Assembly (NCBI RefSeq): GCF_030384885.1
Contig: NZ_CP128613.1
Reading direction: 5' to 3' (one strand)
Source: Escherichia coli
GTDB taxonomy: Bacteria; Pseudomonadota; Gammaproteobacteria; Enterobacterales; Enterobacteriaceae
Length of the DNA: 64,000 bases
The translations under genes were made by a program, and so were the position numbers. The notes beneath the pieces are model-generated. The model was not told the origin of the DNA, did no database searches, and saw only the letters and a list, made by a program, of their open reading frames with translations. This document shows positions 1 to 64,000 of the stretch, piece by piece. The first letter of the stretch is position 1. The number at the start of each line of letters is the position of its first letter.

Positions 1-111
1 CACTTCAAAGTAGCGAAAATAGTTACCGTGCCAGGCCACGCCCATCATATCGACGTCGTGAAATGGAATGATCAGCTCGACTTCAGCGGTAAATCGGGGA
101 TCGTTAAGCAC
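1..111 (-). CDS. hotdog-fold acyl-CoA/acyl-ACP thioesterase, N-terminal fragment (gene runs off window start)
   Basis: Reverse complement of 1-111 reads VLNDPRFTAEVELIIPFHDVDMMGVAWHGNYFRYFEV from a GTG at 109-111, immediately after the stop of the upstream gene; the ...HDVD..GVAWHGNYF pattern is typical of 4HBT/YbgC-type thioesterases. Start codon uncertain. Confidence 0.5.
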   Translation of the reverse strand, partial: MLNDPRFTAEVELIIPFHDVDMMGVAWHGNYFRYFEV

Positions 112-114
112 CCT

Positions 115-1791
115 TTACTCCTTGTCCTGGACTTCCGGCAGTTGCCAGAAATCGAAAAAATTAAACCAGTCGAGGGGCGACTGGAGCGCGTGATGTTCCA
201 GACGCGCGGCGTAATGATCGATAGCGTTTTGCAGCGCCTGCTGGCGTTCGCCACGCGGCAACAGCAGCGGGTCGGCAAAGGTTTCGCAGTGAATATGCAG
301 CTTGCCGTGCTGGCGCAGGGCGAAAATCAGATTCACCGGGCAGCGCAAAATAGAGGCGAGAATAAACGGCCCCTGTGGGAAGGGCGCAGGCTGGCCCATA
401 AACGGACTCCAGCAGACGCGCCAGTCGCCGCCGCGTTGCGGGTTGATGGCGATGCGGTCAGCAACAATCGCCACCCATTCGCCGTTATCCAGCTTCTCTT
501 TTAGCAGGATGGCGGTGTCCGGGCCGATATCCGTCACCGGGAGCAGGTTGATGCCTGCCTGCGGGGCCATCTCCTGCATTATCTGTTTAAAACGTTGGGC
601 GTTTTCGCTAAACACCAGCGCGTTAATGGTTTTGTAGCCCTGAATTTTTGCCAGCGCCCGGCACACTTCCACATCGCCAAGATGCGAGGCCAGCAGCAAT
701 TTGCCGCGCGGATCGCTGACGTTAAGTGCCGCTTCTGCGCCTGGTGCAAACAGCACATCACGCCCGAGTTGCAGCTCGCCGCGCCAACTGGCGATTTTGT
801 CGAGCATGGCGTTGCCGAAACGTAGAAAGTGCTGATAGCTGTTGAGTTTTGCTGCCTGTGGTTGATGCTGGCGCACACGGGCGAGCCAGTCTTGCGACGC
901 TTTGCGCGCCCGGCTGGCGGTGAGCCAGTAGACGCCCACCACCGGGTAAAGCAGCGCGGTAAACGCCGTTCTTCCCAGCAGGCGCCAGACCAGCAGCATC
1001 AGGCGCATTCCCCATAATCCTTTCACTTCGCTCTGCCGCGCCCAGTGGCTGGAAGAGTGGCGCATCAGCAGCGAAGGAATACGCGGCAACATGCCGAAAA
1101 ACAGGCGCGTGTGCATGAGCGAGATGCGGACGTTATCTTTCAGGGCATCAAAGTGCGAAAGCCCGTCCAGCGGATAGGTGACGCGAGTCGGCACGAAATA
1201 GCTGGTGTTTCCCTGCCAGTAGAGGCGCACCATCACTTCGGTGTCGAAATCCATCCGCTTGCCGATGGTGGCGTGTTTTGCCAGTTGCAGCGTTGGCGCA
1301 ACCGGATAAACGCGAAAGCCGCACATGCTGTCTTTCAGTTGCAGGGAGAGCGTTTCGATCCACACCCAGACGTGGGTGACCCAGCGCCCGTACAGCCGTG
1401 AGCGGGGGATGGAGTCATCGTAAATTGGCTGGCCGGAGATCAGTGCCGCAGGGTGTTGTTCAGCGAGTGCCAGCAGTTTGGGGATATCTTCAATCGCGTG
1501 CTGACCGTCGGCATCCACCTGTACCGCATGGCTGAACCCCGCGTCTGCCGCTGCCTGTAAGCCGCGCATTACCGCCGCGCCTTTGCCTGCGTTTTCTGCC
1601 AGGCGAATTAATGTCACGCCAGGCTGTTCGGCAACCAGATTATCCAGTTGCTGTTGCGTGGCGGCATCGCTGCCGTCATCCACCACAATACAGGGCAGAT
1701 TAAATGGCTTAAGACGCGCCAGCACGCCCGGCATCATTGCGCCGTGGTTGTAGCAGGGGATCAACACGCAGGGAGAAAAGTTTACCGACAT
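115..1791 (-). CDS. bifunctional family-2 glycosyltransferase / LpxL-like lipid acyltransferase (ApeJ-like)
   Basis: 558-aa ORF; N-terminus has GT-A signatures (LIPCYNH, VVDDGSDA, VDADGQH); C-terminal half resembles lauroyl/myristoyl (HtrB/LpxL-family) acyltransferases. Family assignment by pattern recognition, not search. Confidence 0.8.
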   Translation of the reverse strand: MSVNFSPCVLIPCYNHGAMMPGVLARLKPFNLPCIVVDDGSDAATQQQLDNLVAEQPGVTLIRLAENAGKGAAVMRGLQAAADAGFSHAVQVDADGQHAIEDIPKLLALAEQHPAALISGQPIYDDSIPRSRLYGRWVTHVWVWIETLSLQLKDSMCGFRVYPVAPTLQLAKHATIGKRMDFDTEVMVRLYWQGNTSYFVPTRVTYPLDGLSHFDALKDNVRISLMHTRLFFGMLPRIPSLLMRHSSSHWARQSEVKGLWGMRLMLLVWRLLGRTAFTALLYPVVGVYWLTASRARKASQDWLARVRQHQPQAAKLNSYQHFLRFGNAMLDKIASWRGELQLGRDVLFAPGAEAALNVSDPRGKLLLASHLGDVEVCRALAKIQGYKTINALVFSENAQRFKQIMQEMAPQAGINLLPVTDIGPDTAILLKEKLDNGEWVAIVADRIAINPQRGGDWRVCWSPFMGQPAPFPQGPFILASILRCPVNLIFALRQHGKLHIHCETFADPLLLPRGERQQALQNAIDHYAARLEHHALQSPLDWFNFFDFWQLPEVQDKE

Positions 1792-2135
1792 AGGCGGATC
1801 TTCCCGCTACTGGCGGTGTGGCGGGCGTCACCGTCGTGACGCTGATAACTAAAGCTCAGAATCTGGCGTTCTTCCTGCCAGCTAAGCGTGAGTGTGACGC
1901 GGTTATCCGGCAGCAATGGAGCCTGGAATTTGATGTTCTGAATGGAGTGAAAACGCCAACCGGGCGCGAGCAGGGCAAGCGCGTAACTCATCGCCCAGTC
2001 GATTTGTGCCACGCCGGGGAGTAATGGTTGTACGGCAAAATGACCGCGAAACCAGAACAGATCTGCCCTGAGATGCAAAACAATCTCAAGGTGATTCACT
2101 TGTGCCTGATGGCGCTCGATTTCATGGGGCTTCAT
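1782..2135 (-). CDS. FabA/FabZ-like hotdog 3-hydroxyacyl-ACP dehydratase
   Basis: Motif FRGHFAVQPLLPGVAQIDWAMS resembles the FabZ motif F.GHFP..P.MPGV; start placed at the ATG (2133-2135) preceded by AGGAG rather than the track's upstream ATG at 2165; overlaps the upstream gene's stop by 14 nt. Confidence 0.75.
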   Translation of the reverse strand: MKPHEIERHQAQVNHLEIVLHLRADLFWFRGHFAVQPLLPGVAQIDWAMSYALALLAPGWRFHSIQNIKFQAPLLPDNRVTLTLSWQEERQILSFSYQRHDGDARHTASSGKIRLCR

Positions 2136-3483
2136 GAAATAACTCCTGTAATTGCGCATAGACACGCTTGTTCATACTGTTTACTGGCATTTCATCAATA
2201 ACGCGCCAGTAACGCGGAATAGCAACTGGCTCCAGCGTCGGGCGCAGTAATCGCCGCCAGGCCATTTCCTGGCTGTGCCCGCCGCCGTTTTGCCATTGCA
2301 GGCGAGCTTCGTCATCCAGCACCAGCAAAACGCCAATACTCTGACGCCCGCCGCGCGTAACGGGAACTGCCGCCGCCTCGTGAATACCGTCCAGCGCCAG
2401 CAGACGTTGTTCTACTTCCTGGAGTGAAATGCGTTTTTCTTCAATCTTAACGATGCGTCCGCGACGCCCCATCAGATGGAACTGGCCGTCTTCGCTAAAC
2501 TGCAAGATATCGTCGAGTAACAGGCCGCTATCTTCCTCCATCAGAGGTGAAAAGAGACGAAAGGCATCATCTTCGGCCTGGAACTGCATACCTGGAAAGG
2601 GCCGCCAGCGGCGTTGCTCTTGTTCGCGGTAACGCCAGGCGATGACGCCGGTTTCCGTGCTGCCGTAGATTTCATCAGGCCAGACGCGCAGCCAGCTCGC
2701 GGTGTGTTGTACGTCCTGCCACGGTAGTTCACCGCCAGCGGACAGAAGCACCTGAACGGGGGGCGGGGATAGCTGAGCATCCAGACGCTTCAAAAATGCC
2801 GGGCTGCTGATGAAGATATAGCGATGCTGATGACTCAACGCGGCAAACTGTTCGACATACCAGAGCATGGCGGCATGGAGCGGTAATCCCAGCGCCATGG
2901 GCAGGAAAACGCGAAAAGTCAGGCCGTACAAATGCTGCGGCAATACGGAACCGATGACACGACATCCGGCAAGACGTGCGCCTAATCGTTCAGCCAGCAG
3001 TTCTGCTTCACGGTCCAACAAACGAACAGGTTTAATCACCCGCTTCGGCTGCCCTGTGGAACCAGAGGTAAACAGCTCGATATAAGCGTCTGGCGCTATA
3101 GCGGCAAAGGTGAATGATTGTGTCGCGACTTGTGGGGAGCTTGCTACCAACTGCAATGAACCTTGGCAGTTAAGTTCGCTGTCGCTAAGCACACCATCGA
3201 ACAGTTCACGTTGCTCGTTAAGCTGGATGACGCGGTTATGCCCCGGAAGCACCGGTGTTTTTCCGGCGTGTAGCGTGGCGAGCAGGGCAACGATAAACAG
3301 ATAGCAGTCCTCAAAGCACAGCGCCCAGCGTTCACCTGGTTGTTGCTGTAAACGGCAGATAAGTTGCGAGACATCGTGACGCAAATCGCCCAGCGTCCAG
3401 GTGCTTTCGTCCAGCCACGCAATGGGCGTGTCATCAGAGCGTGGCGCAGTCAGCCAGCGTGCAAGCGGTAAGGTCTGCTTCAT
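2122..3483 (-). CDS. AMP-dependent synthetase/ligase (acyl-ACP/acyl-CoA synthetase-like)
   Basis: TSGSTGQPK AMP-binding motif; start placed at the ATG that overlaps the upstream TGA as ATGA (3480-3483); the track ORF extends to 3522. Confidence 0.8.
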   Translation of the reverse strand: MKQTLPLARWLTAPRSDDTPIAWLDESTWTLGDLRHDVSQLICRLQQQPGERWALCFEDCYLFIVALLATLHAGKTPVLPGHNRVIQLNEQRELFDGVLSDSELNCQGSLQLVASSPQVATQSFTFAAIAPDAYIELFTSGSTGQPKRVIKPVRLLDREAELLAERLGARLAGCRVIGSVLPQHLYGLTFRVFLPMALGLPLHAAMLWYVEQFAALSHQHRYIFISSPAFLKRLDAQLSPPPVQVLLSAGGELPWQDVQHTASWLRVWPDEIYGSTETGVIAWRYREQEQRRWRPFPGMQFQAEDDAFRLFSPLMEEDSGLLLDDILQFSEDGQFHLMGRRGRIVKIEEKRISLQEVEQRLLALDGIHEAAAVPVTRGGRQSIGVLLVLDDEARLQWQNGGGHSQEMAWRRLLRPTLEPVAIPRYWRVIDEMPVNSMNKRVYAQLQELFHEAP

Positions 3484-4061
3484 GAGCGATCTCTTTTCAT
3501 CACCTGACGGCGCACCAGCCATTCACCAGCCATTAACGTCCCCATCAACAAATAAGCAATCATGCCGTTCCAGGCAGTCCATAACGACATATCGCCATGC
3601 AGCGCGGTAAAGAGGGCAATTCCGCCGTTGATGATGAAAAAGCCGCACCAGATTTGCGTGACGTGGCGGGTATAGCGCACGCCCTTTTCCGGGAGGTCTG
3701 GCTCCTGCAAACGCGCCAGCCGCTCAACAATTGGCATTGCCGACCACAGCGAACCGCCAAAAACCGCCAGCATTACCGCGTTAACCACTACCGGGTAAAA
3801 CAGCAGTAGCTGGTGCGTTTTCAACAGAAAGCTGGCAACACACAAGGCGATACCCACAACAGCGACGATTTGTGTGACGGCTTGTAGCGGCCCGGCCTGG
3901 CAACGAGTCTGGCGCAGGCGCAATAAAAGCAGCAGCGCCATCAGCGGCAACAGCCAGTGCAGGCCGTTATGTGCCAAACCAAGCCAAATCACAAACGGCC
4001 AGGCGAGCAGCAATAATCCAGTCAGCAGTTTAATAATCGGTAGCGAGCGAATGCCCGACAT
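3480..4061 (-). CDS. integral membrane protein of the lipid-biosynthesis cluster
   Basis: 193-aa ORF, several hydrophobic segments, co-directional and translationally coupled within the cluster. Confidence 0.7.
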   Translation of the reverse strand: MSGIRSLPIIKLLTGLLLLAWPFVIWLGLAHNGLHWLLPLMALLLLLRLRQTRCQAGPLQAVTQIVAVVGIALCVASFLLKTHQLLLFYPVVVNAVMLAVFGGSLWSAMPIVERLARLQEPDLPEKGVRYTRHVTQIWCGFFIINGGIALFTALHGDMSLWTAWNGMIAYLLMGTLMAGEWLVRRQVMKRDRS

Positions 4062-4065
4062 CAGA

Positions 4066-4317
4066 TCAGGCTTCTTGTAGCAGGCGTTCTACGGCCTCTA
4101 CGACATCCCGGACTGTACGCACTGCTTTAAACTCTTCCGGCTTGATTTTCTTACCGGTTTTCTTTTGCAGATGCACAATCATGTCAACGGCGTCGATGCT
4201 GTCCAGTTCCAGATCTTCGTACAGGCGCGCTTCAGGTTTGATGTCCTGCGGTTCGATTTCAAACAGCTTAACCAGCAGAGCTGAGACTTCCTGATAGACG
4301 GTTTGTTGTTCTGTCAT
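4066..4317 (-). CDS. acyl carrier protein
   Basis: 83 aa, acidic, LDSIDAVDMI phosphopantetheine-attachment motif. Confidence 0.85.
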   Translation of the reverse strand: MTEQQTVYQEVSALLVKLFEIEPQDIKPEARLYEDLELDSIDAVDMIVHLQKKTGKKIKPEEFKAVRTVRDVVEAVERLLQEA

Positions 4318-4328
4318 GATGGCTTTCC

Positions 4329-4586
4329 TCAGGCACGTTGTGCAGCAATAAAAGAGGCCAGAGTGGCGACAGAGAAAAAGTGCTGACGCATCTCTTCACT
4401 TTCCGCAGAAAGTACAACGCCATATTCATTTTTCACTGCCAGCCCCAGTTCCAGGGCATCGATAGAGTCCAGCCCTAAACCGTCGCCAAACAGTGGCGCG
4501 TCGGTATCGATATCATCAGGAGCCAACTCGTCCAGATTGAGGGTGCTGATGATGAGATTTTTAATTTCCAGATAAAGCGCTTGCAT
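4329..4586 (-). CDS. acyl carrier protein
   Basis: 85 aa, GLDSIDALELG phosphopantetheine-attachment motif; 5' end overlaps the upstream acyltransferase gene, so the exact start is uncertain. Confidence 0.8.
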   Translation of the reverse strand: MQALYLEIKNLIISTLNLDELAPDDIDTDAPLFGDGLGLDSIDALELGLAVKNEYGVVLSAESEEMRQHFFSVATLASFIAAQRA

Positions 4587-5382
4587 TATTTATTCCTGAG
4601 AGAGGTAAACAACCTTGTTGTAATTGAAGCAAAAGATGCCGGTTTAACTGCCTTGCTGCTAGCGCCGGTTCTTGTGAAGTTGCATCGTAAAATTTATTGA
4701 TTTCTACCCGCCCACGGACTTCAACCGTAAAAAGTGGCCTGGCAGGTGGAACGTCATACCATTTACTTTGTTTATCCAGCAGATGCTCGCTACAGCCGAT
4801 CGTCACGATGCGTAAATCGCTGGCGCAGCGCACGGCAATATTCGCCGCACCGCGCTGTAACGTCATTTTTTCACCAGGCTTCGTCCGCGTGCCTTCGGGG
4901 AAAATCAAGATAGTGTCGCCCTGTGCCAGTCGCTGTTGGCAACGGGGTAAGAGAGTTTCAGCTTCGCTGTTGATTAAATAATCTGCCGCCCGCACGACGC
5001 CGCCAAGAAAAGGATTTTTTAACAGCGCGCTTTTTACCAGGCAGTCAGTTTCTGGCATGACTGATGCCAGTAGTACGTAATCGATAAGCGTGGGATGATT
5101 AGCTACGACGAGGCAACCGCGTTCCTGACGTAAAATTTCAGCCCCATCAATACGATAATCCAGCACGCCAAGCCCTTTTGCGACTGTTAAAAACAGACGA
5201 AAACTGGCGGCAATGCTGCGACGCGCCAAACGACGGCGGCGGGAAGTGTTCCACACCAAAACTAACAGTACGTTAAACCACACCACAGAGAGTAGTAGTC
5301 CGCCGAGGCCAAACAGGGCAAAACACAACCCGGTCATAACCAGTCGCCATGTCCATTCCAGGCGTGACATCAGCTTACTCAT
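4561..5382 (-). CDS. PlsC-family (lysophospholipid/1-acylglycerol-3-phosphate-like) acyltransferase
   Basis: 273 aa; N-terminal transmembrane segment, NH-x4-D motif (ANHPTLID) and FPEGTRT motif. Confidence 0.8.
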   Translation of the reverse strand: MSKLMSRLEWTWRLVMTGLCFALFGLGGLLLSVVWFNVLLVLVWNTSRRRRLARRSIAASFRLFLTVAKGLGVLDYRIDGAEILRQERGCLVVANHPTLIDYVLLASVMPETDCLVKSALLKNPFLGGVVRAADYLINSEAETLLPRCQQRLAQGDTILIFPEGTRTKPGEKMTLQRGAANIAVRCASDLRIVTIGCSEHLLDKQSKWYDVPPARPLFTVEVRGRVEINKFYDATSQEPALAARQLNRHLLLQLQQGCLPLSGINNASALSGN

Positions 5383-6125
5383 CTACGGCTCCAGCGCCAC
5401 TGTACGCGCTCACCAGGAAGTGAAAAAGCATCTGAATTTTGTAAATAGTGCTGTAAAAACAACATGCTTTGCGGCAGTGTTGTTTCATTGCCCGCAATGG
5501 CTGGCTGTGTTTCACATTGCCACTCATCGCCAGCTTCAATCACCAGCGCAACAGCATATGGCCAGGTCGGCATTTCTGCTGGGAGCTGCGGATGATAGAA
5601 CTCAGGTAGAAAGCCATCAAAATCGACCATCAACACACGCTGGTATCCCGCTTGTAGCAGGCTAAGCACTTCACTCAAACCTTGCTGGAAAGTGTCGCGA
5701 CCAGCCGAAAGCGATGACGAAACGATCGGCTGTTTGGCCGCAATGGTCAGGTTACCCACGGAAGAGTTGTGTACTGAAAGTGCAAAGTCGGTGGGGGAAA
5801 GCGCCTGTTCAGTTGCCAGTGCATGAACAATGCGGTAATTGCGCTCCAGTTCGCCATGACGACTGGTATACAAAACGGCGTCTGGCTGATGGCGGCGTAG
5901 CATTGCCAGGCCGCATTCAACAGCCAGTTTGCTGCCTGAACTGAGGCGGCGGGCGGTCATCATTGGCAGTTCACTTAATTTTGCCAACGGCGCGGCAGGG
6001 TCAATCGCCCACGGCTGGCGCGACCATGCTTGCCATTGCTGCGCTTCGCTAAGTCCAGGCGCCAGTGCCTGCCAGTCGGTAATATTTAATGTAAATTTCA
6101 TCAACGCGCGCCCGCGGTAAACCAA
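5379..6125 (-). CDS. hypothetical protein, possibly beta-ketoacyl-synthase N-terminal-like domain (chain-length-factor-like)
   Basis: 248-aa ORF with ATGA overlap to the downstream acyltransferase; function inferred only from position in the cluster and vague resemblance; needs an HMM search. Confidence 0.6.
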   Translation of the reverse strand: MVYRGRALMKFTLNITDWQALAPGLSEAQQWQAWSRQPWAIDPAAPLAKLSELPMMTARRLSSGSKLAVECGLAMLRRHQPDAVLYTSRHGELERNYRIVHALATEQALSPTDFALSVHNSSVGNLTIAAKQPIVSSSLSAGRDTFQQGLSEVLSLLQAGYQRVLMVDFDGFLPEFYHPQLPAEMPTWPYAVALVIEAGDEWQCETQPAIAGNETTLPQSMLFLQHYLQNSDAFSLPGERVQWRWSRR

Positions 6126-6141
6126 AATTATTAAGTGACGA

Positions 6142-7209
6142 TTATTTCTTTTGGCATATCAAAAGAGTATGCCCAACGCCTAAATTATCGTGGCGCTCTG
6201 CTACCTGAAATCCTGCTTTATTCAGATAGTCGTAAAATTTCTCTGCACTATAGAAACGGCTGTTACCGTTTGCCATGCAGGTGAAATAAAGTGAGGACGC
6301 GTTCAGGCTAAATGATGCTGCTTCAAACCGCTGCGCATCCCAGAACAACTCCATGATGCAAACTTTTGCGCCAGGCTTCATTACGCTGGCGATTTTGCTG
6401 AGTATGCTAATTATTTGTTCGGGTGAAAAACAGTCTAAAAATTGGCTCATCCACCAGATATCAGCCTCGCCCGGTAATGGGGCATCGCTTAGCATATCCA
6501 CCGCATGGAAATCTATGCGATCAGAAAAACCTGCATTCGCGATATTTTCTTTCGCTAGTACGATTTGTTGTGGCAGATCTAATAACGTCACGGCGATGTT
6601 TTCATTGTATTTGCAGCAACGCAAAGCCCACTTACCCGTATTGCCGCCTACATCGTACAATGTTGTGGGGTTGTTGGCGAATACATAAGGCAGTGCGGCG
6701 TTAAATGCGCCATCTGAATAGTAATGATCAAACGCAAACCAGCTTTCACGAGCGGCATCTGGTAATTGTGAAAGTGCGGGATATATCGTCGACCAGTCGC
6801 CAAATACTTTTAACCCGGACGGTTTTCCTTCATTGAGTGAATCGGCGAGGAAGAAGAGCCCCTGATAGCAGACATCCTGGGTGAAATCCATATTCACGCG
6901 AGTCATAGTGTCATGCAGGAGGTAATGACCGATTTTCGCCAGGTAATACATTCCCTCTTTACAGGTAATAATTCGCCCGCTTAAGCCCATATCTAACAGA
7001 ACGCTGGCCGCATATTCGTTGATATGGCTATGTTCGGTGATATCAGCCAGCGTTGCGCCATGTTTGCCTTGCCGATCCAGATATGAAAGTACACCCGCAT
7101 TACGTAGGCAGAGAGCTGTTTGAAAAAGCATGGGGGCAAAGGCAATGCGTTGAGCTTCGGTAATCGCATCCAGTGCGCTAAGAGAATCCTGTTCGTACAT
7201 GTTGGGCAC
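6142..7209 (-). CDS. class I SAM-dependent O-methyltransferase
   Basis: 355 aa; VGGNTGKWA glycine-rich SAM-binding motif followed by LLDLP...DM..D, typical of O-methyltransferase family 2. Confidence 0.85.
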   Translation of the reverse strand: MPNMYEQDSLSALDAITEAQRIAFAPMLFQTALCLRNAGVLSYLDRQGKHGATLADITEHSHINEYAASVLLDMGLSGRIITCKEGMYYLAKIGHYLLHDTMTRVNMDFTQDVCYQGLFFLADSLNEGKPSGLKVFGDWSTIYPALSQLPDAARESWFAFDHYYSDGAFNAALPYVFANNPTTLYDVGGNTGKWALRCCKYNENIAVTLLDLPQQIVLAKENIANAGFSDRIDFHAVDMLSDAPLPGEADIWWMSQFLDCFSPEQIISILSKIASVMKPGAKVCIMELFWDAQRFEAASFSLNASSLYFTCMANGNSRFYSAEKFYDYLNKAGFQVAERHDNLGVGHTLLICQKK

Positions 7210-7268
7210 AACCTGTTAAGAGGGAATTAAATTATTATCGGACCGAAGCGGCCCGACTTTAGGGGAAA

Positions 7269-7658
7269 TTACAAATCTGCGCCAGCCGACAAATTCAGTT
7301 GAATATCTTTGTCGAGATTGCGGACCCAGCGATTATAGTTTTTATGAATTTGTCCGCCTGATGCTTGCAGGTTCTGACTATTTTCATAATTGATATCGTA
7401 GCTGGATGCCGTGTAGTTAATGCGAATTTCGGCTGAATGATCGCGTGACTGTTGACGTGCTTTAATTACGCCTTGTCCGGCTTCGGACATAATCCATTTG
7501 CGTTCAACGCCAGCTTTCAGAATCGCTTTTTTCACTTGTTCCGGGGTATGACCAGCGCTGACGGTTGAGTGAACCTGATCAATTGGCGCAGTACGCGCGC
7601 AACCCGCTAAAGCACCCACAACAGCAATAGCCGCAAACCATTTCATGTAATGTCTCAT
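7269..7658 (-). CDS. small lipoprotein, first gene of the cluster in this window
   Basis: 129 aa; signal peptide with lipobox LAGC (MKWFAAIAVVGALAGC); exact start (7658 vs 7646) uncertain. Confidence 0.65.
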   Translation of the reverse strand: MRHYMKWFAAIAVVGALAGCARTAPIDQVHSTVSAGHTPEQVKKAILKAGVERKWIMSEAGQGVIKARQQSRDHSAEIRINYTASSYDINYENSQNLQASGGQIHKNYNRWVRNLDKDIQLNLSAGADL

Positions 7659-8037
7659 TAGAATCCCATTAAAGTATTGTTTTTACGAGTAAAGCAAGAT
7701 TTAACTGTAATTGCTGGCATCACTATTCTTTATTTAGCGAAAAAATTACTTGTGAGATAAGTCAGTAAGTGCACATCAGAGTAAAAATTTCTGAAATGAC
7801 TAAATTACTGCCAGCGGGGACCAACTATAAGTGAGTGAGAAAAATGAGGCAATAAAAATAACAGATTGTTATCAGTGCATTCTTTGAGAGGGATTTAATC
7901 GCTATTCGGCGTTTATATATATTTGACTTAAGGAATGGTTTTTATAAATTAATTGTCTGAATAATGTTTCTTCATTTCCTCAAATCAAATGGCCACTGTT
8001 AGATAAACGGTGGCCATTGCCTGCTCAGGAGGTGCTA

Positions 8038-9087
8038 TTAACCTGGTAACCGACTTTTCGGTCTGCCCGGCCCCAGTAAGATCGCCAGTTTGCTACCGCC
8101 TTTGGTGGTTTCCATCCAGATTTTACACACGCTGGTTAATGGTACCGAAAGTAGCATTCCAACCGGGCCGAGCAGCCATCCCCAAATCAACAATGAAAGA
8201 AATACCACCATGGTGGACATCCCCAGGCGATGGCCCATCATCCGCGGTTCTAAAATATTGCCGATGACCATATGGACAACTAAAAACAATGCGCCGACCA
8301 GAATACATTCGTAAACGCCATTAAACAGCAGCACCTGAATCATTGGCGGTACGGCGGAAATTACCGCGCCGATATTGGGGACGTAGTTAAGCAAAAACGC
8401 CAGTACCGCCCACATCAGCGCAAACTGTACACCCATAAGTTCCAGCCCCAGCCAGACGATAATGCCTGTCCATAAACTTAGCAGTGTCTTCAATGCAAGA
8501 TAGTGCGAAACACCTTTTAAGGCGCGGTGTAGTCCGGCGATGTGAATCTGTGGATTATTCAACGCAAAACGCATTTTGTAAGGGACGTGGCGCACTTCAA
8601 ACAGCATGAAAACTACGGTCATCACCAGCAAAAGCACGCTCGCCATTGCCCCGGAAAGCCCGGTCATTAGCGCCGTGGTGAAGGTAACCACTTTTTCCGA
8701 GTCCATCCGCTGCAGCATTCGCTCCGGCGACATATGCAAATTAAGAAAAGGCAACATCTCCTGCAATTTAAAAAGCTTGCGCGTCAGCTCCTTATTAAAC
8801 TTCGGCAGCATAGAGATAAATTCGTTAAACGAAGCTGCCAGTACACCGACCAGTGCGGTAAGTGCGATCAGCATCACCACCACCACAATCGTAATTGCAA
8901 CGGGGCGTTGTACTCCGCGACGAATAAACCAGGTGACGAGCGGGTTGAGGACGATGGCAAAAAACAGCGCCAGTAACAGTTGCACAATGATATCTGCCGC
9001 TGCGTGAATGCCCGCGAGGATTACTACCAGCGAGGCCAGTTTAAGCAGAATGTGCATGCCCGTTTTATCGGGTTGAGGGGTTTCCAT
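8038..9087 (-). CDS. yhhT: AI-2E/PerM-family membrane transporter YhhT
   Basis: Protein from METPQPDKTGMHILLK recognised as E. coli YhhT (349 aa); start at the ATG preceded by AGGAAG rather than the track's longer ORF. Confidence 0.93.
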   Translation of the reverse strand: METPQPDKTGMHILLKLASLVVILAGIHAAADIIVQLLLALFFAIVLNPLVTWFIRRGVQRPVAITIVVVVMLIALTALVGVLAASFNEFISMLPKFNKELTRKLFKLQEMLPFLNLHMSPERMLQRMDSEKVVTFTTALMTGLSGAMASVLLLVMTVVFMLFEVRHVPYKMRFALNNPQIHIAGLHRALKGVSHYLALKTLLSLWTGIIVWLGLELMGVQFALMWAVLAFLLNYVPNIGAVISAVPPMIQVLLFNGVYECILVGALFLVVHMVIGNILEPRMMGHRLGMSTMVVFLSLLIWGWLLGPVGMLLSVPLTSVCKIWMETTKGGSKLAILLGPGRPKSRLPG

Positions 9088-9218
9088 TGGGGCTTCCTTG
9101 TGACTTTTTGTATTAAGTGTAGCGGGAGTCACGCCAGCAATATTCTGATTCTTACTGCTGATTTTCACGTCAGCACGTGGTAAAAATGAAACACTGTTGT
9201 AAAAATGTGGTGATCCTC

Positions 9219-10436
9219 ATGCCCGAACCCGTAGCCGAACCCGCGCTAAACGGATTGCGCCTGAATTTGCGCATTGTCTCCATTGTCATGTTTAACTTCG
9301 CCAGCTACCTCACCATCGGGTTGCCGCTCGCTGTATTACCGGGCTATGTCCATGATGTGATGGGCTTTAGCGCTTTCTGGGCAGGATTGGTTATCAGCCT
9401 GCAATATTTCGCCACCTTGCTGAGCCGCCCTCATGCCGGACGTTACGCCGATTTGCTGGGACCCAAAAAGATTGTCGTCTTCGGTTTATGCGGCTGCTTT
9501 TTAAGCGGTTTGGGGTATCTGACGGCAGGATTAACCGCCAGTCTGCCCGTCATCAGCCTGTTATTACTTTGCCTGGGACGTGTGATTCTCGGCATTGGGC
9601 AAAGTTTTGCCGGAACAGGGTCGACACTGTGGGGCGTTGGCGTGGTTGGTTCGCTGCATATCGGGCGGGTGATTTCGTGGAACGGCATTGTCACTTACGG
9701 GGCGATGGCGATGGGTGCGCCGTTAGGTGTCGTGTTTTATCACTGGGGCGGCTTGCAGGCGTTAGCGTTAATCATTATGGGTGTGGCGCTGGTGGCCATT
9801 TTGTTAGCGATCCCGCGTCCGACGGTAAAAGCCAGTAAAGGCAAACCACTGCCGTTTCGCGCGGTGCTTGGGCGCGTCTGGTTATACGGCATGGCGCTGG
9901 CGTTGGCTTCTGCCGGATTTGGCGTTATCGCCACCTTTATCACATTGTTTTATGACGCTAAAGGCTGGGACGGTGCGGCTTTTGCGCTGACGCTGTTTAG
10001 CTGTGCATTTGTTGGAACGCGATTGTTATTCCCTAACGGCATAAATCGTATCGGCGGCTTAAATGTGGCGATGATTTGCTTTAGCGTTGAGATAATCGGC
10101 CTGCTACTGGTTGGCGTGGCGACTATGCCGTGGATGGCGAAAATCGGCGTCTTACTCGCGGGGGCGGGGTTTTCGCTGGTGTTCCCGGCATTGGGCGTAG
10201 TGGCGGTAAAAGCAGTGCCGCAGCAGAATCAGGGGGCGGCGCTGGCAACTTACACCGTATTTATGGATTTATCGCTTGGCGTGACCGGACCACTGGCTGG
10301 GCTGGTGATGAGTTGGGCGGGCGTCCCGGTGATTTATCTGGCGGCGGCGGGACTGGTCGCAATCGCGTTATTACTGACGTGGCGATTAAAAAAACGGCCT
10401 CCGGTGGAAGTACCTGAGGCCATCTCATCATCTTAA
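9219..10436 (+). CDS. yhhS: MFS transporter YhhS
   Basis: Recognised as E. coli YhhS from MPEPVAEPALNGLRLNL (405 aa); the track ORF starts 14 codons upstream. Confidence 0.93.
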   Translation: MPEPVAEPALNGLRLNLRIVSIVMFNFASYLTIGLPLAVLPGYVHDVMGFSAFWAGLVISLQYFATLLSRPHAGRYADLLGPKKIVVFGLCGCFLSGLGYLTAGLTASLPVISLLLLCLGRVILGIGQSFAGTGSTLWGVGVVGSLHIGRVISWNGIVTYGAMAMGAPLGVVFYHWGGLQALALIIMGVALVAILLAIPRPTVKASKGKPLPFRAVLGRVWLYGMALALASAGFGVIATFITLFYDAKGWDGAAFALTLFSCAFVGTRLLFPNGINRIGGLNVAMICFSVEIIGLLLVGVATMPWMAKIGVLLAGAGFSLVFPALGVVAVKAVPQQNQGAALATYTVFMDLSLGVTGPLAGLVMSWAGVPVIYLAAAGLVAIALLLTWRLKKRPPVEVPEAISSS

Positions 10437-10439
10437 AAC

Positions 10440-10997
10440 TTACTGAATAACCAGCGTATTAATGATGTTTTCTGCGGTGGTCTGTGCTTTTTGCTGATCG
10501 TCAGCTGGCAGCGTAATTTGCATGGTCAGCAGTTGATTACCCACGTTACCCAGAATAACGGAAGAGTACGCCGTCTGGCCTTTCGCGGAGATAATGCTGT
10601 CTAACTGCTGCATTTTGTGACCTTTCAGCTCAATGGCTTTGTTGGTCACTACTTGCAGCTGTGGATCGCGGCTACGTTGCTGATCTTCCAGGCGCTTCGC
10701 CAGCACCGCCAGATCTTCTTTCGGATCATCGCCCATGATGACGATGACTGCTTTTTGCCCGGTGGCGTCGGACCAGACATGCATGTTATTAGCCTGCGTT
10801 CCCAGCTTACCGCTCTGGTCGGTCATATCCGCTGGCAGCGAGAAACTTAACTTGCCATCAAGCAGGTTGACGGGATTCCCGGTAGCGTTACTTTCCGCGA
10901 CCGAACCCTGCGCCGTAGCGTTAGTGTCTTTATCATCACAGGCCGCAAGCCCCATAACCAGCAGGCCAATTCCGACATATTTAACCAGATTGCGCAT
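10440..10997 (-). CDS. dcrB: periplasmic lipoprotein DcrB
   Basis: Recognised from [24 protein letters not shown] (185 aa); lipobox LAAC. Confidence 0.92.
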
Positions 10998-11069
10998 TGA
11001 CTTCTTCCTTTCGATAAACGGCCATAACGGCTCATTCATCCATCTTATCACAACTCTGATAACGAACCT

Positions 11070-11735
11070 TTAACTCGCCTGCAAAGCGTTGATTTCGGAT
11101 TTATCTGCCAGTCTTTTCAACAGCATATTGAGTAATACGCCATACATTGGCAGGAAGAAAACGATACTGATTAACACTTTGAAACAGTAATCGACCAGCG
11201 CGATTTCCATCCAGTGTTCAGCCATAAAGGCATCTGGGCTGCGCCAGAAGGCAATGAAGAAGAAGGCCAGCGTGTCGCTGACGTTACCAAACAGGGTGGA
11301 AGCCGTCGGTGCCAGCCACCAGCGACGACTCTGACGCAGGCGGTTAAAAACGTGCACGTCGAGGATTTGCCCCAGCGCGTAGGCCATGAAACTGGCGGTG
11401 GCGATACGGGCGACAAACAGGTTGAAGTGGGCGAGCGCGCCGAATCCCTGCCAGGAACCCATATAGAACAGCGACGAGATGACGTAGGAGATCAGTAACG
11501 CCGGGATCATCACCGCAAAGATGATACGACGGGCCAGCGGTGCGCCAAAAATACGCACAGTCAGGTCGGTAGCAAGGAAAATAAACGGAAAGCTAAACGC
11601 GCCCCAGGTGGTATGGAAACCAAAAATGGATACGGGAAGCTGAACCAGATAGTTACTGGAGGTGATCACCAACAGATGAAATAACGATAACCAGAACAAC
11701 GCTTTATAGCGTTGAGTTTGCGAGAAAACGTTCAT
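11070..11735 (-). CDS. yhhQ: queuosine-precursor transporter YhhQ
   Basis: 221-aa membrane protein recognised as E. coli YhhQ. Confidence 0.93.
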   Translation of the reverse strand: MNVFSQTQRYKALFWLSLFHLLVITSSNYLVQLPVSIFGFHTTWGAFSFPFIFLATDLTVRIFGAPLARRIIFAVMIPALLISYVISSLFYMGSWQGFGALAHFNLFVARIATASFMAYALGQILDVHVFNRLRQSRRWWLAPTASTLFGNVSDTLAFFFIAFWRSPDAFMAEHWMEIALVDYCFKVLISIVFFLPMYGVLLNMLLKRLADKSEINALQAS

Positions 11736-11954
11736 ATTGTACCTTTTTGATTAACCATTGGGGTGAGGGAACCCAATACGTACGACACGTCTGTTACCTT
11801 AACATAATAACGTGCTGACCCTTTTTTCGAGCCGCCGCATGATACTGCTTTACGTTGACAATGCAATGGTTAATTTTCGCGCAATCGTTAACCTGGTTTG
11901 CTTACGGACTCACAGGGCGTAAACTAGCGCCGTTTTTTATGTGATGAGAAGAAA

Positions 11955-12200
11955 ATGACCGATCTCTTTTCCAGCCCTGACCACACACTCGACGCACTTG
12001 GCCTGCGCTGCCCGGAACCCGTGATGATGGTGCGCAAAACTGTGCGCAATATGCAACCTGGCGAAACGTTGCTGATTATTGCTGATGATCCGGCGACGAC
12101 ACGCGATATTCCTGGGTTTTGTACCTTTATGGAACACGAACTGGTTGCTAAAGAAACGGATGGACTGCCTTATCGTTATTTGATTCGTAAATCGGGGTAA
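11955..12200 (+). CDS. tusA: sulfur carrier protein TusA
   Basis: 81 aa with the CPEP active-site motif ([11 protein letters not shown]); recognised as E. coli TusA. Confidence 0.96.
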
Positions 12201-12254
12201 GGTGGATCAGGCTAGCGGACCGATCGCGCTCAATTTTGCGGCTTGCAACCGGTT

Positions 12255-12391
12255 TGTAGGACGGATAAAACGTTCAAGCTGCATCTGGCGATACGGTGCG
12301 CAATGCCTGATGCGACGCTGTCGCGTCTTATCATGCCTACGAGTTCAATGCCCTGTGTAGGCCAGATAAGGCGTTTACGCCGCATCCGGCA
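12255..12391. repeat. BIME / REP element cluster
   Basis: Copies of the REP palindrome (e.g. tgtaggccagataaggcgtttacgccgcatccggcac and gcctgatgcgacgctgtcgcgtcttatcatgcctac) in the tusA-zntA convergent intergenic region. Confidence 0.8.
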
Positions 12392-12414
12392 CGCAAACGT
12401 AATGGAATGCACAA

Positions 12415-12723
12415 ATGGATTATTTAATTCCAGTTTGTCTGGTATTGCTGGGATTGCTCGCGATCTTCACCCCCAATTGGCTGATCCCTGTTTTTATCGT
12501 CGTGGGGGGATGGCTGGGGGTACTTGCCTGGGGTTGGCTCTGGCTAATGATTTTTTTACCTTTACTTAACGGTGTCGGGCTTGCTTATGCCCTGTGGTTG
12601 ATGTTCAAAAGGCCATCCATAGCATCCCGCCTGGTTGCTGCATGCTGTGTTATCTCCGTCATTCTGATGTTAGCGCTTTATTATGCTTTCCTGACTATGC
12701 CGCCGTTCCCGCCTCAGCACTAA
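12415..12723 (+). CDS. hypothetical small hydrophobic protein (unverified ORF)
   Basis: 102-aa ORF directly after the BIME; Trp/Leu-rich with 2-3 predicted transmembrane segments (GGWLGVLAWGWLWLMIFLPLL); weak Shine-Dalgarno; could be a chance ORF. Confidence 0.3.
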   Translation: MDYLIPVCLVLLGLLAIFTPNWLIPVFIVVGGWLGVLAWGWLWLMIFLPLLNGVGLAYALWLMFKRPSIASRLVAACCVISVILMLALYYAFLTMPPFPPQH

Positions 12724-12755
12724 GCCTGATAGCCAGAGGCTATCAGGCAACACTT

Positions 12756-14954
12756 TTACTTCCTGCGCAACAATCTTAACGCATTCGCTGTCACCAGCAC
12801 CGTCGCACCCGTATCTGCCAGCACCGCCAGCCATAGTCCGGTCATCCCTAACAGCGTTGTGACGAGGAAGATCCCTTTCAGCCCCAGCGCAATGGTGATG
12901 TTCTGGCGGATATTGGCGTGAGTGGCGCGTGCCAGTTCAATCATCTGCACCAGGCCGCGCAGGTGGTTATGGGTTAATGCAGCGTCGGCGGTTTCCAGCG
13001 CCACATCTGTGCCACTGCCCATTGCAATCCCTATGGCGGCAGCTTTCATGGCGGGCGCGTCGTTAATACCGTCACCGACCATCGCCAGAGGCGCATGTTG
13101 ATTCAGCTCGGTCACCGCTTTGACTTTATCTTCTGGTAATAGGCCCGCTTTAAATTTCAGCCCCAGTTCACCGGCGATTGCCGCCGCTGCGTGTGGATTA
13201 TCGCCAGTGAGGATCACTCCTTTGACGCCCAGGGCGCTCAGTTCGCTGATGGCAGTTGCGGCGTCGGCGCGCAGGGTATCCTGCAATGCAATGACACCCA
13301 GCACTTCATCGTTACGCACCACCAGTACTACCGTTTGCCCGGCGCTTTCCAGTTCGTTAATTAAACCAGCAAATGCAACAGCCGGATGTTTTCCGGCAGC
13401 GCATATCAACACGCGCTCACCGTTAATCAGTGCTTCAATACCAGACCCGACCAGCGCCCGCTGTGATTCGGCGGCGGGAATGGCGAGTTCAGCAACCTGT
13501 GCTTCGCGTACGATGGCTTGCGCCAGTGGATGCGTCGCGCCTTGCTCGACCGCCGCTGCCAGTGTCAGCAGTTCAGATTCACTAATACCCGTTGCCGGAT
13601 GAATCGCGGTAACGCGCGGTTTACCGACGGTCAGCGTGCCGGTTTTATCAAACGCCACCTGGGTAACACGACCTAGTTGTTCCAGCGCCGCACCGCCTTT
13701 AATCAACGCCCCATGACGCGCTGCTGCCGCCAGCCCGGAGGTGATCGCCGCAGGTGTTGAGATCACCAGCGCACACGGGCAGCCAATCAGCAGCAGCGTC
13801 AGCCCTTTATAAATCCACTCCTGCCAGCTTGCGGCAAACAGCAGCGGTGGCACCAGCGTCACCAGCAGGGCGACGGCCATAATCGCTGGCGTGTAAATAC
13901 GGCTGAAACGGTCGATAAACCGCTCAATGGGCGCGCGGCGCTCTTCGGCTTCTTCGATCAGTTTCAGAATCCGGTCAATGGCGCTGGCACCCGGTTCTGA
14001 CAGCACTTCCAGCGTTACCAGACGGTCTACGCTGGTGGCGCCTGCAGGAACTTTATCACCCGTCGCGCGCTCCACCGGAATGGATTCGCCGGTCAGGGCG
14101 CTTTCATCAAAACTGGCAAAGGGCGAGAGCAGTTTACCGTCGGCAGGTAAACGCCCACCTGCCGCAACTTCGATAACATCGCCCGGACGCAGGCTGTTAA
14201 TTGCTACCTCTTCACGCTTGCCATTACGCAGGCGCGTGGCGGTTTCCGGTTTCAGCGCCATTAACGCGCTGACCCCTTGACGCGCGCGGCTGGCGGCCCA
14301 GCCTTCCAGTCGTTCACCAATCAAAAACAGCAGCAACACCATCGCAGCTTCAGCCGTTGCGCCAATAAACAGCGCACCAATAGCGGCTACGCTCATTAAG
14401 GTTTCAATAGCGAAGTAGCTGCCGGATTTGATCAGCCGTAATGCCTGACGAGCAATCGGGTACAGCCCAACCAGCGTGGTCGCGATAAACGCCAGTTGAC
14501 CGAACGGATGATTAAACTGCTCCAGACCCCAGCTGATTGCCATCAACACGATTAGCGTAATCAGCGGCAGATTCTCTTTCAGGCGTGATGCTTGCGGTTC
14601 TACGGCTGCCTGTTCATCGCGCAGGGAATAGCCCGCTTTTTGCACCGCAGATTCAACTTGTGCACGGATGTCATTGTCGGCATCAACCACCAGTTTTTCG
14701 GTGGCGAACAGCACCTGCACCTGATTCACGCCTGCAAGCTGGCGCACGGCATTTTCTACCTTGCGCGCGCAGGCGGCGCAGTCCATGCCGCTGACTTTCC
14801 AGCTATAGCGGGTGCCGGAGACGTTTTCAGAGAGCGTTGGCGTGCTGGAACATGCGCCGTCGCAGCAACAGTCGTTGACGTTCTGTACCGTGGTTAGCGG
14901 TTTGAACGCAGAAAATTGAGGGGCTTTCTTGCCGTGATTGTCAGGAGTCGACAT
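12756..14954 (-). CDS. zntA: Zn(II)/Cd(II)/Pb(II)-translocating P-type ATPase ZntA
   Basis: 732 aa; GMDCAACARKVE metal-binding motif, CPC, DKTGT; recognised as E. coli ZntA. Confidence 0.97.
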   Translation of the reverse strand: MSTPDNHGKKAPQFSAFKPLTTVQNVNDCCCDGACSSTPTLSENVSGTRYSWKVSGMDCAACARKVENAVRQLAGVNQVQVLFATEKLVVDADNDIRAQVESAVQKAGYSLRDEQAAVEPQASRLKENLPLITLIVLMAISWGLEQFNHPFGQLAFIATTLVGLYPIARQALRLIKSGSYFAIETLMSVAAIGALFIGATAEAAMVLLLFLIGERLEGWAASRARQGVSALMALKPETATRLRNGKREEVAINSLRPGDVIEVAAGGRLPADGKLLSPFASFDESALTGESIPVERATGDKVPAGATSVDRLVTLEVLSEPGASAIDRILKLIEEAEERRAPIERFIDRFSRIYTPAIMAVALLVTLVPPLLFAASWQEWIYKGLTLLLIGCPCALVISTPAAITSGLAAAARHGALIKGGAALEQLGRVTQVAFDKTGTLTVGKPRVTAIHPATGISESELLTLAAAVEQGATHPLAQAIVREAQVAELAIPAAESQRALVGSGIEALINGERVLICAAGKHPAVAFAGLINELESAGQTVVLVVRNDEVLGVIALQDTLRADAATAISELSALGVKGVILTGDNPHAAAAIAGELGLKFKAGLLPEDKVKAVTELNQHAPLAMVGDGINDAPAMKAAAIGIAMGSGTDVALETADAALTHNHLRGLVQMIELARATHANIRQNITIALGLKGIFLVTTLLGMTGLWLAVLADTGATVLVTANALRLLRRK

Positions 14955-14984
14955 GGCATCCTCCGGTTAAGTTTTTTCTCATTA

Positions 14985-15021
14985 ACCGAAGGATACACTC
15001 TGGAGTCGACTCCAGAGTCAA
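14985..15021 (-). promoter_or_regulatory. zntA promoter with ZntR (MerR-type) operator
   Basis: Perfect 22-bp palindrome ACTCTGGAGTCGACTCCAGAGT (14997-15018) lying between TTGACT and TATCCT hexamers on the zntA strand with a long MerR-type spacer, upstream of the zntA GGAGG/ATG. Confidence 0.8.
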
Positions 15022-15027
15022 GTTTTA

Positions 15028-15654
15028 TCAGAGATACAGCGAGCGGACGATGAGGAAATGTCCGGCAAAGTAGCAGGCCGCAGCAATCGCGTTGTCCGCA
15101 CGGAAGCGTCGGCGATAGTGACTACCCAGCCAGACAAAGTTACTTATAAACAGCAACGAAGCGCCGACAAACGCAGAGAGCGCCGGAGCGGTCGGACGGA
15201 AGAACCACAGTTCACCTGCCAGCCACACCATCACCAGCGTCATGCCGATAAACGTGCAGATAGGCCAACGATACTCTTCCAGACGCGTCCAGATAATCGC
15301 CAGTAACAGCGCACCCAGCACCAGCAACACCAGCGGCAAAGGCCAGAAGAAAGAGAGCGTCATCTGGCTGGCGAAATAGATGGTGTACAACAGGTGCGAG
15401 AGGAAAAACGCGCCGATGGCGTACATCAGACGTTGACGTGGCAACAGGGTTAGCGCATCGCCCAGCAGTGAGGCGCACAGTCCCGCCAGCACCAGATAGC
15501 TAATGGCGTCGAACATCGGCGCTTGCCAGGCCAGCAACAGCAGGAGAAGAAGGGTTAATGGTTTAAATACCCAGCGTTGCCAGGTTGGCCCACGATACGA
15601 TGCATCCACAGATAGCCATGCGGAAAGACAGACAGCGATAAACGACCAAAGCAT
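15028..15654 (-). CDS. yhhN: inner membrane protein YhhN
   Basis: 208-aa multi-pass membrane protein, recognised as E. coli YhhN. Confidence 0.9.
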
Positions 15655-15794
15655 CTTAGTTCCTTGAATTCGTTATTTTTTCGTAAGCGGAATGCCTACG
15701 GTCTTGCTTCCAGTTTAGTGGCGAGGGTGGACGGATGACAACACCATAACTGGCAGGGTATGCTTATTTCCGCATTTTCCGATGAGGGATAAAG

Positions 15795-16154
15795 ATGAGC
15801 AAACCACCTCTTTTCTTTATTGTTATCATTGGCTTAATTATCGTCGCCGCATCGTTTCGTTTTATGCAACAGCGACGGGAAAAAGCTGATAATGATATAG
15901 CGCCACTCCAGCAAAAGTTGGTGGTGGTGAGCAATAAGCGGGAAAAACCGATTAACGATCGCCGTTCGCGCCAGCAGGAAGTGACACCGGCTGGTACCAG
16001 CATGCGCTATGAGGCGAGCTTCAAACCGCAAAGCGGAGGAATGGAACAGACGTTTCGCCTCGACGCCCAGCAGTACCATGCCCTGACAGTGGGCGATAAA
16101 GGTACGCTGAGCTATAAAGGAACGCGCTTTGTCAGCTTTGTCAGCAAACAATAA
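15795..16154 (+). CDS. yhhM: DUF2500-family protein YhhM
   Basis: 119 aa, recognised (MSKPPLFFIVIIGLIIVAAS...). Confidence 0.9.
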   Translation: MSKPPLFFIVIIGLIIVAASFRFMQQRREKADNDIAPLQQKLVVVSNKREKPINDRRSRQQEVTPAGTSMRYEASFKPQSGGMEQTFRLDAQQYHALTVGDKGTLSYKGTRFVSFVSKQ

Positions 16155-16156
16155 GG

Positions 16157-16426
16157 TTATTTTTTAACGTTAAATTTCTTCTGCCAGACCAGCAATTCAA
16201 ACACGCCGAAAAGGAAAATCCGCACCTTTTCGGCGGTGGTCATCTGCGGGCCATCTTTCGGCAAAGTGGATTTCAATAGCGCCAGCTGCATACCATGCAT
16301 CAGCACGGTAAAAATCAGCGCCACGTTAACGAAAATATTCAGCGGACGCGGGAAGGGATGCACCAGGTTGAGGATTAAAAATCCCCAAACGCAGAGCATT
16401 AACAAACGTCCAATATTAATCAACAT
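16157..16426 (-). CDS. yhhL: DUF1145-family membrane protein YhhL
   Basis: Recognised from MLINIGRLLMLCVWGFLILNL (89 aa); the track ORF is longer; overlaps the rsmD 3' end. Confidence 0.85.
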   Translation of the reverse strand: MLINIGRLLMLCVWGFLILNLVHPFPRPLNIFVNVALIFTVLMHGMQLALLKSTLPKDGPQMTTAEKVRIFLFGVFELLVWQKKFNVKK

Positions 16427-17012
16427 CACTTTCTCCTTGTGCTTCGCGTTGATACAGGCGGTAAGCCACCTGACCTGCCACTTTTTCCCGATGTAATGAC
16501 CAGTTCGCCGGAACAGTGGGCAGACCGTTTTCGACTTCGCTTTCGACATAAATCAGGGCTTCGTCAGCCAGCCAGCCGTTATCTTCCAGTAAATTTATCG
16601 TCTCTTCTAACAAGCCACGGCGGAACGGTGGATCGACAAACACGATATTATGCGGTGTGCCTTTTTGCGCCAGGAATGACATCGCGTTGCTGTTCACCAC
16701 GCGTGCATTGCCTGCTTTTAGTGTCGCCAGATTCTTAATTAACTGTTGAGAAACCGCGCGATCCATCTCAATCAACGTGGCCCCCGCAGCGTAGCGCGAT
16801 AACGCTTCCAGCCCCAGCGCGCCGCTCCCGGCGAAGCAATCCAGACATTGGGCGTCAACAATGACCGGAGCCAGCCAGTTAAACAACGTTTCGCGTACGC
16901 GGTCGGTGGTGGGGCGCAGGCCTGGGCTATCAGGAACCGGGAGTTTACGGCCTCGCCACTGCCCGCCAATAATGCGGATTTGGCCGCTGCCGGAATGATT
17001 CGGTTTTTTCAT
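16416..17012 (-). CDS. rsmD: 16S rRNA (guanine966-N2)-methyltransferase RsmD
   Basis: 198 aa; recognised as E. coli RsmD (YhhF). Confidence 0.94.
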   Translation of the reverse strand: MKKPNHSGSGQIRIIGGQWRGRKLPVPDSPGLRPTTDRVRETLFNWLAPVIVDAQCLDCFAGSGALGLEALSRYAAGATLIEMDRAVSQQLIKNLATLKAGNARVVNSNAMSFLAQKGTPHNIVFVDPPFRRGLLEETINLLEDNGWLADEALIYVESEVENGLPTVPANWSLHREKVAGQVAYRLYQREAQGESDVD

Positions 17013-17161
17013 GATAAATTGCTCAATCCGCCAGATAACACATACTTGCAGGCGGTGATGTGAATTAAGTTAAGTGATAGACTATTTCATCATTTTTTTA
17101 GCTGCTATGTACATAGCGTTAACGCTGTGCCATGAAGCAACAGCGAGGAGTGTAGTCGCAA

Positions 17162-18700
17162 ATGGCGAAAGAAAAAAAACGTGGCTTTTTTTCCTGGCTG
17201 GGCTTTGGTCAAAAAGAGCAGACCCCGGAAAAAGAGACAGAAGTCCAGAACGAACAACCGGTTGTAGAAGAAATCGTTCCGGCGCAAGAGCCTGCGAAGG
17301 CTTCTGAACAAGCCGTTGAAGAGCAGCCGCAGGCGTATACTGATGCCGAGGCGGAAACTTTTGCTGCCGAAGTTGTGGAAGTCACTGAACAGGTTGCTGA
17401 AAGTGAAAAAGCGCAGCCTGAAGCTGTTGCTGAACCGGAAGTTATTACTGAGCCGGAAACGATAGTTGAAGAAACGCCAGCGTCAGTCATTGAACCTGAA
17501 GTTACGCCAGAGCCTGTGGCTATCGAGCGTGAAGAGCTGCCGTTGCCGGAAGACGTCAAAGCCGAAGAGGTTTCGCCAGAAGAGTGGCAGGCCGAAGCGG
17601 AAACCGTAGAGATTGTCGAAGCGGCGGAAGAAGAAGCGGCTAAAGACGAAATCACCGACGAAGAGCTGGAAGCACAGGCGCTGGCTGCCGAAGCGGCAGA
17701 AGAGGCGATGATGGTGGTTCCTCCGGCAGAAGAAGAGCAGCCGGTGGAAGAAATCGCTCAGGAGCAGGAAAAACCGACCAAAGAAGGTTTCTTCGCGCGC
17801 CTGAAACGCAGCCTGTTAAAAACCAAAGAAAACCTCGGTTCCGGATTTATCAGCCTGTTCCGCGGTAAAAAAATCGACGATGATCTGTTTGAAGAATTGG
17901 AAGAGCAATTGCTCATCGCCGATGTGGGCGTGGAAACCACGCGTAAAATTATCACCAATCTGACAGAAGGTGCGACCCGCAAGCAGCTACGTGATGCCGA
18001 GGCGCTCTATGGCCTGCTGAAAGAAGAGATGGGCGAGATTCTGGCGAAAGTCGATGAACCGCTGAACGTTGAAGGTAAAACGCCGTTCGTGATCCTGATG
18101 GTGGGCGTCAACGGTGTGGGTAAAACCACGACGATTGGTAAGCTGGCGCGTCAGTTTGAGCAGCAGGGTAAATCAGTGATGCTGGCGGCGGGCGATACTT
18201 TCCGTGCAGCAGCGGTTGAACAGCTTCAGGTCTGGGGTCAGCGTAATAATATTCCGGTGATTGCCCAGCATACCGGTGCGGATTCCGCTTCTGTTATCTT
18301 CGACGCCATTCAGGCCGCTAAAGCGCGTAACATCGACGTTTTGATTGCCGATACCGCCGGACGCCTGCAGAACAAATCGCACTTGATGGAAGAGTTGAAG
18401 AAAATCGTCCGCGTGATGAAGAAACTCGACGTTGAAGCTCCGCATGAAGTTATGCTGACTATCGACGCCAGTACCGGGCAGAATGCAGTAAGCCAGGCCA
18501 AACTGTTCCACGAAGCCGTTGGCTTAACCGGCATCACGCTAACGAAACTGGACGGCACGGCGAAAGGCGGGGTAATTTTCTCGGTGGCTGACCAGTTTGG
18601 TATCCCTATCCGCTACATTGGTGTCGGCGAACGTATTGAGGATTTGCGTCCGTTTAAAGCGGACGACTTTATAGAGGCACTTTTTGCCCGAGAGGATTAA
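17162..18700 (+). CDS. ftsY: signal recognition particle receptor FtsY
   Basis: 512 aa; acidic N-terminal A domain followed by NG domain with GVNGVGKTTT and DTAGR motifs. Confidence 0.96.
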   Translation: MAKEKKRGFFSWLGFGQKEQTPEKETEVQNEQPVVEEIVPAQEPAKASEQAVEEQPQAYTDAEAETFAAEVVEVTEQVAESEKAQPEAVAEPEVITEPETIVEETPASVIEPEVTPEPVAIEREELPLPEDVKAEEVSPEEWQAEAETVEIVEAAEEEAAKDEITDEELEAQALAAEAAEEAMMVVPPAEEEQPVEEIAQEQEKPTKEGFFARLKRSLLKTKENLGSGFISLFRGKKIDDDLFEELEEQLLIADVGVETTRKIITNLTEGATRKQLRDAEALYGLLKEEMGEILAKVDEPLNVEGKTPFVILMVGVNGVGKTTTIGKLARQFEQQGKSVMLAAGDTFRAAAVEQLQVWGQRNNIPVIAQHTGADSASVIFDAIQAAKARNIDVLIADTAGRLQNKSHLMEELKKIVRVMKKLDVEAPHEVMLTIDASTGQNAVSQAKLFHEAVGLTGITLTKLDGTAKGGVIFSVADQFGIPIRYIGVGERIEDLRPFKADDFIEALFARED

Positions 18701-18702
18701 CA

Positions 18703-19371
18703 ATGATTCGCTTTGAACATGTCAGCAAGGCTTATCTCGGTGGGAGACAGGCGCTGCAGGGCGTTACGTTCCATATGCAGCCGGGTGAGATGGCGTTTCT
18801 GACCGGTCATTCCGGCGCAGGGAAAAGTACCCTCCTGAAGCTGATCTGTGGGATTGAGCGGCCCAGCGCCGGGAAAATCTGGTTTAGCGGCCATGACATC
18901 ACGCGTCTGAAAAACCGTGAAGTTCCGTTTCTGCGCCGCCAGATTGGCATGATTTTCCAGGATCACCATCTACTGATGGACCGTACTGTCTACGATAACG
19001 TGGCGATACCCCTGATTATCGCCGGTGCCAGCGGTGACGATATTCGTCGTCGTGTATCGGCGGCGCTGGATAAAGTCGGGCTACTGGACAAAGCGAAGAA
19101 CTTCCCTATTCAGCTTTCCGGCGGTGAACAACAGCGTGTTGGCATTGCCCGCGCGGTGGTGAACAAGCCCGCGGTACTGCTGGCGGATGAACCGACCGGT
19201 AACCTTGACGACGCGTTGTCAGAAGGAATTCTACGTCTGTTTGAAGAATTTAACCGCGTTGGGGTAACCGTATTGATGGCAACGCACGACATCAACCTGA
19301 TTTCGCGGCGTTCCTATCGCATGCTCACCCTGAGCGATGGTCACTTGCATGGAGGCGTGGGCCATGAATAA
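18703..19371 (+). CDS. ftsE: cell division ATP-binding protein FtsE
   Basis: 222 aa; Walker [10 protein letters not shown] and ABC signature LSGGEQQR. Confidence 0.97.
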
Positions 19372-20422
19372 GCGCGATGCAATCAATCATATCCGGCAGT
19401 TTGGCGGGCGTCTGGATCGCTTCCGTAAATCGGTCGGCGGCTCTGGCGACGGCGGTCGTAACGCGCCAAAACGGGCGAAATCCTCGCCAAAACCGGTAAA
19501 TCGCAAAACCAACGTTTTCAACGAACAGGTGCGCTATGCCTTCCACGGCGCATTGCAGGATCTGAAAAGTAAACCGTTCGCCACGTTTTTAACGGTGATG
19601 GTTATCGCCATCTCCCTGACGCTGCCCAGCGTCTGTTATATGGTGTACAAAAACGTTAACCAGGCGGCGACGCAGTATTATCCGTCACCGCAAATCACCG
19701 TTTATCTGCAAAAAACGCTGGACGATGACGCCGCTGCGGGCGTGGTGGCACAGTTGCAGGCCGAGCAAGGTGTAGAGAAAGTGAATTATCTTTCTCGTGA
19801 AGACGCACTGGGCGAGTTCCGTAACTGGTCTGGTTTTGGTGGTGCGCTGGATATGCTGGAAGAAAACCCGCTTCCGGCAGTGGCGGTGGTGATCCCGAAA
19901 CTCGATTTTCAGGGGACCGAGTCACTGAATACCTTGCGCGATCGTATCACCCAGATCAACGGCATTGACGAAGTGCGAATGGATGACAGCTGGTTTGCCC
20001 GTCTGGCGGCGTTGACCGGGCTGGTCGGGCGCGTTTCGGCAATGATCGGCGTATTGATGGTGGCGGCAGTGTTCCTCGTCATCGGTAACAGTGTGCGTCT
20101 GAGCATCTTTGCTCGCCGTGACTCCATTAACGTACAGAAACTGATTGGTGCGACAGATGGTTTCATCCTGCGCCCATTCCTGTACGGTGGCGCATTGCTG
20201 GGATTTTCTGGCGCATTGCTGTCATTAATTTTGTCGGAAATTCTGGTCCTGCGTTTGTCTTCGGCGGTTGCGGAAGTGGCACAGGTTTTCGGAACGAAGT
20301 TTGATATCAATGGCTTATCTTTCGATGAATGTCTGCTTTTGCTGCTGGTGTGTTCGATGATTGGCTGGGTGGCAGCCTGGCTTGCCACGGTACAACATTT
20401 ACGCCACTTTACGCCTGAATAA
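19364..20422 (+). CDS. ftsX: cell division permease FtsX
   Basis: Recognised from [15 protein letters not shown] (352 aa); ATG overlaps the ftsE stop. Confidence 0.95.
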
Positions 20423-20546
20423 TAAAAGCGTGTTATACTCTTTCCCTGCAATGGGTTCCGTAGCAGGGAAAGAGACCCCGTTGTCTCTTCCCGGTATTTC
20501 ATCTCTATGTCACATTTTGTGCGTAATTTATTCACAGCGTTGCATT

Positions 20547-20573
20547 GAACTTGTGGATAAAATCACGGTCTGA
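20547..20573 (+). promoter_or_regulatory. rpoH sigma-E-dependent promoter (P3)
   Basis: GAACTT - 16 bp - TCTGA matches the sigma-E consensus and the known rpoH P3 sequence (ttgaacttgtggataaaatcacggtctgataaaac). Confidence 0.85.
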
Positions 20574-20666
20574 TAAAACAGTGAATGATAACCTCGTTGC
20601 TCTTAAGCTCTGGCACAGTTGTTGCTACCACTGAAGCGCCAGAAGATATCGATTGAGAGGATTTGA

Positions 20667-21521
20667 ATGACTGACAAAATGCAAAGTTTAGCTTTAGCCC
20701 CAGTTGGCAACCTGGATTCCTACATCCGGGCAGCTAACGCGTGGCCGATGTTGTCGGCTGACGAGGAGCGGGCGCTGGCTGAAAAGCTGCATTACCATGG
20801 CGATCTGGAAGCAGCAAAAACGCTGATCCTGTCTCACCTGCGGTTTGTTGTTCATATTGCTCGTAATTATGCGGGCTATGGCCTGCCACAGGCGGATTTG
20901 ATTCAGGAAGGTAACATCGGCCTGATGAAAGCAGTGCGCCGTTTTAACCCGGAAGTGGGTGTGCGCCTGGTCTCCTTCGCCGTTCACTGGATCAAAGCAG
21001 AGATCCACGAATACGTTCTGCGCAACTGGCGTATCGTCAAAGTTGCGACCACCAAAGCGCAGCGCAAACTGTTCTTCAACCTGCGTAAAACCAAGCAGCG
21101 TCTGGGCTGGTTTAATCAGGATGAAGTCGAAATGGTGGCCCGTGAACTGGGCGTAACCAGCAAAGACGTACGTGAGATGGAATCGCGTATGGCGGCACAG
21201 GACATGACCTTTGACCTGTCTTCCGATGACGATTCCGACAGCCAGCCGATGGCTCCGGTGCTTTATCTGCAGGATAAATCGTCCAACTTTGCCGACGGCA
21301 TTGAAGATGATAACTGGGAAGAGCAGGCGGCAAACCGTCTGACCGACGCGATGCAGGGCCTGGATGAGCGTAGCCAGGACATTATCCGCGCACGCTGGTT
21401 GGACGAAGACAACAAGTCCACGTTGCAGGAACTGGCTGACCGTTACGGTGTTTCCGCTGAGCGTGTGCGCCAGCTGGAAAAGAACGCGATGAAAAAACTT
21501 CGCGCTGCTATTGAAGCGTAA
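20667..21521 (+). CDS. rpoH: RNA polymerase sigma-32 factor RpoH
   Basis: 284 aa; recognised ([34 protein letters not shown]...). Confidence 0.98.
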
Positions 21522-21540
21522 TTTCCACTATTAATCAGAG

Positions 21541-21576
21541 AACCCTGGATGAGAGTCCGGGGTTTTTGTTTTTTGG
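21541..21576 (+). terminator. rho-independent terminator after rpoH
   Basis: Hairpin aaccctggatgagagtccggggtt followed by tttgttttttgg. Confidence 0.75.
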
Positions 21577-21792
21577 ACCTCTGCAATAATCAATTACCCC
21601 CTCCGACAAAACGCCAATCCCCACGCAGATTGTTAATAAACTGTCAAAATAGCTATTCCAATATCATAAAAATCGGGTATGTTTTAGCAGAGTATGCTGC
21701 TAAAGCACGGGTAGTCATGCATAAAACGAAATAAAGTGCTGAACAACAACATCACAACACACGTAATAACCAGATGAATGGGGATTCTCAGG

Positions 21793-22896
21793 ATGAATAT
21801 AAAGGGTAAAGCGTTACTGGCAGGATGTATCGCGCTGGCATTCAGCAATATGGCTCTGGCAGAAGATATTAAAGTCGCGGTTGTGGGCGCAATGTCCGGT
21901 CCGGTGGCCCAGTACGGCGACCAGGAGTTTACTGGCGCAGAGCAGGCAGTTGCGGATATTAACGCTAAAGGCGGTATCAAAGGCAACAAACTGCAAATCG
22001 TAAAATATGACGATGCCTGTGACCCGAAACAGGCGGTTGCGGTGGCGAACAAAGTCGTTAACGACGGCATTAAATATGTCATTGGCCACCTCTGTTCTTC
22101 ATCAACGCAGCCAGCGTCTGACATCTACGAAGACGAAGGCATTTTAATGATCACCCCAGCAGCAACCGCACCAGAGCTGACCGCCCGTGGCTATCAGCTG
22201 ATCCTGCGCACCACCGGCCTGGACTCCGACCAGGGACCGACGGCGGCGAAATATATTCTTGAGAAAGTGAAACCGCAGCGTATTGCTATCGTTCATGATA
22301 AACAGCAATACGGCGAAGGTCTGGCGCGTGCGGTGCAGGACGGCCTGAAGAAAGGCAATGCTAACGTGGTGTTCTTTGATGGCATCACCGCCGGGGAAAA
22401 AGATTTCTCAACGCTGGTGGCGCGTCTGAAAAAAGAGAATATCGACTTCGTTTACTACGGCGGTTATCACCCGGAAATGGGGCAGATCCTGCGTCAGGCA
22501 CGCGCGGCAGGGCTGAAAACTCAGTTTATGGGGCCGGAAGGCGTGGCTAACGTCTCGCTGTCTAACATTGCGGGCGAATCAGCGGAAGGGCTGCTGGTAA
22601 CCAAGCCGAAGAACTACGATCAGGTTCCGGCGAACAAACCCATTGTTGACGCGATCAAAGCGAAAAAACAGGACCCAAGCGGCGCGTTCGTCTGGACCAC
22701 CTACGCCGCGCTGCAATCTTTGCAGGCGGGCCTGAATCAGTCTGACGATCCGGCTGAAATCGCCAAATACCTGAAAGCGAACTCCGTGGATACCGTGATG
22801 GGGCCGCTGACCTGGGATGAGAAAGGCGATCTGAAAGGCTTTGAGTTCGGCGTATTTGACTGGCACGCCAACGGCACGGCGACCGATGCGAAGTAA
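21793..22896 (+). CDS. livJ: Leu/Ile/Val-binding periplasmic protein LivJ
   Basis: Recognised from [23 protein letters not shown] (367 aa). Confidence 0.96.
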
Positions 22897-22939
22897 TCAT
22901 TAATCGGCAACTTTGGGTTGCCGCCAAATTGCTAATATC

Positions 22940-23050
<111 letters not shown>

Positions 23051-23096
23051 CAGGCAATTTCTCGTTGGTCATCACTTTTGAAATCAAACTTGACGA

Positions 23097-23480
23097 TTAA
23101 CGCTTCTCCCAGCCGCCCTGTTGTGCCGTAAACCCCAGCGCCTGCATAAACGCCGTCATCACGCCGCGATCTTCCACGCCTGCATCCGCCATCCACCAGC
23201 CTGAAACGCCGGGATTGTTACGCAAAACCTCTTCCAGCAAATATTGCCCCACACCGCGACGTCGGGTGACTTCCCGCACGCGCAGGGAATCCAGTGCCCC
23301 CTCGGTGCCGCTTAAGGTTACGCGCACGGCAGCAAGCAGGCGCTCGTTAAAACGCGCGGCGTAGATGCGGTGGTTATCGTCAACCTGTAAAGAGGAAGAT
23401 GAATACTCCGGCCAGATCTTTTGCAGATCAATCCGGTCCTGGTCGCTAAAGTGTTCTAATCGAATGATGGTCAGCTTCAT
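23097..23480 (-). CDS. panM: PanD maturation factor PanM/PanZ (YhhK), GNAT fold
   Basis: 127 aa; recognised (MKLTIIRLEHFSDQDRIDLQKIW...). Confidence 0.92.
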   Translation of the reverse strand: MKLTIIRLEHFSDQDRIDLQKIWPEYSSSSLQVDDNHRIYAARFNERLLAAVRVTLSGTEGALDSLRVREVTRRRGVGQYLLEEVLRNNPGVSGWWMADAGVEDRGVMTAFMQALGFTAQQGGWEKR

Positions 23481-23903
23481 GGGGAACCCGTGTAAATCAC
23501 AAAAGTGGAACCAGTGTAGCGAAATAATTTAATCGGAGGCTTTCTCTTTTTTATTTCTTTTGGCAGGTGATTAATTTTTTAACAGCAATAATTACAAATT
23601 AAAAACATTAGAGAATGAAAAATGTCCAGCATAATCCCCTGAATGGTAGTGAATTATTCCGCCCTTTGTACCGTTATTTTATGCTGACAACGGCGCTTTT
23701 TTCTGTTTATCTATCAATAAATTCAGAATATTATCTGTTCTTAATCGACTGAAAAATAGGGATTTTAATCGCTATTATCACAAAACACTGCGCTAAACCC
23801 TTAATCAGACAGGCAAAAACAGTGCAGTATAAAAAAAGTACAGTCTGATTTGTTAACACATAAAAACAAAGCAACACAACATCACGAATGGGGATTTTTG
23901 ACT

Positions 23904-25013
23904 ATGAAACGGAATGCGAAAACTATCATCGCAGGGATGATTGCACTGACAATTTCACACACCGCTATGGCCGACGATATTAAAGTTGCCGTTGTCGGCG
24001 CGATGTCCGGTCCGATTGCCCAGTGGGGCGATATGGAATTTAACGGCGCGCGTCAGGCGATTAAAGACATTAATGCCAAAGGGGGAATTAAGGGCGATAA
24101 GCTGGTGGGCGTGGAATATGACGACGCCTGCGACCCGAAGCAAGCCGTTGCGGTCGCCAACAAAATCGTTAGCGACGGCATTAAATACGTTATTGGTCAT
24201 CTGTGTTCTTCTTCTACCCAACCTGCATCAGATATCTACGAAGATGAAGGTATTTTGATGATCTCGCCGGGGGCGACCAACCCGGAACTGACTCAACGCG
24301 GTTATCAACACATCATGCGGACTGCCGGGCTGGACTCTTCCCAGGGGCCTACGGCGGCAAAATACATTCTTGAGACGGTGAAGCCCCAGCGCATCGCCAT
24401 CATTCACGACAAACAACAGTATGGCGAAGGGCTGGCGCGTTCGGTGCAGGACGGATTGAAAGCAGCCAATGCCAACGTCGTCTTCTTCGACGGTATTACC
24501 GCTGGTGAGAAAGATTTCTCCGCGCTGATCGCACGCCTGAAAAAAGAAAACATCGACTTCGTTTACTACGGCGGTTACTACCCGGAAATGGGGCAGATGC
24601 TGCGCCAGGCCCGTTCCGTTGGCCTGAAAACTCAGTTTATGGGGCCGGAAGGGGTGGGTAATGCGTCGCTGTCGAACATTGCCGGTGATGCCGCCGAAGG
24701 TATGTTGGTCACTATGCCAAAACGCTATGACCAGGACCCGGCAAACAAAGGCATCGTTGATGCGCTGAAAGCAGACAAGAAAGATCCGTCCGGGCCATAT
24801 GTCTGGATCACCTACGCGGCGGTGCAATCTCTGGCGACTGCCCTTGAGCGTACCGGCAGCGATGAGCCGCTGGCGCTGGTGAAAGATTTAAAAGCTAACG
24901 GTGCAAACACCGTGATTGGGCCGCTGAACTGGGATGAAAAAGGCGATCTTAAGGGATTTGATTTTGGTGTCTTCCAGTGGCACGCCGACGGTTCATCGAC
25001 GGCAGCCAAGTGA
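23904..25013 (+). CDS. livK: leucine-specific periplasmic binding protein LivK
   Basis: Recognised from [15 protein letters not shown] (369 aa); paralogue of LivJ. Confidence 0.96.
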
Positions 25014-25060
25014 TCATCCCACCGCCCGTGAAATGCGGGCGGTTTTAGAAAGGTTACCTT

Positions 25061-25987
25061 ATGTCTGAGCAGTTTTTGTATTTCTTGCAGCAGATGTTTA
25101 ACGGCGTCACGCTGGGCAGTACCTACGCGCTGATAGCCATCGGCTACACCATGGTTTACGGCATTATCGGCATGATCAACTTCGCCCACGGCGAGGTTTA
25201 TATGATCGGCAGCTACGTCTCCTTTATGATCATCGCCGCACTGATGATGCTGGGTATTGATACCGGCTGGCTGCTGGTGGCGGCGGGATTCGTCGGCGCA
25301 ATCGTCATTGCCAGCGCCTATGGCTGGAGTATCGAACGTGTGGCTTACCGCCCGGTGCGTAACTCTAAGCGCCTGATTGCGCTCATCTCGGCAATCGGCA
25401 TGTCCATCTTCCTGCAAAACTACGTCAGCCTGACCGAAGGTTCGCGCGACGTGGCGCTACCCAGCCTGTTTAACGGTCAGTGGGTTGTGGGCCATAGTGA
25501 AAACTTCTCTGCCTCTATTACCACCATGCAGGCGGTGATCTGGATTGTTACCTTCCTCGCCATGTTGGCGCTGACAATTTTCATCCGCTATTCCCGCATG
25601 GGGCGCGCCTGTCGTGCCTGCGCGGAAGACCTGAAAATGGCGAGCCTGCTTGGCATCAACACTGACCGGGTGATTGCGCTGACCTTTGTGATTGGCGCGG
25701 CGATGGCGGCGGTGGCCGGCGTGTTGCTCGGCCAGTTCTACGGCGTAATTAATCCCTACATCGGCTTTATGGCCGGGATGAAAGCCTTTACTGCTGCGGT
25801 ACTCGGTGGGATTGGCAGTATTCCGGGAGCGATGATTGGCGGCTTGATCCTGGGGATTGCGGAGGCGCTCTCTTCTGCCTATCTGAGTACGGAATATAAG
25901 GATGTGGTTTCATTTGCCCTGCTGATTCTGGTGTTGCTGGTGATGCCGACCGGTATTCTGGGTCGCCCGGAGGTAGAGAAAGTATGA
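25061..25987 (+). CDS. livH: branched-chain amino acid ABC transporter permease LivH
   Basis: 308-aa membrane protein, recognised. Confidence 0.97.
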
Positions 25988-27261
25988 AACCGATGCATAT
26001 TGCAATGGCGCTGCTCTCTGCCGCCATGTTCTTTGTTCTCGCGGGCGTCTTTATGGGTGTGCAACTGGAGCTGGACGGCACCAAACTGGTGGTCGATACG
26101 GCTTCAGACATCCGTTGGCAGTGGGTGTTTATTGGCACTGCGGTGGTCTTTTTCTTCCAGCTTGTGCGACCTGCGTTTCAGAAAGGATTGAAAAGCGTTT
26201 CCGGGCCGAAGTTTATTCTGCCCGCGATTGATGGCTCCACGGTGAAGCAAAAGCTGTTCCTCGTCGCACTGTTGGTGCTTGCGGTGGCGTGGCCGTTTAT
26301 GGTGTCGCGCGGGACGGTGGATATCGCCACCCTGACCATGATCTACATTATCCTCGGCCTCGGGCTGAACGTGGTGGTGGGGCTGTCTGGCTTACTGGTA
26401 CTGGGTTACGGTGGTTTTTACGCCATCGGCGCTTACACCTTTGCGCTGCTCAATCACTATTACGGTCTTGGCTTCTGGACCTGTTTGCCGATTGCCGGGT
26501 TGATGGCGGCGGCGGCGGGCTTCCTGCTCGGCTTCCCGGTGTTGCGTTTACGTGGCGACTATCTGGCGATCGTTACCCTCGGTTTCGGCGAAATTGTGCG
26601 CATATTGCTGCTCAATAACACGGAAATCACCGGCGGTCCGAACGGAATCAGTCAGATCCCGAAACCGACACTCTTCGGACTCGAGTTCAGTCGCACCGCC
26701 CGCGAAGGCGGCTGGGATACGTTCAGCAATTTCTTTGGCCTGAAATACGACCCGTCCGATCGCGTCATCTTCCTCTACCTGGTGGCGTTACTGTTGGTGG
26801 TGTTAAGCCTGTTTGTCATTAATCGCTTACTGCGGATGCCGCTGGGCCGCGCCTGGGAAGCGTTGCGTGAAGATGAAATCGCTTGTCGTTCGCTGGGCTT
26901 AAGCCCGCGTCGTATCAAGCTGACTGCCTTTACCATCAGCGCTGCGTTTGCCGGTTTTGCCGGAACGCTGTTCGCGGCGCGTCAGGGATTTGTCAGCCCG
27001 GAATCTTTCACCTTTGCCGAATCGGCGTTTGTGCTGGCGATAGTGGTGCTCGGTGGTATGGGTTCGCAATTTGCGGTGATTCTGGCGGCAATTTTGCTGG
27101 TGGTGTCGCGCGAGTTGATGCGTGATTTCAACGAATACAGCATGTTAATGCTCGGTGGTTTGATGGTGCTGATGATGATCTGGCGTCCGCAGGGCTTGCT
27201 GCCCATGACGCGCCCGCAACTGAAGCTGAAAAACGGCGCAGCGAAAGGAGAGCAGGCATGA
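25984..27261 (+). CDS. livM: branched-chain amino acid ABC transporter permease LivM
   Basis: 425 aa; ATGA overlap with livH stop. Confidence 0.97.
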
Positions 27262-28025
27262 GTCAGCCATTATTATCCGTTAACGGCCTGATGATGCGCT
27301 TCGGCGGCCTGCTGGCGGTGAATAACGTCAATCTTGAACTGTACCCGCAGGAGATCGTCTCGTTAATCGGCCCTAACGGTGCCGGAAAAACCACGGTTTT
27401 TAACTGCCTGACCGGTTTCTACAAACCCACCGGTGGCACTATTTTACTGCGCGATCAGCATCTGGAAGGTTTGCCCGGCCAGCAAATCGCCCGCATGGGC
27501 GTGGTGCGCACCTTCCAGCATGTGCGTCTGTTCCGTGAAATGACGGTGATTGAAAACTTGCTGGTGGCGCAGCATCAGCAACTGAAAACCGGGCTGTTCT
27601 CCGGCCTGTTGAAAACGCCATCCTTCCGTCGCGCCCAAAGTGAAGCGCTCGACCGCGCCGCCACCTGGCTTGAGCGCATTGGTTTGCTGGAACACGCCAA
27701 CCGCCAGGCGAGCAACCTGGCCTATGGTGACCAGCGCCGTCTGGAGATCGCCCGCTGCATGGTAACGCAGCCGGAGATTTTAATGCTCGACGAACCAGCG
27801 GCAGGTCTTAACCCGAAAGAAACCAAAGAGCTGGATGAGCTGATTGCCGAACTGCGTAACCATCACAACACCACTATCTTGTTGATTGAACACGATATGA
27901 AGCTGGTGATGGGGATTTCAGACAGAATTTACGTGGTCAATCAGGGGACGCCGCTGGCAAACGGTACGCCGGAGCAGATCCGTAATAACCCGGACGTGAT
28001 CCGTGCCTATTTAGGTGAGGCATAA
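27258..28025 (+). CDS. livG: branched-chain amino acid ABC transporter ATPase LivG
   Basis: 255 aa; Walker [10 protein letters not shown]. Confidence 0.97.
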
Positions 28026-28026
28026 G

Positions 28027-28740
28027 ATGGAAAAAGTCATGTTGTCCTTTGACAAAGTCAGCGCCCACTACGGCAAAATCCAGGCGCTGCATGAGGTGAG
28101 CCTGCATATCAATCAGGGCGAAATTGTCACGCTGATTGGCGCGAACGGGGCGGGGAAAACCACCTTGCTCGGCACGTTATGCGGCGACCCACGCGCCACC
28201 AGCGGGCGAATTGTGTTTGATGATAAAGACATTACCGACTGGCAGACGGCGAAAATCATGCGCGAAGCGGTAGCGATTGTCCCGGAAGGACGTCGCGTCT
28301 TCTCACGCATGACGGTGGAAGAGAACCTGGCGATGGGCGGCTTTTTTGCCGAACGCGACCAGTTCCAGGAGCGCATAAAGTGGGTGTATGAACTGTTTCC
28401 GCGTCTGCATGAGCGCCGTGTTCAGCGAGCGGGCACTATGTCTGGCGGTGAACAGCAGATGCTAGCGATTGGTCGCGCTTTGATGAGTAACCCGCGTTTG
28501 CTACTGCTTGATGAGCCATCGCTCGGGCTGGCACCGATTATCATCCAGCAAATTTTCGACACCATCGAACAACTGCGCGAGCAGGGGATGACCATCTTCC
28601 TCGTCGAGCAGAACGCCAACCAGGCGCTAAAGCTGGCGGATCGCGGCTACGTGCTGGAAAACGGTCATGTAGTGCTCTCCGATACCGGCGACGCGCTGCT
28701 GGCGAATGAAGCAGTGAGAAGTGCATATTTAGGCGGGTAA
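28027..28740 (+). CDS. livF: branched-chain amino acid ABC transporter ATPase LivF
   Basis: Recognised from MEKVMLSFDKVSAHYGKIQAL (237 aa); Walker A GANGAGKTT. Confidence 0.96.
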   Translation: MEKVMLSFDKVSAHYGKIQALHEVSLHINQGEIVTLIGANGAGKTTLLGTLCGDPRATSGRIVFDDKDITDWQTAKIMREAVAIVPEGRRVFSRMTVEENLAMGGFFAERDQFQERIKWVYELFPRLHERRVQRAGTMSGGEQQMLAIGRALMSNPRLLLLDEPSLGLAPIIIQQIFDTIEQLREQGMTIFLVEQNANQALKLADRGYVLENGHVVLSDTGDALLANEAVRSAYLGG

Positions 28741-28858
28741 ATTATCGAATACCCGGCAGCCACGTTCTGCCGGGCTCTTCGTCCGTATACAGACTTGTTT
28801 CAACAGACCGGGAGGATTAAAACCAGACCACTTATTTGCCACGGAAAGGTTCCCTCCC

Positions 28859-29605
28859 ATGCATTATGCCGTTGTCGTCATGCTTGAACTGCTTTGCTGT
28901 ATTCACGCTTACCGTACTGGACAAGAGCGGTATTGGATTTTTATCATCTTCTGTTTTCCGGTGATTGGCTGCGTGGCGTATTTTGTCATGGTGATGCTGC
29001 CAGAAACGGGCGCTGACCGTCACGGGCGTACCTTTCTGATGCGCCTGCAGGACAAAATCAATCCGGAACGTCACCTGCGCAAATTAACCGAAGAGCTGGC
29101 GATTGCCGAGACCAATCAAAACCACTATCAACTTGCCAACGAGCTGGCGCGTCTGGAGCGTTACCACGAAGCCGTTCCCCATTATCAGCAGGCGTTAAGC
29201 GGGATATTCGTCCATGAAGCGGCAATGATGCTAAGCCTGGCGCAGGCGCAGTTTGCCATTCAGGAGTTCGCCGCCTGTCAGCAGACGCTGGAAGATGTGA
29301 TGCGTTATAACCCCGATTTTCAGTCGGCAGACGGACACTTGTTATTCGCCAGAACCTTAGCCGCCCAGGAGAAATACGCTGACGCGGAAAGCGAGTTTGA
29401 AGTATTGATTTCTTATTACCCCGGCCCGCAGGCACGTATTTTCTATGCGGAAATGCTGGCGAAAATGAGTCGACTACGTGAAGCCAACGAGCAATATGTT
29501 GCTGTGGTTGATACGGCTAAACGCTCAAGACCACATTATAGAAAACACCACCGGGAATGGATTAAGACCGCCAATGACCGGCTGAAGCAGAGTATTGTTC
29601 GATAA
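28859..29605 (+). CDS. hypothetical membrane-anchored protein: PLDc_N-like two-helix N-terminus plus helical (TPR-like) soluble domain
   Basis: 248-aa ORF with E. coli-like codon usage; N-terminus YWIFIIFCFPVIGCVAYFVMVML resembles the cardiolipin-synthase N-terminal (PLDc_N) motif W..II...P..G...Y; followed by its own hairpin terminator; weak Shine-Dalgarno. Confidence 0.6.
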   Translation: MHYAVVVMLELLCCIHAYRTGQERYWIFIIFCFPVIGCVAYFVMVMLPETGADRHGRTFLMRLQDKINPERHLRKLTEELAIAETNQNHYQLANELARLERYHEAVPHYQQALSGIFVHEAAMMLSLAQAQFAIQEFAACQQTLEDVMRYNPDFQSADGHLLFARTLAAQEKYADAESEFEVLISYYPGPQARIFYAEMLAKMSRLREANEQYVAVVDTAKRSRPHYRKHHREWIKTANDRLKQSIVR

Positions 29606-29610
29606 GTGCT

Positions 29611-29641
29611 GCGCCAGATAGTCTCTGGCGCATTAATTTTT
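29611..29641 (+). terminator. rho-independent terminator after the 248-aa ORF
   Basis: Perfect 8-bp stem gcgccaga/tctggcgc, then attaattttt. Confidence 0.6.
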
Positions 29642-29700
29642 CCCAACGTAGCATTATCCGTGCCCCATCTCCCATTTTCCCTCACCCGTACCGTCACCGC

Positions 29701-29745
29701 CTTGTCATCTTTCTGACACCTTACTATCTTACAAATGTAACAAAA
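29701..29745 (+). promoter_or_regulatory. ugpB promoter Pho boxes (PhoB binding)
   Basis: cTTGTCATctttCTGaCAC and the following direct-repeat-like segments match the Pho box consensus CTGTCATA(A/T)A(T/A)CTGTCA(C/T), about 100 bp upstream of ugpB. Confidence 0.65.
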
Positions 29746-29837
29746 AAGTTATTTTTATGTAATTCGAGCATGTCATGTTACCCCGCGAGCATAAAACGCG
29801 TGAATTCGCGCATTCGGTACAACAAGAGAGATAAACG

Positions 29838-31154
29838 ATGAAACCGTTACATTATACAGCTTCAGCACTGGCGCTCGGACTGGCGTTAATGGGGAATGCA
29901 CAGGCAGTGACGACCATTCCGTTCTGGCATTCTATGGAAGGGGAATTGGGTAAAGAGGTGGATTCTCTGGCCCAACGTTTTAACGCCGAAAACCCGGATT
30001 ACAAAATTGTACCGACCTATAAAGGCAACTACGAACAGAATTTAAGCGCGGGGATTGCCGCATTTCGTACCGGCAACGCGCCGGCTATTTTGCAGGTTTA
30101 TGAAGTTGGCACCGCCACCATGATGGCGTCGAAAGCCATTAAACCGGTGTATGACGTGTTTAAAGAAGCGGGGATTCAATTCGATGAGTCGCAGTTTGTG
30201 CCGACGGTTTCAGGCTACTACTCCGACAGCAAAACCGGTCACTTACTCTCCCAGCCGTTCAACAGCTCGACTCCCGTTCTCTATTACAACAAAGATGCTT
30301 TCAAGAAAGCGGGATTAGACCCGGAACAGCCGCCGAAAACCTGGCAGGATCTGGCAGACTATGCCGCGAAACTGAAAGCCTCCGGCATGAAGTGCGGCTA
30401 CGCAAGCGGCTGGCAGGGCTGGATCCAACTGGAAAACTTTAGCGCCTGGAACGGTCTGCCGTTTGCCAGCAAAAACAACGGCTTTGACGGCACGGACGCG
30501 GTGCTTGAGTTCAACAAGCCGGAGCAGGTGAAACACATCGCCATGCTCGAAGAGATGAACAAGAAGGGCGATTTCAGTTACGTCGGGCGTAAGGATGAAT
30601 CCACCGAGAAGTTCTATAACGGTGATTGCGCGATGACGACCGCTTCTTCCGGTTCTCTTGCCAACATTCGCGAGTATGCCAAATTCAACTACGGCGTAGG
30701 TATGATGCCTTACGACGCCGATGCGAAAGATGCGCCACAAAACGCCATTATCGGCGGGGCCAGCCTGTGGGTGATGCAGGGCAAAGATAAAGAAACTTAC
30801 ACCGGCGTGGCGAAGTTCCTCGACTTCCTCGCGAAGCCAGAAAACGCTGCCGAGTGGCATCAGAAAACCGGTTATCTGCCAATCACCAAAGCGGCGTATG
30901 ACCTGACCCGTGAGCAGGGCTTTTACGAGAAAAACCCCGGGGCGGATACCGCGACGCGTCAGATGCTGAACAAGCCGCCGTTACCGTTCACCAAAGGGCT
31001 GCGTCTGGGCAACATGCCGCAGATCCGCGTGATTGTGGATGAAGAGCTGGAGAGCGTGTGGACCGGTAAGAAGACACCACAGCAGGCGCTGGATACCGCC
31101 GTTGAGCGTGGGAACCAGTTACTGCGCCGCTTTGAGCAGTCTACGAAGTCTTAA
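29838..31154 (+). CDS. ugpB: sn-glycerol-3-phosphate-binding periplasmic protein UgpB
   Basis: 438 aa, recognised. Confidence 0.97.
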
Positions 31155-31165
31155 CCAGTGAAATG

Positions 31166-31232
31166 TCGGATGCGTTTCGCTTATCTGACCTGGCATCGCG
31201 TGTAGGCCGGATAAGCGAAGCGCATCCGGCAC
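31166..31232. repeat. REP elements
   Basis: tgtcggatgcgtttcgcttatctgacctggca and tgtaggccggataagcgaagcgcatccggcac. Confidence 0.75.
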
Positions 31233-31251
31233 AGTTCAGGAATTAACCGTA

Positions 31252-32139
31252 ATGTCATCATCCCGTCCGGTGTTCCGCTCGCGCTGGCTGCCTTATTTGC
31301 TGGTCGCGCCGCAGCTTATCATCACCGTTATCTTTTTTATCTGGCCTGCGGGCGAAGCGTTGTGGTACTCGCTACAAAGCGTCGATCCGTTTGGCTTTTC
31401 CAGCCAGTTTGTCGGCCTGGATAACTTCGTCACGCTGTTTCATGACAGCTACTATCTCGACTCCTTCTGGACGACGATAAAATTCAGCACCTTTGTCACG
31501 GTCAGCGGTTTGCTGGTGTCGCTGTTCTTCGCGGCGCTGGTGGAGTACATCGTGCGCGGCAGCCGTTTCTATCAAACCTTAATGCTGCTGCCGTATGCCG
31601 TGGCTCCCGCCGTTGCCGCCGTATTGTGGATCTTCCTGTTTAACCCTGGTCGCGGGCTGATCACTCATTTTCTCGCTGAGTTCGGCTACGACTGGAACCA
31701 TGCGCAAAACAGCGGTCAGGCAATGTTCCTGGTGGTGTTTGCCTCAGTATGGAAGCAAATCAGCTACAACTTTCTGTTCTTCTATGCCGCGCTGCAATCC
31801 ATTCCCCGTTCGTTGATTGAAGCCGCAGCCATCGACGGGGCTGGCCCGATTCGCCGCTTCTTTAAGATTGCGCTGCCGCTTATCGCGCCGGTGAGTTTCT
31901 TCCTGCTGGTGGTGAACCTGGTGTACGCCTTCTTCGACACCTTCCCGGTGATCGATGCCGCCACGTCCGGCGGACCGGTTCAGGCTACCACGACGCTGAT
32001 TTATAAGATCTACCGCGAAGGCTTTACCGGGCTGGATTTGGCTTCGTCTGCCGCGCAGTCGGTGGTGTTGATGTGCCTCGTCATCGTGCTGACGGTGGTG
32101 CAGTTCCGCTATGTTGAAAGCAAGGTGCGTTACCAATGA
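31252..32139 (+). CDS. ugpA: sn-glycerol-3-phosphate ABC transporter permease UgpA
   Basis: 295 aa, recognised. Confidence 0.96.
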
Positions 32140-32981
32140 TTGAGAACCGTCCGTGGCTGACAATATTCAGCCATACCATGCTGATCCTCGGGATCGCGGT
32201 GATCCTCTTCCCGCTGTACGTGGCGTTTGTCGCGGCGACGCTGGATAAACAGGCCGTCTACGCCGCGCCGATGACGCTCATCCCCGGCACGCATCTGTTG
32301 GAAAACATCCACAACATCTGGGTGAACGGGGTAGGCACAAATAGCGCGCCGTTCTGGCGGATGTTGCTTAACAGCTTCGTGATGGCGTTCAGCATTACGC
32401 TCGGCAAGATTACCGTCTCGATGCTCTCGGCATTTGCCATTGTCTGGTTTCGTTTTCCGCTGCGTAACCTCTTCTTTTGGATGATTTTTATCACCCTGAT
32501 GCTGCCAGTTGAAGTGCGTATCTTCCCGACAGTAGAAGTCATCGCCAACCTGAACATGCTCGACAGCTACGCTGGTTTAACGCTGCCGCTGATGGCCTCG
32601 GCAACTGCTACCTTCCTGTTCCGCCAGTTCTTTATGACGCTGCCGGATGAGCTGGTGGAAGCCGCGCGGATCGACGGCGCGTCACCAATGCGTTTCTTTT
32701 GCGACATCGTTTTCCCGCTGTCGAAAACCAATCTGGCGGCGCTGTTTGTGATCACTTTTATTTACGGCTGGAACCAGTATTTGTGGCCGTTGTTGATTAT
32801 TACCGACGTTGATCTCGGCACCACTGTGGCAGGGATCAAAGGGATGATCGCTACAGGCGAAGGCACCACGGAATGGAATTCGGTGATGGCGGCGATGTTG
32901 TTAACGCTTATCCCTCCGGTGGTGATTGTTTTAGTGATGCAGCGTGCCTTCGTGCGCGGCCTGGTCGATAGTGAGAAATAA
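32136..32981 (+). CDS. ugpE: sn-glycerol-3-phosphate ABC transporter permease UgpE
   Basis: 281 aa; ATGA overlap with ugpA. Confidence 0.96.
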
Positions 32982-32982
32982 G

Positions 32983-34053
32983 ATGGCAGGACTGAAATTA
33001 CAGGCAGTAACCAAAAGCTGGGATGGCAAAACCCAGGTCATTAAACCGCTGACCCTTGATGTGGCGGATGGCGAATTTATCGTGATGGTCGGGCCGTCTG
33101 GCTGCGGGAAATCCACGTTGCTGCGCATGGTTGCCGGGCTGGAGCGGGTCACCGAAGGCGATATCTGGATTAACGACCAACGCGTGACCGAAATGGAGCC
33201 GAAAGATCGCGGGATTGCGATGGTGTTCCAGAACTACGCTCTTTATCCGCATATGAGTGTCGAAGAAAACATGGCGTGGGGGCTGAAAATTCGCGGCATG
33301 GGCAAGCAACAAATTGCCGAACGTGTTAAAGAAGCGGCGCGCATTCTGGAGCTGGATGGCCTGCTCAAGCGCCGTCCGCGTGAGCTTTCTGGCGGTCAGC
33401 GTCAGCGTGTGGCGATGGGCCGTGCGATTGTGCGCGATCCGGCGGTGTTCCTGTTTGATGAGCCGCTCTCTAACCTCGATGCCAAGCTGCGTGTTCAGAT
33501 GCGCCTTGAGCTGCAACAACTGCACCGTCGCCTGAAAACGACTTCACTCTACGTTACTCACGATCAGGTTGAGGCGATGACGCTCGCTCAGCGGGTAATG
33601 GTGATGAACGGCGGCGTTGCCGAACAGATTGGCACGCCAGTTGAAGTCTACGAAAAGCCCGCCACTCTGTTTGTGGCGAGTTTTATCGGCAGTCCGGCGA
33701 TGAACCTGCTGACAGGCCGCGTGAATAACGAAGGCACGCATTTCGAACTGGATGGCGGTATCGCGCTACCGCTAAACGGTGGCTACCGTCAGTATGCCGG
33801 GCGTAAAATGACTCTTGGCATTCGCCCGGAACATATTGCGTTAAGCTCGCAGGCAGAAGGCGGCATACCGCTGGTGATGGACACGCTGGAGATCCTCGGC
33901 GCAGATAACCTGGCGCACGGACGCTGGGGCGAACAGAAGCTGGTGGTGCGACTGGCGCATCAGGAGCGCCCGACGACAGGCAGCACGCTGTGGCTGCATC
34001 TGCCGGAAAATCAGCTGCATCTTTTTGATGGTGAAACAGGACAACGAGTATGA
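32983..34053 (+). CDS. ugpC: sn-glycerol-3-phosphate ABC transporter ATPase UgpC
   Basis: Recognised from [15 protein letters not shown] (356 aa); the track ORF begins 13 codons upstream. Confidence 0.95.
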
Positions 34054-34793
34054 GTAACTGGCCTTATCCCCGCATCGTCGCCCACCGTGGCGGCGGTAAA
34101 CTGGCCCCGGAAAACACCCTGGCGGCAATCGACGTTGGGGCAAAATACGGTCATAAGATGATCGAATTTGACGCGAAGTTATCGAAAGATGGCGAGATCT
34201 TCCTGCTGCATGACGACAATCTCGAGCGTACCAGCAATGGTTGGGGCGTCGCGGGCGAACTGAACTGGCAGGATTTACTGCGCGTGGATGCGGGCAGTTG
34301 GTACAGCAAAGCGTTTAAAGGTGAGCCGCTGCCGTTGCTTTCGCAGGTGGCGGAACGCTGCCGTGAACATGGGATGATGGCAAATATTGAAATCAAACCC
34401 ACCACTGGCACTGGTCCATTAACGGGCAAAATGGTATCGCTGGCGGCGCGCGAACTGTGGGCTGGTATGACGCCGCCGCTGCTGTCATCGTTTGAGATTG
34501 ATGCTTTAGACGCCGCACACCAGGCTGCACCGGAACTGCCGCGCGGTTTGTTGCTGGATGAGTGGCGCGACGACTGGCGCGAACTGACCACGCGGCTGGA
34601 CTGCGTCTCTATTCATCTCAATCATAAGTTGCTCGATAAAGCGCGAGTGATGCAGTTGAAAGACGCTGGATTACGGATTCTGGTTTATACCGTCAACAAA
34701 CCCCAGCGCGCGGCAGAGTTGCTGCGCTGGGGCGTGGATTGCATCTGTACCGATGCGATTGATGTGATTGGCCCGAACTTTACGGCCCAATAG
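34050..34793 (+). CDS. ugpQ: glycerophosphodiester phosphodiesterase UgpQ
   Basis: 247 aa, recognised ([16 protein letters not shown]...). Confidence 0.96.
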
Positions 34794-35220
34794 TTTTCAA
34801 CGGAATATCAGGCTGCGGCGTGCTGGGCTGATTCAGCATGTCGCCGTTTCTTCTCTCTGGCAACATATGCTGCTGATTCAACGAACTATCCGGATTACGG
34901 TTGCTGTTTAACATTCCGCCGTTGGTGTTGGGCAGCATTTGCTGCCGGGCGGGATTTAGCTCCCCCGGCTGTGACTGCAATACCCGCTGAGAGTTGCTAT
35001 TAAGCTGATTTTCTAAATGCTGCTGTTGCAACTGCGTTTGCGTTTTCAGTTGCTGATTCAGCATCCCTTTTTGCTGGATTTGCTGCGTTTGCATTTGAGT
35101 TTGCATTCGCTGCTGGCTGGGGATCTGATACCCCGGCTGGTTAGGGTTGTTCAGAGTATTAATGGGCTGTGCAAAGCCGACAAAAGGCAGGAGTGCCGTC
35201 AAAAGCAGAAGTCGTTTCAT
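34780..35220 (-). CDS. yhhA: Gln-rich secreted protein YhhA (DUF2756)
   Basis: 146 aa, signal peptide, Q/N-rich low-complexity; 3' end overlaps ugpQ convergently. Confidence 0.88.
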
Positions 35221-35342
35221 CGCGTATCCTCCTCTGAAGATATTCTTTAAGTTTACTCCTTTCCTGCAATCATCAGGATTAATTCAGAGTTATATACCAG
35301 GCTTAGCTGGGGTTGCCCCTTAATCTCTGGAGTATAACGATG

Positions 35343-37085
35343 ATAAAACCGACGTTTTTACGCCGGGTGGCTATTGCTGCTCTGCTCACAGGAAGTTGTT
35401 TTAGTGCTGTCGCCGCGCCACCTGCGCCGCCGCCAGTCTCGTATGGCGTGGAGGAGGATGTCTTCCATCCGGTACGCGCGAAGCAGGGGATGGTAGCATC
35501 TGTGGACGCCACTGCCACTCAGGTGGGGGTAGATATCCTTAAGCAGGGCGGGAATGCCGTTGATGCTGCCGTGGCAGTGGGCTACGCGCTGGCGGTAACG
35601 CATCCGCAGGCAGGGAATCTGGGCGGCGGCGGTTTTATGCTGATCCGCACTAAAGATGGCAATACCACCGCCATCGATTTCCGCGAAATGGCACCCGCCA
35701 AAGCGACCCGCGATATGTTCCTTGATGATCAGGGCAACCCGGACAGCAAAAAATCTCTCACTTCGCATCTTGCTTCTGGCACACCCGGTACGGTAGCGGG
35801 CTTCTCGTTGGCGCTGGAGAAATACGGCACCATGCCGCTGAACAAAGTTGTGCAGCCTGCGTTTAAACTGGCACGCGATGGTTTTATCGTTAACGATGCG
35901 CTGGCAGACGATCTCAAAACCTACGGCAGTGAAGTGCTACCAAATCACGAAAACAGCAAAGCTATCTTCTGGAAAGAGGGCGAACCGCTGAAAAAGGGCG
36001 ACAAGCTGGTACAGACGAATCTGGCAAAGAGCCTGGAGATGATTGCCGAAAACGGCCCGGATGAATTCTACAAAGGCACGATAGCGGAACAAATCGCCCT
36101 GGAGATGCAGAAAAACGGTGGCTTGATCACTAAAGAAGATTTAGCGGCGTATAAAGCGGTCGAACGTACACCAATAAGTGGCGATTATCGCGGGTATCAG
36201 GTTTACTCCATGCCACCGCCATCTTCCGGCGGGATTCATATCGTGCAGATCCTCAATATTCTGGAAAACTTCGATATGCAGAAATACGGCTTTGGCAGCG
36301 CCGATGCGATGCAAATCATGGCAGAAGCGGAGAAATACGCCTACGCCGACCGCTCGGAATATCTTGGCGACCCGGATTTTGTCAAAGTACCGTGGCAGGC
36401 GCTGACCAATAAAGCCTATGCCAAATCTATTGCCGATCAAATCGATATCAATAAAGCGAAGCCATCCAGCGAAATTCGTCCTGGCAAGCTTGCGCCTTAT
36501 GAGAGTAATCAAACTACCCATTACTCAGTGGTGGATAAAGACGGTAACGCCGTGGCGGTGACCTATACGCTGAACACCACCTTCGGTACGGGCATTGTCG
36601 CGGGCGAGAGCGGTATTTTGCTTAATAATCAGATGGATGATTTCTCCGCCAAACCAGGCGTACCGAACGTTTACGGGCTGGTGGGCGGCGATGCTAACGC
36701 TGTCGGGCCGAATAAACGTCCGCTGTCATCGATGTCACCAACCATTGTGGTGAAAGACGGAAAAACCTGGCTGGTGACCGGTAGCCCTGGCGGAAGCCGA
36801 ATTATCACCACTGTGCTGCAAATGGTGGTGAACAGCATCGATTATGGCATGAATGTCGCCGAAGCGACCAATGCGCCGCGTTTCCACCATCAGTGGTTGC
36901 CGGACGAGCTGCGTGTCGAGAAAGGATTTAGTCCGGATACGCTCAAGCTGCTGGAAGCAAAAGGTCAGAAAGTGGCGCTGAAAGAGGCGATGGGCAGTAC
37001 ACAAAGCATTATGGTTGGGCCTGACGGTGAGTTGTACGGTGCATCCGACCCGCGCTCGGTGGATGATTTAACGGCGGGGTACTAA
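35343..37085 (+). CDS. ggt: gamma-glutamyltranspeptidase
   Basis: Recognised from MIKPTFLRRVAIAALL (580 aa); catalytic Thr in the ...NQTTHYSVVDKDGNAV context. Confidence 0.97.
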   Translation: MKPTFLRRVAIAALLTGSCFSAVAAPPAPPPVSYGVEEDVFHPVRAKQGMVASVDATATQVGVDILKQGGNAVDAAVAVGYALAVTHPQAGNLGGGGFMLIRTKDGNTTAIDFREMAPAKATRDMFLDDQGNPDSKKSLTSHLASGTPGTVAGFSLALEKYGTMPLNKVVQPAFKLARDGFIVNDALADDLKTYGSEVLPNHENSKAIFWKEGEPLKKGDKLVQTNLAKSLEMIAENGPDEFYKGTIAEQIALEMQKNGGLITKEDLAAYKAVERTPISGDYRGYQVYSMPPPSSGGIHIVQILNILENFDMQKYGFGSADAMQIMAEAEKYAYADRSEYLGDPDFVKVPWQALTNKAYAKSIADQIDINKAKPSSEIRPGKLAPYESNQTTHYSVVDKDGNAVAVTYTLNTTFGTGIVAGESGILLNNQMDDFSAKPGVPNVYGLVGGDANAVGPNKRPLSSMSPTIVVKDGKTWLVTGSPGGSRIITTVLQMVVNSIDYGMNVAEATNAPRFHHQWLPDELRVEKGFSPDTLKLLEAKGQKVALKEAMGSTQSIMVGPDGELYGASDPRSVDDLTAGY

Positions 37086-37122
37086 GGTTAGCGGCCCTCT
37101 TCGTGGGAAGAGGGCCGTATTG

Positions 37123-37407
37123 TCAGGGCAAGCCGAAGGTAGCTTTTTTTATTTCATAATCCTGTAGATATTCTTCCAGCGGCTTTGCCGTTCCCAGCGA
37201 ATGAATTTCACCACTGTCTTTATCAATAATAAAAGGTGCGTTACCAGCTAAGCGCGCGGCCTCATCACCAGTTTCGAGAAATTCTCGTGCTTCGAAACAG
37301 AAATACCAGCCCTGGCTAAAGCGTCCATGTAGAGTAATGACGACGGCGAGATCTGCATCATCAAGGTAATGGTTCGCTTTCGCGAATGCTTCCTGATAAT
37401 TAATCAT
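37123..37407 (-). CDS. yrhB: heat-stable chaperone-like protein YrhB
   Basis: 94 aa, recognised (MINYQEAFAKANHYLDDADLAVVITLHG...). Confidence 0.85.
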   Translation of the reverse strand: MINYQEAFAKANHYLDDADLAVVITLHGRFSQGWYFCFEAREFLETGDEAARLAGNAPFIIDKDSGEIHSLGTAKPLEEYLQDYEIKKATFGLP

Positions 37408-37518
37408 AATGATTCTGGATTTTCCGATGGGGCAGTTAGGTCATGCTTTTTTTCAAGCGCAACATATCCAACAAAGCCTTAATAAAATATTGTAATTTAC
37501 AATAAGTGTTAATGATGT

Positions 37519-38007
37519 TCATTTCACACGCGCCATATAATACGCATCGACATATTCACCGTTTCGTAATGCGTACTTCTTGCCAGTCCCTTCAATCTCA
37601 AAGCCGAATTTTTTATAGACCTTAATTGCTGGCGCGTTATCAACGAACACCGTTAGTTCAATACGATCTACCCGCAACCAGTTGTCGCACATTGCAATCA
37701 TCTCTCGCATCAGGGCGCTGGCGACGCCGCGGTTCTTCCAGCGGGAGTCGACACAGATACCAAAGTCGGCAACATGACTGCGGCGTGGGCGTTGTTGCAC
37801 GTCAATAGTGAGATGACCCACAACGTCTCCATCAATACAGGCGACGAGTTGCTTGATGCCGGGACGATCGGCGAGTCGCTCCTGCCACATATGATCGGAA
37901 GGATGAGGCACCTGTAGTGTGTTGCAATACACCTCCGGCTGGGCGTGAATCTGCCTGATGGCCTCGTAATCCCGTGTTTCTGCATGGCGTATTACTATCT
38001 CACTCAT
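37519..38007 (-). CDS. yhhY: GNAT-family N-acetyltransferase YhhY
   Basis: Recognised from MSEIVIRHAETRDYEAIRQIHAQ (162 aa). Confidence 0.92.
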   Translation of the reverse strand: MSEIVIRHAETRDYEAIRQIHAQPEVYCNTLQVPHPSDHMWQERLADRPGIKQLVACIDGDVVGHLTIDVQQRPRRSHVADFGICVDSRWKNRGVASALMREMIAMCDNWLRVDRIELTVFVDNAPAIKVYKKFGFEIEGTGKKYALRNGEYVDAYYMARVK

Positions 38008-38099
38008 TCCTTTGTCCTCTTTGGGGTAAATGTCCCTTTCAACATCATTGACTTTCAAATGCGAGTCAAATGCATTTTTTTGCAAAAAGTGTTGGACAA

Positions 38100-38127
38100 G
38101 TGCGAATGAGAATGATTATTATTGTCT
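38100..38127 (+). promoter_or_regulatory. Fur box / ryhB promoter
   Basis: gaatgagaatgattattattg matches the Fur consensus GATAATGATAATCATTATC and sits immediately upstream of the RyhB start. Confidence 0.75.
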
Positions 38128-38128
38128 C

Positions 38129-38219
38129 GCGATCAGGAAGACCCTCGCGGAGAACCTGAAAGCACGACATTGCTCACATTGCTTCCAGTATTACTTAGCC
38201 AGCCGGGTGCTGGCTTTTT
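38129..38219 (+). ncRNA. ryhB: RyhB small RNA (Fur-repressed, iron-sparing)
   Basis: Sequence gcgatcaggaagaccctcgcggagaacctgaaagcacgacattgctcacattgcttccagtattacttagccagccgggtgctggcttttttt recognised as E. coli RyhB with its terminal hairpin and U-tract; lies between yhhY and yhhX as expected. Confidence 0.92.
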
Positions 38220-38341
38220 TTTTGACCTTTCGTTCTCAATTTATCCACGGGAAGTGCTTGTGTTTGTTATGCGCACTCCTGTAGGAACCGCGTCCGCTTT
38301 GCGCTAAGGTGGTAGATAACCACCTTAAAAAGGACGAAATC

Positions 38342-39379
38342 ATGGTCATCAACTGCGCCTTTATTGGCTTCGGCAAAAGCACCACCCGTTACCATCTGCC
38401 GTATGTACTTAACCGCAAGGATAGCTGGCATGTCGCGCATATTTTTCGCCGCCATGCGAAGCCGGAAGAACAGGCTCCCATTTATTCCCATATTCATTTC
38501 ACCAGCGATCTCGACGAAGTGCTAAACGATCCCGACGTTAAGTTGATTGTCGTCTGCACTCATGCGGACAGCCACTTCGAGTACGCGAAACGCGCGCTGG
38601 AAGCCGGGAAAAATGTGCTGGTCGAAAAACCGTTCACCCCGACACTTGCGCAGGCGAAAGAGCTGTTTGCGCTGGCGAAAAGCAAAGGGCTGACCGTTAC
38701 GCCGTATCAGAATCGTCGCTTTGACTCCTGTTTTCTGATGGCGAAAAAAGCGATTGAAAGCGGCAAGCTGGGAGAGATTGTCGAAGTGGAAAGCCATTTT
38801 GACTATTACCGCCCGGTGGCAGAAACCAAACCTGGACTGCCGCAGGATGGCGCGTTCTATGGCCTTGGTGTGCATACCCTCGACCAGATAATCTCGCTGT
38901 TCGGTCGCCCGGATCACGTCGCTTATGACATCCGCAGCCTGCGTAATAAAGCCAATCCTGACGACACCTTCGAAGCGCAGCTGTTTTATGGCGATCTAAA
39001 AGCCATCGTCAAAACCAGCCATCTGGTGAAAATCGATTATCCGAAATTTATCGTTCACGGGAAGAAAGGTTCGTTTATTAAATATGGTATCGACCAGCAG
39101 GAAACCAGCCTGAAGGCTAATATTATGCCGGGCGAGCCGGGATTCGCAGCGGATGATTCGGTCGGTGTGCTGGAGTATGTCAATGACGAGGGCGTTACGG
39201 TCAGAGAAGAGATGAAGCCGGAGATGGGCGATTACGGACGCGTTTATGATGCGTTGTACCAAACCATCACCAACGGTGCACCAAATTACGTCAAGGAATC
39301 TGAAGTTCTTACCAATCTGGAAATCCTTGAACGCGGTTTTGAGCAAGCCTCTCCCTCCACAGTGACTCTTGCGAAGTAA
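38342..39379 (+). CDS. yhhX: Gfo/Idh/MocA-family NAD(P)-dependent oxidoreductase YhhX
   Basis: Recognised from MVINCAFIGFGKSTTRYHLPYV (345 aa); good Shine-Dalgarno (aaggacg); the track ORF starts at an upstream GTG. Confidence 0.93.
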   Translation: MVINCAFIGFGKSTTRYHLPYVLNRKDSWHVAHIFRRHAKPEEQAPIYSHIHFTSDLDEVLNDPDVKLIVVCTHADSHFEYAKRALEAGKNVLVEKPFTPTLAQAKELFALAKSKGLTVTPYQNRRFDSCFLMAKKAIESGKLGEIVEVESHFDYYRPVAETKPGLPQDGAFYGLGVHTLDQIISLFGRPDHVAYDIRSLRNKANPDDTFEAQLFYGDLKAIVKTSHLVKIDYPKFIVHGKKGSFIKYGIDQQETSLKANIMPGEPGFAADDSVGVLEYVNDEGVTVREEMKPEMGDYGRVYDALYQTITNGAPNYVKESEVLTNLEILERGFEQASPSTVTLAK

Positions 39380-39501
39380 GTTTGATGACCTCTCGAATAG
39401 TTCAATTTTTTTGAACAGAGGGGTCAATTTTCACCCTCTATCATCCCAGGCGGATCGGGTCCACACTAAGCCCATCGAAATCATTCAGGGGGCGAATACA
39501 A

Positions 39502-40197
39502 ATGATCTACTTACGCAAAGCAAATGAACGTGGTCATGCAAATCATGGCTGGCTGGACTCCTGGCATACTTTCTCTTTTGCCAACTATTACGACCCGAAC
39601 TTTATGGGCTTTTCCGCGCTGCGCGTGATTAACGACGACGTGATTGAAGCAGGGCAGGGCTTCGGCACTCACCCGCATAAAGATATGGAAATTTTGACCT
39701 ACGTGCTGGAAGGTACTGTTGAGCACCAGGACAGCATGGGCAATAAAGAGCAGGTTCCGGCGGGCGAGTTCCAGATTATGAGTGCGGGTACGGGTATTCG
39801 TCACTCAGAGTACAACCCAAGCAGTACCGAGCGTCTGCATCTGTATCAGATCTGGATCATGCCAGAAGAAAACGGCATTACGCCACGTTATGAACAACGT
39901 CGCTTCGATGCCGTACAGGGTAAACAGCTGGTGCTTTCGCCTAATGCGCGAGATGGTTCGTTGAAAGTGCATCAGGATATGGAGCTGTACCGTTGGGCGC
40001 TGGTGAAAGATGAGCAGTCGGTGCATCAGATTGCCGCTGAACGCCGCGTCTGGATCCAGGTGGTGAAAGGCAATGTCACCATTAACGGCGTGAAAGCCTC
40101 GACCAGCGATGGTCTGGCAATCTGGGATGAGCAGGCAATCTCCATCCATGCGGATAGCGACAGCGAAGTGTTACTGTTCGATCTGCCGCCGGTTTAA
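39502..40197 (+). CDS. yhhW: pirin-like quercetin 2,3-dioxygenase YhhW
   Basis: 231 aa, cupin motifs, recognised. Confidence 0.94.
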   Translation: MIYLRKANERGHANHGWLDSWHTFSFANYYDPNFMGFSALRVINDDVIEAGQGFGTHPHKDMEILTYVLEGTVEHQDSMGNKEQVPAGEFQIMSAGTGIRHSEYNPSSTERLHLYQIWIMPEENGITPRYEQRRFDAVQGKQLVLSPNARDGSLKVHQDMELYRWALVKDEQSVHQIAAERRVWIQVVKGNVTINGVKASTSDGLAIWDEQAISIHADSDSEVLLFDLPPV

Positions 40198-40420
40198 AAC
40201 TTAACGGCATTTTTGAAGCCTGCCTTTTTGCGGGCTTCATCGCTCGCCCCGGTCGCGTGCTGATGTACGCGACCGGGGTTTCGTCGCGTCTTTAGTACAA
40301 TGCGATGCAATTGATTTAGTGTATATCTAATTATTGTAAACAAGCACTGTTTTCTCCGGGAAGGTTCTGATGCGTCCGTGTTAAACTAAGAGAATCTATC
40401 TCTTTTGTACCTTCAGGACG

Positions 40421-41416
40421 ATGAAAAAGAAAAGACCCGTACTTCAGGATGTGGCTGACCGTGTTGGCGTGACCAAAATGACGGTCAGCCGTTTTTTACG
40501 CAACCCGGAGCAGGTTTCCGTCGCTCTACGTGGCAAGATTGCCGCCGCTCTTGATGAACTGGGTTATATTCCCAATCGCGCGCCCGATATCCTCTCTAAT
40601 GCCACCAGCCGGGCGATTGGCGTCCTGTTACCTTCACTCACCAACCAGGTTTTCGCTGAAGTATTACGCGGTATCGAAAGCGTCACGGACGCACACGGTT
40701 ATCAGACGATGCTGGCGCACTACGGTTACAAACCGGAAATGGAGCAAGAACGCCTCGAATCAATGCTTTCCTGGAATATCGACGGACTTATTCTCACCGA
40801 ACGTACCCACACGCCCCGCACCTTAAAGATGATTGAAGTAGCGGGTATTCCGGTGGTGGAGCTGATGGACAGTAAGTCGCCGTGCCTCGATATCGCCGTC
40901 GGTTTTGATAACTTTGAAGCGGCACGCCAGATGACCACCGCCATTATTGCTCGCGGGCATCGTCACATTGCCTATCTCGGCGCACGCCTCGACGAACGTA
41001 CTATCATCAAACAGAAGGGATATGAGCAGGCGATGCTGGATGCAGGCCTGGTGCCGTATAGCGTGATGGTCGAGCAATCTTCTTCTTACTCTTCCGGTAT
41101 TGAACTGATTCGCCAGGCGCGGCGGGAATATCCGCAGTTGGATGGCGTATTTTGTACTAATGATGACCTGGCGGTCGGCGCGGCGTTTGAATGTCAGCGT
41201 CTGGGGCTGAAAGTTCCTGACGATATGGCGATTGCCGGTTTCCACGGTCATGACATTGGTCAGGTGATGGAGCCACGGCTGGCGAGCGTGCTGACGCCGC
41301 GTGAGCGGATGGGCAGCATTGGCGCTGAGCGCCTGCTGGCGCGTATTCGTGGCGAATCTGTGACACCGAAAATGTTAGATTTAGGTTTCACCTTGTCACC
41401 AGGCGGATCTATTTAA
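40421..41416 (+). CDS. gntR: gluconate utilisation repressor GntR (LacI family)
   Basis: 331 aa, N-terminal helix-turn-helix (LQDVADRVGVTKMTVSRFL), recognised. Confidence 0.96.
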   Translation: MKKKRPVLQDVADRVGVTKMTVSRFLRNPEQVSVALRGKIAAALDELGYIPNRAPDILSNATSRAIGVLLPSLTNQVFAEVLRGIESVTDAHGYQTMLAHYGYKPEMEQERLESMLSWNIDGLILTERTHTPRTLKMIEVAGIPVVELMDSKSPCLDIAVGFDNFEAARQMTTAIIARGHRHIAYLGARLDERTIIKQKGYEQAMLDAGLVPYSVMVEQSSSYSSGIELIRQARREYPQLDGVFCTNDDLAVGAAFECQRLGLKVPDDMAIAGFHGHDIGQVMEPRLASVLTPRERMGSIGAERLLARIRGESVTPKMLDLGFTLSPGGSI

Positions 41417-41495
41417 GCTCACAAATTTGAAGTAGCTCACACTTATACACTTAAGGCACGGATGGATATTGCTTCTGTTTTTGTCCGGCTGGACA

Positions 41496-41525
41496 ATGTT
41501 ACCGATAACAGTTACCCGTAACATT
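41496..41525 (+). promoter_or_regulatory. GntR operator(s) in the gntK promoter
   Basis: aatgttaccgataacagttacccgtaacatt contains two overlapping ATGTTAC-N-GTAACAT-like palindromic half-site arrangements, about 30 bp upstream of gntK. Confidence 0.75.
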
Positions 41526-41555
41526 TTCTGATTCTTGTATTGTGGGGGCACCACT

Positions 41556-42083
41556 TTGAGCACGACTAACCATGATCACCACATTTACGTCTTGATGGGC
41601 GTATCGGGCAGCGGCAAATCTGCAGTCGCCAGTGAAGTGGCGCATCAACTTCATGCCGCGTTTCTTGATGGCGATTTCCTCCATCCGCGCTGCAATATCG
41701 AAAAAATGGCGTCTGGCGAACCGCTGAATGACGACGATCGCAAACCGTGGTTACAGGCGCTTAACGACGCCGCGTTTGCCATGCAGCGCACCAATAAAGT
41801 GTCGCTGATCGTCTGTTCTGCACTGAAAAAGCACTATCGCGACCTGCTGCGTGAAGGTAATCCGAATCTCTCTTTCATCTACCTGAAAGGCGATTTTGAT
41901 GTAATTGAAAGCCGTCTGAAAGCGCGCAAAGGCCATTTCTTTAAAACCCAAATGCTGGTGACGCAGTTTGAAACGCTGCAGGAGCCGGGTGCGGACGAAA
42001 CCGATGTACTGGTGGTGGATATCGATCAACCGCTGGAAGGTGTTGTGGCAAGCACCATTGAGGTTATTAAAAAAGGCAAATAA
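41556..42083 (+). CDS. gntK: thermoresistant gluconokinase GntK
   Basis: Recognised (STTNHDHHIYVLMGVSGSGKSAV, P-loop); start assigned to the TTG giving a 175-aa product; the track's upstream ATG at 41535 is the alternative. Confidence 0.9.
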   Translation: MSTTNHDHHIYVLMGVSGSGKSAVASEVAHQLHAAFLDGDFLHPRCNIEKMASGEPLNDDDRKPWLQALNDAAFAMQRTNKVSLIVCSALKKHYRDLLREGNPNLSFIYLKGDFDVIESRLKARKGHFFKTQMLVTQFETLQEPGADETDVLVVDIDQPLEGVVASTIEVIKKGK

Positions 42084-42086
42084 GTA

Positions 42087-43427
42087 GTGACTACATTAAC
42101 GCTTGTTTTAACAGCAGTAGGGTCTGTTTTACTGCTGCTGTTTTTAGTCATGAAGGCGCGTATGCACGCTTTCCTGGCTTTGATGGTGGTGTCTATGGGG
42201 GCTGGCCTTTTTTCCGGTATGCCGCTCGATAAAATCGCAGCGACGATGGAAAAAGGGATGGGAGGCACCCTCGGCTTCCTGGCGGTAGTTGTCGCCCTGG
42301 GAGCCATGTTTGGCAAGATCTTACATGAAACCGGCGCAGTCGATCAGATTGCCGTCAAAATGCTCAAATCCTTCGGTCACAGTCGTGCGCATTATGCCAT
42401 TGGCCTTGCGGGCCTGGTTTGTGCGCTACCACTGTTCTTTGAAGTGGCGATTGTTCTGCTGATTAGCGTTGCTTTCTCAATGGCGCGCCATACTGGCACG
42501 AACCTGGTGAAGCTGGTTATCCCGTTATTCGCGGGCGTGGCGGCAGCAGCGGCGTTCTTACTACCGGGGCCAGCGCCAATGCTGCTGGCATCGCAGATGA
42601 ATGCTGACTTTGGCTGGATGATCCTGATTGGCCTGTGTGCGGCAATCCCGGGAATGATTATTGCCGGGCCGCTGTGGGGTAATTTCATCAGCCGCTATGT
42701 GGAGCTGCATATTCCTGACGATATCAGCGAACCGCATCTCGGCGAAGGCAAAATGCCGTCCTTCGGATTCAGCCTGTCGCTGATCCTGCTGCCGCTGGTG
42801 CTGGTGGGGCTGAAAACCATTGCCGCACGTTTTGTGCCGGAAGGCTCTACCGCTTACGAATGGTTCGAGTTTATCGGTCATCCGTTTACCGCAATTCTGG
42901 TCGCTTGCCTGGTAGCAATTTACGGCCTGGCGATGCGTCAGGGTATGCCGAAAGACAAAGTGATGGAGATTTGCGGTCACGCGCTGCAACCGGCGGGGAT
43001 TATTCTGCTGGTGATTGGTGCAGGCGGCGTGTTCAAACAGGTGCTGGTTGACTCTGGCGTAGGTCCGGCGCTGGGCGAAGCGTTAACCGGCATGGGCCTG
43101 CCGATTGCCATCACCTGCTTCGTGCTGGCAGCTGCAGTGCGCATCATTCAGGGTTCTGCCACCGTTGCCTGTTTAACGGCGGTGGGACTGGTGATGCCGG
43201 TTATTGAACAGCTGAACTACTCCGGTGCGCAAATGGCGGCGCTGTCAATTTGTATCGCCGGTGGTTCGATTGTTGTCAGCCACGTTAACGACGCCGGTTT
43301 CTGGTTGTTCGGTAAATTTACCGGCGCGACCGAAGCCGAAACGCTGAAAACCTGGACCATGATGGAAACCATCCTCGGCACCGTTGGTGCCATCGTCGGG
43401 ATGATTGCGTTCCAGCTGTTGAGTTAA
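42087..43427 (+). CDS. gntU: low-affinity gluconate transporter GntU
   Basis: 446 aa, GTG start, GntP-family membrane protein, recognised. Confidence 0.94.
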   Translation: MTTLTLVLTAVGSVLLLLFLVMKARMHAFLALMVVSMGAGLFSGMPLDKIAATMEKGMGGTLGFLAVVVALGAMFGKILHETGAVDQIAVKMLKSFGHSRAHYAIGLAGLVCALPLFFEVAIVLLISVAFSMARHTGTNLVKLVIPLFAGVAAAAAFLLPGPAPMLLASQMNADFGWMILIGLCAAIPGMIIAGPLWGNFISRYVELHIPDDISEPHLGEGKMPSFGFSLSLILLPLVLVGLKTIAARFVPEGSTAYEWFEFIGHPFTAILVACLVAIYGLAMRQGMPKDKVMEICGHALQPAGIILLVIGAGGVFKQVLVDSGVGPALGEALTGMGLPIAITCFVLAAAVRIIQGSATVACLTAVGLVMPVIEQLNYSGAQMAALSICIAGGSIVVSHVNDAGFWLFGKFTGATEAETLKTWTMMETILGTVGAIVGMIAFQLLS

Positions 43428-43436
43428 GTTTGTTCG

Positions 43437-43467
43437 CCCGGTAGTTGTGACGCTACCGGGCTCTTTT
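43437..43467 (+). terminator. rho-independent terminator after gntU
   Basis: Stem cccggtag/ctaccggg followed by ctctttt; lies between convergent gntU and yhgN. Confidence 0.7.
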
Positions 43468-43483
43468 CGAAAAACTCTCCTCG

Positions 43484-44077
43484 TTACCCCTTCATCCACA
43501 TTCGAATGCCGTCGAGGAACATCTGAGTTGCCATCATCACCAGAATCAATCCCATCAGGCGTTCAAGTGCATTCACCCCTTTCTCGCCCAGCAGACGTAA
43601 AAATAGCGAAGACTGTAGCAGGATGACAAAGGTGCCACCCCAGGCCAGCAGCAGAGCAATTACCAGATGTCCCATCTGATTCGGGTACTGATGAGACAAC
43701 AACATCAGCGTGGCGAGAATAGTCGGCCCGGCGACTAACGGAATTGCCAACGGCACGATAAACGGCTCTTCACCTGCCGGAAGCCCGCTGCTATTTCCTG
43801 AAGCACTGGGGAAAATCATCTTAATGGCGATCAGAAACAGAATGATGCCGCCAGAAATGGAGACGGTTTCTGCCCGCAGGCTAAGAAATGCCAGAATTTT
43901 CTCGCCCGCAAACAGGAACACCAGCATCACCAGGAGAGCAATAAGCAACTCTCGCACCATGATTGCCCGCCGTCTTTTCGGTTCAGTATGTTTCAGTACG
44001 GACATGAAAATAGGTAGGTTTCCGAGCGGATCCATAATCAGGATCAATAAAACTGCTGCAGAAATGATTTCATTCAT
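43484..44077 (-). CDS. yhgN: MarC-family inner membrane protein YhgN
   Basis: 197 aa, recognised. Confidence 0.92.
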   Translation of the reverse strand: MNEIISAAVLLILIMDPLGNLPIFMSVLKHTEPKRRRAIMVRELLIALLVMLVFLFAGEKILAFLSLRAETVSISGGIILFLIAIKMIFPSASGNSSGLPAGEEPFIVPLAIPLVAGPTILATLMLLSHQYPNQMGHLVIALLLAWGGTFVILLQSSLFLRLLGEKGVNALERLMGLILVMMATQMFLDGIRMWMKG

Positions 44078-44269
44078 AACTCAAATTCCCTGATAATTGC
44101 CGCGGACTTTCTGCGTGCTAACAAAGCAGGATAAGTCGCATTACTGATGGCTTCGCTATCATTGATTAATTTCACTTGCGACTTTGGCTGCTTTTTGTAT
44201 GGTGAAAGATGTGCCACGAGGAGACCGGCACATTTATACAGCACACATCTTTGCAGGAAAAAAACGCTT

Positions 44270-45373
44270 ATGAAAAATGTTGGTTTTATCGGCTGGCGCG
44301 GTATGGTCGGCTCCGTTCTCATGCAACGCATGGTTGAAGAGCGCGACTTCGACGCCATTCGCCCTGTCTTCTTTTCTACTTCTCAGCTTGGTCAGGCTGC
44401 GCCGTCTTTTGGCGGAACCACTGACACACTTCAGGATGCCTTTGATCTGGAGGCGCTAAAGGCCCTCGATATCATTGTGACCTGTCAGGGCGGCGATTAT
44501 ACCAACGAAATCTATCCAAAGCTTCGTGAAAGCGGATGGCAAGGTTACTGGATTGACGCAGCATCATCTCTGCGCATGAAAGATGACGCCATCATCATTC
44601 TTGACCCCGTCAATCAGGACGTTATTACCGACGGATTAAATAATGGCATCAGGACTTTTGTTGGCGGTAACTGTACCGTAAGCCTGATGTTGATGTCGTT
44701 GGGTGGTTTATTCGCCAATGATCTTGTTGATTGGGTGTCCGTTGCAACCTACCAGGCCGCTTCCGGCGGTGGTGCGCGACATATGCGTGAGTTATTAACC
44801 CAGATGGGCCATCTGTATGGCCATGTGGCAGATGAACTCGCGACCCCGTCCTCTGCTATTCTCGATATCGAACGCAAAGTCACAACCTTAACCCGTAGCG
44901 GTGAGCTGCCGGTGGATAACTTTGGCGTGCCGCTGGCGGGTAGCCTGATTCCGTGGATCGACAAACAGCTCGATAACGGTCAGAGCCGCGAAGAGTGGAA
45001 AGGGCAGGCGGAAACCAACAAGATCCTCAACACATCTTCCGTAATTCCGGTAGATGGTTTATGTGTGCGTGTCGGGGCATTGCGCTGCCACAGCCAGGCA
45101 TTCACTATTAAATTGAAAAAAGATGTGTCTATTCCGACCGTGGAAGAACTACTGGCTGCGCACAATCCGTGGGCGAAAGTCGTTCCGAACGATCGGGAAA
45201 TCACTATGCGTGAGCTAACCCCAGCTGCCGTTACCGGCACGCTGACCACGCCGGTAGGCCGTCTGCGTAAGCTGAATATGGGGCCGGAGTTCCTGTCAGC
45301 CTTTACCGTGGGCGACCAGCTGCTGTGGGGGGCCGCGGAGCCGCTGCGTCGGATGCTTCGTCAACTGGCGTAA
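44270..45373 (+). CDS. asd: aspartate-semialdehyde dehydrogenase
   Basis: Recognised from [21 protein letters not shown] (367 aa); the track ORF starts 41 codons upstream. Confidence 0.97.
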
Positions 45374-45645
45374 TCTTTATTCATTAAATCTGGGGCGCGT
45401 TGCCGCCCCTGTTAGTGCGTAATACAGGAGTAAGCGCAGATGTTTCATGATTTACCGGGAGTTAAATAGAGCATTGGCTATTCTTTAAGGGTGGCGGAAT
45501 ACAAGAGTATTTACAGCCTTACCTGAAGTGAGGACGACGCAGAGAGGATGCACAGAGTGCTGCGCCGTTCAGGTCAAAAAAATGTCACAACCAGAAGTCA
45601 AAAATCCAGTTGGATGGGGTGACACAATAAAACAGGAAGACAAGC

Positions 45646-47832
45646 ATGTCCGATCGTATCGATAGAGACGTGATTAACGCGCTAATTGCAGGCCATTTTG
45701 CGGATCCTTTTTCCGTACTGGGAATGCATAAAACCACCGCGGGACTGGAAGTCCGTGCCCTTTTACCCGACGCTACCGATGTGTGGGTGATTGAACCGAA
45801 AACTGGGCGCAAACTCGCAAAACTGGAGTGTCTCGACTCACGTGGATTCTTTAGCGGCGTCATTCCGCGGCGTAAGAATTTTTTCCGCTATCAGTTGGCT
45901 GTTGTCTGGCATGGTCAGCAAAACCTGATTGATGATCCTTACCGTTTTGGTCCGCTAATCCAGGAAATGGATGCCTGGCTATTATCTGAAGGTACGCATC
46001 TGCGCCCATATGAAACCTTAGGCGCGCATGCAGATACTATGGATGGCGTCACGGGGACGCGTTTTTCTGTCTGGGCTCCAAACGCCCGCCGGGTCTCGGT
46101 AGTCGGTCAATTCAACTACTGGGACGGTCGCCGTCACCCGATGCGCCTGCGTAAAGAGAGCGGCATCTGGGAACTGTTTATCCCTGGGGCGCATAACGGT
46201 CAGCTCTATAAATACGAGATGATTGATGCCAATGGCAACTTGCGTCTGAAGTCCGACCCTTATGCCTTCGAAGCGCAAATGCGCCCGGAAACCGCGTCTC
46301 TTATTTGCGGGCTGCCGGAAAAGGTTGTGCAGACTGAAGAGCGCAAAAAGGCGAATCAGTTTGATGCGCCAATCTCTATTTATGAAGTTCACCTGGGCTC
46401 CTGGCGTCGCCACACCGACAACAATTTCTGGTTGAGCTATCGCGAGCTGGCCGATCAACTGGTGCCTTATGCTAAATGGATGGGCTTTACCCACCTCGAA
46501 CTGCTGCCCATTAACGAGCATCCGTTCGATGGTAGTTGGGGTTATCAGCCAACCGGCCTGTATGCGCCGACCCGCCGCTTTGGTACTCGCGACGACTTCC
46601 GTTATTTCATTGATGCCGCACACGCAGCTGGTCTGAACGTGATTCTCGACTGGGTGCCAGGCCACTTCCCGACCGATGACTTTGCGCTTGCCGAATTTGA
46701 TGGCACGAACTTGTATGAACACAGCGATCCGCGCGAAGGCTACCATCAGGACTGGAATACGCTGATCTACAACTATGGTCGCCGTGAAGTCAGTAACTTC
46801 CTTGTCGGTAATGCGCTTTACTGGATCGAACGTTTTGGTATTGATGCGCTGCGCGTCGATGCTGTGGCATCAATGATTTATCGCGACTACAGCCGCAAAG
46901 AGGGGGAGTGGATCCCGAACGAATTTGGCGGGCGCGAGAATCTTGAAGCGATTGAATTCTTGCGTAATACCAACCGTATTCTTGGTGAGCAGGTTTCCGG
47001 TGCGGTGACAATGGCTGAGGAGTCTACCGATTTCCCTGGCGTTTCTCGTCCGCAGGATATGGGCGGTCTGGGCTTCTGGTACAAGTGGAACCTCGGCTGG
47101 ATGCATGACACCCTGGACTATATGAAGCTCGACCCGATTTATCGTCAGTATCATCACGGTAAGCTCACCTTCGGGATGCTCTACAACTACACTGAAAATT
47201 TCGTCCTGCCGTTGTCGCATGATGAAGTGGTCCACGGTAAAAAATCGATTCTCGACAGGATGCCAGGCGACGCATGGCAGAAATTCGCTAACCTGCGCGC
47301 GTACTATGGCTGGATGTGGGCATTCCCGGGCAAGAAACTGCTGTTCATGGGGAACGAATTTGCCCAGGGCCGCGAGTGGAACCATGACGCCAGCCTCGAC
47401 TGGCATCTGCTGGAAGGCGGCGATAACTGGCACCACGGTGTCCAGCGTCTGGTGCGCGATCTGAACCACACCTACCGCCACCATAAAGCAATGCATGAAC
47501 TGGATTTTGACCCGTATGGCTTTGAATGGCTGGTGGTGGATGACAAAGAACGCTCGGTGCTGATCTTTGTTCGCCGCGACAAAGCCGGGAATGAAATCAT
47601 CGTTGCCAGTAACTTTACGCCAGTGCCGCGTCATGATTATCGCTTCGGCATTAACCAGCCGGGTAAATGGCGTGAGATCCTCAATACCGATTCCATGCAC
47701 TATCACGGCAGTAATGCAGGCAATGGCGGCACGGTACACAGCGATGAGATTGCCAGCCACGGTCGTCAGCATTCACTAAGCCTGACACTACCACCGCTGG
47801 CCACTATCTGGCTGGTTCGGGAGGCAGAATGA
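45646..47832 (+). CDS. glgB: 1,4-alpha-glucan branching enzyme GlgB
   Basis: 728 aa, GH13 motifs, recognised. Confidence 0.98.
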
Positions 47833-49802
47833 CACAACTCGCTATTGGCAAACCCGCACCCCTCGGCGCGCATTACGACGGTCAGGGCGTCAACTTCACA
47901 CTTTTCTCCGCTCATGCCGAGCGGGTAGAACTGTGTATCTTTGACGCCAATGGCCAGGAACATCGCTATGACTTGCCAGGGCACAGTGGCGACATTTGGC
48001 ACGGTTATCTGCCGGATGCGCGTCCGGGTTTGCGTTATGGTTATCGCGTTCATGGCCCCTGGCGACCCGCCGAGGGACATCGCTTTAACCCGGCGAAGTT
48101 GTTGATTGATCCTTGCGCGCGGCAAATTGACGGGGAGTTTAAAGATAACCCGCTGCTGCACGCAGGTCATAATGAACCTGACTATCGCGACAACGCCGCC
48201 ATTGCGCCGAAATGTGTAGTGGCGGTTGATCACTATGACTGGGAGGATGATGCCCCGCCGCGCACGCCGTGGGGCAGCACTATCATTTATGAAGCCCATG
48301 TCAAAGGATTAACGTATCTGCACCCGGAGATCCCGGTCGATATCCGCGGCACTTATAAAGCCCTGGGGCATCCGGTGATGATCAACTATTTGAAACAGTT
48401 GGGCATTACTGCGCTGGAGTTGCTGCCGGTGGCACAATTTGCCAGCGAACCACGCCTGCAACGTATGGGGTTAAGTAACTACTGGGGCTATAACCCGGTG
48501 GCGATGTTTGCCCTGCATCCGGCGTATGCCTGCTCGCCAGAAACGGCGCTGAATGAGTTTCGCGATGCAATCAAAGCACTGCATAAAGCGGGTATCGAAG
48601 TCATTCTTGATATCGTGCTTAACCATAGTGCGGAACTGGACCTCGACGGTCCGTTATTCTCTCTGCGTGGGATCGACAACCGTAGCTATTATTGGATAAG
48701 AGAAGATGGTGATTATCACAATTGGACAGGCTGTGGCAACACGCTCAATTTGAGTCATCCGGCGGTGGTGGATTATGCCAGCGCCTGCCTGCGTTATTGG
48801 GTAGAAACCTGCCACGTCGATGGTTTCCGTTTTGATCTGGCGGCAGTCATGGGCCGTACGCCTGAGTTCCGTCAGGATGCTCCGTTGTTTACCGCAATTC
48901 AGAACTGCCCGGTGCTCTCGCAGGTGAAGTTAATTGCCGAACCGTGGGATATTGCGCCTGGTGGTTATCAGGTGGGAAATTTCCCGCCACTGTTTGCTGA
49001 GTGGAACGATCATTTCCGTGATGCTGCCCGTCGTTTCTGGCTGCATTATGATTTGCCTCTGGGGGCGTTTGCCGGGCGTTTTGCTGCCTCCAGCGATGTT
49101 TTTAAACGTAATGGTCGTCTGCCGAGTGCCGCGATTAATCTCGTCACCGCGCATGACGGTTTTACGCTTCGCGACTGCGTTTGCTTCAACCATAAACACA
49201 ATGAAGCAAACGGAGAAGAAAATCGCGACGGGACCAACAACAATTACAGTAACAATCATGGTAAAGAAGGATTAGGCGGTACTCTTGACCTGGTTGAACG
49301 GCGGCGCGACAGCATTCACGCCCTGTTAACAACGTTGTTGCTCTCCCAGGGTACGCCGATGTTACTGGCCGGTGACGAACATGGTCATAGCCAGCATGGC
49401 AATAACAATGCCTACTGTCAGGATAATCAATTAACCTGGTTGGACTGGTCGCAGGCAAGCAGTGGTTTAACCGCATTTACCGCCGCGTTAATCCATCTGC
49501 GCAAGCGCATTCCCGCTTTGGTGGAGAATCGCTGGTGGGAAGAAGGCGACGGCAATGTCCGTTGGCTAAATCGATATGCTCAACCTTTAAGCACGGATGA
49601 GTGGCAAAACGGGCCGAAACAGCTGCAAATTCTGCTCTCGGATCGCTTTTTGATCGCAATTAACGCCACGCTTGAGGTAACAGAGATTGTTTTACCTGCT
49701 GGGGAGTGGCACGCCATTCCCCCATTCGCTGGAGAGGATAACCCAGTGATTACGGCTGTCTGGCAGGGACCTGCACACGGATTGTGTGTGTTCCAGAGAT
49801 GA
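47829..49802 (+). CDS. glgX: glycogen debranching enzyme GlgX
   Basis: 657 aa; ATGA overlap with glgB. Confidence 0.98.
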
Positions 49803-49819
49803 TAAAAAAGGAGTTAGTC

Positions 49820-51115
49820 ATGGTTAGTTTAGAGAAGAACGATCACTTAATGTTGGCGCGCCAGCTGCCATTGAAATCTGTTGCCCTGATACTGGCGGGA
49901 GGACGTGGTACCCGCCTGAAGGATTTAACCAATAAGCGAGCAAAACCGGCCGTACACTTCGGCGGTAAGTTCCGCATTATCGACTTTGCACTGTCTAACT
50001 GCATCAACTCCGGGATCCGTCGTATGGGCGTGATCACCCAGTACCAGTCCCATACTCTGGTGCAGCACATTCAGCGCGGCTGGTCATTCTTCAATGAAGA
50101 AATGAACGAGTTTGTCGATCTGTTGCCAGCGCAGCAGAGAATGAAAGGGGAAAACTGGTATCGCGGCACCGCAGATGCGGTCACGCAAAACCTCGACATT
50201 ATTCGCCGTTACAAAGCGGAATATGTGGTGATCCTGGCGGGCGACCATATCTACAAGCAAGACTACTCGCGTATGCTTATCGACCACGTCGAAAAAGGCG
50301 CACGTTGCACCGTCGCTTGTATGCCTGTACCGATTGAAGAAGCCTCCGCATTTGGCGTTATGGCGGTTGATGAGAACGATAAAATTATCGAATTCGTTGA
50401 AAAACCCGCTAACCCGCCGTCAATGCCGAACGATCCGAGCAAATCTCTGGCGAGCATGGGTATCTACGTCTTTGACGCCGACTATCTGTATGAACTGCTG
50501 GAAGAAGACGATCGCGATGAGAACTCCAGCCACGACTTTGGTAAAGATTTGATTCCCAAAATCACCGAAGCCGGTCTGGCCTATGCGCACCCGTTCCCGC
50601 TCTCTTGCGTACAATCCGACCCGGATGCCGAGCCGTACTGGCGCGATGTGGGTACGCTTGAAGCTTACTGGAAAGCGAACCTCGATCTGGCCTCAGTGGT
50701 GCCGGAACTGGATATGTACGATCGCAATTGGCCAATTCGCACCTACAATGAATCATTACCGCCAGCGAAATTCGTGCAAGATCGCTCCGGTAGCCACGGG
50801 ATGACCCTTAACTCACTGGTTTCCGGCGGTTGTGTGATCTCCGGTTCGGTGGTGGTGCAGTCCGTTCTGTTCTCGCGCGTTCGCGTGAATTCATTCTGCA
50901 ACATTGATTCCGCCGTATTGTTACCGGAAGTATGGGTAGGTCGCTCGTGCCGTCTGCGCCGCTGCGTCATTGATCGTGCTTGTGTTATTCCGGAAGGCAT
51001 GGTGATTGGTGAAAACGCAGAGGAAGATGCACGTCGTTTCTATCGTTCAGAAGAAGGCATCGTGCTGGTAACGCGCGAAATGCTACGGAAGTTAGGGCAT
51101 AAACAGGAGCGATAA
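49820..51115 (+). CDS. glgC: glucose-1-phosphate adenylyltransferase GlgC
   Basis: Recognised from [33 protein letters not shown] (431 aa). Confidence 0.97.
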
Positions 51116-52548
51116 TGCAGGTTTTACATGTATGTTCAGAGATGTTCCCGCTGCTTAAAACCGGCGGTCTGGCTGATGTTATTGGGGCATTACCCGCAGC
51201 ACAAATCGCAGACGGCGTTGACGCTCGCGTACTGTTGCCTGCATTTCCCGATATTCGCCGTGGCGTAACCGATGCGCAGGTGGTATCTCGCCGTGATACC
51301 TTCGCTGGGCATATCACGCTGTTGTTCGGCCATTACAACGGGGTTGGCATTTACCTGATTGACGCGCCGCATCTCTATGATCGTCCGGGAAGCCCGTATC
51401 ACGATACCAACTTATTTGCCTACACTGACAACGTATTGCGTTTTGCGCTGTTGGGGTGGGTTGGGGCAGAAATGGCCAGCGGGCTTGACCCATTCTGGCG
51501 CCCTGATGTGGTGCATGCGCACGACTGGCATGCGGGCCTTGCGCCTGCGTATCTGGCGGCGCGTGGGCGTCCGGCGAAGTCGGTGTTTACTGTGCACAAC
51601 CTGGCCTATCAAGGCATGTTTTATGCACATCACATGAATGACATTCAATTGCCATGGTCATTCTTTAATATTCATGGGCTGGAATTCAACGGACAAATCT
51701 CTTTCCTGAAGGCTGGTCTGTACTATGCCGATCATATTACGGCGGTCAGCCCGACCTACGCTCGCGAGATCACCGAACCGCAGTTTGCCTACGGTATGGA
51801 AGGTCTGTTGCAACAGCGTCACCGTGAAGGGCGTCTTTCCGGCGTACTAAACGGCGTGGATGAAAAAATCTGGAGTCCAGAGACGGACTTACTGTTGGCC
51901 TCGCGTTACACCCGCGATACGTTGGAAGATAAAGCGGAGAATAAGCGCCAGTTACAAATCGCAATGGGGCTTAAGGTTGACGATAAAGTGCCGCTTTTTG
52001 CAGTGGTGAGCCGTCTGACCAGCCAGAAAGGTCTCGACCTGGTGCTGGAAGCCTTACCAGGCCTTCTGGAGCAGGGCGGACAGCTGGCGCTACTCGGCGC
52101 GGGTGATCCGGTGCTGCAGGAAGGTTTCCTTGCCGCGGCCGCGGAATATCCCGGACAAGTGGGCGTTCAGATTGGCTATCACGAAGCATTTTCGCATCGC
52201 ATTATGGGCGGCGCGGACGTCATTCTGGTGCCCAGCCGTTTTGAACCGTGCGGCTTAACGCAACTTTATGGATTGAAGTACGGTACGCTGCCGTTAGTGC
52301 GGCGCACCGGTGGGCTTGCTGATACGGTTTCTGACTGTTCTCTTGAGAACCTTGCAGATGGCGTCGCCAGTGGGTTTGTCTTTGAAGATAGTAATGCCTG
52401 GTCGCTGTTACGGGCTATTCGACGTGCTTTTGTACTGTGGTCCCGTCCTTCACTGTGGCGGTTTGTGCAACGTCAGGCTATGGCAATGGATTTTAGCTGG
52501 CAGGTCGCGGCGAAGTCGTACCGTGAGCTTTACTATCGCTTGAAATAG
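51115..52548 (+). CDS. glgA: glycogen synthase GlgA
   Basis: 477 aa, recognised ([22 protein letters not shown]...). Confidence 0.98.
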
Positions 52549-55014
<2,466 letters not shown>

Positions 55015-55030
55015 GTTCACTATAAAATAG

Positions 55031-55060
55031 AACGGGGCCAAATCGGTCCCGTTTTTTTTC
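55031..55060 (+). terminator. rho-independent terminator after glgP
   Basis: Hairpin aacggggccaaatcggtcccgtt followed by tttttttc. Confidence 0.8.
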
Positions 55061-55131
55061 GCCTTTATTTCGGAGAAGTGTCCAGAGGGGCAAGGGGATT
55101 CGGGGGAGTATAATTTCGCCATTCAGAAAGA

Positions 55132-56649
55132 ATGGAAAGAATAATGCAAAACAGAAAATGGATTTTGACCTCGCTGATAATGACTTTTTTCGGCATCCCC
55201 ATACTGGCGCAATTTTTGGCAGCGGTTATTGCCATGCTGGGGGCCGGGCTTGCCGCTATTCTTGAGGCTTGCAATTTACTCTTTACGCCAACAATTTATC
55301 TTCTACTCAACGTCTTTATGCTGACGCTGGGGGCGATAATCCTATTTTTCTCTGGTCGCGTGTGGGCCGGTGATAGCGCACCAGAAAACAGAGAAATAGC
55401 CGTCTGGCGGCAATGCTTTTTTCTTTTACCTGCACTGTTAACTCTGGTTGGCTGGATAATCACGCTACATCTGGCAGATTATCAATTTCGCCAAATGGGA
55501 GCAGGTTGGTTGGCAGAGCTTATGCTCCCCTGGCTGGGAGTTTTGTTAGTCTCATTAGTCGGAGGTGAGTTCTGGTGGATAGTCATTATACCCGTTGGTG
55601 CGCATATTAGTTTTTCGCTGGGGTATGGCTGGCCGACCAGATATCCTTTAACCGGCACGTACGGGTTACGTTGCCGTAATTCCCTCCTGTTTATCCTTCT
55701 CATGCTTGGTTTTATCGCTGGTTATCAGGCTTATTTATATAAACAGATTAATCCCGGCGTCGGTGTGCGTGAAAATATTGATACCTGGGCCTGGCGACCC
55801 GATAAACTCAATAATCAACTGACGCCACTGCGTGGTAAACCGCAAATTCAGTTTACACAAAACTGGCCGCGACTCGATGGTGCTACGGCGGCGTACCCAA
55901 TTTATGCTTCTGCCTTTTATGCGTTGAGCGTTATACCGGAAGATTTCCACACATGGGAATATCTGGAGAACTCTCGTACCCCCGATGCATATAACAGGAT
56001 TGTTAAAGGTGATGCCGATATTATTTTTGTGGCGCAACCTTCCGGTGGGCAGAAAAAACGTGCAGAGGAATCGGGCGTCACTTTGAACTACACTCCTTTC
56101 GCCCGTGAAGCATTCGTTTTCATCGTCAATGCGGATAACCCGGTTAATTCCCTGACTGACCAACAGGTGCGTGACATCTTCAGTGGCGCAATTACCAACT
56201 GGCGTACTGTTGGCGGTAACGATCAGGAGATCCAGACCTGGCAACGCCCGGAAGACTCTGGCAGCCAGACAGTGATGCAATCGCAGGTCATGAAAAATGT
56301 CCGCATGATCTCGCCGCAGGAAACCGAAGTGGCAAGCATGATGGAGGGAATGATTAAAGTTGTTGCCGAATACCGTAATACAAACAACTCAATAGGCTAC
56401 ACCTTCCGCTATTACGCAACACAAATGAATGCCGATAAAAATATAAAACTGCTAGCTATTAACGGTATTGCACCGACTGCGGAAAATATTCGTAACGGCA
56501 AATATCCATATATCGTCGATGCCTTTATGGTAACGCGGGAAAATACTACGTCAGAAACACAAAAACTGGTCGAATGGTTTTTAACGCCGCAGGGGCAGAG
56601 TCTGGTGGAAGATGTGGGTTATGTACCGTTGCATACAACAATGAAATAA
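55132..56649 (+). CDS. hypothetical fusion protein: N-terminal multi-pass membrane domain + C-terminal PstS-like (PBP-like) periplasmic binding domain
   Basis: 505-aa ORF; the first ~230 aa are hydrophobic helices; the C-terminal domain carries PstS-family-like segments (NSLTDQQVRDIFSGAITNWRTVGG, WQRPEDSGSQTVM); start may instead be the ATG at 55144. Confidence 0.8.
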   Translation: MERIMQNRKWILTSLIMTFFGIPILAQFLAAVIAMLGAGLAAILEACNLLFTPTIYLLLNVFMLTLGAIILFFSGRVWAGDSAPENREIAVWRQCFFLLPALLTLVGWIITLHLADYQFRQMGAGWLAELMLPWLGVLLVSLVGGEFWWIVIIPVGAHISFSLGYGWPTRYPLTGTYGLRCRNSLLFILLMLGFIAGYQAYLYKQINPGVGVRENIDTWAWRPDKLNNQLTPLRGKPQIQFTQNWPRLDGATAAYPIYASAFYALSVIPEDFHTWEYLENSRTPDAYNRIVKGDADIIFVAQPSGGQKKRAEESGVTLNYTPFAREAFVFIVNADNPVNSLTDQQVRDIFSGAITNWRTVGGNDQEIQTWQRPEDSGSQTVMQSQVMKNVRMISPQETEVASMMEGMIKVVAEYRNTNNSIGYTFRYYATQMNADKNIKLLAINGIAPTAENIRNGKYPYIVDAFMVTRENTTSETQKLVEWFLTPQGQSLVEDVGYVPLHTTMK

Positions 56650-56674
56650 CTTTTGAGAGAACGGAATCAGCGCG

Positions 56675-57667
56675 ATGAATAAATTCATAGGCGTTTTACT
56701 GCTAGGTGCGGTTTTACTGGCGGGATGTGTCGACCGGGAAGGCTACTATAACAGCGTCAGGGAAGAAGACAGCCATGGACTGACGACTCTGCGGGGGCAA
56801 CCTGAATTACGTTACAACGATGATTGGTCAAGATGGCCGAGAGTATACGGCGCTACAGCCTTATACCCGCTGTATGCCTCCGCGTATTATGAATTAGTAC
56901 CCGAGCCAAAAGATAAGGATCGAACCTCGCTGGCCTGGCAGGCGTATGGTTTGCAACAAACCCGAACAGCTGAAGCCTACGATAGTCTGATCAAGGGTAC
57001 CGCGACGGTTATTTTTGTTGCACAACCGTCGGAAGGACAGAAAAAACGTGCAGAAGAAGCAGGCGTTAAACTGAAATATACCGCGTTTGCCCGCGAAGCC
57101 TTTGTCTTTATCGTTGATATCAAAAACCCGGTTAATTCACTTAGCGAACAGCAGGTCAAAGACATTTTTAGCGGTAAAGTGAGTCGCTGGAATAAAGTGG
57201 GCGGCGGTGACGAAAGTATAAAAGTCTGGCAGCGGCCAGAAGATTCTGGAAGCCAAACGGTTATGAAGGGACTGGTTATGCAAGATACTCCAATGCTGCC
57301 AGCCAAAAAATCCACTGTTATCGATCTTATGGGCGGTTTAATTACCGAAGTCGCCGACTACCAAAACACAACATCTTCCATTGGATACACCTTCCACTAT
57401 TACGTCACACGTATGAATGACAATATGCTCAAAATGCGCAAACAGATCAAACTGCTAGCTATAACTGGCATTGCGCCTACAGAGGAAAATATCCGTAACG
57501 GCACTTATCCGTACATAATTGATGCTTATATGGTGACGCACGAAACCCCTGCGCTGGAAACGCAGAAATTCGTCGACTGGTTTTTAAGCCCGCAGGGACA
57601 GCAATTGGTAGAGGATGTGGGGTATGTGCCGATTCATGACGCATCATACGAATCATCAGTGCAATAA
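56675..57667 (+). CDS. hypothetical PstS-like (PBP-like) lipoprotein, paralogue of the C-terminal domain of the upstream gene
   Basis: 330 aa; lipobox LLAGC; long identical/near-identical stretches with the preceding protein (FVAQPS.GQKKRAEE.GV, NPVNSL..QQV.DIFSG, WQRPEDSGSQTVM, IGYTF.YY.T.MN). Confidence 0.85.
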   Translation: MNKFIGVLLLGAVLLAGCVDREGYYNSVREEDSHGLTTLRGQPELRYNDDWSRWPRVYGATALYPLYASAYYELVPEPKDKDRTSLAWQAYGLQQTRTAEAYDSLIKGTATVIFVAQPSEGQKKRAEEAGVKLKYTAFAREAFVFIVDIKNPVNSLSEQQVKDIFSGKVSRWNKVGGGDESIKVWQRPEDSGSQTVMKGLVMQDTPMLPAKKSTVIDLMGGLITEVADYQNTTSSIGYTFHYYVTRMNDNMLKMRKQIKLLAITGIAPTEENIRNGTYPYIIDAYMVTHETPALETQKFVDWFLSPQGQQLVEDVGYVPIHDASYESSVQ

Positions 57668-58269
57668 TGATGAATAAAATCAGACTTTATATTCCTCCGT
57701 TAATTCTTGGTTTTGTTATTGTGCCGTTGTTGGTGTGGCCGACGGTGGTTGCGCTGGCTGCTTCTGTTATCACGCTGAGTTTTCTGGGAGAGATACTGTT
57801 CTCTATCCCGCTCATGATCAGGCGTATTTCACTTCTGCAATTACAACTATGGTTATCGGCTGAATATGCGCTTTTCTTCTGTGCAATGGTGGGCGTTGGT
57901 TGGCAATTTGCGCGCAGAACGCCACCTGAATTGAAAAGCAGACTGCATTGTTGGCTGGTATTTGCACCAGTTTATTTCTGGTTGCTCCTGTGGAATATCA
58001 TTTTCTATGTCGCGCCAGCGAATATTGCGTTGCTGGAGAATATGCGCAGTTTCTTTCTGACAGTTGTCTGGCTCCCACTGAATTTTTCGCCATTTTGGTC
58101 TCAACCGTGGATTGACTTTGTCGGTCCAATAAGCGCACAGCTTGGTTTTGCGTTGGGATATTATTGCCAGTGGCGTAGCAAAAATAGAAGCCAGATACGG
58201 AAGTGGAGTGAGTGGGGAACGTGCCTGAGTTTTGTTACGTTGGGTATGATGGCGTGGGCTTTGCGGTAA
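57667..58269 (+). CDS. hypothetical membrane protein, paralogue of the N-terminal membrane domain of the 505-aa protein
   Basis: 200 aa, multi-pass; TAATG overlap with the upstream lipoprotein gene; segment GPISAQLGFALGYYCQW matches PVGAHISFSLGYGWPTR of the fusion protein. Confidence 0.75.
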   Translation: MMNKIRLYIPPLILGFVIVPLLVWPTVVALAASVITLSFLGEILFSIPLMIRRISLLQLQLWLSAEYALFFCAMVGVGWQFARRTPPELKSRLHCWLVFAPVYFWLLLWNIIFYVAPANIALLENMRSFFLTVVWLPLNFSPFWSQPWIDFVGPISAQLGFALGYYCQWRSKNRSQIRKWSEWGTCLSFVTLGMMAWALR

Positions 58270-58376
58270 TTCCCTGACTCAAAAAGTAGGTCAGATTGTT
58301 GACAAAGTGCGCTTTGTTCATGCCGGATGCGACATGAACGTCTTATTGGCCTACAAGACCATGCAAATTGTAGTGG

Positions 58377-59626
<1,250 letters not shown>

Positions 59627-59742
59627 AATTCAATATATTGCATAAGCCACGTAGGCCTGATAAGCGTAGCGCATCAGGCAGTTTTTTGTTTATCATCAGT
59701 CTCAGGTCAGATTGAAATCTGACCTGGCCACCTTACGTTAAT

Positions 59743-61248
59743 TTACGACGCCAGCGACAACCTCTGCTGCGTATATTCCCCTAGCCACTGACTCACACGG
59801 GATTGTTGCTGCGCATTCAGCCACATGCCTTGTTTTGTGCGACGCCACAGGGCATCGTCGGCGCGGCGGACCCATTCGTGGTCGACCAGATATTTCAGCT
59901 CTGCTTCGTAAAACTCATGCCCGAAATCCTCCCCAAGATCGCTTACCGCCCCCGCATTGCCGAGCAGCAGCTCGCTATTGCTGCCGTAAGTGCGCGCGTA
60001 GTGACGTGCCAGCGATTCAGTCAGGAACGGGTAACGGCGGCGCAGGCGGGCGGCGTAATCGTCGCGGTCGCCTTCAATGGCTCCGCCCGGCAGCACGCTC
60101 TCTTTCGTCCACGCTGGGCCAATGCCCTGATAATATGGCGTCAGTTTTTCCAGCGCGTGTTCCGCCAGTTTGCGGTAGGTGGTCAGCTTACCGCCGAATA
60201 CCGATAACAGCGGAGCTTTGCCGTTTTCATCATGGATATCAAGGGTGTAATCACGGGTAATGGCCTGCGGCGAATCAGATTCATCATCACACAGTGGACG
60301 CACGCCGGAGTAGGTCCAGACGATATCATCCCGGCTTAGCGGCTTTTTAAAGTGCGCGTTATACACTTTCAGCAGGTAATTGATTTCACTCTCTTCAATC
60401 TTCACCGCTTTCGGATCGCCTTTATACTCCACATCGGTGGTGCCGATAATGGAAAACTCGTCCATCCACGGGATCACGAAGACAATACGTTTATCTTCGT
60501 TTTGCAGAATGTAGGCTTGCTTCTGGGTATGCACACGCGGCACGACAATATGGCTGCCTTTGATCAGGCGAATGCCATAAGGTGAGGGTAGATGCATACC
60601 GTCGTCGAAGAACTGCTTCACCCACGGGCCGGTGGCGTTCACGAGGCCGCGCGCTTGCCAGCTATATTTTTTGCCGGTATCGATATCTTCCGCTTCCACA
60701 ATCCACAGGCCGTTTTCGCGGCGAGCAGAAGTGGCACGAGTACGGGTAAGCACTTCACCGCCTTTACGCACCACCATCTGGGCGTTGGCGAGTACCAGAC
60801 GGGCGTCGTCTACCCAACAGTCGGAATATTCGAATCCGCGCTTAATTTCCGGTTTTAACACTGAATTTGCGCCAAAACGCAAACCGGTTGATCCCGGCAG
60901 GCTGGTGCGTTTACCCAGATGATCGTACATAAACAGACCAATACGGATCATCCACGCCGGACGCAGATGCGGGCGATGCGGCAGGCGAAAACGCATCGGG
61001 AAAGCGATATGGGGAGCCATTTTCAGCAACACTTCACGTTCAGCCAGCGCCTCGCTGACCAGGCGGAATTCATAGTGCTCAAGGTAGCGCAGGCCACCAT
61101 GAATGAGTTTTGAACTGGCGGAAGAGGTCGCACAAGCGAGATCCTGCGCCTCCAGCATCAGCACGGATAAACCGCGTCCAGCGGCGTCTGCCGCGATACC
61201 AGCACCATTGATGCCGCCACCTATCACAATCAGATCTTTGGTTTCCAT
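59743..61248 (-). CDS. glpD: aerobic glycerol-3-phosphate dehydrogenase GlpD
   Basis: Recognised from METKDLIVIGGGINGAGIAADAAGRG (501 aa, FAD-binding GxGxxG). Confidence 0.97.
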   Translation of the reverse strand: METKDLIVIGGGINGAGIAADAAGRGLSVLMLEAQDLACATSSASSKLIHGGLRYLEHYEFRLVSEALAEREVLLKMAPHIAFPMRFRLPHRPHLRPAWMIRIGLFMYDHLGKRTSLPGSTGLRFGANSVLKPEIKRGFEYSDCWVDDARLVLANAQMVVRKGGEVLTRTRATSARRENGLWIVEAEDIDTGKKYSWQARGLVNATGPWVKQFFDDGMHLPSPYGIRLIKGSHIVVPRVHTQKQAYILQNEDKRIVFVIPWMDEFSIIGTTDVEYKGDPKAVKIEESEINYLLKVYNAHFKKPLSRDDIVWTYSGVRPLCDDESDSPQAITRDYTLDIHDENGKAPLLSVFGGKLTTYRKLAEHALEKLTPYYQGIGPAWTKESVLPGGAIEGDRDDYAARLRRRYPFLTESLARHYARTYGSNSELLLGNAGAVSDLGEDFGHEFYEAELKYLVDHEWVRRADDALWRRTKQGMWLNAQQQSRVSQWLGEYTQQRLSLAS

Positions 61249-61281
61249 GCTGCCCTCATTCACTTTCGTTAAAGCTCATAA

Positions 61282-61299
61282 ATGTTCGTTATCGAACAT
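61282..61299 (-). promoter_or_regulatory. GlpR operator in the glpD promoter
   Basis: Perfect palindrome ATGTTCGTTATCGAACAT, matching the GlpR operator consensus, about 35-50 bp upstream of the glpD start. Confidence 0.8.
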
Positions 61300-61359
61300 A
61301 TTAGCAAAGAATCGCGCTTTGGGTAACATTGAAAAAACATTTTAGAGTGATATGTATAA

Positions 61360-61764
<405 letters not shown>

Positions 61765-61796
61765 CGCTTTATACTGTCCCCTTTTGTGTGGAATAA

Positions 61797-62639
<843 letters not shown>

Positions 62640-62655
62640 TTCCAGGGATTTATAA

Positions 62656-63414
62656 ATGAAACAAACACAACGTCACAACGGTATTATTGAACTGGTTAAA
62701 CAGCAGGGTTATGTCAGCACCGAAGAACTGGTGGAACACTTCTCCGTCAGTCCGCAGACTATTCGTCGTGACCTCAACGAGCTGGCGGAGCAAAACCTGA
62801 TCCTGCGTCACCATGGCGGCGCGGCACTGCCTTCCAGTTCGGTTAACACGCCGTGGCACGATCGTAAGGCCACCCAGACCGAAGAAAAAGAGCGTATTGC
62901 CCGCAAAGTGGCGGAGCAAATTCCTAACGGCTCGACGCTATTTATTGATATCGGCACCACGCCGGAAGCGGTGGCGCACGCGCTGCTTAATCACAGCAAT
63001 TTGCGCATTGTGACCAACAATCTCAACGTCGCTAACACGCTGATGGTGAAAGACGATTTCCGCATTATCCTCGCCGGTGGCGAATTACGCAGCCGCGATG
63101 GTGGGATCATTGGCGAAGCGACGCTCGATTTTATCTCCCAGTTCCGCCTCGACTTCGGGATTCTGGGGATCAGCGGCATCGATAGCGACGGCTCGCTGCT
63201 GGAGTTCGATTACCACGAAGTTCGCACCAAACGCGCTATTATTGAGAACTCGCGCCACGTTATGCTGGTTGTCGATCACTCGAAATTTGGCCGTAATGCG
63301 ATGGTCAATATGGGCAGCATCAGCATGGTCGATGCCGTCTACACCGACGCCCCGCCACCAGCGAGCGTGATGCAGGTGCTGACAGACCATCATATTCAGC
63401 TGGAGCTGTGCTGA
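62656..63414 (+). CDS. glpR: glycerol-3-phosphate regulon repressor GlpR (DeoR family)
   Basis: 252 aa, recognised (MKQTQRHNGIIELVKQQGYVSTEELVEHFSVSPQTIRRDL). Confidence 0.97.
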   Translation: MKQTQRHNGIIELVKQQGYVSTEELVEHFSVSPQTIRRDLNELAEQNLILRHHGGAALPSSSVNTPWHDRKATQTEEKERIARKVAEQIPNGSTLFIDIGTTPEAVAHALLNHSNLRIVTNNLNVANTLMVKDDFRIILAGGELRSRDGGIIGEATLDFISQFRLDFGILGISGIDSDGSLLEFDYHEVRTKRAIIENSRHVMLVVDHSKFGRNAMVNMGSISMVDAVYTDAPPPASVMQVLTDHHIQLELC

Positions 63415-64000
63415 TCCTGCACGGCTTCCCACGTCAGACCAAAACGCGCCAGGTATTTGCGTAGCCGATCCGCGTCGTTGACGCTGGCTTTGCCCTGGCG
63501 CGAAACATCAAAGAGTTCACGCCCGGCAGCGGAAAGCGATTTTGCCTGACGGCAAACGACGATAACGTTTTCCAGTTGCATGCGGTCAAAGAGATCGATG
63601 TTTTCCGCTTCAGCGCCCAGTAGCGGTGTAAGCACGGAAGGGCGGCTTTCCTGCCAGTTATAGCGCAGACGGTTTATCTCATCTTCAACCACTTCCAGAG
63701 TGATGCGTCCGCTAGTGGCAAAGGTTGCCATTCGCGTGACGCTGGCAGAAAGCTCGCGAAAGTTACCGCGCCATGTTGCCTGGGGAGATGTCGCAAAGGC
63801 CAGCCAGGCGCGCCTCGCTTCGGTGTTAAAACGTACGCTGTCGCCGGTGAGTGAGGCGTGGCGCTCCACTTCATAATCCAGGTTCGGTTCAATATCTTCC
63901 TGGCGCTGGCGTAGACCCGGCAGGGTGAAGGTCCAGAGATTGATCCGCGCGTACAGGTCTTCGCGAAATTTGCCTTCGGCAACCAGCTGACGCAAATCGC
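63396..64000 (-). CDS. rtcR: sigma-54-dependent transcriptional regulator RtcR, C-terminal portion (gene continues beyond window end)
   Basis: Minus-strand frame open to the window edge; C-terminal sequence ...GRELFDVSRQGKASVNDADRLRKYLARFGLTWEAVQDQHSSS fits the RtcR C-terminal DNA-binding region; converges on and overlaps glpR by 19 bp. Confidence 0.85.
   Translation of the reverse strand, partial: DLRQLVAEGKFREDLYARINLWTFTLPGLRQRQEDIEPNLDYEVERHASLTGDSVRFNTEARRAWLAFATSPQATWRGNFRELSASVTRMATFATSGRITLEVVEDEINRLRYNWQESRPSVLTPLLGAEAENIDLFDRMQLENVIVVCRQAKSLSAAGRELFDVSRQGKASVNDADRLRKYLARFGLTWEAVQDQHSSS

Follow-up and report, generated by a model that had tools for sequence, protein, structure and literature searches.

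The known ZntR operator in the zntA promoter of an Escherichia coli chromosomal segment

The DNA analyzed here is a stretch of 64 kb from Escherichia coli, referred to as the window. The site under study lies between two genes encoded on the minus strand. The upstream gene is yhhN (15028..15654, 208 aa), which was assigned by annotation and by a match to Pfam PF07947 at 4.3e-47. Downstream lies zntA (12756..14954), a 732-aa reading frame with its ATG at 14954-14952, which was assigned by NCBIfam NF033775 and RefSeq and starts as does K-12 b3469. The ORF scored 1439.5 bits against NF033775 (cutoff 1240) and aligned over residues 1-732 of 732. The zntA product is a Zn(II)/Cd(II)/Pb(II)-exporting P1B-type ATPase. 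The gene that follows the site is this Zn/Cd/Pb exporter in full length, as expected for a PzntA promoter controlled by ZntR.

On the minus strand, the junction between the two genes reads ...ctc TGA taaaac TTGACT ctggagtcgactccagagtg TATCCT tcggttaatgagaaaaaacttaacc GGAGG atgcc ATG. The TGA stop codon of yhhN (15030-15028) is located 6 nt before the −35 hexamer and sets the upstream limit of the promoter. Both hexamers, TTGACT at 15016..15021 (−35) and TATCCT at 14990..14995 (−10), were read directly from the minus strand, and TTGACT is named as the −35 of PzntA in PMC3431237. The spacer between them (14996..15015) is 20 bp long by direct count. The same length is given in PMC1526738, PMC7911910, and PMC3431237, whereas PMC9189660 gives 19 bp. 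Transcription is predicted to start on the minus strand at 14982..14984 (A at 14983), about 7 nt past the −10, which is the usual distance. The leader of about 30 nt carries a Shine-Dalgarno sequence, GGAGG (14960..14964, minus strand), which lies 5 nt before the ATG and is conserved across species.

The promoter contains a perfect 22-bp palindrome, ACTCTGGAGTCGACTCCAGAGT, at 14997..15018, which is annotated here as the ZntR operator without assignment to a strand. Its promoter context on the minus strand is cTTGACTctggagtcgactccagagtgTATCCT, and it is located 36 nt upstream of the zntA ORF. An earlier note on this DNA, made from the sequence alone, had reported a perfect 22-bp palindrome within 14985-15021, and the repeat finder confirmed it, with arms of 11+11 nt, a gap of 0, and 100% complementarity. 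The dyad centre falls between 15007 and 15008. The bases that flank the palindrome, c at 14996 and c at 15019, give no extension. Within the 64-kb window ACTCTGGAGTCGACTCCAGAGT is present as a single copy, inside the interval originally reported, and no second copy was found in the window at up to 3 mismatches. A scan of the window for perfect palindromes with arms of at least 8 nt returned the operator only.

The analytic expectation for a perfect 22-bp palindrome is ~0.015 per window. In 100 dinucleotide-preserving shuffles of the window, ACTCTGGAGTCGACTCCAGAGT itself occurred 0 times, and some perfect 22-bp palindrome appeared anywhere in the shuffled sequence in 2 of the 100. The operator also contains GTCGAC, the SalI site. 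These figures leave a little room for a chance palindrome, or for mere restriction-site symmetry without function, but such an origin is vanishingly improbable. The sequence is exactly that of a characterized site at the expected place upstream of zntA, it is invariant in ~5400 E. coli genomes, and it is kept together with the promoter hexamers across genera. Because the palindrome is conserved, the chance reading was excluded.

The position of the palindrome relative to the promoter elements was described in the earlier note as within the elongated spacer. This is correct for 19 bp of it. The first 3 bp (ACT), however, double as the final 3 bp of the −35 hexamer, and because the spacer is 20 bp long the 22-bp palindrome does not lie wholly inside it. 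A single base pair (G) separates the end of the palindrome from the −10. MerR-family promoters are recognized by a dyad operator between or overlapping the −35 and −10 and by an over-long spacer of 19-20 bp, 20 bp in the case of ZntR. Both features were found at this site, where the spacer is 20 bp. If transcription starts at about 14983, the dyad centre would be located near −24.5. A generic sigma-70 scan gave no promoter at the site. The scanner accepts spacers of 16-18 bp only, so this null result was expected and is uninformative; escape from a 16-18 bp scanner is a hallmark of this promoter class.

The junction was compared with E. coli K-12. Between the yhhN stop codon and the zntA ATG, both included, every base is the same in the window, in K-12 MG1655, and in strain 2013C-4282. 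The K-12 promoter has the same palindrome, TTGACT, 20-bp spacer, TATCCT, and downstream gene as the window, with 0 differences in the promoter and a few in the flanking coding sequence. The PzntA/ZntR operator of K-12 was reportedly characterized by Brocklehurst et al. in 1999 and by Outten et al. in 1999. A comparison with the characterized PzntA had been proposed in the earlier note, and no mismatch to K-12 MG1655 was found. The palindrome had also been called a known site there, which is borne out by PMC1526738, where exactly this 22-mer is given as the ZntR site, a palindrome within a 20-bp spacer; all 22 of 22 bases agree. It was suggested there as an anchor for zntA, and the strand (minus) and the start codon (ATG at 14954) both agree with the annotation. 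We regard it as almost certain that this sigma-70 promoter is PzntA and that the palindrome is its ZntR operator. The sequence offers nothing that speaks against this reading.

The gene order in RefSeq is ftsY, rsmD, yhhL, yhhM, yhhN, zntA, both in the best-matching genome and in K-12 MG1655. Among 5425 complete E. coli genomes, 5397 carry the 56-bp core promoter at 99% identity or more, with one copy per genome and never on plasmids. A longer query of 301 bp (14850-15150), which includes flanking coding sequence, gave a single match in each of 5425 complete E. coli genomes out of 5426, always on the chromosome and under yhhN and zntA. Over this stretch, identity was 95-99% in 5423 genomes. 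Only 1 of the 5426 genomes, that of strain 2013C-4282 (human stool, USA), matched the 301-bp stretch at 100%, and the window therefore represents an uncommon lineage at this locus.

A further peculiarity of the window was seen at the other end of zntA. The intergenic region between zntA and tusA (12300-12760) measures ~0.5 kb here versus ~50 bp in K-12. It contains a hypothetical ORF of 102 aa on the plus strand (12415-12723) with no Pfam match. No more than 317 of the 5426 E. coli genomes carry the full zntA-tusA segment. The ~90 nt at its beginning (12301-12392) belong to a dispersed repeat, present at a median of 5 copies in each genome.

Conservation beyond E. coli was assessed by a scan for CTCTGGAGTNNACTCCAGAG over a bacterial and archaeal collection with one genome per species, which yielded at least 120 loci. 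These were picked by 18 core bases alone, so the conservation of those bases is uninformative and that of all other features is informative. Among the 120 matches listed, the −35 was TTGACT in 118, its TTGA lying outside the search pattern, and TAnnnT was located exactly 20 bp downstream of the −35 in 113. The outermost bases of the 22-mer were A and T in 112 of the 120 listed. In 107 of these matches, a ZntA homologue on the same strand has its start no more than 400 nt downstream; the sequence ends less than 300 nt downstream in 6 of the 13 listed loci that have none. Information content over the matches listed was ~2 bits at TTGA and at positions 1, 2, and 6 of the −10, the only positions of that hexamer where it was high, and fell to ~0.2-0.3 bits just outside the −35 and −10. 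The two central bases of the palindrome vary, with CG in 61 of the 120 matches listed. Because the features outside the search pattern are conserved along with it, the palindrome, both hexamers, the 20-bp spacing, and zntA form one conserved unit across Enterobacterales.

Some loci in the scan had a different gene downstream. At four of them (L005, L042, L052, and L064), the operator core with TTGACT, 20-bp spacing, and TAnnnT lies directly upstream of a MerR-family gene of 145-147 aa, not of a P-type ATPase. At a fifth, L012, the core and TTGACT precede a MerR-family gene of 149 aa, and there is no TAnnnT at 20 bp. All five are from metagenome-assembled genomes of Acidobacteria, Gemmatimonadetes, and Bryobacterales. 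The arrangement at the first four suggests autoregulated ZntR/CadR-like units with a near-identical operator in distant phyla.

A possible second ZntR half-site at the start of zntA was also considered. The first codons of the gene, ATG TCG ACT CCT GA (14941-14952), share 11 of 12 bases with the operator sequence GTCGACTCCAGA (15005-15016). The repeat (GTCGACTCCTGA versus GTCGACTCCAGA in the operator) is kept in 23 of 119 species among the matches listed, and the candidate was rejected. Across the species listed, the start codons vary synonymously (ACT/ACA/ACG, CCA/CCC), and the resemblance is probably a by-product of the MSTP(D/E) N terminus.

A palindrome of this kind can also form a hairpin in RNA, and it might mainly serve as a terminator or 3'-end stabilizer of yhhN, or as an antisense terminator on the plus strand. 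As RNA it can fold on both strands, with energies of about −15 to −18 kcal/mol and z of about −2.2 to −2.5. The gene yhhN ends 6 nt before the −35, its stop codon being 10 nt upstream of the palindrome, and no other terminator lies between. In addition, a terminator scan flagged the plus strand at 14997-15028, where a 9-bp stem is followed by CAAGTTTTAT. On the sense strand of yhhN and zntA, however, the hairpin is followed by GUGUAUCCUUCGG with no U-tract, and this strand was not flagged by the scan; the hairpin plus U-tract of a rho-independent terminator is thus absent from the transcribed strand. The T-run on the plus strand is the complement of the AAAAC ahead of the −35, and the plus-strand flag is most likely a false positive. 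The cross-species data also speak against a terminator. The TTGACT and TAnnnT partners are found at fixed spacing in 113-118 of the 120 matches listed, and the loci from Acidobacteria and Gemmatimonadetes keep these promoter partners without an upstream yhhN and are followed by a merR-family gene. The palindrome is conserved in sequence and not in pairing alone, as expected for a protein site rather than a terminator. We consider a primary role as an RNA hairpin very unlikely.

Given that the palindrome is a protein-binding operator, the regulator might be another MerR-family member of E. coli, such as CueR or SoxR, since a dyad in a long spacer is the common layout of all MerR-family promoters (PMC9189660, PMC1526738). 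The details of the site make this extremely improbable. The CueR consensus, ACCTTCCC-N5-TGGAAGGT, is unrelated and is associated with a 19-bp spacer (PMC1526738). Among these regulators the 20-bp spacer is specific to ZntR (PMC1526738, PMC3431237); PMC3431237 describes it as peculiar to ZntR among MerR-family promoters. The palindrome matches the published ZntR site exactly (PMC1526738), and the regulated gene is zntA. PMC7911910 likewise gives a 20-bp spacer and reports an identical operator in Enterobacter. According to PMC4507017, PzntA is the only known ZntR operator in E. coli, and in PMC3431237 the −35, spacer, and −10 of PzntA are protected by ZntR from DNase I.

The ZntR reading was set against related systems of the family. 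The founding member is MerR at PmerT/PmerR of Tn21/Tn501, whose promoter likewise combines an over-long spacer with a dyad between the two hexamers and shares the −35 TTGACT with PzntA (PMC3431237). For both MerR and ZntR, a bound dimer switches the promoter from off to on through metal-driven DNA distortion (PMC9189660, PMC1526738, PMC7911910). The MerR site is a 7-4-7 dyad with a 19-bp spacer and responds to Hg(II) (PMC1526738), whereas the dyad of PzntA is 11+11 without a gap, with a 20-bp spacer and a response to Zn/Cd/Pb. The merR gene is adjacent, divergent, and self-regulating; zntR, in contrast, is unlinked and lacks a ZntR site (PMC1526738). CueR at PcopA of E. coli belongs to the same family as ZntR, shares its mechanism, and is the closest relative with DNA- and RNA polymerase-bound structures. 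It differs in its 19-bp spacer and unrelated half-site (PMC1526738) and in its monovalent metals, Cu/Ag/Au. CadR and PbrR of Pseudomonas and Cupriavidus are MerR-family regulators of divalent-metal export ATPases, and CadR matches ZntR at E = 1e-24. Their promoters have a TTGACT −35 and a dyad in the spacer, as does PzntA (PMC3431237), but their spacers are 19 bp long, their dyads are imperfect, and the gene for the regulator is usually a neighbour (PMC1526738, PMC3431237).

The gene for the regulator was searched for by tblastn. No zntR was found in the window (best E = 0.2), and the regulator therefore acts in trans. In NZ_CP027579.1, which matches the window at 100%, zntR is located at 4059265-4059690, ~150 kb from zntA, and lies between yhdN and arfA as in K-12. 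The ZntR protein of that genome is identical to K-12 ZntR at 141 of 141 residues, so that the closest genome encodes the cognate regulator of PzntA. The window presumably stems from that strain or from one nearly identical to it. This arrangement agrees with PMC1526738, where zntR is described as mostly apart from zntA and without autoregulation.

Binding of ZntR, induction by metal, and distortion of the DNA at the present site are predicted from the literature on the identical K-12 sequence. PMC9189660 summarizes the DNA-distortion model and reports that in vivo ZntR at PzntA turns from repressor to activator as zinc rises. PMC2611976 states, with reference to Outten et al. 1999, that Zn-ZntR activates the promoter by distorting the DNA. 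The accounts of apo-ZntR differ, with ~4-fold activation in vitro (PMC2611976) versus at most 2-fold repression in vivo (PMC9189660). The only ZntR entry in the PDB is 1Q08, the metal-binding and dimerization fragment (residues 43-141) without DNA, and the PDB holds no ZntR-DNA complex. The nearest structures bound to DNA (4WLW, 4WLS) or to RNA polymerase (6LDI, 6XH7) are those of CueR. The geometry of the distortion at PzntA is presumed to resemble that in the CueR and MerR structures.

According to this model, the 20-bp spacing would offset the hexamers by ~100 degrees in helical phase and hold them ~1 nm farther apart than suits RNA polymerase, and the bare promoter would be weak as a result. 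A ZntR homodimer would bind the palindrome with one DNA-binding domain per 11-bp half-site. With the metal-free dimer bound, the promoter would be poorly active or slightly repressed. Binding of Zn(II), and also of Cd(II) or Pb(II), to the dimer would kink and underwind the centre of the operator. The kinked and underwound operator would realign the −35 and −10 and allow RNA polymerase to form the open complex, which would lead to more transcription of the zinc-export ATPase.

A second structural feature was noted downstream of the operator. An inverted repeat or hairpin, TCGGTTAA-N11-TTAACCGG, is found at 14963-14989 on the minus strand, between the zntA −10 and the Shine-Dalgarno sequence. 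The selection of the loci had not taken into account the leaders of zntA in the cross-species matches listed (loci L003-L122). In 75 of the 93 distinct leaders among these matches, the minimum-energy hairpin begins 1-2 nt past the −10, and in 53 of the 93 it ends at the Shine-Dalgarno sequence or 1 nt into it. The median energy over the same 93 leaders is −13.2 kcal/mol with a median z of −2.6. The E. coli hairpin present in the window (14989-14963) is the weakest version among the matches listed, with −6.7 kcal/mol and z = −1.6.

Most Enterobacteriaceae leaders among the matches listed share the AT-rich element CCGGTTAATGA-N8-TCATTAACCGG. An 11-bp helix was named by hand on the Enterobacteriaceae alignment of the matches listed and was 88.6% paired, versus only 20-59% for control helices slid along the same alignment. 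Compensatory changes in these matches were seen at 3 helix pairs: 10 sequences have GC in place of UA, 5 have AU in place of GC, and 1 has UG in place of GC. The covariation score of the helix was reached by 0 of 500 shuffles. RNAalifold on MAFFT alignments of the leaders returned no pairs in either group, as indels shift the register. Erwiniaceae leaders carry unrelated, GC-rich hairpins at the same position, and a structure is therefore favored over a protein-binding sequence. Sequestration of the Shine-Dalgarno sequence by the hairpin was considered and rejected as weakly supported; 1-2 of its nucleotides are paired in most of the species listed.

When Enterobacteriaceae leaders among the matches listed were folded from the predicted +1, the median energy was −2.4 kcal/mol, compared with −12.6 kcal/mol when they were folded from the −10. 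The 5' arm lies upstream of the expected +1, and the full hairpin would therefore occur in read-through RNA only. Among the matches listed, the distance from the end of yhhN to the −35 is 6-40 nt across Enterobacterales, and no terminator lies in it. In 98 of 110 loci among these matches, the gene directly upstream is a co-directional yhhN, so close that a terminator would not fit; this holds for all 26 Erwiniaceae with enough upstream sequence. Transcripts of yhhN would have to cross the ZntR operator.

Database and literature searches were also made for the leader. A search with Rfam 15 over 14400-15700 at E ≤ 1 gave two sub-threshold matches only (E = 0.3-0.5), which were judged spurious; their scores were 19.7 and 12.5 against gathering scores of 90 and 40, respectively. 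Neither Rfam nor the literature searched yielded a description of a zntA leader hairpin or UTR element, and a full-text search for the −10/leader string GTATCCTTCGGTTAATG returned no paper. One could imagine that PzntA is part of a composite element, in which the leader hairpin separates read-through RNA from RNA initiated under ZntR. We regard this as a tentative and rather unlikely proposal. In yhhN read-through RNA, the hairpin might dampen translation, provide a processing site, or act as a stability element. If this were true, ZntA synthesis would stay zinc-controlled despite read-through from yhhN.

Among MerR-type distortion promoters, PzntA is the textbook case with a 20-bp spacer, and it is widely used in biosensors for zinc, cadmium, and lead. 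The ZntR operator in the zntA promoter is an already known site of K-12, and the operator in the window holds nothing biologically new. Possible further interest is confined to the conserved leader hairpin and the terminator-less yhhN-zntA junction. For annotation, the operator reliably anchors zntA, fixing its strand, promoter, and start codon, and it places the window in the ftsYEX-rsmD-yhhLMN-zntA-tusA region of the E. coli chromosome. The cross-species scan confirms independently, by comparison, that the palindrome and the −35 and −10 with their 20-bp spacing stay linked to zntA as a unit.

Follow-up and report, generated by a model that had tools for sequence, protein, structure and literature searches.

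Identity and domain organisation of the ftsY product

The 64-kb stretch of E. coli DNA analysed here (the window) contained rsmD on the minus strand followed by ftsY, ftsE, ftsX and rpoH, in the same order as in K-12. The ftsY ORF was open throughout its 512 codons, and the product was assigned to FtsY by a score of 385.9 bits against the NCBIfam equivalog model TIGR00064 (cut-off 260.7), the next NCBIfam model being ffh, under its own cut-off. The N + G domain architecture of FtsY, the bacterial SRP receptor, was evident from Pfam matches to PF02881 (SRP54_N, E 4.5e-15) and PF00448 (SRP54 GTPase, E 5.4e-80), and the window protein gave an end-to-end alignment with solved structures of E. coli FtsY NG. 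All elements of enterobacterial-type membrane attachment were also present, namely a basic/amphipathic N terminus, an acidic A domain and an amphipathic helix at the A/N junction (Table 1). The composition of the 208-residue A domain included 28.4% Glu, 15.4% Ala, 10.6% Val and 9.1% Pro. A 148-aa Ser/Thr/Ala-rich ORF antisense to this region (17209..17655, minus strand), which carries no RefSeq annotation, was dismissed as a by-product of GAA/GCN-rich codons.

Table 1. Coordinates of ftsY and its features in the 64-kb window
Feature	Coordinates	Strand	Basis
ftsY CDS (SRP receptor), 512 aa plus stop	17162..18700	+	ORF list, TIGR00064, Pfam, 100% nucleotide match to 2013C-4282 ftsY
Acidic A domain, aa 1-208, net charge -50, including the N-terminal lipid-binding segment MAKEKKRGFFSWLGFGQK	17162..17785	+	Alignments, composition; domain roles from PMC5094494 and PMC2928010
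Indel hot spot, aa 79-125, degenerate EPEV/PEP repeats	17396..17536	+	DNA and protein alignments, repeat families
12-nt segment (VAEP), missing in K-12-type alleles	17424..17435	+	Alignment; gap placement ambiguous by a few bases
30-nt segment (10 aa, TPASVIEPEV), missing in K-12-type alleles	17474..17503	+	Alignment, repeat search
Codons A171-Q172 (GCA CAG); ACG in K-12, 3 nt shorter (ELET-ALAAE)	17672..17677	+	Alignments
Membrane-targeting amphipathic helix at the A/N junction, GFFARLKRSLLKT, same as K-12	17786..17824	+	Alignments; function from PMC2928010
NG core: SRP54_N helical bundle aa 225-290, SRP54 GTPase aa 308-508	17834..18685	+	Pfam, BLASTP

Comparison with FtsY of K-12

The initial annotation had given the window protein as 512 aa compared with 497 aa for K-12, and both figures were borne out by the ORF and its RefSeq annotation on the one hand and, on the other, by the RefSeq entry for ftsY of K-12 (ER3413; 1494 nt, i.e., 497 aa; WP_001040654.1) and the full-length E. 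coli FtsY chains in the PDB (5gad and 2yhs, 497 residues each; 2qy9 represents NG+1). The pairwise alignment with K-12 FtsY that had been proposed as a check was run with BLASTP and showed identity of neither length nor sequence, with 480 identities over 512 positions and 15 gap positions, all of them in the A domain. The residues added in the window protein were four after A88, ten after T105 and the single residue Q172, and in DNA these corresponded to three in-frame indels of 12 nt, 30 nt and one codon (Table 1). All three indels fell inside 17162-17800, the interval to which the difference had been assigned, and the peptide quoted for the Glu/Pro/Val-rich stretch, EPEVITEPETIVEETPASVIEPEVTPEP, was found at aa 91-118. 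The further claim that the extra residues lie in this stretch was correct for 14 of the 15, which occupied aa 89-115, the fifteenth (Q172) being located elsewhere in the A domain.

Besides the 15 added residues, the window protein differed from K-12 FtsY by 17 substitutions, of which 15 were in the A domain and two, both conservative, were in the NG core (T272 in the window versus Ser in K-12, and T307 versus Ala). Both proteins begin at the same start codon and share their first 39 residues, the N-terminal lipid-binding segment and the A/N-junction helix, and the net charge of the A domain was -50 for the window and -46 for K-12. From the near-identity of the NG core to that of K-12, the window protein would be expected to form the GTP-dependent complex with Ffh/4.5S RNA and to support co-translational targeting.

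Repeats in the indel hot spot

The hot spot that includes the 12-nt and 30-nt segments contained several families of imperfect repeats. In a repeat search, 24-nt copies at 17431 and 17491 were 79% identical and an imperfect 30-nt-period pair at 17467/17497 was 76% identical; overall, repeat copies were 67-79% alike, with spacings of 18, 30 and 60 nt. The first bases of the 30-nt segment are ACGCCAG, and another ACGCCAG comes directly after the segment at 17504-17510. In K-12 the one copy present looks like a hybrid of both 30-nt-period units. The 12-nt segment is flanked by the near-repeats CTGAAG and CTGAAC. Flanking short direct repeats of this kind are the footprint that would be expected of slippage or unequal exchange.

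Tandem Repeats Finder, applied to positions 17100-17900, reported no array in the hot spot, its sole match being a weak 15-nt x 2.2 array at 17618-17650, which argues that the hot-spot repeats, judged by their sequence, are old, decayed and degenerate copies rather than a clean tandem array. The possibility of a simple-sequence contingency locus, i.e., a tandem repeat variable in phase or copy number, was ruled out by the missing array, the divergence between copies, the finding that all observed indels were in frame and the near-invariance of the long form among the genomes that carry it.

Compared with K-12, 16 of the 99 aligned bases in the hot spot of the window differed, which is three to four times the local background, although misalignment of repeats may inflate this count. 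With a difference of this size, the short form is not a simple deletion derivative of the long allele in the window. By this measure the long and short forms are both old alleles, and the event that separated them in length is not a recent one.

Distribution of ftsY alleles within E. coli

The ftsY gene of the window was 100% identical in nucleotide sequence to that of E. coli 2013C-4282, the product of which is annotated in RefSeq as an intact 512-aa FtsY (WP_001040622.1), and only 5 mismatches were noted between the entire 64-kb window and the corresponding region of that strain (NZ_CP027579.1, 3892818-3956817). With a 111-nt probe across the hot spot, the long form was detected in 49 of 5,426 complete E. 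coli genomes, including that of SMS-3-5, and was nearly invariant among carriers (at least 99% identity over the hot spot in 42 of the 49). FtsY of SMS-3-5 (WP_001040624.1) is 512 aa, like that of the window, and the hot spots of the two differed at 1 of 141 nt, whereas 48 of 1539 nt differed elsewhere in the gene and a divergent patch present in the window at 17862-17991 (see below) was absent from SMS-3-5. Phylogroup F was mixed in this respect, the long form being carried by SMS-3-5 while neither IAI39 nor CE10 was among the 49 genomes. Since this phylogroup holds both forms, recombination or recurrent deletion must have occurred.

The length of ftsY in 40 evenly spaced genomes was 1497 nt in 26, 1494 nt (the K-12 type) in 11, and 1488, 1539 and 1377 nt in one each. 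Thus, the commonest E. coli FtsY in this sample was that of 498 aa (26/40), the 497-aa form of K-12 accounting for 11/40. An additional class of 1521 nt (506 aa), which was present in at least 11 among the genomes listed, contained a clean 24-nt tandem duplication encoding EVVAQPEA/EVVAQPEL; counts of this allele by a 111-nt query of its own are uninformative because the duplicated query matches single-copy alleles in two pieces. At the other extreme, FtsY of E. coli PSJ-07 is 458 aa as the result of an in-frame deletion of 40 A-domain residues, located beyond the hot spot, and is annotated as intact (positions 301-1677 of the retrieved locus). E. coli FtsY therefore includes at least six A-domain length classes, the whole proteins being 458 to 512 aa long. 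The ftsY gene of the window represents ordinary, already annotated allelic variation in a disordered linker under low constraint, and the allele is not new.

Hot-spot length in other Escherichia and A-domain length in Enterobacterales

Outgroup ftsY sequences were retrieved by matching the conserved N terminus at the DNA level with a degenerate pattern, which yielded at least 120 species representatives. The polarity of the length change rests on five non-coli Escherichia lineages, with E. fergusonii, E. marmotae and Salmonella enterica outside the comparison; the single Salmonella locus retrieved ended after 36 codons, and the hot spot of Citrobacter was too divergent for confident alignment. 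Across the gene, ftsY of E. whittamii, Escherichia sp. E1V33 and E. albertii differed from that of the window by 7-10% of nucleotides.

A hot spot of 141 nt was found in the window, SMS-3-5, E. whittamii, Escherichia sp. E1V33 and a divergent species representative designated "E. coli SCPM-O-B-8794". The corresponding lengths were 123 nt for the 506-aa E. coli allele with the 24-nt tandem duplication, 117 nt for E. albertii and Escherichia sp. MOD1-EC7003, due to a different 24-nt deletion, and 99 nt for K-12 and the majority of E. coli. FtsY of E. whittamii (512 aa) and of Escherichia sp. E1V33 (509 aa) had the A-domain architecture of the window protein and the same 47-residue hot spot, including the TPAxVxEPEV unit that K-12 lacks. 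The architecture of the A domain in E. albertii (504 aa) was also like that of the window, but with its own 24-nt hot-spot deletion. Given the 141-nt length in E. whittamii, E1V33 and the SCPM-O-B-8794 representative, the 99-nt hot spot of K-12 and the majority of E. coli is best read as a derived contraction. The most parsimonious reading of the aligned lengths is that the window keeps the ancestral Escherichia hot-spot length and that the K-12 form arose by deletions. The initial annotation had left open whether the difference reflected repeat expansion or contraction; an origin in repeats was supported by the imperfect EPEV-type copies, and the outgroups point to contraction on the K-12 side, not to expansion in the window strain.

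At the site of the single-codon indel, the comparison covered K-12 and three more E. coli alleles, five further Escherichia lineages and six Citrobacter species, and ELEAQALAAE was present in all of these except K-12. The E. coli alleles of 495 and 458 aa had other deletions near this site.

In 74 of 75 complete Enterobacterales FtsY ORFs from the matches listed, the distance from the membrane-targeting helix to the C terminus was 304 aa, whereas A-domain lengths in the 75 spanned 136-308 aa (median 213). By comparison, the 208-aa A domain of the window is unremarkable. The shortest A domain seen was that of Serratia symbiotica (FtsY of 440 aa). The FtsY ORF of Leclercia adecarboxylata NCTC13032 ends at 338 aa, which may represent a frameshift or an assembly error.

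Divergence of ftsY and its neighbourhood

Identity to K-12 was 95.2% for the NG part of ftsY and 93.5-99.3%, typically about 96%, for 35 neighbouring genes. The idea that ftsY is a recombinant outlier was rejected because the neighbouring genes showed an equal divergence of 4-5% from K-12. This level of divergence across the region indicates that the window strain represents a deep-branching E. coli lineage, which fits with a retained ancestral allele.

One short segment of the N-domain coding region did stand out. Compared with every other E. coli allele retrieved, the 130-nt patch at 17862-17991 contained 12-15 substitutions, almost all of them synonymous (approximately 10%), and compared with five other Escherichia lineages it contained 13-16, whereas its flanks differed by 1-5%. 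The patch was present at 95% identity or more in 29 complete E. coli genomes, among them IAI39 and CE10, both of which are without the long hot spot. None of 127 loci searched for a donor, apart from 2013C-4282, was more than 91% identical to the patch, which looks like a small recombination mosaic that would derive from an unsampled donor.

Several other parts of the window differed in gene content from K-12. At 1-7646 (minus strand), adjoining yhhT, where K-12 has acpT-nikABC, there was a lipid/polyketide-type biosynthesis cluster with genes for an ApeI-family dehydratase, two acyl carrier proteins, an AMP-binding enzyme, a beta-ketoacyl synthase chain-length factor, a lysophospholipid acyltransferase, a family 2 glycosyltransferase and a methyltransferase. 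A hypothetical ORF of 102 aa with no Pfam match was located between tusA and zntA (12415-12723, plus strand) and has no counterpart in the K-12 annotation, and a 248-aa TPR-repeat protein (Pfam TPR_19, TPR_2) was encoded between livF and ugpB (28859-29605, plus strand), where the K-12 annotation has a gap of about 400 nt. The genes yhhY and yrhB were adjacent in the window (37123-38342), whereas in K-12 (positions 10818-14723 of the retrieved locus) they are separated by tssD (Hcp-like), a YrhA-family gene, IS1A and yrhD. Between glgP and glpD, which we take to be adjacent in K-12, the window contained an insert (55141-59554) with genes for two PstS-family/PBP_like_2 substrate-binding proteins (502 and 330 aa), a 200-aa hypothetical protein without a Pfam match and an IS3-family transposase with a programmed frameshift.

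Origin of the length difference

The findings are very probably explained by a natural, fully functional allele of the essential gene ftsY that retains, midway along the intrinsically disordered A domain, a short degenerate Glu/Pro/Val-rich stretch of ancestral length, the corresponding stretch of K-12 and the majority of E. coli having been shortened by slippage or unequal recombination with near-neutral effect. Accounted for in this way, the K-12 and majority alleles, which are 14-15 residues shorter, would have lost 12 nt and 30 nt from the hot spot, and K-12-type alleles one further codon at the Q172 site. The most likely cause of the hot-spot losses is slippage during replication, or else unequal recombination, at direct repeats that are short and imperfect.

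The length difference could hardly be an artefact of assembly, consensus error or a mis-called start codon. Low-complexity sequence rich in GAA and CCG can be error-prone in some technologies, but the start and first 39 residues are those of K-12, every indel is a multiple of 3 in an open frame, and the NCBI pipeline annotates an intact 512-aa FtsY. Above all, sequencing error is unlikely because 49 complete genomes, each assembled independently and originating from various laboratories and hosts, carry the long hot spot. A recent expansion of repeats by slippage in the lineage of the window, starting from an A domain like that of K-12, is highly improbable as well. The imperfect direct repeats at spacings of 18, 30 and 60 nt speak in its favour, and a real, fresh case does exist in E. 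coli in the clean tandem duplication of the 506-aa allele. In the window, however, the two 30-nt-period units are only 76% alike and 16 of 99 aligned hot-spot bases differ from K-12, and the 141-nt length recurs in SMS-3-5, E. whittamii, E1V33 and the SCPM-O-B-8794 representative, in which ftsY overall is 3-8% different from that of the window.

A further account is that a minority of E. coli acquired the long hot spot through homologous recombination, with a different Escherichia species or a cryptic clade as donor, in which case the hot spot would be an introgressed patch and not a retained ancestral state. This we consider unlikely. The rarity of the long form (49/5,426), its occurrence on at least two ftsY backgrounds about 3% apart and the sharp peak of divergence inside the hot spot are consistent with import, and the 130-nt N-domain patch is evidence of small mosaic segments within ftsY. 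Against this, the hot spot of the window differed at 23-28 of 141 positions from those of E. whittamii, E1V33 and the SCPM-O-B-8794 representative and at 22 of 117 from that of E. albertii; closer matches were limited to sp. MOD1-EC7003 (8/117), in which 24 nt of the hot spot are missing, and SMS-3-5 (1/141). On these distances, no sampled lineage with a 141-nt hot spot is plausible as donor. Moreover, the whole 64-kb neighbourhood is about 4-5% different from K-12, and ftsY is no outlier within it. Even with import, the length of the segment would be the ancestral one for the genus.

Functional implications

Retention of the ancestral-length stretch, with shortening in K-12 and the majority, is predicted to have little effect on FtsY. 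By NMR, residues Ile38-Ala140 of K-12 FtsY are highly dynamic and disordered and do not bind lipid, although they make charge-driven, non-specific contact with SecYEG (PMC5094494); the elements that bind lipid are the N terminus and the A/N-junction helix, and the Kd of the K-12 protein for SecYEG is 0.18 uM (PMC5094494). Depletion of FtsY is complemented by FtsY-NG+1, a form without the A domain, and lipid stimulation is altered only by about twofold by the rest of the A domain (PMC2928010). The stretch affected by the indels would thus be a flexible, negatively charged tether without fixed structure, in which a change of length is probably near-neutral and without mechanistic consequence. 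Since both lipid-binding elements and the NG core are unchanged and the extra residues lie in the disordered stretch, no functional change is expected from the 15 additional residues, an expectation that draws on experiments with the K-12 protein.

The length of the A domain could instead be tuned, with lineage-specific selection on the length or charge of the tether in place of neutral slippage, and the scanning model, according to which the disordered acidic tether sets the reach of NG from SecYEG (PMC5094494), provides a context for such selection. This is very unlikely in our judgement; if it applied, the recurrent in-frame indels at one hot spot, which give rise to FtsY of 458-512 aa in E. 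coli and to A domains of 136-308 aa in Enterobacterales, would reflect selection.

The practical consequences are few. Residue numbers from studies of K-12 FtsY shift by up to 15 in strains like that of the window. The length variant leaves the understanding of SRP targeting unchanged, and the natural alleles of 458-512 aa constitute a ready series of deletions and insertions for testing the length of the disordered tether.

Follow-up and report, generated by a model that had tools for sequence, protein, structure and literature searches.

The yrhB–yhhY spacer of an Escherichia coli genome as the probable stump of a decayed Hcp-toxin islet

When two genes lie close together in one genome of E. 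coli and are separated by several further genes in K-12, does the short form represent the site before it was occupied, or what was left behind when most of its contents were lost? The question is raised by the spacer between yrhB and yhhY in the window (i.e., the whole stretch of 64,000 nucleotides analysed here), which a sequence-only reading had put at about 110 bp and had taken for the uninterrupted 'empty site', since K-12 carries yhhZ, yrhA and an IS1 at this position. Several lines of evidence point to the other answer, and we consider it likely that the short spacer is the decayed stump of an Hcp-toxin islet, i.e., a deletion derivative in which yrhB is an orphan immunity gene.

Layout of the locus and its allelic states

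The layout was taken from the list of open reading frames and from the RefSeq annotation of the identical record NZ_CP027579.1 (E. coli 2013C-4282), which agree with each other:

35340-37085, + strand: ggt (gamma-glutamyltransferase), which borders the variable site on the right and is conserved (RefSeq annotation)
37092-37117, no strand assigned: perfect 11+11 hairpin (CGGCCCTCTTC/GAAGAGGGCCG) between ggt and yrhB, found as an inverted repeat
37123-37407, - strand: yrhB, 94 aa, Pfam Imm35 (open reading frame list, RefSeq annotation and PF15567 match)
37408-37518: yrhB-yhhY spacer, exactly 111 bp
37519-38007, - strand: yhhY (GNAT N-acetyltransferase), the conserved left flank (Pfam Acetyltransf_1, E 1.4e-18)

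The yhhY stop codon is the point directly after which every islet variant begins, and the homology breakpoints on the yhhY side fall at 37521-37523, both against K-12 and against an empty-site genome. The neighbours in the 64-kb window are ggt, yhhY, yhhX and the ugp genes; no T6SS core genes were found within it, such that yrhB lies outside any T6SS cluster.

K-12 MG1655 has the order yhhY, yhhZ, yrhA interrupted by IS1E (insA6/insB6), yrhD, yrhB and ggt, with 3132 bp from the yhhY stop to the yrhB start. The K-12 gene content given in the sequence-only reading was therefore right, and K-12 does not share the 110-bp spacer. The islet in K-12 (an Hcp-ET1 HNH-DNase effector with immunity genes) occupies the same site, from the yhhY stop to the ggt hairpin, and its yrhB is orthologous to that of the window (96.5% nucleotide identity), but its Hcp-HNH effector, yrhA, yrhD and IS1 are missing from the window. 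The effector gene, yhhZ, had been regarded as a toxin-like remnant; by Pfam, YhhZ is instead a full-length Hcp-HNH effector, and PMC5714182 recognises it as a His-Me finger nuclease fused to Hcp.

Alignment to MG1655 bears out the absence of the K-12 islet genes from the window, but it does not reveal an insertion into the spacer. Homology reaches window position 37523 (in the last yhhY codons) and restarts at 37413, 6 nt before the yrhB ATG, and the 109 bp between these breakpoints have no counterpart in the K-12 islet, its flanks or intergenic regions. Because of this, the K-12 segment replaces the spacer and is not inserted into it: a pre-insertion target would consist of the K-12 left flank joined to the right flank, minus the target duplication, and the spacer has no such composition. 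IS1E is irrelevant to the window junction, since it is located inside yrhA, a gene missing from the window, and is a K-12-lineage or sporadic event. The two ends of the spacer share a direct repeat of 7 nt (ATCATTA), which was considered as a target-site duplication, but it is not conserved in strain 042 and was treated as a chance occurrence.

Junction-specific searches of 5426 complete E. coli genomes revealed the following states of the interval:

State A: ggt-yhhY about 60 bp, nothing else (986 genomes)
State B, the state of the window: yrhB plus about 110 bp (232 genomes)
State C: tssD/yhhZ-yrhA-yrhD-yrhB (3758 genomes with at least 80% cover)
State D: O157-type islet with a DUF4225 gene (343 genomes)

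Altogether, yrhB is present in 4091 of the 5426 genomes (about 75%, leaving about 25% without it). State B is real and no accident of assembly, since in addition to these 232 genomes it occurs in a gut-metagenome contig, the one contig recovered in a metagenome scan with a conserved 25-mer, which has the same yrhB-only arrangement. The window haplotype of state B is confined to two genomes, 2013C-4282 and 2017-02-2CC (99.6%); the other 230 (e.g., 042 and APEC O78) are 92.2% identical to the window over 445 bp and 83.6% identical in the spacer. Within state C, IS1 occurs in K-12 derivatives and elsewhere only sporadically, and IS3 or IS5 is present in some genomes. The O157-type islets (represented by O157 AR-0428, locus L004, 7142-8996) are all at least 99% identical across their 343 genomes, and their yrhB is truncated after about 20 codons beside ggt and fused to the ggt hairpin, so that O157 lost the immunity gene that the window retains.

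Outgroups are needed before a spacer that is short relative to K-12 can be called an empty site. Scanning for YhhY in one genome per species yielded 40 loci, 38 of which also carry ggt (as determined by tblastn), with no ggt match at two distant loci (L043 and L044). In 37 of the 38 ggt-carrying outgroup loci, yhhY and ggt are convergent and 42-90 bp apart, with no yrhB, the exception being Franconibacter, in which the gap is larger. Outgroups with this empty site include E. albertii, E. whittamii, Escherichia sp. E1V33 and two further GTDB Escherichia species, as well as Citrobacter, Enterobacter, Klebsiella, Lelliottia and Pluralibacter, among others, and the Escherichia spacer of about 60 bp, with its one hairpin between the convergent genes, is plainly orthologous to that of E. 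coli state A. Given the outgroup loci and the orthology of the spacer, sequence comparison identifies state A, in which ggt and yhhY lie about 60 bp apart with one hairpin, as the ancestral empty site. The window departs from this form (i.e., about 40-90 bp and one hairpin), in that it has a 433-bp insert (37086-37518) including yrhB and its flanks. The original reading was thus correct in that yhhZ, yrhA, yrhD and IS1 are missing from the window, but the site is neither empty nor never-occupied: the empty state is a different one that lacks yrhB, and it is found both among the outgroups and in 986 genomes of E. coli.

The ancestral hairpin seems to have survived the changes around it. The 36 bp that follow ggt are common to the window, K-12, Nissle and the O157 islets, and similar GCCCTC...GAGGGC hairpins adjoin ggt in empty-site species and in C. 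portucalensis; the hairpin at 37092-37117 is probably, by its presumed homology to these, the retained ancestral ggt/yhhY terminator.

Two further observations concern the sampling and the background of this region. A 4-kb contig (L007, CABHOW010000200.1) in a metagenome-assembled genome labelled Flavihumibacter carries the E. coli genes yhhX-yhhY-yhhZ-yrhA-yrhD at 96-100% protein identity; it ends before ggt, has a state-C islet, and almost certainly entered the bin as contaminating E. coli DNA. The ugp-ggt-gnt region (window 30000-47000) is unusually polymorphic, with 96.05% identity between K-12 and Nissle and 96.12% between the window and K-12, as against about 99.5% for asd. We considered, and rejected, the possibility that the host belongs to a cryptic Escherichia clade (4-6% divergence from K-12), because K-12 and Nissle are equally divergent here.

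A decayed gene tail in the spacer

Matches to the spacer were judged by local alignment against 1000 dinucleotide shuffles, and the spacer resolves into three parts:

37408-37445, - strand: yrhB leader, non-coding, common to the O157-type islet (O157 match)
37446-37478, - strand: degraded 3' end (last 12 codons, GFVGYVALEKKH...) of a conserved small gene (C. freundii match)
37479-37518, - strand: AT-rich yhhY-proximal part, with a TTGTAAATTACAA palindrome and a weak sigma-70-like site

Spacer nt 41-73 (window 37478-37446) match C. freundii DNA (L049:5921-5956) at 33/36 nt with a score of 42, which was reached by 0/1000 shuffles, and the matching segment forms the final 12 codons of an 85-aa open reading frame that is intact there, 45-80 nt upstream of an Imm35 gene. 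The distance to the Imm35 start is the same for the end of the C. freundii frame and for the spacer match. An overlapping stretch, spacer nt 62-90 (window 37457-37429), matches the DNA 22-49 nt upstream of the truncated O157 yrhB remnant (score 37, 0/1000 shuffles), again at a concordant position. The 85-aa family, with members in Citrobacter and Budvicia, has a near-invariant C-terminus, GFVEYVGLERKK, conserved in 26 protein clusters, and its gene precedes the yrhB homologue in Citrobacter and in O157-type islets; after an in-frame stop, the window reads GFVGYVALEKKH....

K-12 harbors a different portion of the same gene. The 'intergenic' region between yrhD and yrhB is a decayed copy of residues 2-48 of the 85-aa protein (tblastn E 7e-8), such that, upstream of yrhB, the window retains the 3' tail of the gene and K-12 its 5' half. 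(This K-12 pseudogene, KKIPFDVL...DERVF, at L003 6563-6703 or NC_000913.3 ~3584562-3584702, is unannotated in the record.) By these alignments, states B and C keep complementary pieces of one ancestral gene, which accounts for their sharing no sequence upstream of yrhB. Because the tail in the spacer comes from a gene that is intact in fuller islets, state B is best viewed as a deletion derivative and the spacer as a deletion scar.

The first ~40 nt of the spacer have no significant homologue, their similarity to the O157 and K-12 DNA upstream of yrhB being weak and non-significant, and comparison of the spacer with K-12 intergenic regions, with empty-site spacers and with the E. fergusonii and C. 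portucalensis islets gave nothing significant. A low-stringency blastn search of the 5426 genomes found no copy outside the yrhB-only arrangement; as the spacer is known only from the short arrangement, the exact precursor islet of the deletion is not among the sampled genomes. No remnant of a toxin gene was detected in the spacer when the toxins of E. fergusonii and Pectobacterium and 120 Gln_amidase proteins served as tblastn queries, the best scores being no higher than those for shuffled DNA, and a 'DLT' match to the toxin C-terminus was dismissed as chance.

yrhB and its Imm35 relatives

YrhB matches Imm35 (PF15567) over residues 6-83 with an E-value of 8.5e-23 and 80.7 bits (vs. a cutoff of 27.5), and Zhang et al. 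2012 (PMC3482391) describe a specific association of Imm35 with Tox-PL1. Unlike the members of such Imm35/Tox-PL1 pairs, the Imm35 copy in the window is solitary, with no Tox-PL1/Gln_amidase gene directly upstream, but its relatives are paired with PF15644 Gln_amidase. In E. fergusonii, beside ggt, a gene encoding a 383-aa Hcp::Gln_amidase precedes yrhB, with its stop overlapping the yrhB start; residues 1-235 of this protein are 86% identical to YhhZ, and the yrhB of the window is 87.7% identical in nucleotides to that of E. fergusonii. The same locus in C. portucalensis reads yhhX-yhhY-294aa-Hcp::Gln_amidase-Imm35-83aa-ggt, with 71% amino acid identity between its Imm35 protein and YrhB. In Pectobacterium, a CdiA-CT Gln_amidase is followed by an Imm35 homologue, and Enterobacter has a solitary Imm35 copy at a different locus.

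The gene in the window is therefore homologous to the immunity genes of genuine effector-immunity pairs elsewhere (i.e., in E. fergusonii and C. portucalensis), and since no toxin lies upstream of it and its close homologues are paired, it is an orphan member of the family. From these matches, YrhB is identified as an Imm35 immunity protein, with an Hcp- or CdiA-borne papain-fold glutamine deamidase (Tox-PL1) as its predicted cognate toxin, and E. coli yrhB as the putative immunity remnant of an Hcp-glutamine-deamidase module that has been displaced. No other gene of the islet survives in the window. The reading frame is intact over 94 codons, and dN/dS values of 0.16-0.44 against 042, K-12, Nissle and E. 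fergusonii, each based on only 7-43 substitutions per pair, indicate purifying selection.

According to the review PMC6099711, Ma et al. (2017) described a papain-like Hcp-ET5/ETi5 clan of Hcp-fused toxins, with which the Hcp::Gln_amidase-Imm35 modules of E. fergusonii and C. portucalensis correspond; these have the same immunity family, at 71-88% identity to yrhB, and the same locus by ggt, but they include a toxin gene, which the window is entirely without and of which no remnant is detectable. Orphan immunity genes that are kept after effector replacement are likewise a described phenomenon (Kirchberger et al. 2017, as cited in PMC6730261), and those of T6SS and other polymorphic-toxin loci resemble yrhB in not being preceded by an effector, in being kept after its loss or replacement, and in being under purifying selection. 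Unlike the orphan immunity genes in T6SS clusters, as PMC6730261 defines them, yrhB is a single gene between two housekeeping genes, and its protective role is putative.

DNA similar to the E. fergusonii glutamine-deamidase domain is absent from all 5426 E. coli genomes, and for this reason a selective benefit would need toxins from other species or diverged toxins; the Gln_amidase toxin domain is widespread in other Gammaproteobacteria.

The ggt gene of the window has an affinity of its own, being 96.85% identical to that on the E. fergusonii contig vs. 93.6-95.1% to the six E. coli ggt alleles compared, and yrhB reverses this pattern, being closer to K-12 than to E. fergusonii (96.5% vs. 87.7%). 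The contrast suggests either that recombination broke at the boundary between ggt and yrhB or that ggt was transferred between species.

Alternative explanations and expression signals

The sequence of events that we favour would begin with the ancestral interval, empty but for the one hairpin, about 60 bp long, on which ggt and yhhY converge. This small hypervariable site would then have captured a T6SS Hcp-toxin (Hcp-ET) effector/immunity islet, whose full order would have been yhhY, hcp fused to a toxin domain, immunity gene(s), the 85-aa gene, yrhB and ggt. A deletion that began just past the yhhY stop codon and reached the last third of the 85-aa gene would have left the 111 bp (i.e., the decayed gene tail and the yrhB leader) and an intact yrhB, the orphan most likely being kept as protection against such toxins from other enterobacteria. 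The polarity of the locus would accordingly run from empty, to a full Hcp-toxin islet, to several decayed forms.

The opposite polarity, in which the window presents a virgin, never-occupied site and the yhhZ-yrhA-IS1 segment of K-12 was inserted later, can appeal to the absence of these genes from the window and their presence in K-12, and also to the age of the short arrangement, which must be old given that its two haplotypes differ by ~16% in the spacer. We nevertheless regard it as extremely improbable: a truly empty, yrhB-less state exists in outgroups and in 986 E. coli genomes, the K-12 segment is not flanked by halves of the spacer, with which it has no homology, and the gene whose tail lies in the spacer is intact in larger islets only, and a fragment cannot precede the whole. 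Nor does it seem at all likely that YrhB is a housekeeping heat-stable chaperone whose proximity to toxins is incidental, with the short spacer reflecting a compact yhhY-yrhB operon. This view draws on the K-12 product name ('putative heat shock chaperone') and on the listing of YrhB among the chaperones of E. coli (PMC6598250), but it is at odds with the strong Imm35 match and with the overlap of its start with the stop of Gln_amidase toxin genes in three genera and on two delivery platforms (Hcp and CdiA). Moreover, yrhB is missing from about a quarter of E. coli genomes and from all Escherichia outgroup loci retrieved with yhhY, although E. fergusonii has it, and so patchy a presence is a poor fit to a housekeeping gene. 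The evidence instead favours replacing the annotation 'putative heat shock chaperone' by orphan Imm35 immunity protein, the cognate toxin of YrhB being encoded at this locus in E. fergusonii and Citrobacter.

A different challenge to the deletion-scar reading is that the spacer might be not neutral debris but a functional regulatory element, either a promoter or leader of yrhB or a 9-codon leader reading frame (MLRLKKSMT). A block of 37 nt (37444-37480), which encloses the decayed gene tail, is identical between the two state-B haplotypes while the surrounding spacer differs by ~20%, the 9-codon frame is open in both, and a sigma-70-like site with 9/12 matches (-35 TTAACA at 37512-37507, -10 TATTTT ending at 37484) lies in the yhhY-proximal part; an orphan yrhB would, after all, need some source of expression signals. 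Yet promoter-like sites are no more numerous in the spacer region than expected from shuffles, the spacing between -35 and -10 is not conserved in strain 042, the spacer matches no Rfam family (the only match being the neighbouring RyhB), and its predicted RNA fold is not significant, with a z-score of only -1.67. A coding sequence that decayed recently would also be expected to leave such a conserved block, and the comparison involves two haplotypes only. A regulatory function for the spacer is, on balance, unlikely. Likewise rather unlikely, and speculative, is a combination of ideas in which yrhB serves as a species-wide shield against Hcp- or CdiA-delivered deamidases of gut Enterobacterales (e.g., Citrobacter and E. 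fergusonii), and the 37-nt block was co-opted from the tail of the dead gene as an expression signal.

With respect to expression itself, no terminator-like site was found between yhhY and yrhB, and no Shine-Dalgarno sequence is evident for yrhB. Because no terminator intervenes, transcription from yhhY could read through into yrhB, and the gene is probably transcribed in this manner and/or from a weak promoter in the spacer. The RyhB small RNA (Rfam RF00057, 83.1 bits) lies at 38158-38222 on the + strand, between yhhY and yhhX as in K-12, with a sigma-70-like promoter (10/12 matches) at 38093-38122 and a terminator at 38197-38215.

The significance of these results is modest. This kind of locus, an Hcp-ET effector with orphan immunity, is already known, and what we find is ordinary, already described variation that goes nothing beyond the known evolution of polymorphic-toxin loci.

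Other parts of the window also differ from K-12. Between glgP and glpD, where K-12 has only yzgL, the window has an insertion (55141-59554) encoding two PstS-family phosphate-binding proteins, one hypothetical protein and an IS3-family transposase. An extra gene for a 248-aa TPR-repeat protein (28859-29605, + strand) is situated between livF and ugpB, where K-12 is without it (alignment break 28740-29654), and an extra gene for a 102-aa hypothetical protein with no Pfam match (12415-12723, + strand), also lacking in K-12, is situated between tusA and zntA. A fatty-acid/aryl-polyene-like biosynthetic cluster extends beyond yhhT (115-7646, - strand) and includes genes for an ApeI-family dehydratase, a ketosynthase chain-length factor, two acyl carrier proteins, an AMP-binding protein, a glycosyltransferase and a methyltransferase. 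Finally, a DeoR/GlpR-family regulator (62656-63414, + strand) is annotated as an intact CDS, and glpR of K-12 MG1655 is annotated as a pseudogene.

Follow-up and report, generated by a model that had tools for sequence, protein, structure and literature searches.

Does the short gap between yhhY and yhhX in this Escherichia coli genome hold a small RNA, one or more small proteins, or an RNA that is itself translated? A preliminary description of this DNA, made from its letters and a list of its open reading frames (ORFs), placed RyhB here, together with a Fur box and a terminator, and considered that two ORFs overlapping it should not be called as genes. We analyzed the locus within a window of 64,000 nucleotides, by which we mean the whole stretch of DNA under study (contig NZ_CP128613.1). 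This window has only 5 mismatches in 64,000 bases relative to E. coli 2013C-4282 (NZ_CP027579.1, 3892818-3956817), whose RefSeq annotation was used for the neighboring genes. The sole differences between the two lie at 4109, 13192, 34367 and 36203-36204, the two adjacent ones falling within ggt. Judged from its sequence, the segment 38129-38223 on the plus strand is almost certainly E. coli ryhB, a Fur-repressed, Hfq-dependent base-pairing sRNA, and the 84-aa and 61-aa ORFs that run across it are chance frames.

The identity of the RNA was evident from two comparisons that the preliminary description had itself proposed, and both came out in its favor. The Rfam RyhB model (RF00057) matched positions 38158-38222 (+) over its full length (model positions 1-67) with 83.1 bits against a gathering score of 55 (E-value 3.6e-14). 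That model spans the conserved core and terminator only, and the remaining RNA was placed by alignment to K-12. In the pairwise alignment, the window and K-12 MG1655 were 100% identical over the whole interval bounded by the yhhY start codon and the end of the T-tract, which takes in the promoter, Fur box and RNA, and the first base to differ after ryhB was at 38226, the T-tract and the two bases following it being identical. The K-12 ncRNA feature ryhB (b4451, 3580922-3581016) maps exactly onto the RNA given in Table 1, whose 5' end is that transferred from the K-12 annotation. The full ryhB unit, from promoter to 3' end, comprises 38093-38223. The span in the preliminary description, 38100-38219, starts between the two promoter hexamers, leaving out the -35, and falls 4 nt short at the 3' end.

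Table 1. Features of the ryhB locus, in window coordinates.
Feature	Position	Strand	Basis and remarks
yhhY (N-acetyltransferase)	37519..38007	-	Divergent neighbor upstream of ryhB; RefSeq annotation of the near-identical record
84-aa ORF (ATG)	38030..38284	+	Almost certainly a chance ORF, not a gene; program-made ORF list
-35 hexamer TGGACA	38093..38098	+	Promoter scan; identical to K-12
Fur box GAGAATGATTATTATTGTC (predicted)	38108..38126	.	Overlaps the -10 hexamer; ends 3 nt before the transcription start
-10 hexamer TATTAT	38117..38122	+	Promoter scan; its end is 6 nt ahead of 38129, the 5' end annotated in K-12
61-aa ORF (TTG)	38122..38307	+	Almost certainly a chance ORF, not a gene; program-made ORF list
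RyhB small RNA	38129..38223	+	95 nt; exact string match and alignment to K-12 b4451; Rfam RF00057
5' stem-loop (TCAGG...CCTGA)	38133..38159	+	Minimum free energy (MFE) fold; compensatory changes
27-nt core GCACGACATTGCTCACATTGCTTCCAG	38162..38188	+	Target-pairing region; invariant
RyhP nine-codon ORF ATT...TAG (IAHIASSIT; published as MAHIASSIT)	38169..38198	+	Third frame, which neither long ORF uses; intact
A/U-rich spacer TATTACTT	38189..38196	+	Unpaired in the fold; single-stranded, precedes the terminator; putative Hfq contact
Intrinsic terminator	38197..38223	+	7-bp G+C-rich stem, 5-nt loop, T9; terminator scan, fold and Rfam structure line
yhhX (oxidoreductase)	38342..39379	+	Same-strand neighbor downstream of ryhB; RefSeq annotation

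The surroundings of the gene agree with this identification, as the same pair, yhhY and yhhX, flanks ryhB in K-12 MG1655. The RNA sequence had been described as intact, and the covariance-model score, the base-for-base identity to K-12 and this synteny bear that out. An Rfam scan of the whole 64-kb window at gathering thresholds returned two matches, RyhB and isrC, so that RyhB is present in the window as one copy. When positions 37000-39500 were rescanned permissively for other RNA families, RyhB alone was found. Differences from K-12 were seen on either side of the gene. The spacer between RyhB and yhhX has a few substitutions and two 1-bp indels relative to K-12. That spacer also contains, in its indel-bearing part, a second and weaker terminator-like hairpin (38246-38262, +), whose 6-bp stem precedes TTTGTTAT. 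On the other side, the region with yhhZ, which follows yhhY in K-12, is absent here, and yhhY is followed immediately by yrhB and after it ggt (37123-38007 compared with K-12).

Upstream of the RNA, a scan found a single sigma-70-like promoter on the plus strand, with 10 of 12 hexamer positions matched and an 18-nt spacer. The predicted Fur box agrees with 16 of the 19 bp of the consensus GATAATGATAATCATTATC (3 mismatches), and the 64-kb window contains no other match to the consensus, where 0.01 matches are expected from shuffled sequences. The box is conserved outside E. coli as well: of the 112 loci with full flanks that were compared in other species, 95 had a Fur box (≤4 mismatches, ≤120 nt upstream of the core), versus 2 of 112 when a downstream segment was scored as a control. 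At the other end of the gene, the terminator stem occupies 38197-38215 and the T9 run 38215-38223, the first T closing the stem. The Fur box and terminator had been called intact in the preliminary description, and both are as in K-12. The terminator stem was invariant among the 43 closest distinct RNAs, and covariation there is uninformative either way. Distant relatives keep a terminator hairpin built from other stems, for example GCCCGC/GCGGGC and GGCCAG/CTGGCC (by inspection).

In the alignment of those 43 RNAs, the core was invariant along with the terminator. The 5' stem (38133-38137 paired with 38155-38159) had double-sided changes that keep the pairing at 3 of its 5 pairs, namely pairs 5-35, 7-33 and 8-32, in 1, 7 and 4 sequences, respectively. 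Segment lengths varied, with a 5' part of 30-37 nt, a spacer before the terminator of 8, 9, 11 or 12 nt and a total length of 92-100 nt. Within the core, positions 38166-38174 (GACATTGCT) are a 9-nt perfect complement of positions -4 to +5 of sodB, as scored against the K-12 copy of that gene. An A/U-rich stretch followed by a terminator with a U-tail forms the Hfq-binding module of Hfq-dependent sRNAs, and by analogy the spacer TATTACTT is a probable Hfq contact in this RNA.

Two energy-based measures were considered and set aside. The MFE of 38130-38222 was -20.7 kcal/mol, with a z-score of 0.15, and 105 of 200 shuffled sequences folded as well; MFE is uninformative for RyhB, which is a largely single-stranded sRNA. 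Likewise, a whole-molecule RNAduplex prediction of RyhB against sodB -60..+30 gave an unrealistically long duplex whose energy was equalled by 43 of 500 shuffles. Since neither the folding nor the duplex energies were distinctive, the case for the identity of the RNA rests on homology and motifs. None of the results spoke against that identity.

The core is widely shared. An exact search of one genome per species recovered at least 120 stretches with GCACGACATTGCTCACATTGCTTCCAG, and the carriers among the matches listed included Enterobacterales, Aeromonas, Photobacterium, Aliivibrio, Salinivibrio and Zobellella, with several species having two copies. Two-copy arrangements of RyhB were recovered in Yersinia, Photorhabdus, Serratia, Pantoea and Salinivibrio. 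These homologues and paralogues in other gamma-proteobacteria share the 27-nt core unchanged with the RNA studied here, and like it they have a Fur box upstream and a terminator directly behind a short spacer rich in U. They differ from it in that their 5' parts vary in both sequence and length, and some have different terminator stems. No such difference separates the window copy from K-12 RyhB (b4451, RF00057): the RNA, promoter, Fur box, terminator, neighbors and sodB complement are all the same, and within the gene itself there is no difference. All of the features by which RyhB is recognized at the level of sequence were found, i.e., the covariance-model score, core, Fur box, terminator, synteny and sodB complement. 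By these measures the locus is ryhB itself, and neither a relative nor a variant of it.

Within E. coli the promoter and RNA together (131 nt) were present in 5424 of 5426 complete genomes, and were ≥99% identical in 5413 of the 5424 carriers, compared with only 4 for the 451-nt span that includes the flanks. Two genomes of the 5426 had no match to the promoter and RNA, and some genomes had up to 3 copies. One further case stood apart: in NZ_CP195448.1 (310787-310926) the promoter and RNA were only 93.6% identical, and the matching stretch was ~9 nt longer than the query. An insertion in ryhB or in its promoter may account for this.

As the sequence is identical to that of the K-12 gene, the mechanism established in K-12 would apply here. 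RyhB in the literature is repressed directly by Fur, accumulates at low iron, and through Hfq-dependent pairing brings about degradation of the sodB and sdhCDAB mRNAs (PMC3788343). For this strain, Fur repression, Hfq dependence and target decay are what we would expect from that work. When iron is sufficient, Fe2+-Fur would occupy the predicted operator, which lies over the -10 hexamer, and transcription would be blocked. When iron is scarce, Fur would come off and the sigma-70 promoter (38093-38122) would fire from 38129, with transcription presumably ending at the hairpin and T9 run. The single-stranded core of the resulting RNA would then pair with the translation-initiation regions of the sodB and sdhCDAB mRNAs. 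Its targets would be mRNAs of non-essential iron-using proteins, and pairing would block their translation and lead to RNase-dependent decay, so that iron is spared.

The alternative raised by the two long ORFs is that one of them, the 84-aa or the 61-aa, is a genuine small-protein gene, specific to Escherichia, that overlaps ryhB. Both frames had been reported at their correct positions and lengths in the preliminary description, exactly as in the ORF list, and both are indeed open in the window. The ATG of the 84-aa ORF has a GGGG run 3 nt before it, and the exact sequences of both products occur in public protein collections, with the cluster representative of the 61-aa product found on at least 1000 contigs. 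However, these entries are unnamed gene-caller predictions. Both exact sequences have been deposited in GenBank as "hypothetical protein" from E. coli or Shigella (e.g., UTI89_C3950 and SS17_4444), and relatives found by exact look-up were only unnamed predictions from Escherichia and Shigella, with cluster members anywhere from 58 to 142 aa. No Pfam family was found in either ORF (at E ≤ 1), nor in a 34-aa antisense ORF at 38066-38170. RefSeq calls no CDS at either ORF, both in the near-identical record and in the 8 genomes sampled.

The placement of the ORFs also argues against their being genes. The TTG of the 61-aa ORF precedes the RyhB 5' end by 7 nt, and therefore the start is absent from RyhB, the only known transcript. 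The 84-aa ORF starts 99 nt upstream of the same 5' end, next to the yhhY start. To be expressed in full, the ORFs must be read through the Fur operator and/or a strong terminator, as the frame of the 84-aa ORF crosses both of these elements and that of the 61-aa ORF crosses the terminator.

Comparisons with other genomes point in the same direction. A 1-bp indel in K-12, shortly after RyhB, replaces the two C-termini, and the 84-aa product becomes 95 aa and the 61-aa product 53 aa. Another E. coli and E. albertii have unrelated tails, and the frames are truncated or have no start in Citrobacter, Enterobacter, Superficieibacter, Pseudescherichia and Pseudocitrobacter; of these, Citrobacter and Superficieibacter have a counterpart of the 61-aa ORF with 25 aa. 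Across the 112 loci from other species, stop positions scatter widely in all three frames, and the segment lengths of RyhB relatives differ by 1-2 nt, which are not multiples of 3 and break the ORF frames. The two "proteins" are thus conserved only where they overlie the invariant RNA. What would be expected of a protein gene, namely a conserved frame, a start on a known transcript, a frame that has no terminator inside it, and similarity to a family, was found for neither ORF. We consider it very improbable that either one is a gene, and the advice in the preliminary description against calling them is well founded.

The locus is better explained as ryhB with two chance frames over it, and the way it appears in databases is instructive in this respect. 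Gene callers have repeatedly deposited both chance ORFs as hypothetical proteins. In RefSeq, by comparison, NZ_CP027579.1 lists no feature between yhhY and yhhX, a gap in which K-12 does have an annotated ncRNA, and none of 8 RefSeq E. coli genomes sampled down the ranking of matches (0/8) had a feature under the ryhB match. The claim that RyhB is invisible to ORF-based annotation is borne out by these records, some of which hold a protein and others a blank. A reading of the locus from ORFs only, or from a feature table only, would place an invented protein or an empty gap over a major regulator of iron homeostasis. The practical value of this is modest, being that of an annotation check only; RyhB is a textbook bacterial sRNA, this copy of it equals the K-12 reference, and no new biology follows from it. 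We noted in passing that the locus tags of NZ_CP027579.1 pass over RS19705 exactly in the yhhY-yhhX gap (38008-38341), where ryhB lies, and also over RS19615 in the rpoH-livJ spacer (21522-21792).

A different kind of coding capacity has been proposed for ryhB, one that the preliminary description did not mention. Neuhaus et al. (2017) suggested that a nonapeptide, RyhP, is encoded inside ryhB in EHEC EDL933, based on ribosome footprints and on competition assays with overexpression (PMC5331693). If this were so here, ryhB would be bifunctional, its RNA being translated from the ATT at 38169 into a peptide that gives a growth advantage under iron limitation. This reading is already published and is not new to the field. 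It draws on footprints over ryhB in EHEC EDL933, and on plasmids encoding RyhP, a recoded version included, that outcompeted stop-codon controls in iron-free M9 medium (PMC5331693). In the window, the ORF is intact, as is the weak Shine-Dalgarno sequence proposed for it, GGAGAA (38149-38154). The start codon, however, is ATT, the proposed Shine-Dalgarno sequence is 14 nt upstream of it, and the growth phenotype was that of arabinose-induced overexpression from a high-copy plasmid. The citing papers examined repeat the claim without adding support.

The comparative data bear on RyhP in a way similar to that described for the longer ORFs. Its first seven codons lie within the invariant pairing core, and their conservation is uninformative because it is explained by the function of the RNA. 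The full peptide, IAHIASSIT, is kept in only 10 of 112 loci, and the position of the stop is not conserved. In many genera a 1-nt indel in the spacer sends the frame through the terminator, giving ORFs of >25-60 codons. Dual-function sRNAs that encode a small protein are known, the type being SgrS/SgrT. RyhP resembles that type in being a short ORF proposed within a base-pairing sRNA, and one that is intact here. It differs in its non-canonical ATT start, in overlapping the pairing core instead of occupying a separate segment, and in a peptide that varies among genera in both length and sequence. A peptide and a stop conserved across homologues, as looked for in a dual-function RNA, were not found. 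On balance we regard translation of RyhP from this locus as unlikely, although it is a less remote prospect than a gene at either long ORF, and favor ryhB as a base-pairing RNA.

Other regions of the window provided some additional observations. The isrC match of the Rfam scan (RF01387, 59436-59558, -, 145 bits) is inside an IS3-family element at 58365-59630, which is bounded by 30-nt imperfect inverted repeats (58365-58394 and 59601-59630). The match overlaps the first ~119 nt of an annotated, frameshifted transposase CDS (58377-59554, -). Because it overlaps the start of the transposase within the IS3 element, the "isrC" reported here is the 5' end of an insertion sequence. This element is part of a longer stretch from glgP to glpD (~55141-59630), which also contains two genes for PstS-family phosphate-binding proteins and a hypothetical gene; in K-12, glgP is followed directly by glpD. 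The opposite end of the window (1-7646) has, beside yhhT, a cluster of minus-strand genes for acyl carrier proteins, a ketoacyl-synthase chain-length factor and an ApeI-family dehydratase. The same cluster encodes an AMP-binding protein, an acyltransferase, a methyltransferase and a glycosyltransferase, and looks like a lipid biosynthesis cluster of the aryl-polyene type.

Follow-up and report, generated by a model that had tools for sequence, protein, structure and literature searches.

The control region and translation start of the Escherichia coli gntKU operon

The interval immediately upstream of gntK (41496-41558) is almost certainly the promoter-operator region, together with the translation start, of the Escherichia coli gntKU operon, gntKU being the literature name for the arrangement of gntK followed by gntU. 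Positions refer throughout to the window, meaning the whole stretch of 64,000 nucleotides that was analysed. The identification draws on base identity with K-12, the geometry of the operator repeats, conservation across species, the strength of the Shine-Dalgarno element, and the length of the annotated and crystallised protein. The gntK control region is an ordinary one and has already been characterised, with RefSeq, RegulonDB, and RegPrecise-type resources already containing both the operators and the correct start. The relevance of the analysis lies mainly in the quality of annotation: a longest-ORF rule places the gntK start wrongly, at 41535, and no new biology follows.

The gntR-gntK-gntU locus and its relatives

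A 721-nt query covering the locus (41380-42100) was matched in 5424 of 5426 complete E. coli genomes. Strain 2013C-4282 displays 100% identity to this query, with gntR, gntK, and gntU as the annotated features under the match, and it has the gene order yhhX-yhhW-gntR-gntK-gntU-yhgN-asd in common with K-12. The three genes at the centre of this order are the following:

40421-41416, plus strand: gntR, gluconate repressor (ORF, RefSeq product name, Pfam)
41556-42083, plus strand: gntK, gluconokinase, 175 aa, TTG start (RefSeq coordinates, PDB 1KNQ, species comparison)
42087-43427, plus strand: gntU, gluconate permease of the GntP family, GTG start (ORF, RefSeq, Pfam GntP_permease at 4.6e-168)

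Despite its name, GntR is a member of the LacI family and not of the winged-helix 'GntR family', with Pfam matches to the LacI HTH (PF00356, 7e-19) and to Peripla_BP_1 (2.6e-32), the latter representing a periplasmic-binding-protein fold. GntK has a P-loop kinase fold with shikimate-kinase-type Pfam matches, and the kinase-domain matches start at residue 12. Residue 46 of GntK (41691-41693, TGC) is Cys in the window and Arg in both K-12 and PDB 1KNQ. The idea that Cys46 is unusual was ruled out, as this position is occupied by Ser, Cys, Arg, Ala, or Lys across 80 species.

The species comparison is based on one scan of representative genomes, which provided 80 enterobacterial loci from Escherichia, Salmonella, Citrobacter, Klebsiella, Raoultella, Enterobacter, Kosakonia, Kluyvera, Leclercia, Lelliottia, and other genera; with the window added, the set comprises 81 sequences. 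The nearest characterised system is the gntK promoter of K-12 (gntKp), which shows the same gene order from yhhW to asd (yhhW-gntR-gntK-gntU-yhgN-asd) and the same CRP site sequence. It is identical to the window over two stretches, one running from the -10 hexamer to the end of the operators and the other from the Shine-Dalgarno element to the TTG. The differences that do exist are at strain level only: the stretch separating the CRP site from the -35 hexamer contains a few substitutions, and the window leader has one extra base plus one substitution near 41530-41532. Comparison with the characterised gntK promoter, which the original prediction had named as a check, thus finds operators, Shine-Dalgarno element, and TTG identical to K-12.

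Twin GntR operators over a CRP-dependent promoter

The control elements between gntR and the gntK leader are located as follows:

41423-41444: cAMP-CRP site AAATTTGAAGTAGCTCACACTT, centre 41433.5 (identical to the published K-12 gntKU CRP site, conserved in the species alignment)
41469-41474, plus strand: probable -35 hexamer TTGCTT (within the conserved block ATTGCTT, 17 bp from GACAAT)
41492-41497, plus strand: probable -10 hexamer GACAAT (within a block conserved across species)
41496-41511: GntR operator 1 (O1), ATGTTACCGATAACAG (palindrome, gntT operator match, K-12 identity, conservation)
41509-41524: GntR operator 2 (O2), CAGTTACCCGTAACAT (palindrome, gntT operator match, K-12 identity, conservation)

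O1 and O2 are imperfect 16-bp palindromes that have 3 bp in common and centres 13 bp apart, and they are self-complementary at 12 and 10 of their 16 positions, respectively. A repeat finder recovers the same 13-bp spacing in the form of two 13-nt direct copies, GTTACCGATAACA (41498-41510) and GTTACCCGTAACA (41511-41523). When at most one mismatch is allowed, the core pattern GTTACCSRTAAC has four matches at the operator spot and one elsewhere in the 64 kb, while the shuffled 64-kb window contains a mean of 0.53 matches and at least five in 0 of 100 shuffles. The operator stretch is base-for-base identical to that of K-12 MG1655, the pairwise alignment being invariant over 41485-41529, and the twin operator is kept in 80 of the 81 enterobacterial sequences, with O1 near-invariant in the 80 species. 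The last base of O2 is separated from the TTG at 41556 by 31 nt. The stray one-mismatch match to the operator core, GTTACCGATGAC at 20078-20089 on the minus strand, is within chance expectation.

The RegPrecise comparative study of Ravcheev et al. 2014 (PMC4052901, citing Tsunedomi 2003a) describes E. coli gntKU as preceded by functional overlapping GntR sites with a spacing of ~13 bp, and adds that over half of the GntR-regulated operons in gamma-proteobacteria retain this overlapping arrangement. On the strength of this secondary citation and of the identity with K-12, the 13-bp overlapping pair in the window would likewise be bound by GntR and functional. The original prediction had placed two overlapping palindromic GntR sites ~30 bp upstream of gntK, and both the sites and their position are borne out, the former by repeat geometry, enrichment over shuffles, K-12 identity, and the published description (PMC4052901), the latter by the 31-nt distance. 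In general, operators of the LacI family are even palindromes of ~16-20 bp, and overlapping double sites at ~13 bp occur upstream of 110 operons in the same study (PMC4052901). Compared with these, the gntK pair shows nothing distinctive, and gntKU is the 13-bp example that this source itself cites.

A second known system is E. coli gntT, whose published operator ATGTTACCCGTATCAT was located upstream of K-12 gntT (1884-1899 of locus L083). It has the same half-site consensus, GTTAC...GTAAC, as the gntK sites and a CC centre as in O2, and it agrees with O1 at 12 and with O2 at 13 of 16 positions. Like gntK, gntT has a promoter with two sites; however, those of K-12 gntT start 141 bp apart (1886-1897 and 2027-2038 of L083), whereas the gntK sites abut with their centres 13 bp apart. 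The second K-12 gntT site, GTTACCCATAAC, lies 141 bp downstream of ATGTTACCCGTATCAT, just before the ATG.

The symmetry of the whole element allows another reading, in which the 37 bp are mainly the target of a different regulator, e.g., the paralogue IdnR/GntH, or form one long palindrome that is bound as a unit. Both operators are indeed contained in a larger inverted repeat (41492-41509 versus 41511-41528) with 18-nt arms that are 83% complementary. Furthermore, GntR and IdnR are stated to share binding sites in PMC2395238, and the title of Tsunedomi 2003a, as cited in PMC4052901, says that GntH negatively controls GntR-regulated GntI genes. Yet the latter source assigns the gntKU sites to GntR, gntR is the adjacent gene, and each half alone resembles a single gntT operator at the 12 and 13 positions given above. 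Sharing of sites with IdnR would also add to a model with GntR as regulator instead of replacing GntR. This other reading is therefore considered very improbable, and O1 and O2 are treated below as two GntR operators.

The gntKU CRP site listed as aAaTtTGAagtagcTCACAcTt in Price et al. 2008 (PMC2395238) equals window 41423-41444, and according to the RegulonDB v8 paper, CRP activates gntKp from a site at -69.5 (PMC3531196). Counting 69.5 from the CRP centre at 41433.5 places the transcription start near 41503. The -35 hexamer, the -10 hexamer, and this start are probable assignments, derived from conservation and the published CRP position. Agreement of the hexamers with consensus is weak (3/6 for TTGCTT and 4/6 for GACAAT). 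A generic promoter scan returned no consensus promoter on the plus strand and left TTGCTT/GACAAT unreported; such silence on weak hexamers is as expected, as the promoter is CRP-dependent. The text of a Cappable-seq supplement (four files) contained no gntK entry for the transcription start. TTGTCC (41481-41486) and GATAAC (41504-41509) were also considered as hexamers and rejected, as the TTGTCC block is not conserved and CRP would fall near -82, not -69.5.

With respect to this predicted start, the operators occupy the promoter itself, beside the gene of their LacI-family regulator. O1 overlaps the -10 hexamer and is centred on the start, and O2 is found at about +7 to +22, with its centre at about +14. 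The proposed regulation would run as follows. A weak sigma-70 promoter would initiate near 41503, with cAMP-CRP activating from the site at -69.5, and GntR, encoded just upstream, would bind the abutting O1 and O2. Two bound GntR dimers would then span the promoter, starting at the -10 hexamer and reaching about +22, and may block either binding or escape of RNA polymerase, with gluconate releasing the repressor. Judging by the position of the operators, repression would act by steric exclusion of RNA polymerase, as is usually assumed for a LacI-type repressor placed in this manner.

The TTG start of gntK

Between the operators and gntK, the following elements bear on the choice of start codon:

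41529-41531, plus strand: in-frame TGA, closing the frame opened by the ATG at 41496 (codon list)
41535-41537, plus strand: upstream in-frame TTG that opens the mechanical 182-aa ORF, not accepted as start (longest ORF)
41544-41548, plus strand: Shine-Dalgarno element GGGGG, 7 nt before the TTG at 41556 (duplex energy with the 16S rRNA tail)

The TTG at 41556-41558, a rare start codon, is in frame and gives a protein of 175 aa that ends at the stop TAA (42081-42083). In a strain 100% identical over the stretch, RefSeq gntK corresponds exactly to window 41556-42083, and the K-12 gene b3437 is also 528 nt long (RefSeq, 175 aa). GntK in PDB 1KNQ has 175 aa and begins with MSTTNH, and its alignment to the 182-aa ORF sets in at ORF residue 8. 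Crystallised GntK is 175 aa in five further PDB entries as well, although the crystallised 175-aa protein is a cloned construct and hence no independent proof of the native N-terminus. A search of the accessible literature found no N-terminal sequencing, initiation profiling, or UUG-start listing of GntK.

The GGGGG element pairs with the 16S rRNA tail at -8.4 kcal/mol, an energy reached at only 1.3% of sampled window positions. The corresponding energies are +0.6 kcal/mol for the TTG at 41535 and +1.2 kcal/mol for the ATG at 41595, so that among the compared starts a strong ribosome-binding site is found only at 41556. The leader RNA (41503-41600) is less stable than 199 of 200 shuffles, with a z-score of +1.89, and folding against these 200 shuffles indicated no regulatory RNA structure in the gntK leader. 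Such weak folding fits an accessible, open initiation region. The transcript would accordingly carry a poorly structured leader of ~53 nt, and translation would start at the TTG at 41556 by means of GGGGG to produce the 175-aa kinase.

Across species, TTG stands at the position aligned with 41556 in 77 of 80 cases and ATG in the other three, with GTG in none, and a purine-rich Shine-Dalgarno element precedes the aligned start by 4-7 nt in all 81 sequences. In the alignment, the operators are highly conserved, the spacer shows a sharp loss of conservation, and the sequence becomes conserved again at the Shine-Dalgarno element and the TTG at 41556. The spacer between operators and start has a length of 20-87 nt, depending on the sequence, and represents all three mod-3 classes, which shows that it is non-coding. 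In 39 of the 80 species, reading upstream in frame meets a stop before any other start codon; elsewhere, the offset of such a start differs by species. Third codon positions nearby in the gene are much less conserved than the start codon, the majority base reaching 0.44-0.7 in many of the first 30 gntK codons. Two claims of the original prediction, i.e., that a TTG at 41556 yields the expected 175 aa and that a G-rich Shine-Dalgarno precedes it, are accordingly upheld: the first by the in-frame translation, RefSeq, PDB 1KNQ, and the TTG in 77 of 80 species, the second by GGGGG at 41544-41548, 7 nt upstream of the TTG and at -8.4 kcal/mol.

A third claim, that the ORF track used an upstream ATG, is the only one that proved mistaken, and it leads to the other candidate starts. 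In the gntK frame, the TGA at 41529-41531 is followed by the TTG at 41535 and then by the TTG at 41556, and the mechanical longest ORF begins at the former TTG (182 aa). No upstream ATG opens into gntK, as the only one in frame, at 41496 within O1, meets the TGA after 11 codons; this ATG also lies upstream of the predicted transcription start. Initiation at the TTG at 41535, as in the longest-ORF model, would make use of the first start codon after the in-frame stop, and this codon does lie inside the predicted transcript beginning near 41503. However, it is without a Shine-Dalgarno element (+0.6 against -8.4 kcal/mol) and is located in the 20-87 nt spacer that occurs in all frame classes. An equivalent start before the stop is absent in 39 of 80 species and at variable offset in the others, conservation sets in sharply at 41556 and not at 41535, and the 175-aa length used by RefSeq and the PDB entry stands against a 182-aa product. 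A start at 41535 thus appears highly unlikely.

Even less credible is a start at the first in-frame ATG, 41595 (Met14), which would give 162 aa and was apparently the start in an older gene model. This ATG is the only one in frame near the 5' end, and it agrees with the K-12 CRP site being listed at -171 of gntKU in PMC2395238: the ATG is 172 nt away in the window, minus the 1-nt deletion in the K-12 leader, while the TTG, at 133 nt, does not fit. As the -171 distance fits only the Met14 ATG, the earlier K-12 gene model probably began there (162 aa), with NP_417894.2 probably being the revised record. Yet the ATG at 41595 is without a Shine-Dalgarno element (+1.2 kcal/mol), and the protein sequence of residues 1-13 (STTNHDHHIYVL) is conserved across the 80 species while third codon positions vary. 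This pattern marks residues 1-13 as coding and rules out the Met14 start. In addition, the P-loop GVSGSGKS would be put at the extreme N-terminus although the kinase-domain matches begin at residue 12, and residues 1-13 are included in the solved GntK structure. The TTG at 41556 is thus retained as the start of gntK.

It could be speculated, though the idea is somewhat doubtful, that this weak start is kept by selection instead of chance, as TTG is found in 77 of 80 species from many enterobacterial genera even though a single T-to-A change gives ATG. If so, the combination of an inefficient start codon and a strong Shine-Dalgarno element might hold the kinase low relative to the GntU permease, or the weak TTG might limit the cost of basal gntK expression. 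A selected TTG would be a modest quantitative point and not a new mechanism.

Neighbouring gene calls and the gntK/gntU junction

The frame of the operator-1 ATG varies among relatives. The one base by which the window exceeds K-12 near 41530 puts this ATG in the gntK frame, whereas in K-12 it is out of frame. In several species (among E. albertii, Kosakonia, Kluyvera, and Phytobacter), the frame is open from the operator-1 ATG (at -57) into gntK, with the preceding stop at -120 or -183 (loci L006, L009, L028, L040, L042, L050, L053, L063, L067, and L072). The open frame in these relatives is a trap for ORF callers and invites over-long gene calls. Further downstream in the window, the longest ORF of asd (44147-45373, 408 aa, ATG at 44147) is ~41 codons longer than the gene from the RefSeq start at ~44270, and this over-long call is a longest-ORF artefact, as for gntK.

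Downstream of gntK and on the same strand, gntU begins with the GTG at 42087, 3 nt past the gntK stop, and has a weak Shine-Dalgarno element (-3.2 kcal/mol); translational coupling of gntU to gntK is plausible. A terminator-like hairpin is found at 42112-42147, inside gntU codons 9-20, and consists of an 11-pair stem, CAGCAGTAGG...TTACTGCTG, followed by CTGTTTTTAG. This may be the gntK/gntU attenuator of the older literature. Most of 70 distinct enterobacterial sequences retain the hairpin, a conservation confounded by coding constraint, as it overlaps with a Leu-rich membrane helix, whereas Salmonella enterica subsp. arizonae and diarizonae carry a degraded form.

Follow-up and report, generated by a model that had tools for sequence, protein, structure and literature searches.

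We analysed the junction of two convergent genes near the end of a 64,000-nucleotide stretch of Escherichia coli DNA (the window; assembly GCF_030384885.1, contig NZ_CP128613.1). A sequence-only reading of this DNA had named the genes glpR (plus strand) and rtcR (minus strand) and had reported that their 3′ ends share 19 bp at positions 63396 to 63414. The gene names agreed with the protein family matches, and the shared bases with the coordinates of the open reading frames and of the PGAP annotation. The GlpR product matched NCBIfam NF008154 over residues 1 to 252 of 252 (552.6 bits), with the Pfam domains HTH_DeoR at residues 6 to 61 and DeoRC at residues 74 to 231, and the 199 visible residues of RtcR matched positions 330 to 529 of 530 of NCBIfam NF038308. 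The features of the junction are as follows.

62656 to 63414, plus strand: glpR coding sequence, intact here (252 amino acids), encoding the DeoR/GlpR-family repressor of the glycerol-3-phosphate regulon.
63396 to 64000, minus strand: 3′ part of rtcR, encoding the sigma-54-dependent activator of the rtcBA RNA-repair operon; the 5′ rest lies beyond the window end.
63396 to 63414, both strands: convergent overlap of the two coding sequences, 19 bp in phase 123:213, with each base mapped to its codon position in both genes.
63412 to 63414, plus strand: glpR stop codon TGA, the triplet that appears to set the overlap length.
63396 to 63398, minus strand: rtcR stop codon TGA, the complement of T-CA across the glpR codons ATT and CAG.
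63399 to 63413, minus strand: RtcR five-codon extension CAG CAC AGC TCC AGC (Q-H-S-S-S), antisense of the conserved C-terminal codons of GlpR.

The sequence of positions 63380 to 63430 is TGACAGACCATCATATTCAGCTGGAGCTGTGCTGATCCTGCACGGCTTCCC; within it, the 3′ end of glpR reads ATT CAG CTG GAG CTG TGC TGA on the plus strand and that of rtcR reads GAT CAG CAC AGC TCC AGC TGA on the minus strand (stop at 63398 to 63396). In the identical record NZ_CP027579.1 (locus L001), PGAP placed glpR at 3057 to 3815 (plus strand) and rtcR at 3797 to 5395 (minus strand), which is the same 19-bp overlap, and annotated the full-length rtcR product as 532 amino acids. The annotation of the K-12-type strain CJ236 (glpR, 3559848 to 3560605; rtcR, 3558268 to 3559866) likewise contained an overlap of 19 bp, and the same overlap is given by RefSeq/PGAP for BL21, O157 Xuzhou21, and further E. 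coli. Alternative stops on re-annotation, which the sequence-only reading had named as the outcome that would speak against it, were not encountered: PGAP calls the same coordinates, and re-annotation cannot move the stop positions because the reading frame fixes them. There is next to no chance that the overlap is an artefact of annotation or sequencing, for example through a misplaced stop, a frameshift, or a spurious open reading frame. Frameshifted RtcR proteins do occur rarely in the databases (636 amino acids, running about 104 codons further through antisense glpR), but nothing specific to this locus points to such an error; instead, the match of each protein to its family profile extends to the C-terminus, and the identical junction is present in thousands of independent assemblies with concurring PGAP coordinates. 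The junction segment (221 bp, coverage of at least 80%) was detected in 5,423 of 5,426 complete E. coli genomes. Based on the NCBIfam equivalog matches and the RefSeq annotation, both open reading frames are genuine protein-coding genes, and the glpR-rtcR overlap is confirmed to be real, conserved, and already annotated in RefSeq. Over 1.4 kb, a single complete E. coli genome (strain 2013C-4282, NZ_CP027579.1) was 100% identical to the window and 5,407 others were 90 to 95% identical, and the GlpR of the window was identical to that of Escherichia sp. E1V33; thus, the window represents a divergent Escherichia lineage. Within the overlap, the single difference from most E. coli was at position 63399 (G/A), which is synonymous in both genes (CAG/CAA in glpR and AGC/AGT in rtcR).

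The codon phase of the overlap was examined base by base. Codon position 1 of glpR was found to pair with position 2 of rtcR, position 2 with position 1, and position 3 with position 3, an arrangement that Lillo & Krakauer (PMC2174442) denote as 123:213. The rtcR codon facing the glpR stop is obtained by reverse-complementing the last base of the GlpR Cys codon plus the first two bases of the stop; a glpR end of TGY followed by TAA or TAG is read in rtcR as a stop (TAA/TAG), and one of TGY followed by TGA is read as Gln (CAA/CAG). When the glpR TGA of the window was changed in silico to TAA or TAG, an rtcR stop arose at 63411 to 63413 and the overlap was shortened to 4 nt. We propose that rtcR runs into the 3′ end of glpR with the third codon positions of the two genes aligned and with GlpR ending in Cys (TGY) plus a stop, such that (i) with a glpR stop of TAA or TAG, both genes would terminate inside one tetramer (TTAA, CTAA, or TTAG) and overlap by 4 nt; and (ii) with TGA, RtcR would run on for the five codons Q-H-S-S-S to the next antisense stop and overlap by 19 nt. 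The QHSSS sequence would be dictated wholly by the antisense of the invariant QLELC codons of GlpR, and a single transition at the second base of the glpR stop, which leaves GlpR unchanged, would suffice to toggle between the 4-nt and the 19-nt state. The length itself calls for little comment. Minus-strand frames extend into the glpR of the window for 19 nt (the actual frame) and for 95 and 330 nt (the other two), and the rtcR frame across antisense glpR contains 9 stops in 252 codons, so a run of five sense codons before a stop is unremarkable; the 19-bp length is statistically not unusual.

Junctions from related genomes were compared with this scheme. An RtcR form of 527 amino acids that ends in LQN, five residues short of the 532-residue form (P0028, representing 2,038 member sequences), was forecast beforehand to neighbour a glpR with a TAA or TAG stop and a 4-nt overlap. 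The genomic context of a Salmonella-type locus (L088, with a Ro60 gene upstream) matched this forecast: rtcR occupies 1501 to 3084 and glpR 3081 to 3839, the ends read CTG TGT TAA in glpR and AAT TAA in rtcR, and both stops fall within one TTAA, a 4-nt overlap. In Superficieibacter electus (L031), glpR ends with TGT TAG and rtcR with AAC TAA, again with an overlap of 4 nt as read directly from the sequence. In UBA5654 (L027), glpR ends with TGC TAA and the ancestral rtcR frame with CGT TAG, a 1-nt deletion upstream having shifted the frame in this metagenome-assembled genome. The counterpart of the rtcR codon CAG (63413 to 63411) is therefore TAA in the first two loci and TAG in the ancestral frame of the third. 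The 19-nt overlap with a glpR TGA was found in Escherichia, E. albertii, E. whittamii, K. oxytoca, K. spallanzanii, and five further diverged lineages, and every locus examined that encodes the QHSSS tail had both the TGA stop and the 19-nt overlap. Among the 532-residue QHSSS-type RtcRs for which genomic context was retrieved (P0004-type, P0008, P0026, P0027, P0029, and P0038), all six adjoined glpR with the 19-nt overlap. Longer overlaps were detected in Intestinirhabdus alba (35 nt) and with a 536-residue RtcR form of Salmonella enterica (38 nt), whose RtcR tails end in AISTAPAEYGDR and SISTIPAVYGGRR, respectively; these states arise because a 7-nt indel just past the glpR stop moves RtcR to another frame. 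In all sampled loci with overlaps of 19, 35, or 38 nt the glpR stop was TGA, and in those whose rtcR frame stops at the 4-nt position it was TAA or TAG.

Across loci retrieved by GlpR from 80 Enterobacteriaceae species, rtcR was absent within 2.5 kb downstream in 72, the 19-nt state was present in 5, and other states were present in 3; the glpR stops of these 80 species were a mix of TAA, TGA, and TAG with frequent flips. The 4-nt and 19-nt states were both scattered over genera, and with this distribution the change may have run from 4 to 19 nt or the reverse. Overall, it is well supported that the identity of the glpR stop acts as a one-base evolutionary toggle for the C-terminus of RtcR (527 versus 532 amino acids) and for the overlap length.

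The five residues added to RtcR in the 19-nt state were next compared with the rest of the protein family. In about 90 RtcR homologs from beta- and gamma-proteobacteria, the sequence NDADRLRKYLARFGLxW was conserved and was followed by 5 to 20 residues unrelated in sequence; the QHSSS tail was confined to the enteric RtcRs among these homologs. From this family conservation, we take the conserved C-terminal motif to be the end of the DNA-binding helix; Pfam made no HTH domain call for the C-terminus of RtcR. The alignment to NF038308 stopped at residue 194 of the 199 visible, directly before QHSSS. In a DNA alignment of 16 junctions, the end of glpR (CAR CTG GAR CTN TGY stop) was almost invariant, and the RtcR tail after the Trp was the most variable part, with many substitutions and indels. 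Furthermore, the QLELC end of GlpR was invariant in 80 of 80 species sampled, although it lies beyond the end of the Pfam DeoRC domain (residue 231). Because the glpR end is invariant and the RtcR tail variable, GlpR governs the sequence of the overlap and RtcR reads whatever the antisense offers; the five-residue extension of RtcR appears, from these alignments, to be a functionally unimportant passenger tail. We consider it very probable that two unrelated regulator genes overlap tail to tail here in a routine way, as a consequence of stop-codon geometry and with no selection for the overlap as such.

The sequence-only reading had also remarked that no room is left for terminators between the two genes, and this holds, as the coding sequences share their last bases and the intergenic space is zero. 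It had gone on to suggest a termination signal shared by both genes within the coding sequence. Here the analysis came to a different result, in that the junction is without a terminator-like site and a hairpin found over the glpR stop has no U-tract and is not conserved.

63402 to 63428, plus strand: hairpin GGAGCUGUGC-UGAUCCU-GCACGGCUUC, −16.4 kcal/mol, with the glpR stop in the loop; not conserved.

Neither strand has a U-tract after this hairpin, the plus strand continuing as CCACGUCAG. A scan of positions 62600 to 64000 for promoter and terminator consensus sequences returned two terminator-like sites (mean after shuffling, 2.0), neither of them near the junction, and an Rfam search of 62000 to 64000 with E-values up to 1 returned nothing. 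Folding of the 3′ flanks gave a z-score of −2.1 over 150 nt on the plus strand and −0.35 on the minus strand, with no terminator architecture. Conservation of the hairpin was tested in 14 lineages with the 19-nt overlap and in 4 other lineages. The minimum free energy of the equivalent 50-nt plus-strand window ranged from −6.1 to −19.9 kcal/mol (z, +0.55 to −3.4) over the 14 lineages, about half of which had a moderately stable hairpin over the glpR stop (plus-strand z below −2), and the minus-strand fold was near random (z about 0) in most lineages. As presence and stability were inconsistent over the 14 plus 4 lineages, the hairpin was rejected as a conserved element.

That the hairpin might nonetheless serve as a signal shared in the coding sequence, either by pausing or terminating transcription in both directions or by protecting, as a stem, the 3′ ends of both mRNAs, we regard as unlikely. 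Its stability of −16.4 kcal/mol corresponds to a z of about −2.3 to −2.7 in the window, K-12, and E. albertii; a comparable stability is reached from different bases in the K. oxytoca group and L090 (−18 to −20 kcal/mol; z, −2.4 to −3.4); and genomes that lack rtc usually have a hairpin or REP element right after glpR, all of which is in line with such a role. However, the structure forms weakly or not at all in BL21, SK1144, E. whittamii, L091, L094, and all 4-nt lineages; it is without a U-tract on both strands and has a minus-strand z of about 0 in most lineages; and 10 of 130 nearby 50-nt windows equal or exceed its stability. The Term-seq data of Adams et al. 2021 (PMC7815308; three growth conditions) list no 3′ end at MG1655 3559500 to 3560099 on either strand, but both genes are weakly expressed, so that ends may have escaped listing. 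Similarly, the TERMITe supplements assign an intrinsic terminator to neither gene and leave glpR and rtcR unmentioned, a result whose weight is limited by the weak expression of both. The hairpin is probably incidental, though it may still play a weak structural role.

Evidence on how transcription ends past the overlap was available from K-12. In Adams et al. 2021 (PMC7815308, supplementary file 2), MG1655 3559514 on the minus strand is given as a Rho termination region and classed as antisense to rtcR; it is a strong one, with upstream/downstream reads of 154/29 in untreated cells and 153/256 after bicyclomycin (BCM) treatment (Rho score 8.9, p = 2.7e-27). Antisense regions are the largest class of Rho termination regions in that study (51.5%).

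63700 to 63800, plus strand: predicted equivalent, in the window genome, of the K-12 Rho region, with MG1655 3559514 corresponding to window position 63748 in a gap-free alignment.

The MG1655 Rho region sits 334 nt beyond the glpR stop. Thus, the suggestion of termination inside coding sequence stands in part: the K-12 glpR-strand transcript does end about 334 nt into antisense rtcR, but this end is Rho-dependent and strand-specific rather than shared. In K-12, glpR has a 1-nt deletion at nt 151 that creates a premature stop at codon 106 and leaves the last ~440 nt untranslated, and because of this frameshift the exact Rho end in the window genome may differ from that of K-12. Rho cannot load on translated RNA, and read-through into antisense rtcR would therefore be expected at least as strongly in a genome with intact glpR, given that in K-12 transcription reaches 334 nt past the normal glpR stop despite the frameshift. 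The maximum C:G ratio in 78-nt windows was 1.24 downstream of the glpR stop and 1.38 downstream of the rtcR stop (90th percentile of the background for both, 1.53), with a distinctive C-rich, G-poor stretch at neither. We suggest that, as the genes are separated neither by intergenic DNA nor by an intrinsic terminator, each transcript would enter the other gene as antisense RNA, and that Rho would end each antisense transcript once ribosomes leave; such an end is experimental for the glpR strand of K-12 and predicted for this genome and for the rtcR strand. Rho termination of the rtcR strand inside antisense glpR is predicted as the default expectation.

The neighbourhood of glpR was also examined in loci that lack rtc. 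In these, glpR mostly converges on a gene whose product ends in MMGYGV*, confirmed as MalT in L012 (NF003420, 1447 bits), and the junctions have very short spacers with REP-like or other hairpins, usually directly after glpR. In Kosakonia the glpR/malT junction contains a textbook bidirectional terminator, AAACCGCCTTGCGGCGGTTTTT, with the stem-loop AAACCGCC-TTGC-GGCGGTTTTT; in Raoultella and K. pneumoniae the hairpin takes in the last malT codons; and in Enterobacter sp. kpr-6 glpR and malT overlap by 4 nt (TTAA). Approximately 45 nt of the rtcR 3′ end is kept as a deletion scar in K. michiganensis and K. grimontii, and E. coli SK1144 has an internal rtcR-rtcB-rtcA deletion. These comparisons suggest that the rtc locus is a block next to the glpR stop that some genomes have and others lack, and close convergent junctions appear to be the rule at this site, whichever gene is the neighbour.

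Such a distribution bears on whether the overlap is a selected regulatory device, in which excludon-like antisense pairing or RNA polymerase collision would couple the glycerol-3-phosphate repressor with the RNA-repair activator. Programmed collision of polymerases is on record for convergent gene pairs (bioRxiv 10.1101/2022.10.23.513370), complementary RNA could exist given the ~334 nt by which the K-12 glpR-strand transcript runs antisense into rtcR, and 5,423 of 5,426 E. coli genomes, as well as several genera, have retained the 19-nt arrangement. Yet we find this coupling quite improbable, as (i) the overlap length shifts freely among close relatives (4, 19, 35, or 38 nt); (ii) 72 of 80 Enterobacteriaceae species are without rtcR downstream of glpR; (iii) glpR of rtc-less genomes mostly converges on the MMGYGV-ending gene, often as tightly and once through a 4-nt TTAA; (iv) some E. 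coli and Klebsiella have lost rtc by deletion or decay while glpR is unaffected; (v) either partner may be a pseudogene while the junction persists; and (vi) the invariant C-terminus of GlpR accounts for the conservation within E. coli. To our knowledge, no functional link between the GlpR and RtcR regulons is known, and a literature search on glpR and rtcR together found no discussion of the overlap. A broader version, for which we see very little likelihood, would hold that the stop-codon toggle sets the RtcR end and overlap length and that Rho-terminated read-through from glpEGR, antisense to the last ~330 nt of rtcR, measurably damps rtcR and links the glycerol regulon to RNA repair; if this were true, only the regulatory link from glpEGR read-through to rtcR would be new. 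The toggle by itself is of little consequence. On balance, the evidence speaks for an overlap that is incidental and due to geometry, with Rho dealing with the read-through transcripts, and it does not support the view, advanced in part by the sequence-only reading, that the overlap implies regulation, interference, or a shared signal.

An incidental overlap of this kind is in agreement with what has been catalogued for E. coli, in which 58 (Lillo & Krakauer 2007, PMC2174442) and 75 (Huvet & Stumpf 2014, PMC4161906) convergent pairs with overlapping coding sequences have been counted. Like these, glpR/rtcR consists of bona fide genes with a short overlap, arising by stop-codon movement and in a described antiparallel phase, and it differs from them in nothing essential. 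Mutation of a stop codon is the accepted origin of convergent overlaps, with the 4-nt tetramers recognised as a class (PMC2174442, PMC4161906); glpR/rtcR fits this model in that relatives have a stop at the position of the sense codon (RtcR of 527 versus 532 amino acids) and in that the added residues come after the part of RtcR conserved across the family. Of the tetramer overlaps (TTAA, CTAA, CTAG, and TTAG), three are represented by sister states, TTAA in the Salmonella-type locus, TTAG in Superficieibacter, and CTAA in the ancestral frame of UBA5654, whereas the window has the tetramer CTGA, which is without an antisense stop and leaves RtcR five codons longer. Of all convergent overlaps, 47% are in phase 123:213, which is the commonest owing to the 4-nt class, but among those of at least 5 nt it is the rarest, at 18% (PMC2174442); the rare phase is explained here in that the 19-nt state corresponds to the 4-nt state with five more codons in the same frame. 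Only about 20% of genes in convergent overlaps have predicted intrinsic terminators (PMC2174442). With respect to Rho-dependent antisense termination (Peters et al. 2012, as presented in PMC7815308), the glpR-strand end of K-12 is likewise BCM-sensitive, antisense, and more than 50 nt past the translation stop; the window differs in having no clear C-rich, G-poor loading site and in having an intact glpR, which in K-12 is a frameshifted pseudogene. Bidirectional intrinsic terminators (Ju et al. 2019, as cited) resemble glpR/rtcR in the convergent arrangement and the GC-rich stem-loop at the junction, but the glpR/rtcR stem lies in coding sequence, is unconserved, and is without flanking A- or U-tracts or mapped 3′ ends.

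The glpR-rtcR overlap is thus ordinary and already known; its biological weight is very small, and no special mechanism is needed to explain it. In scans of genomes, short convergent overlaps with an extension past the conserved end of one protein should score as ordinary. The locus is of use as a worked example of how the choice of TGA versus TAA or TAG in one gene sets the stop of its convergent neighbour in phase 123:213, of how a short passenger tail may originate, and of how Rho acting inside the opposite gene may cope with the missing intergenic terminator.

Within the rtcR coding sequence, a perfect inverted repeat of 9 bp pairs into a stem stronger than any other nearby on the glpR-sense strand. 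No U-tract was found after this stem.
63445-63453 and 63494-63502, window: arms CGCGCCAGG / CCTGGCGCG, spaced 40 nt

An antisense reading frame was also detected inside glpR. Its frame is the exact complement of the glpR codons, with 2 stops in 252 antisense codons.
63085-63432, window (-): antisense ORF, 115 codons without a stop
Two 636-aa RtcR variants (P0002 and P0009), of a kind rare in databases, were found to be frameshifted into the glpR-complementary frame and are about 104 codons longer as a result; these are probably errors or pseudogenes.

At loci where rtc is absent, glpR and malT were observed to converge just as tightly, with the following arrangements at the junction (coordinates of each retrieved locus):
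2366-2369, L037 (Enterobacter sp. kpr-6): TTAA, a 4-nt stop/stop overlap of glpR and malT
directly past 3259, L052, L065, L067, and L085 (Raoultella-type loci): hairpin ACGGCGT-CAG-ACGCCGT, which takes in the malT stop and the last malT codons
directly past 3259, L033, L034, and L068 (Kosakonia): canonical bidirectional terminator

The rtc locus itself has decayed repeatedly, including: (i) E. coli SK1144 (L005), which carries an internal deletion from rtcR to rtcA; (ii) K. michiganensis and K. grimontii (L056 and L086), in which the 3′ terminus of rtcR survives beside glpR as a remnant of about 45 nt; and (iii) ETEC1701 (L007), where a deletion takes out the glpR 3′ end and changes the end of rtcR. 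Only one genome, L001, matches the window at 100% identity; its annotation marks rtcB as frameshifted, with rtcR and rtcA both intact.
5583-6808, L001 (NZ_CP027579.1 3957999-3959224): rtcB pseudogene by annotation, outside the window and directly past rtcR
A Ro60/TROVE protein, rather than RtcB, is the product of the divergently oriented gene upstream of rtcR in Salmonella-type lineages and in several further enteric ones (L088, L090, L091, and L092); thus, the rtc block adjoining glpR has at least two operon versions, and either junction state can occur in both.

Elsewhere in the window, two hits reached the Rfam gathering score, the second positioned directly downstream of the glpD ORF end, and no tRNA genes were found in the whole window.
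38158-38222 (+): RyhB, 83 bits
59436-59558 (-): full-length hit to the isrC Hfq-binding sRNA family, 145 bits

The glpR gene of the window is intact, unlike that of K-12-type strains and O157 Xuzhou21 (L004), the latter of which has an internal stop within glpR. In K-12-type strains glpR is a pseudogene, with a 1-nt deletion at nt 151 and a premature stop at codon 106.
3559848-3560605, NZ_CP029238.1 (L095, K-12-type CJ236): glpR pseudogene
This pseudogene state in K-12-type strains is relevant when K-12 transcript data are applied to other strains.
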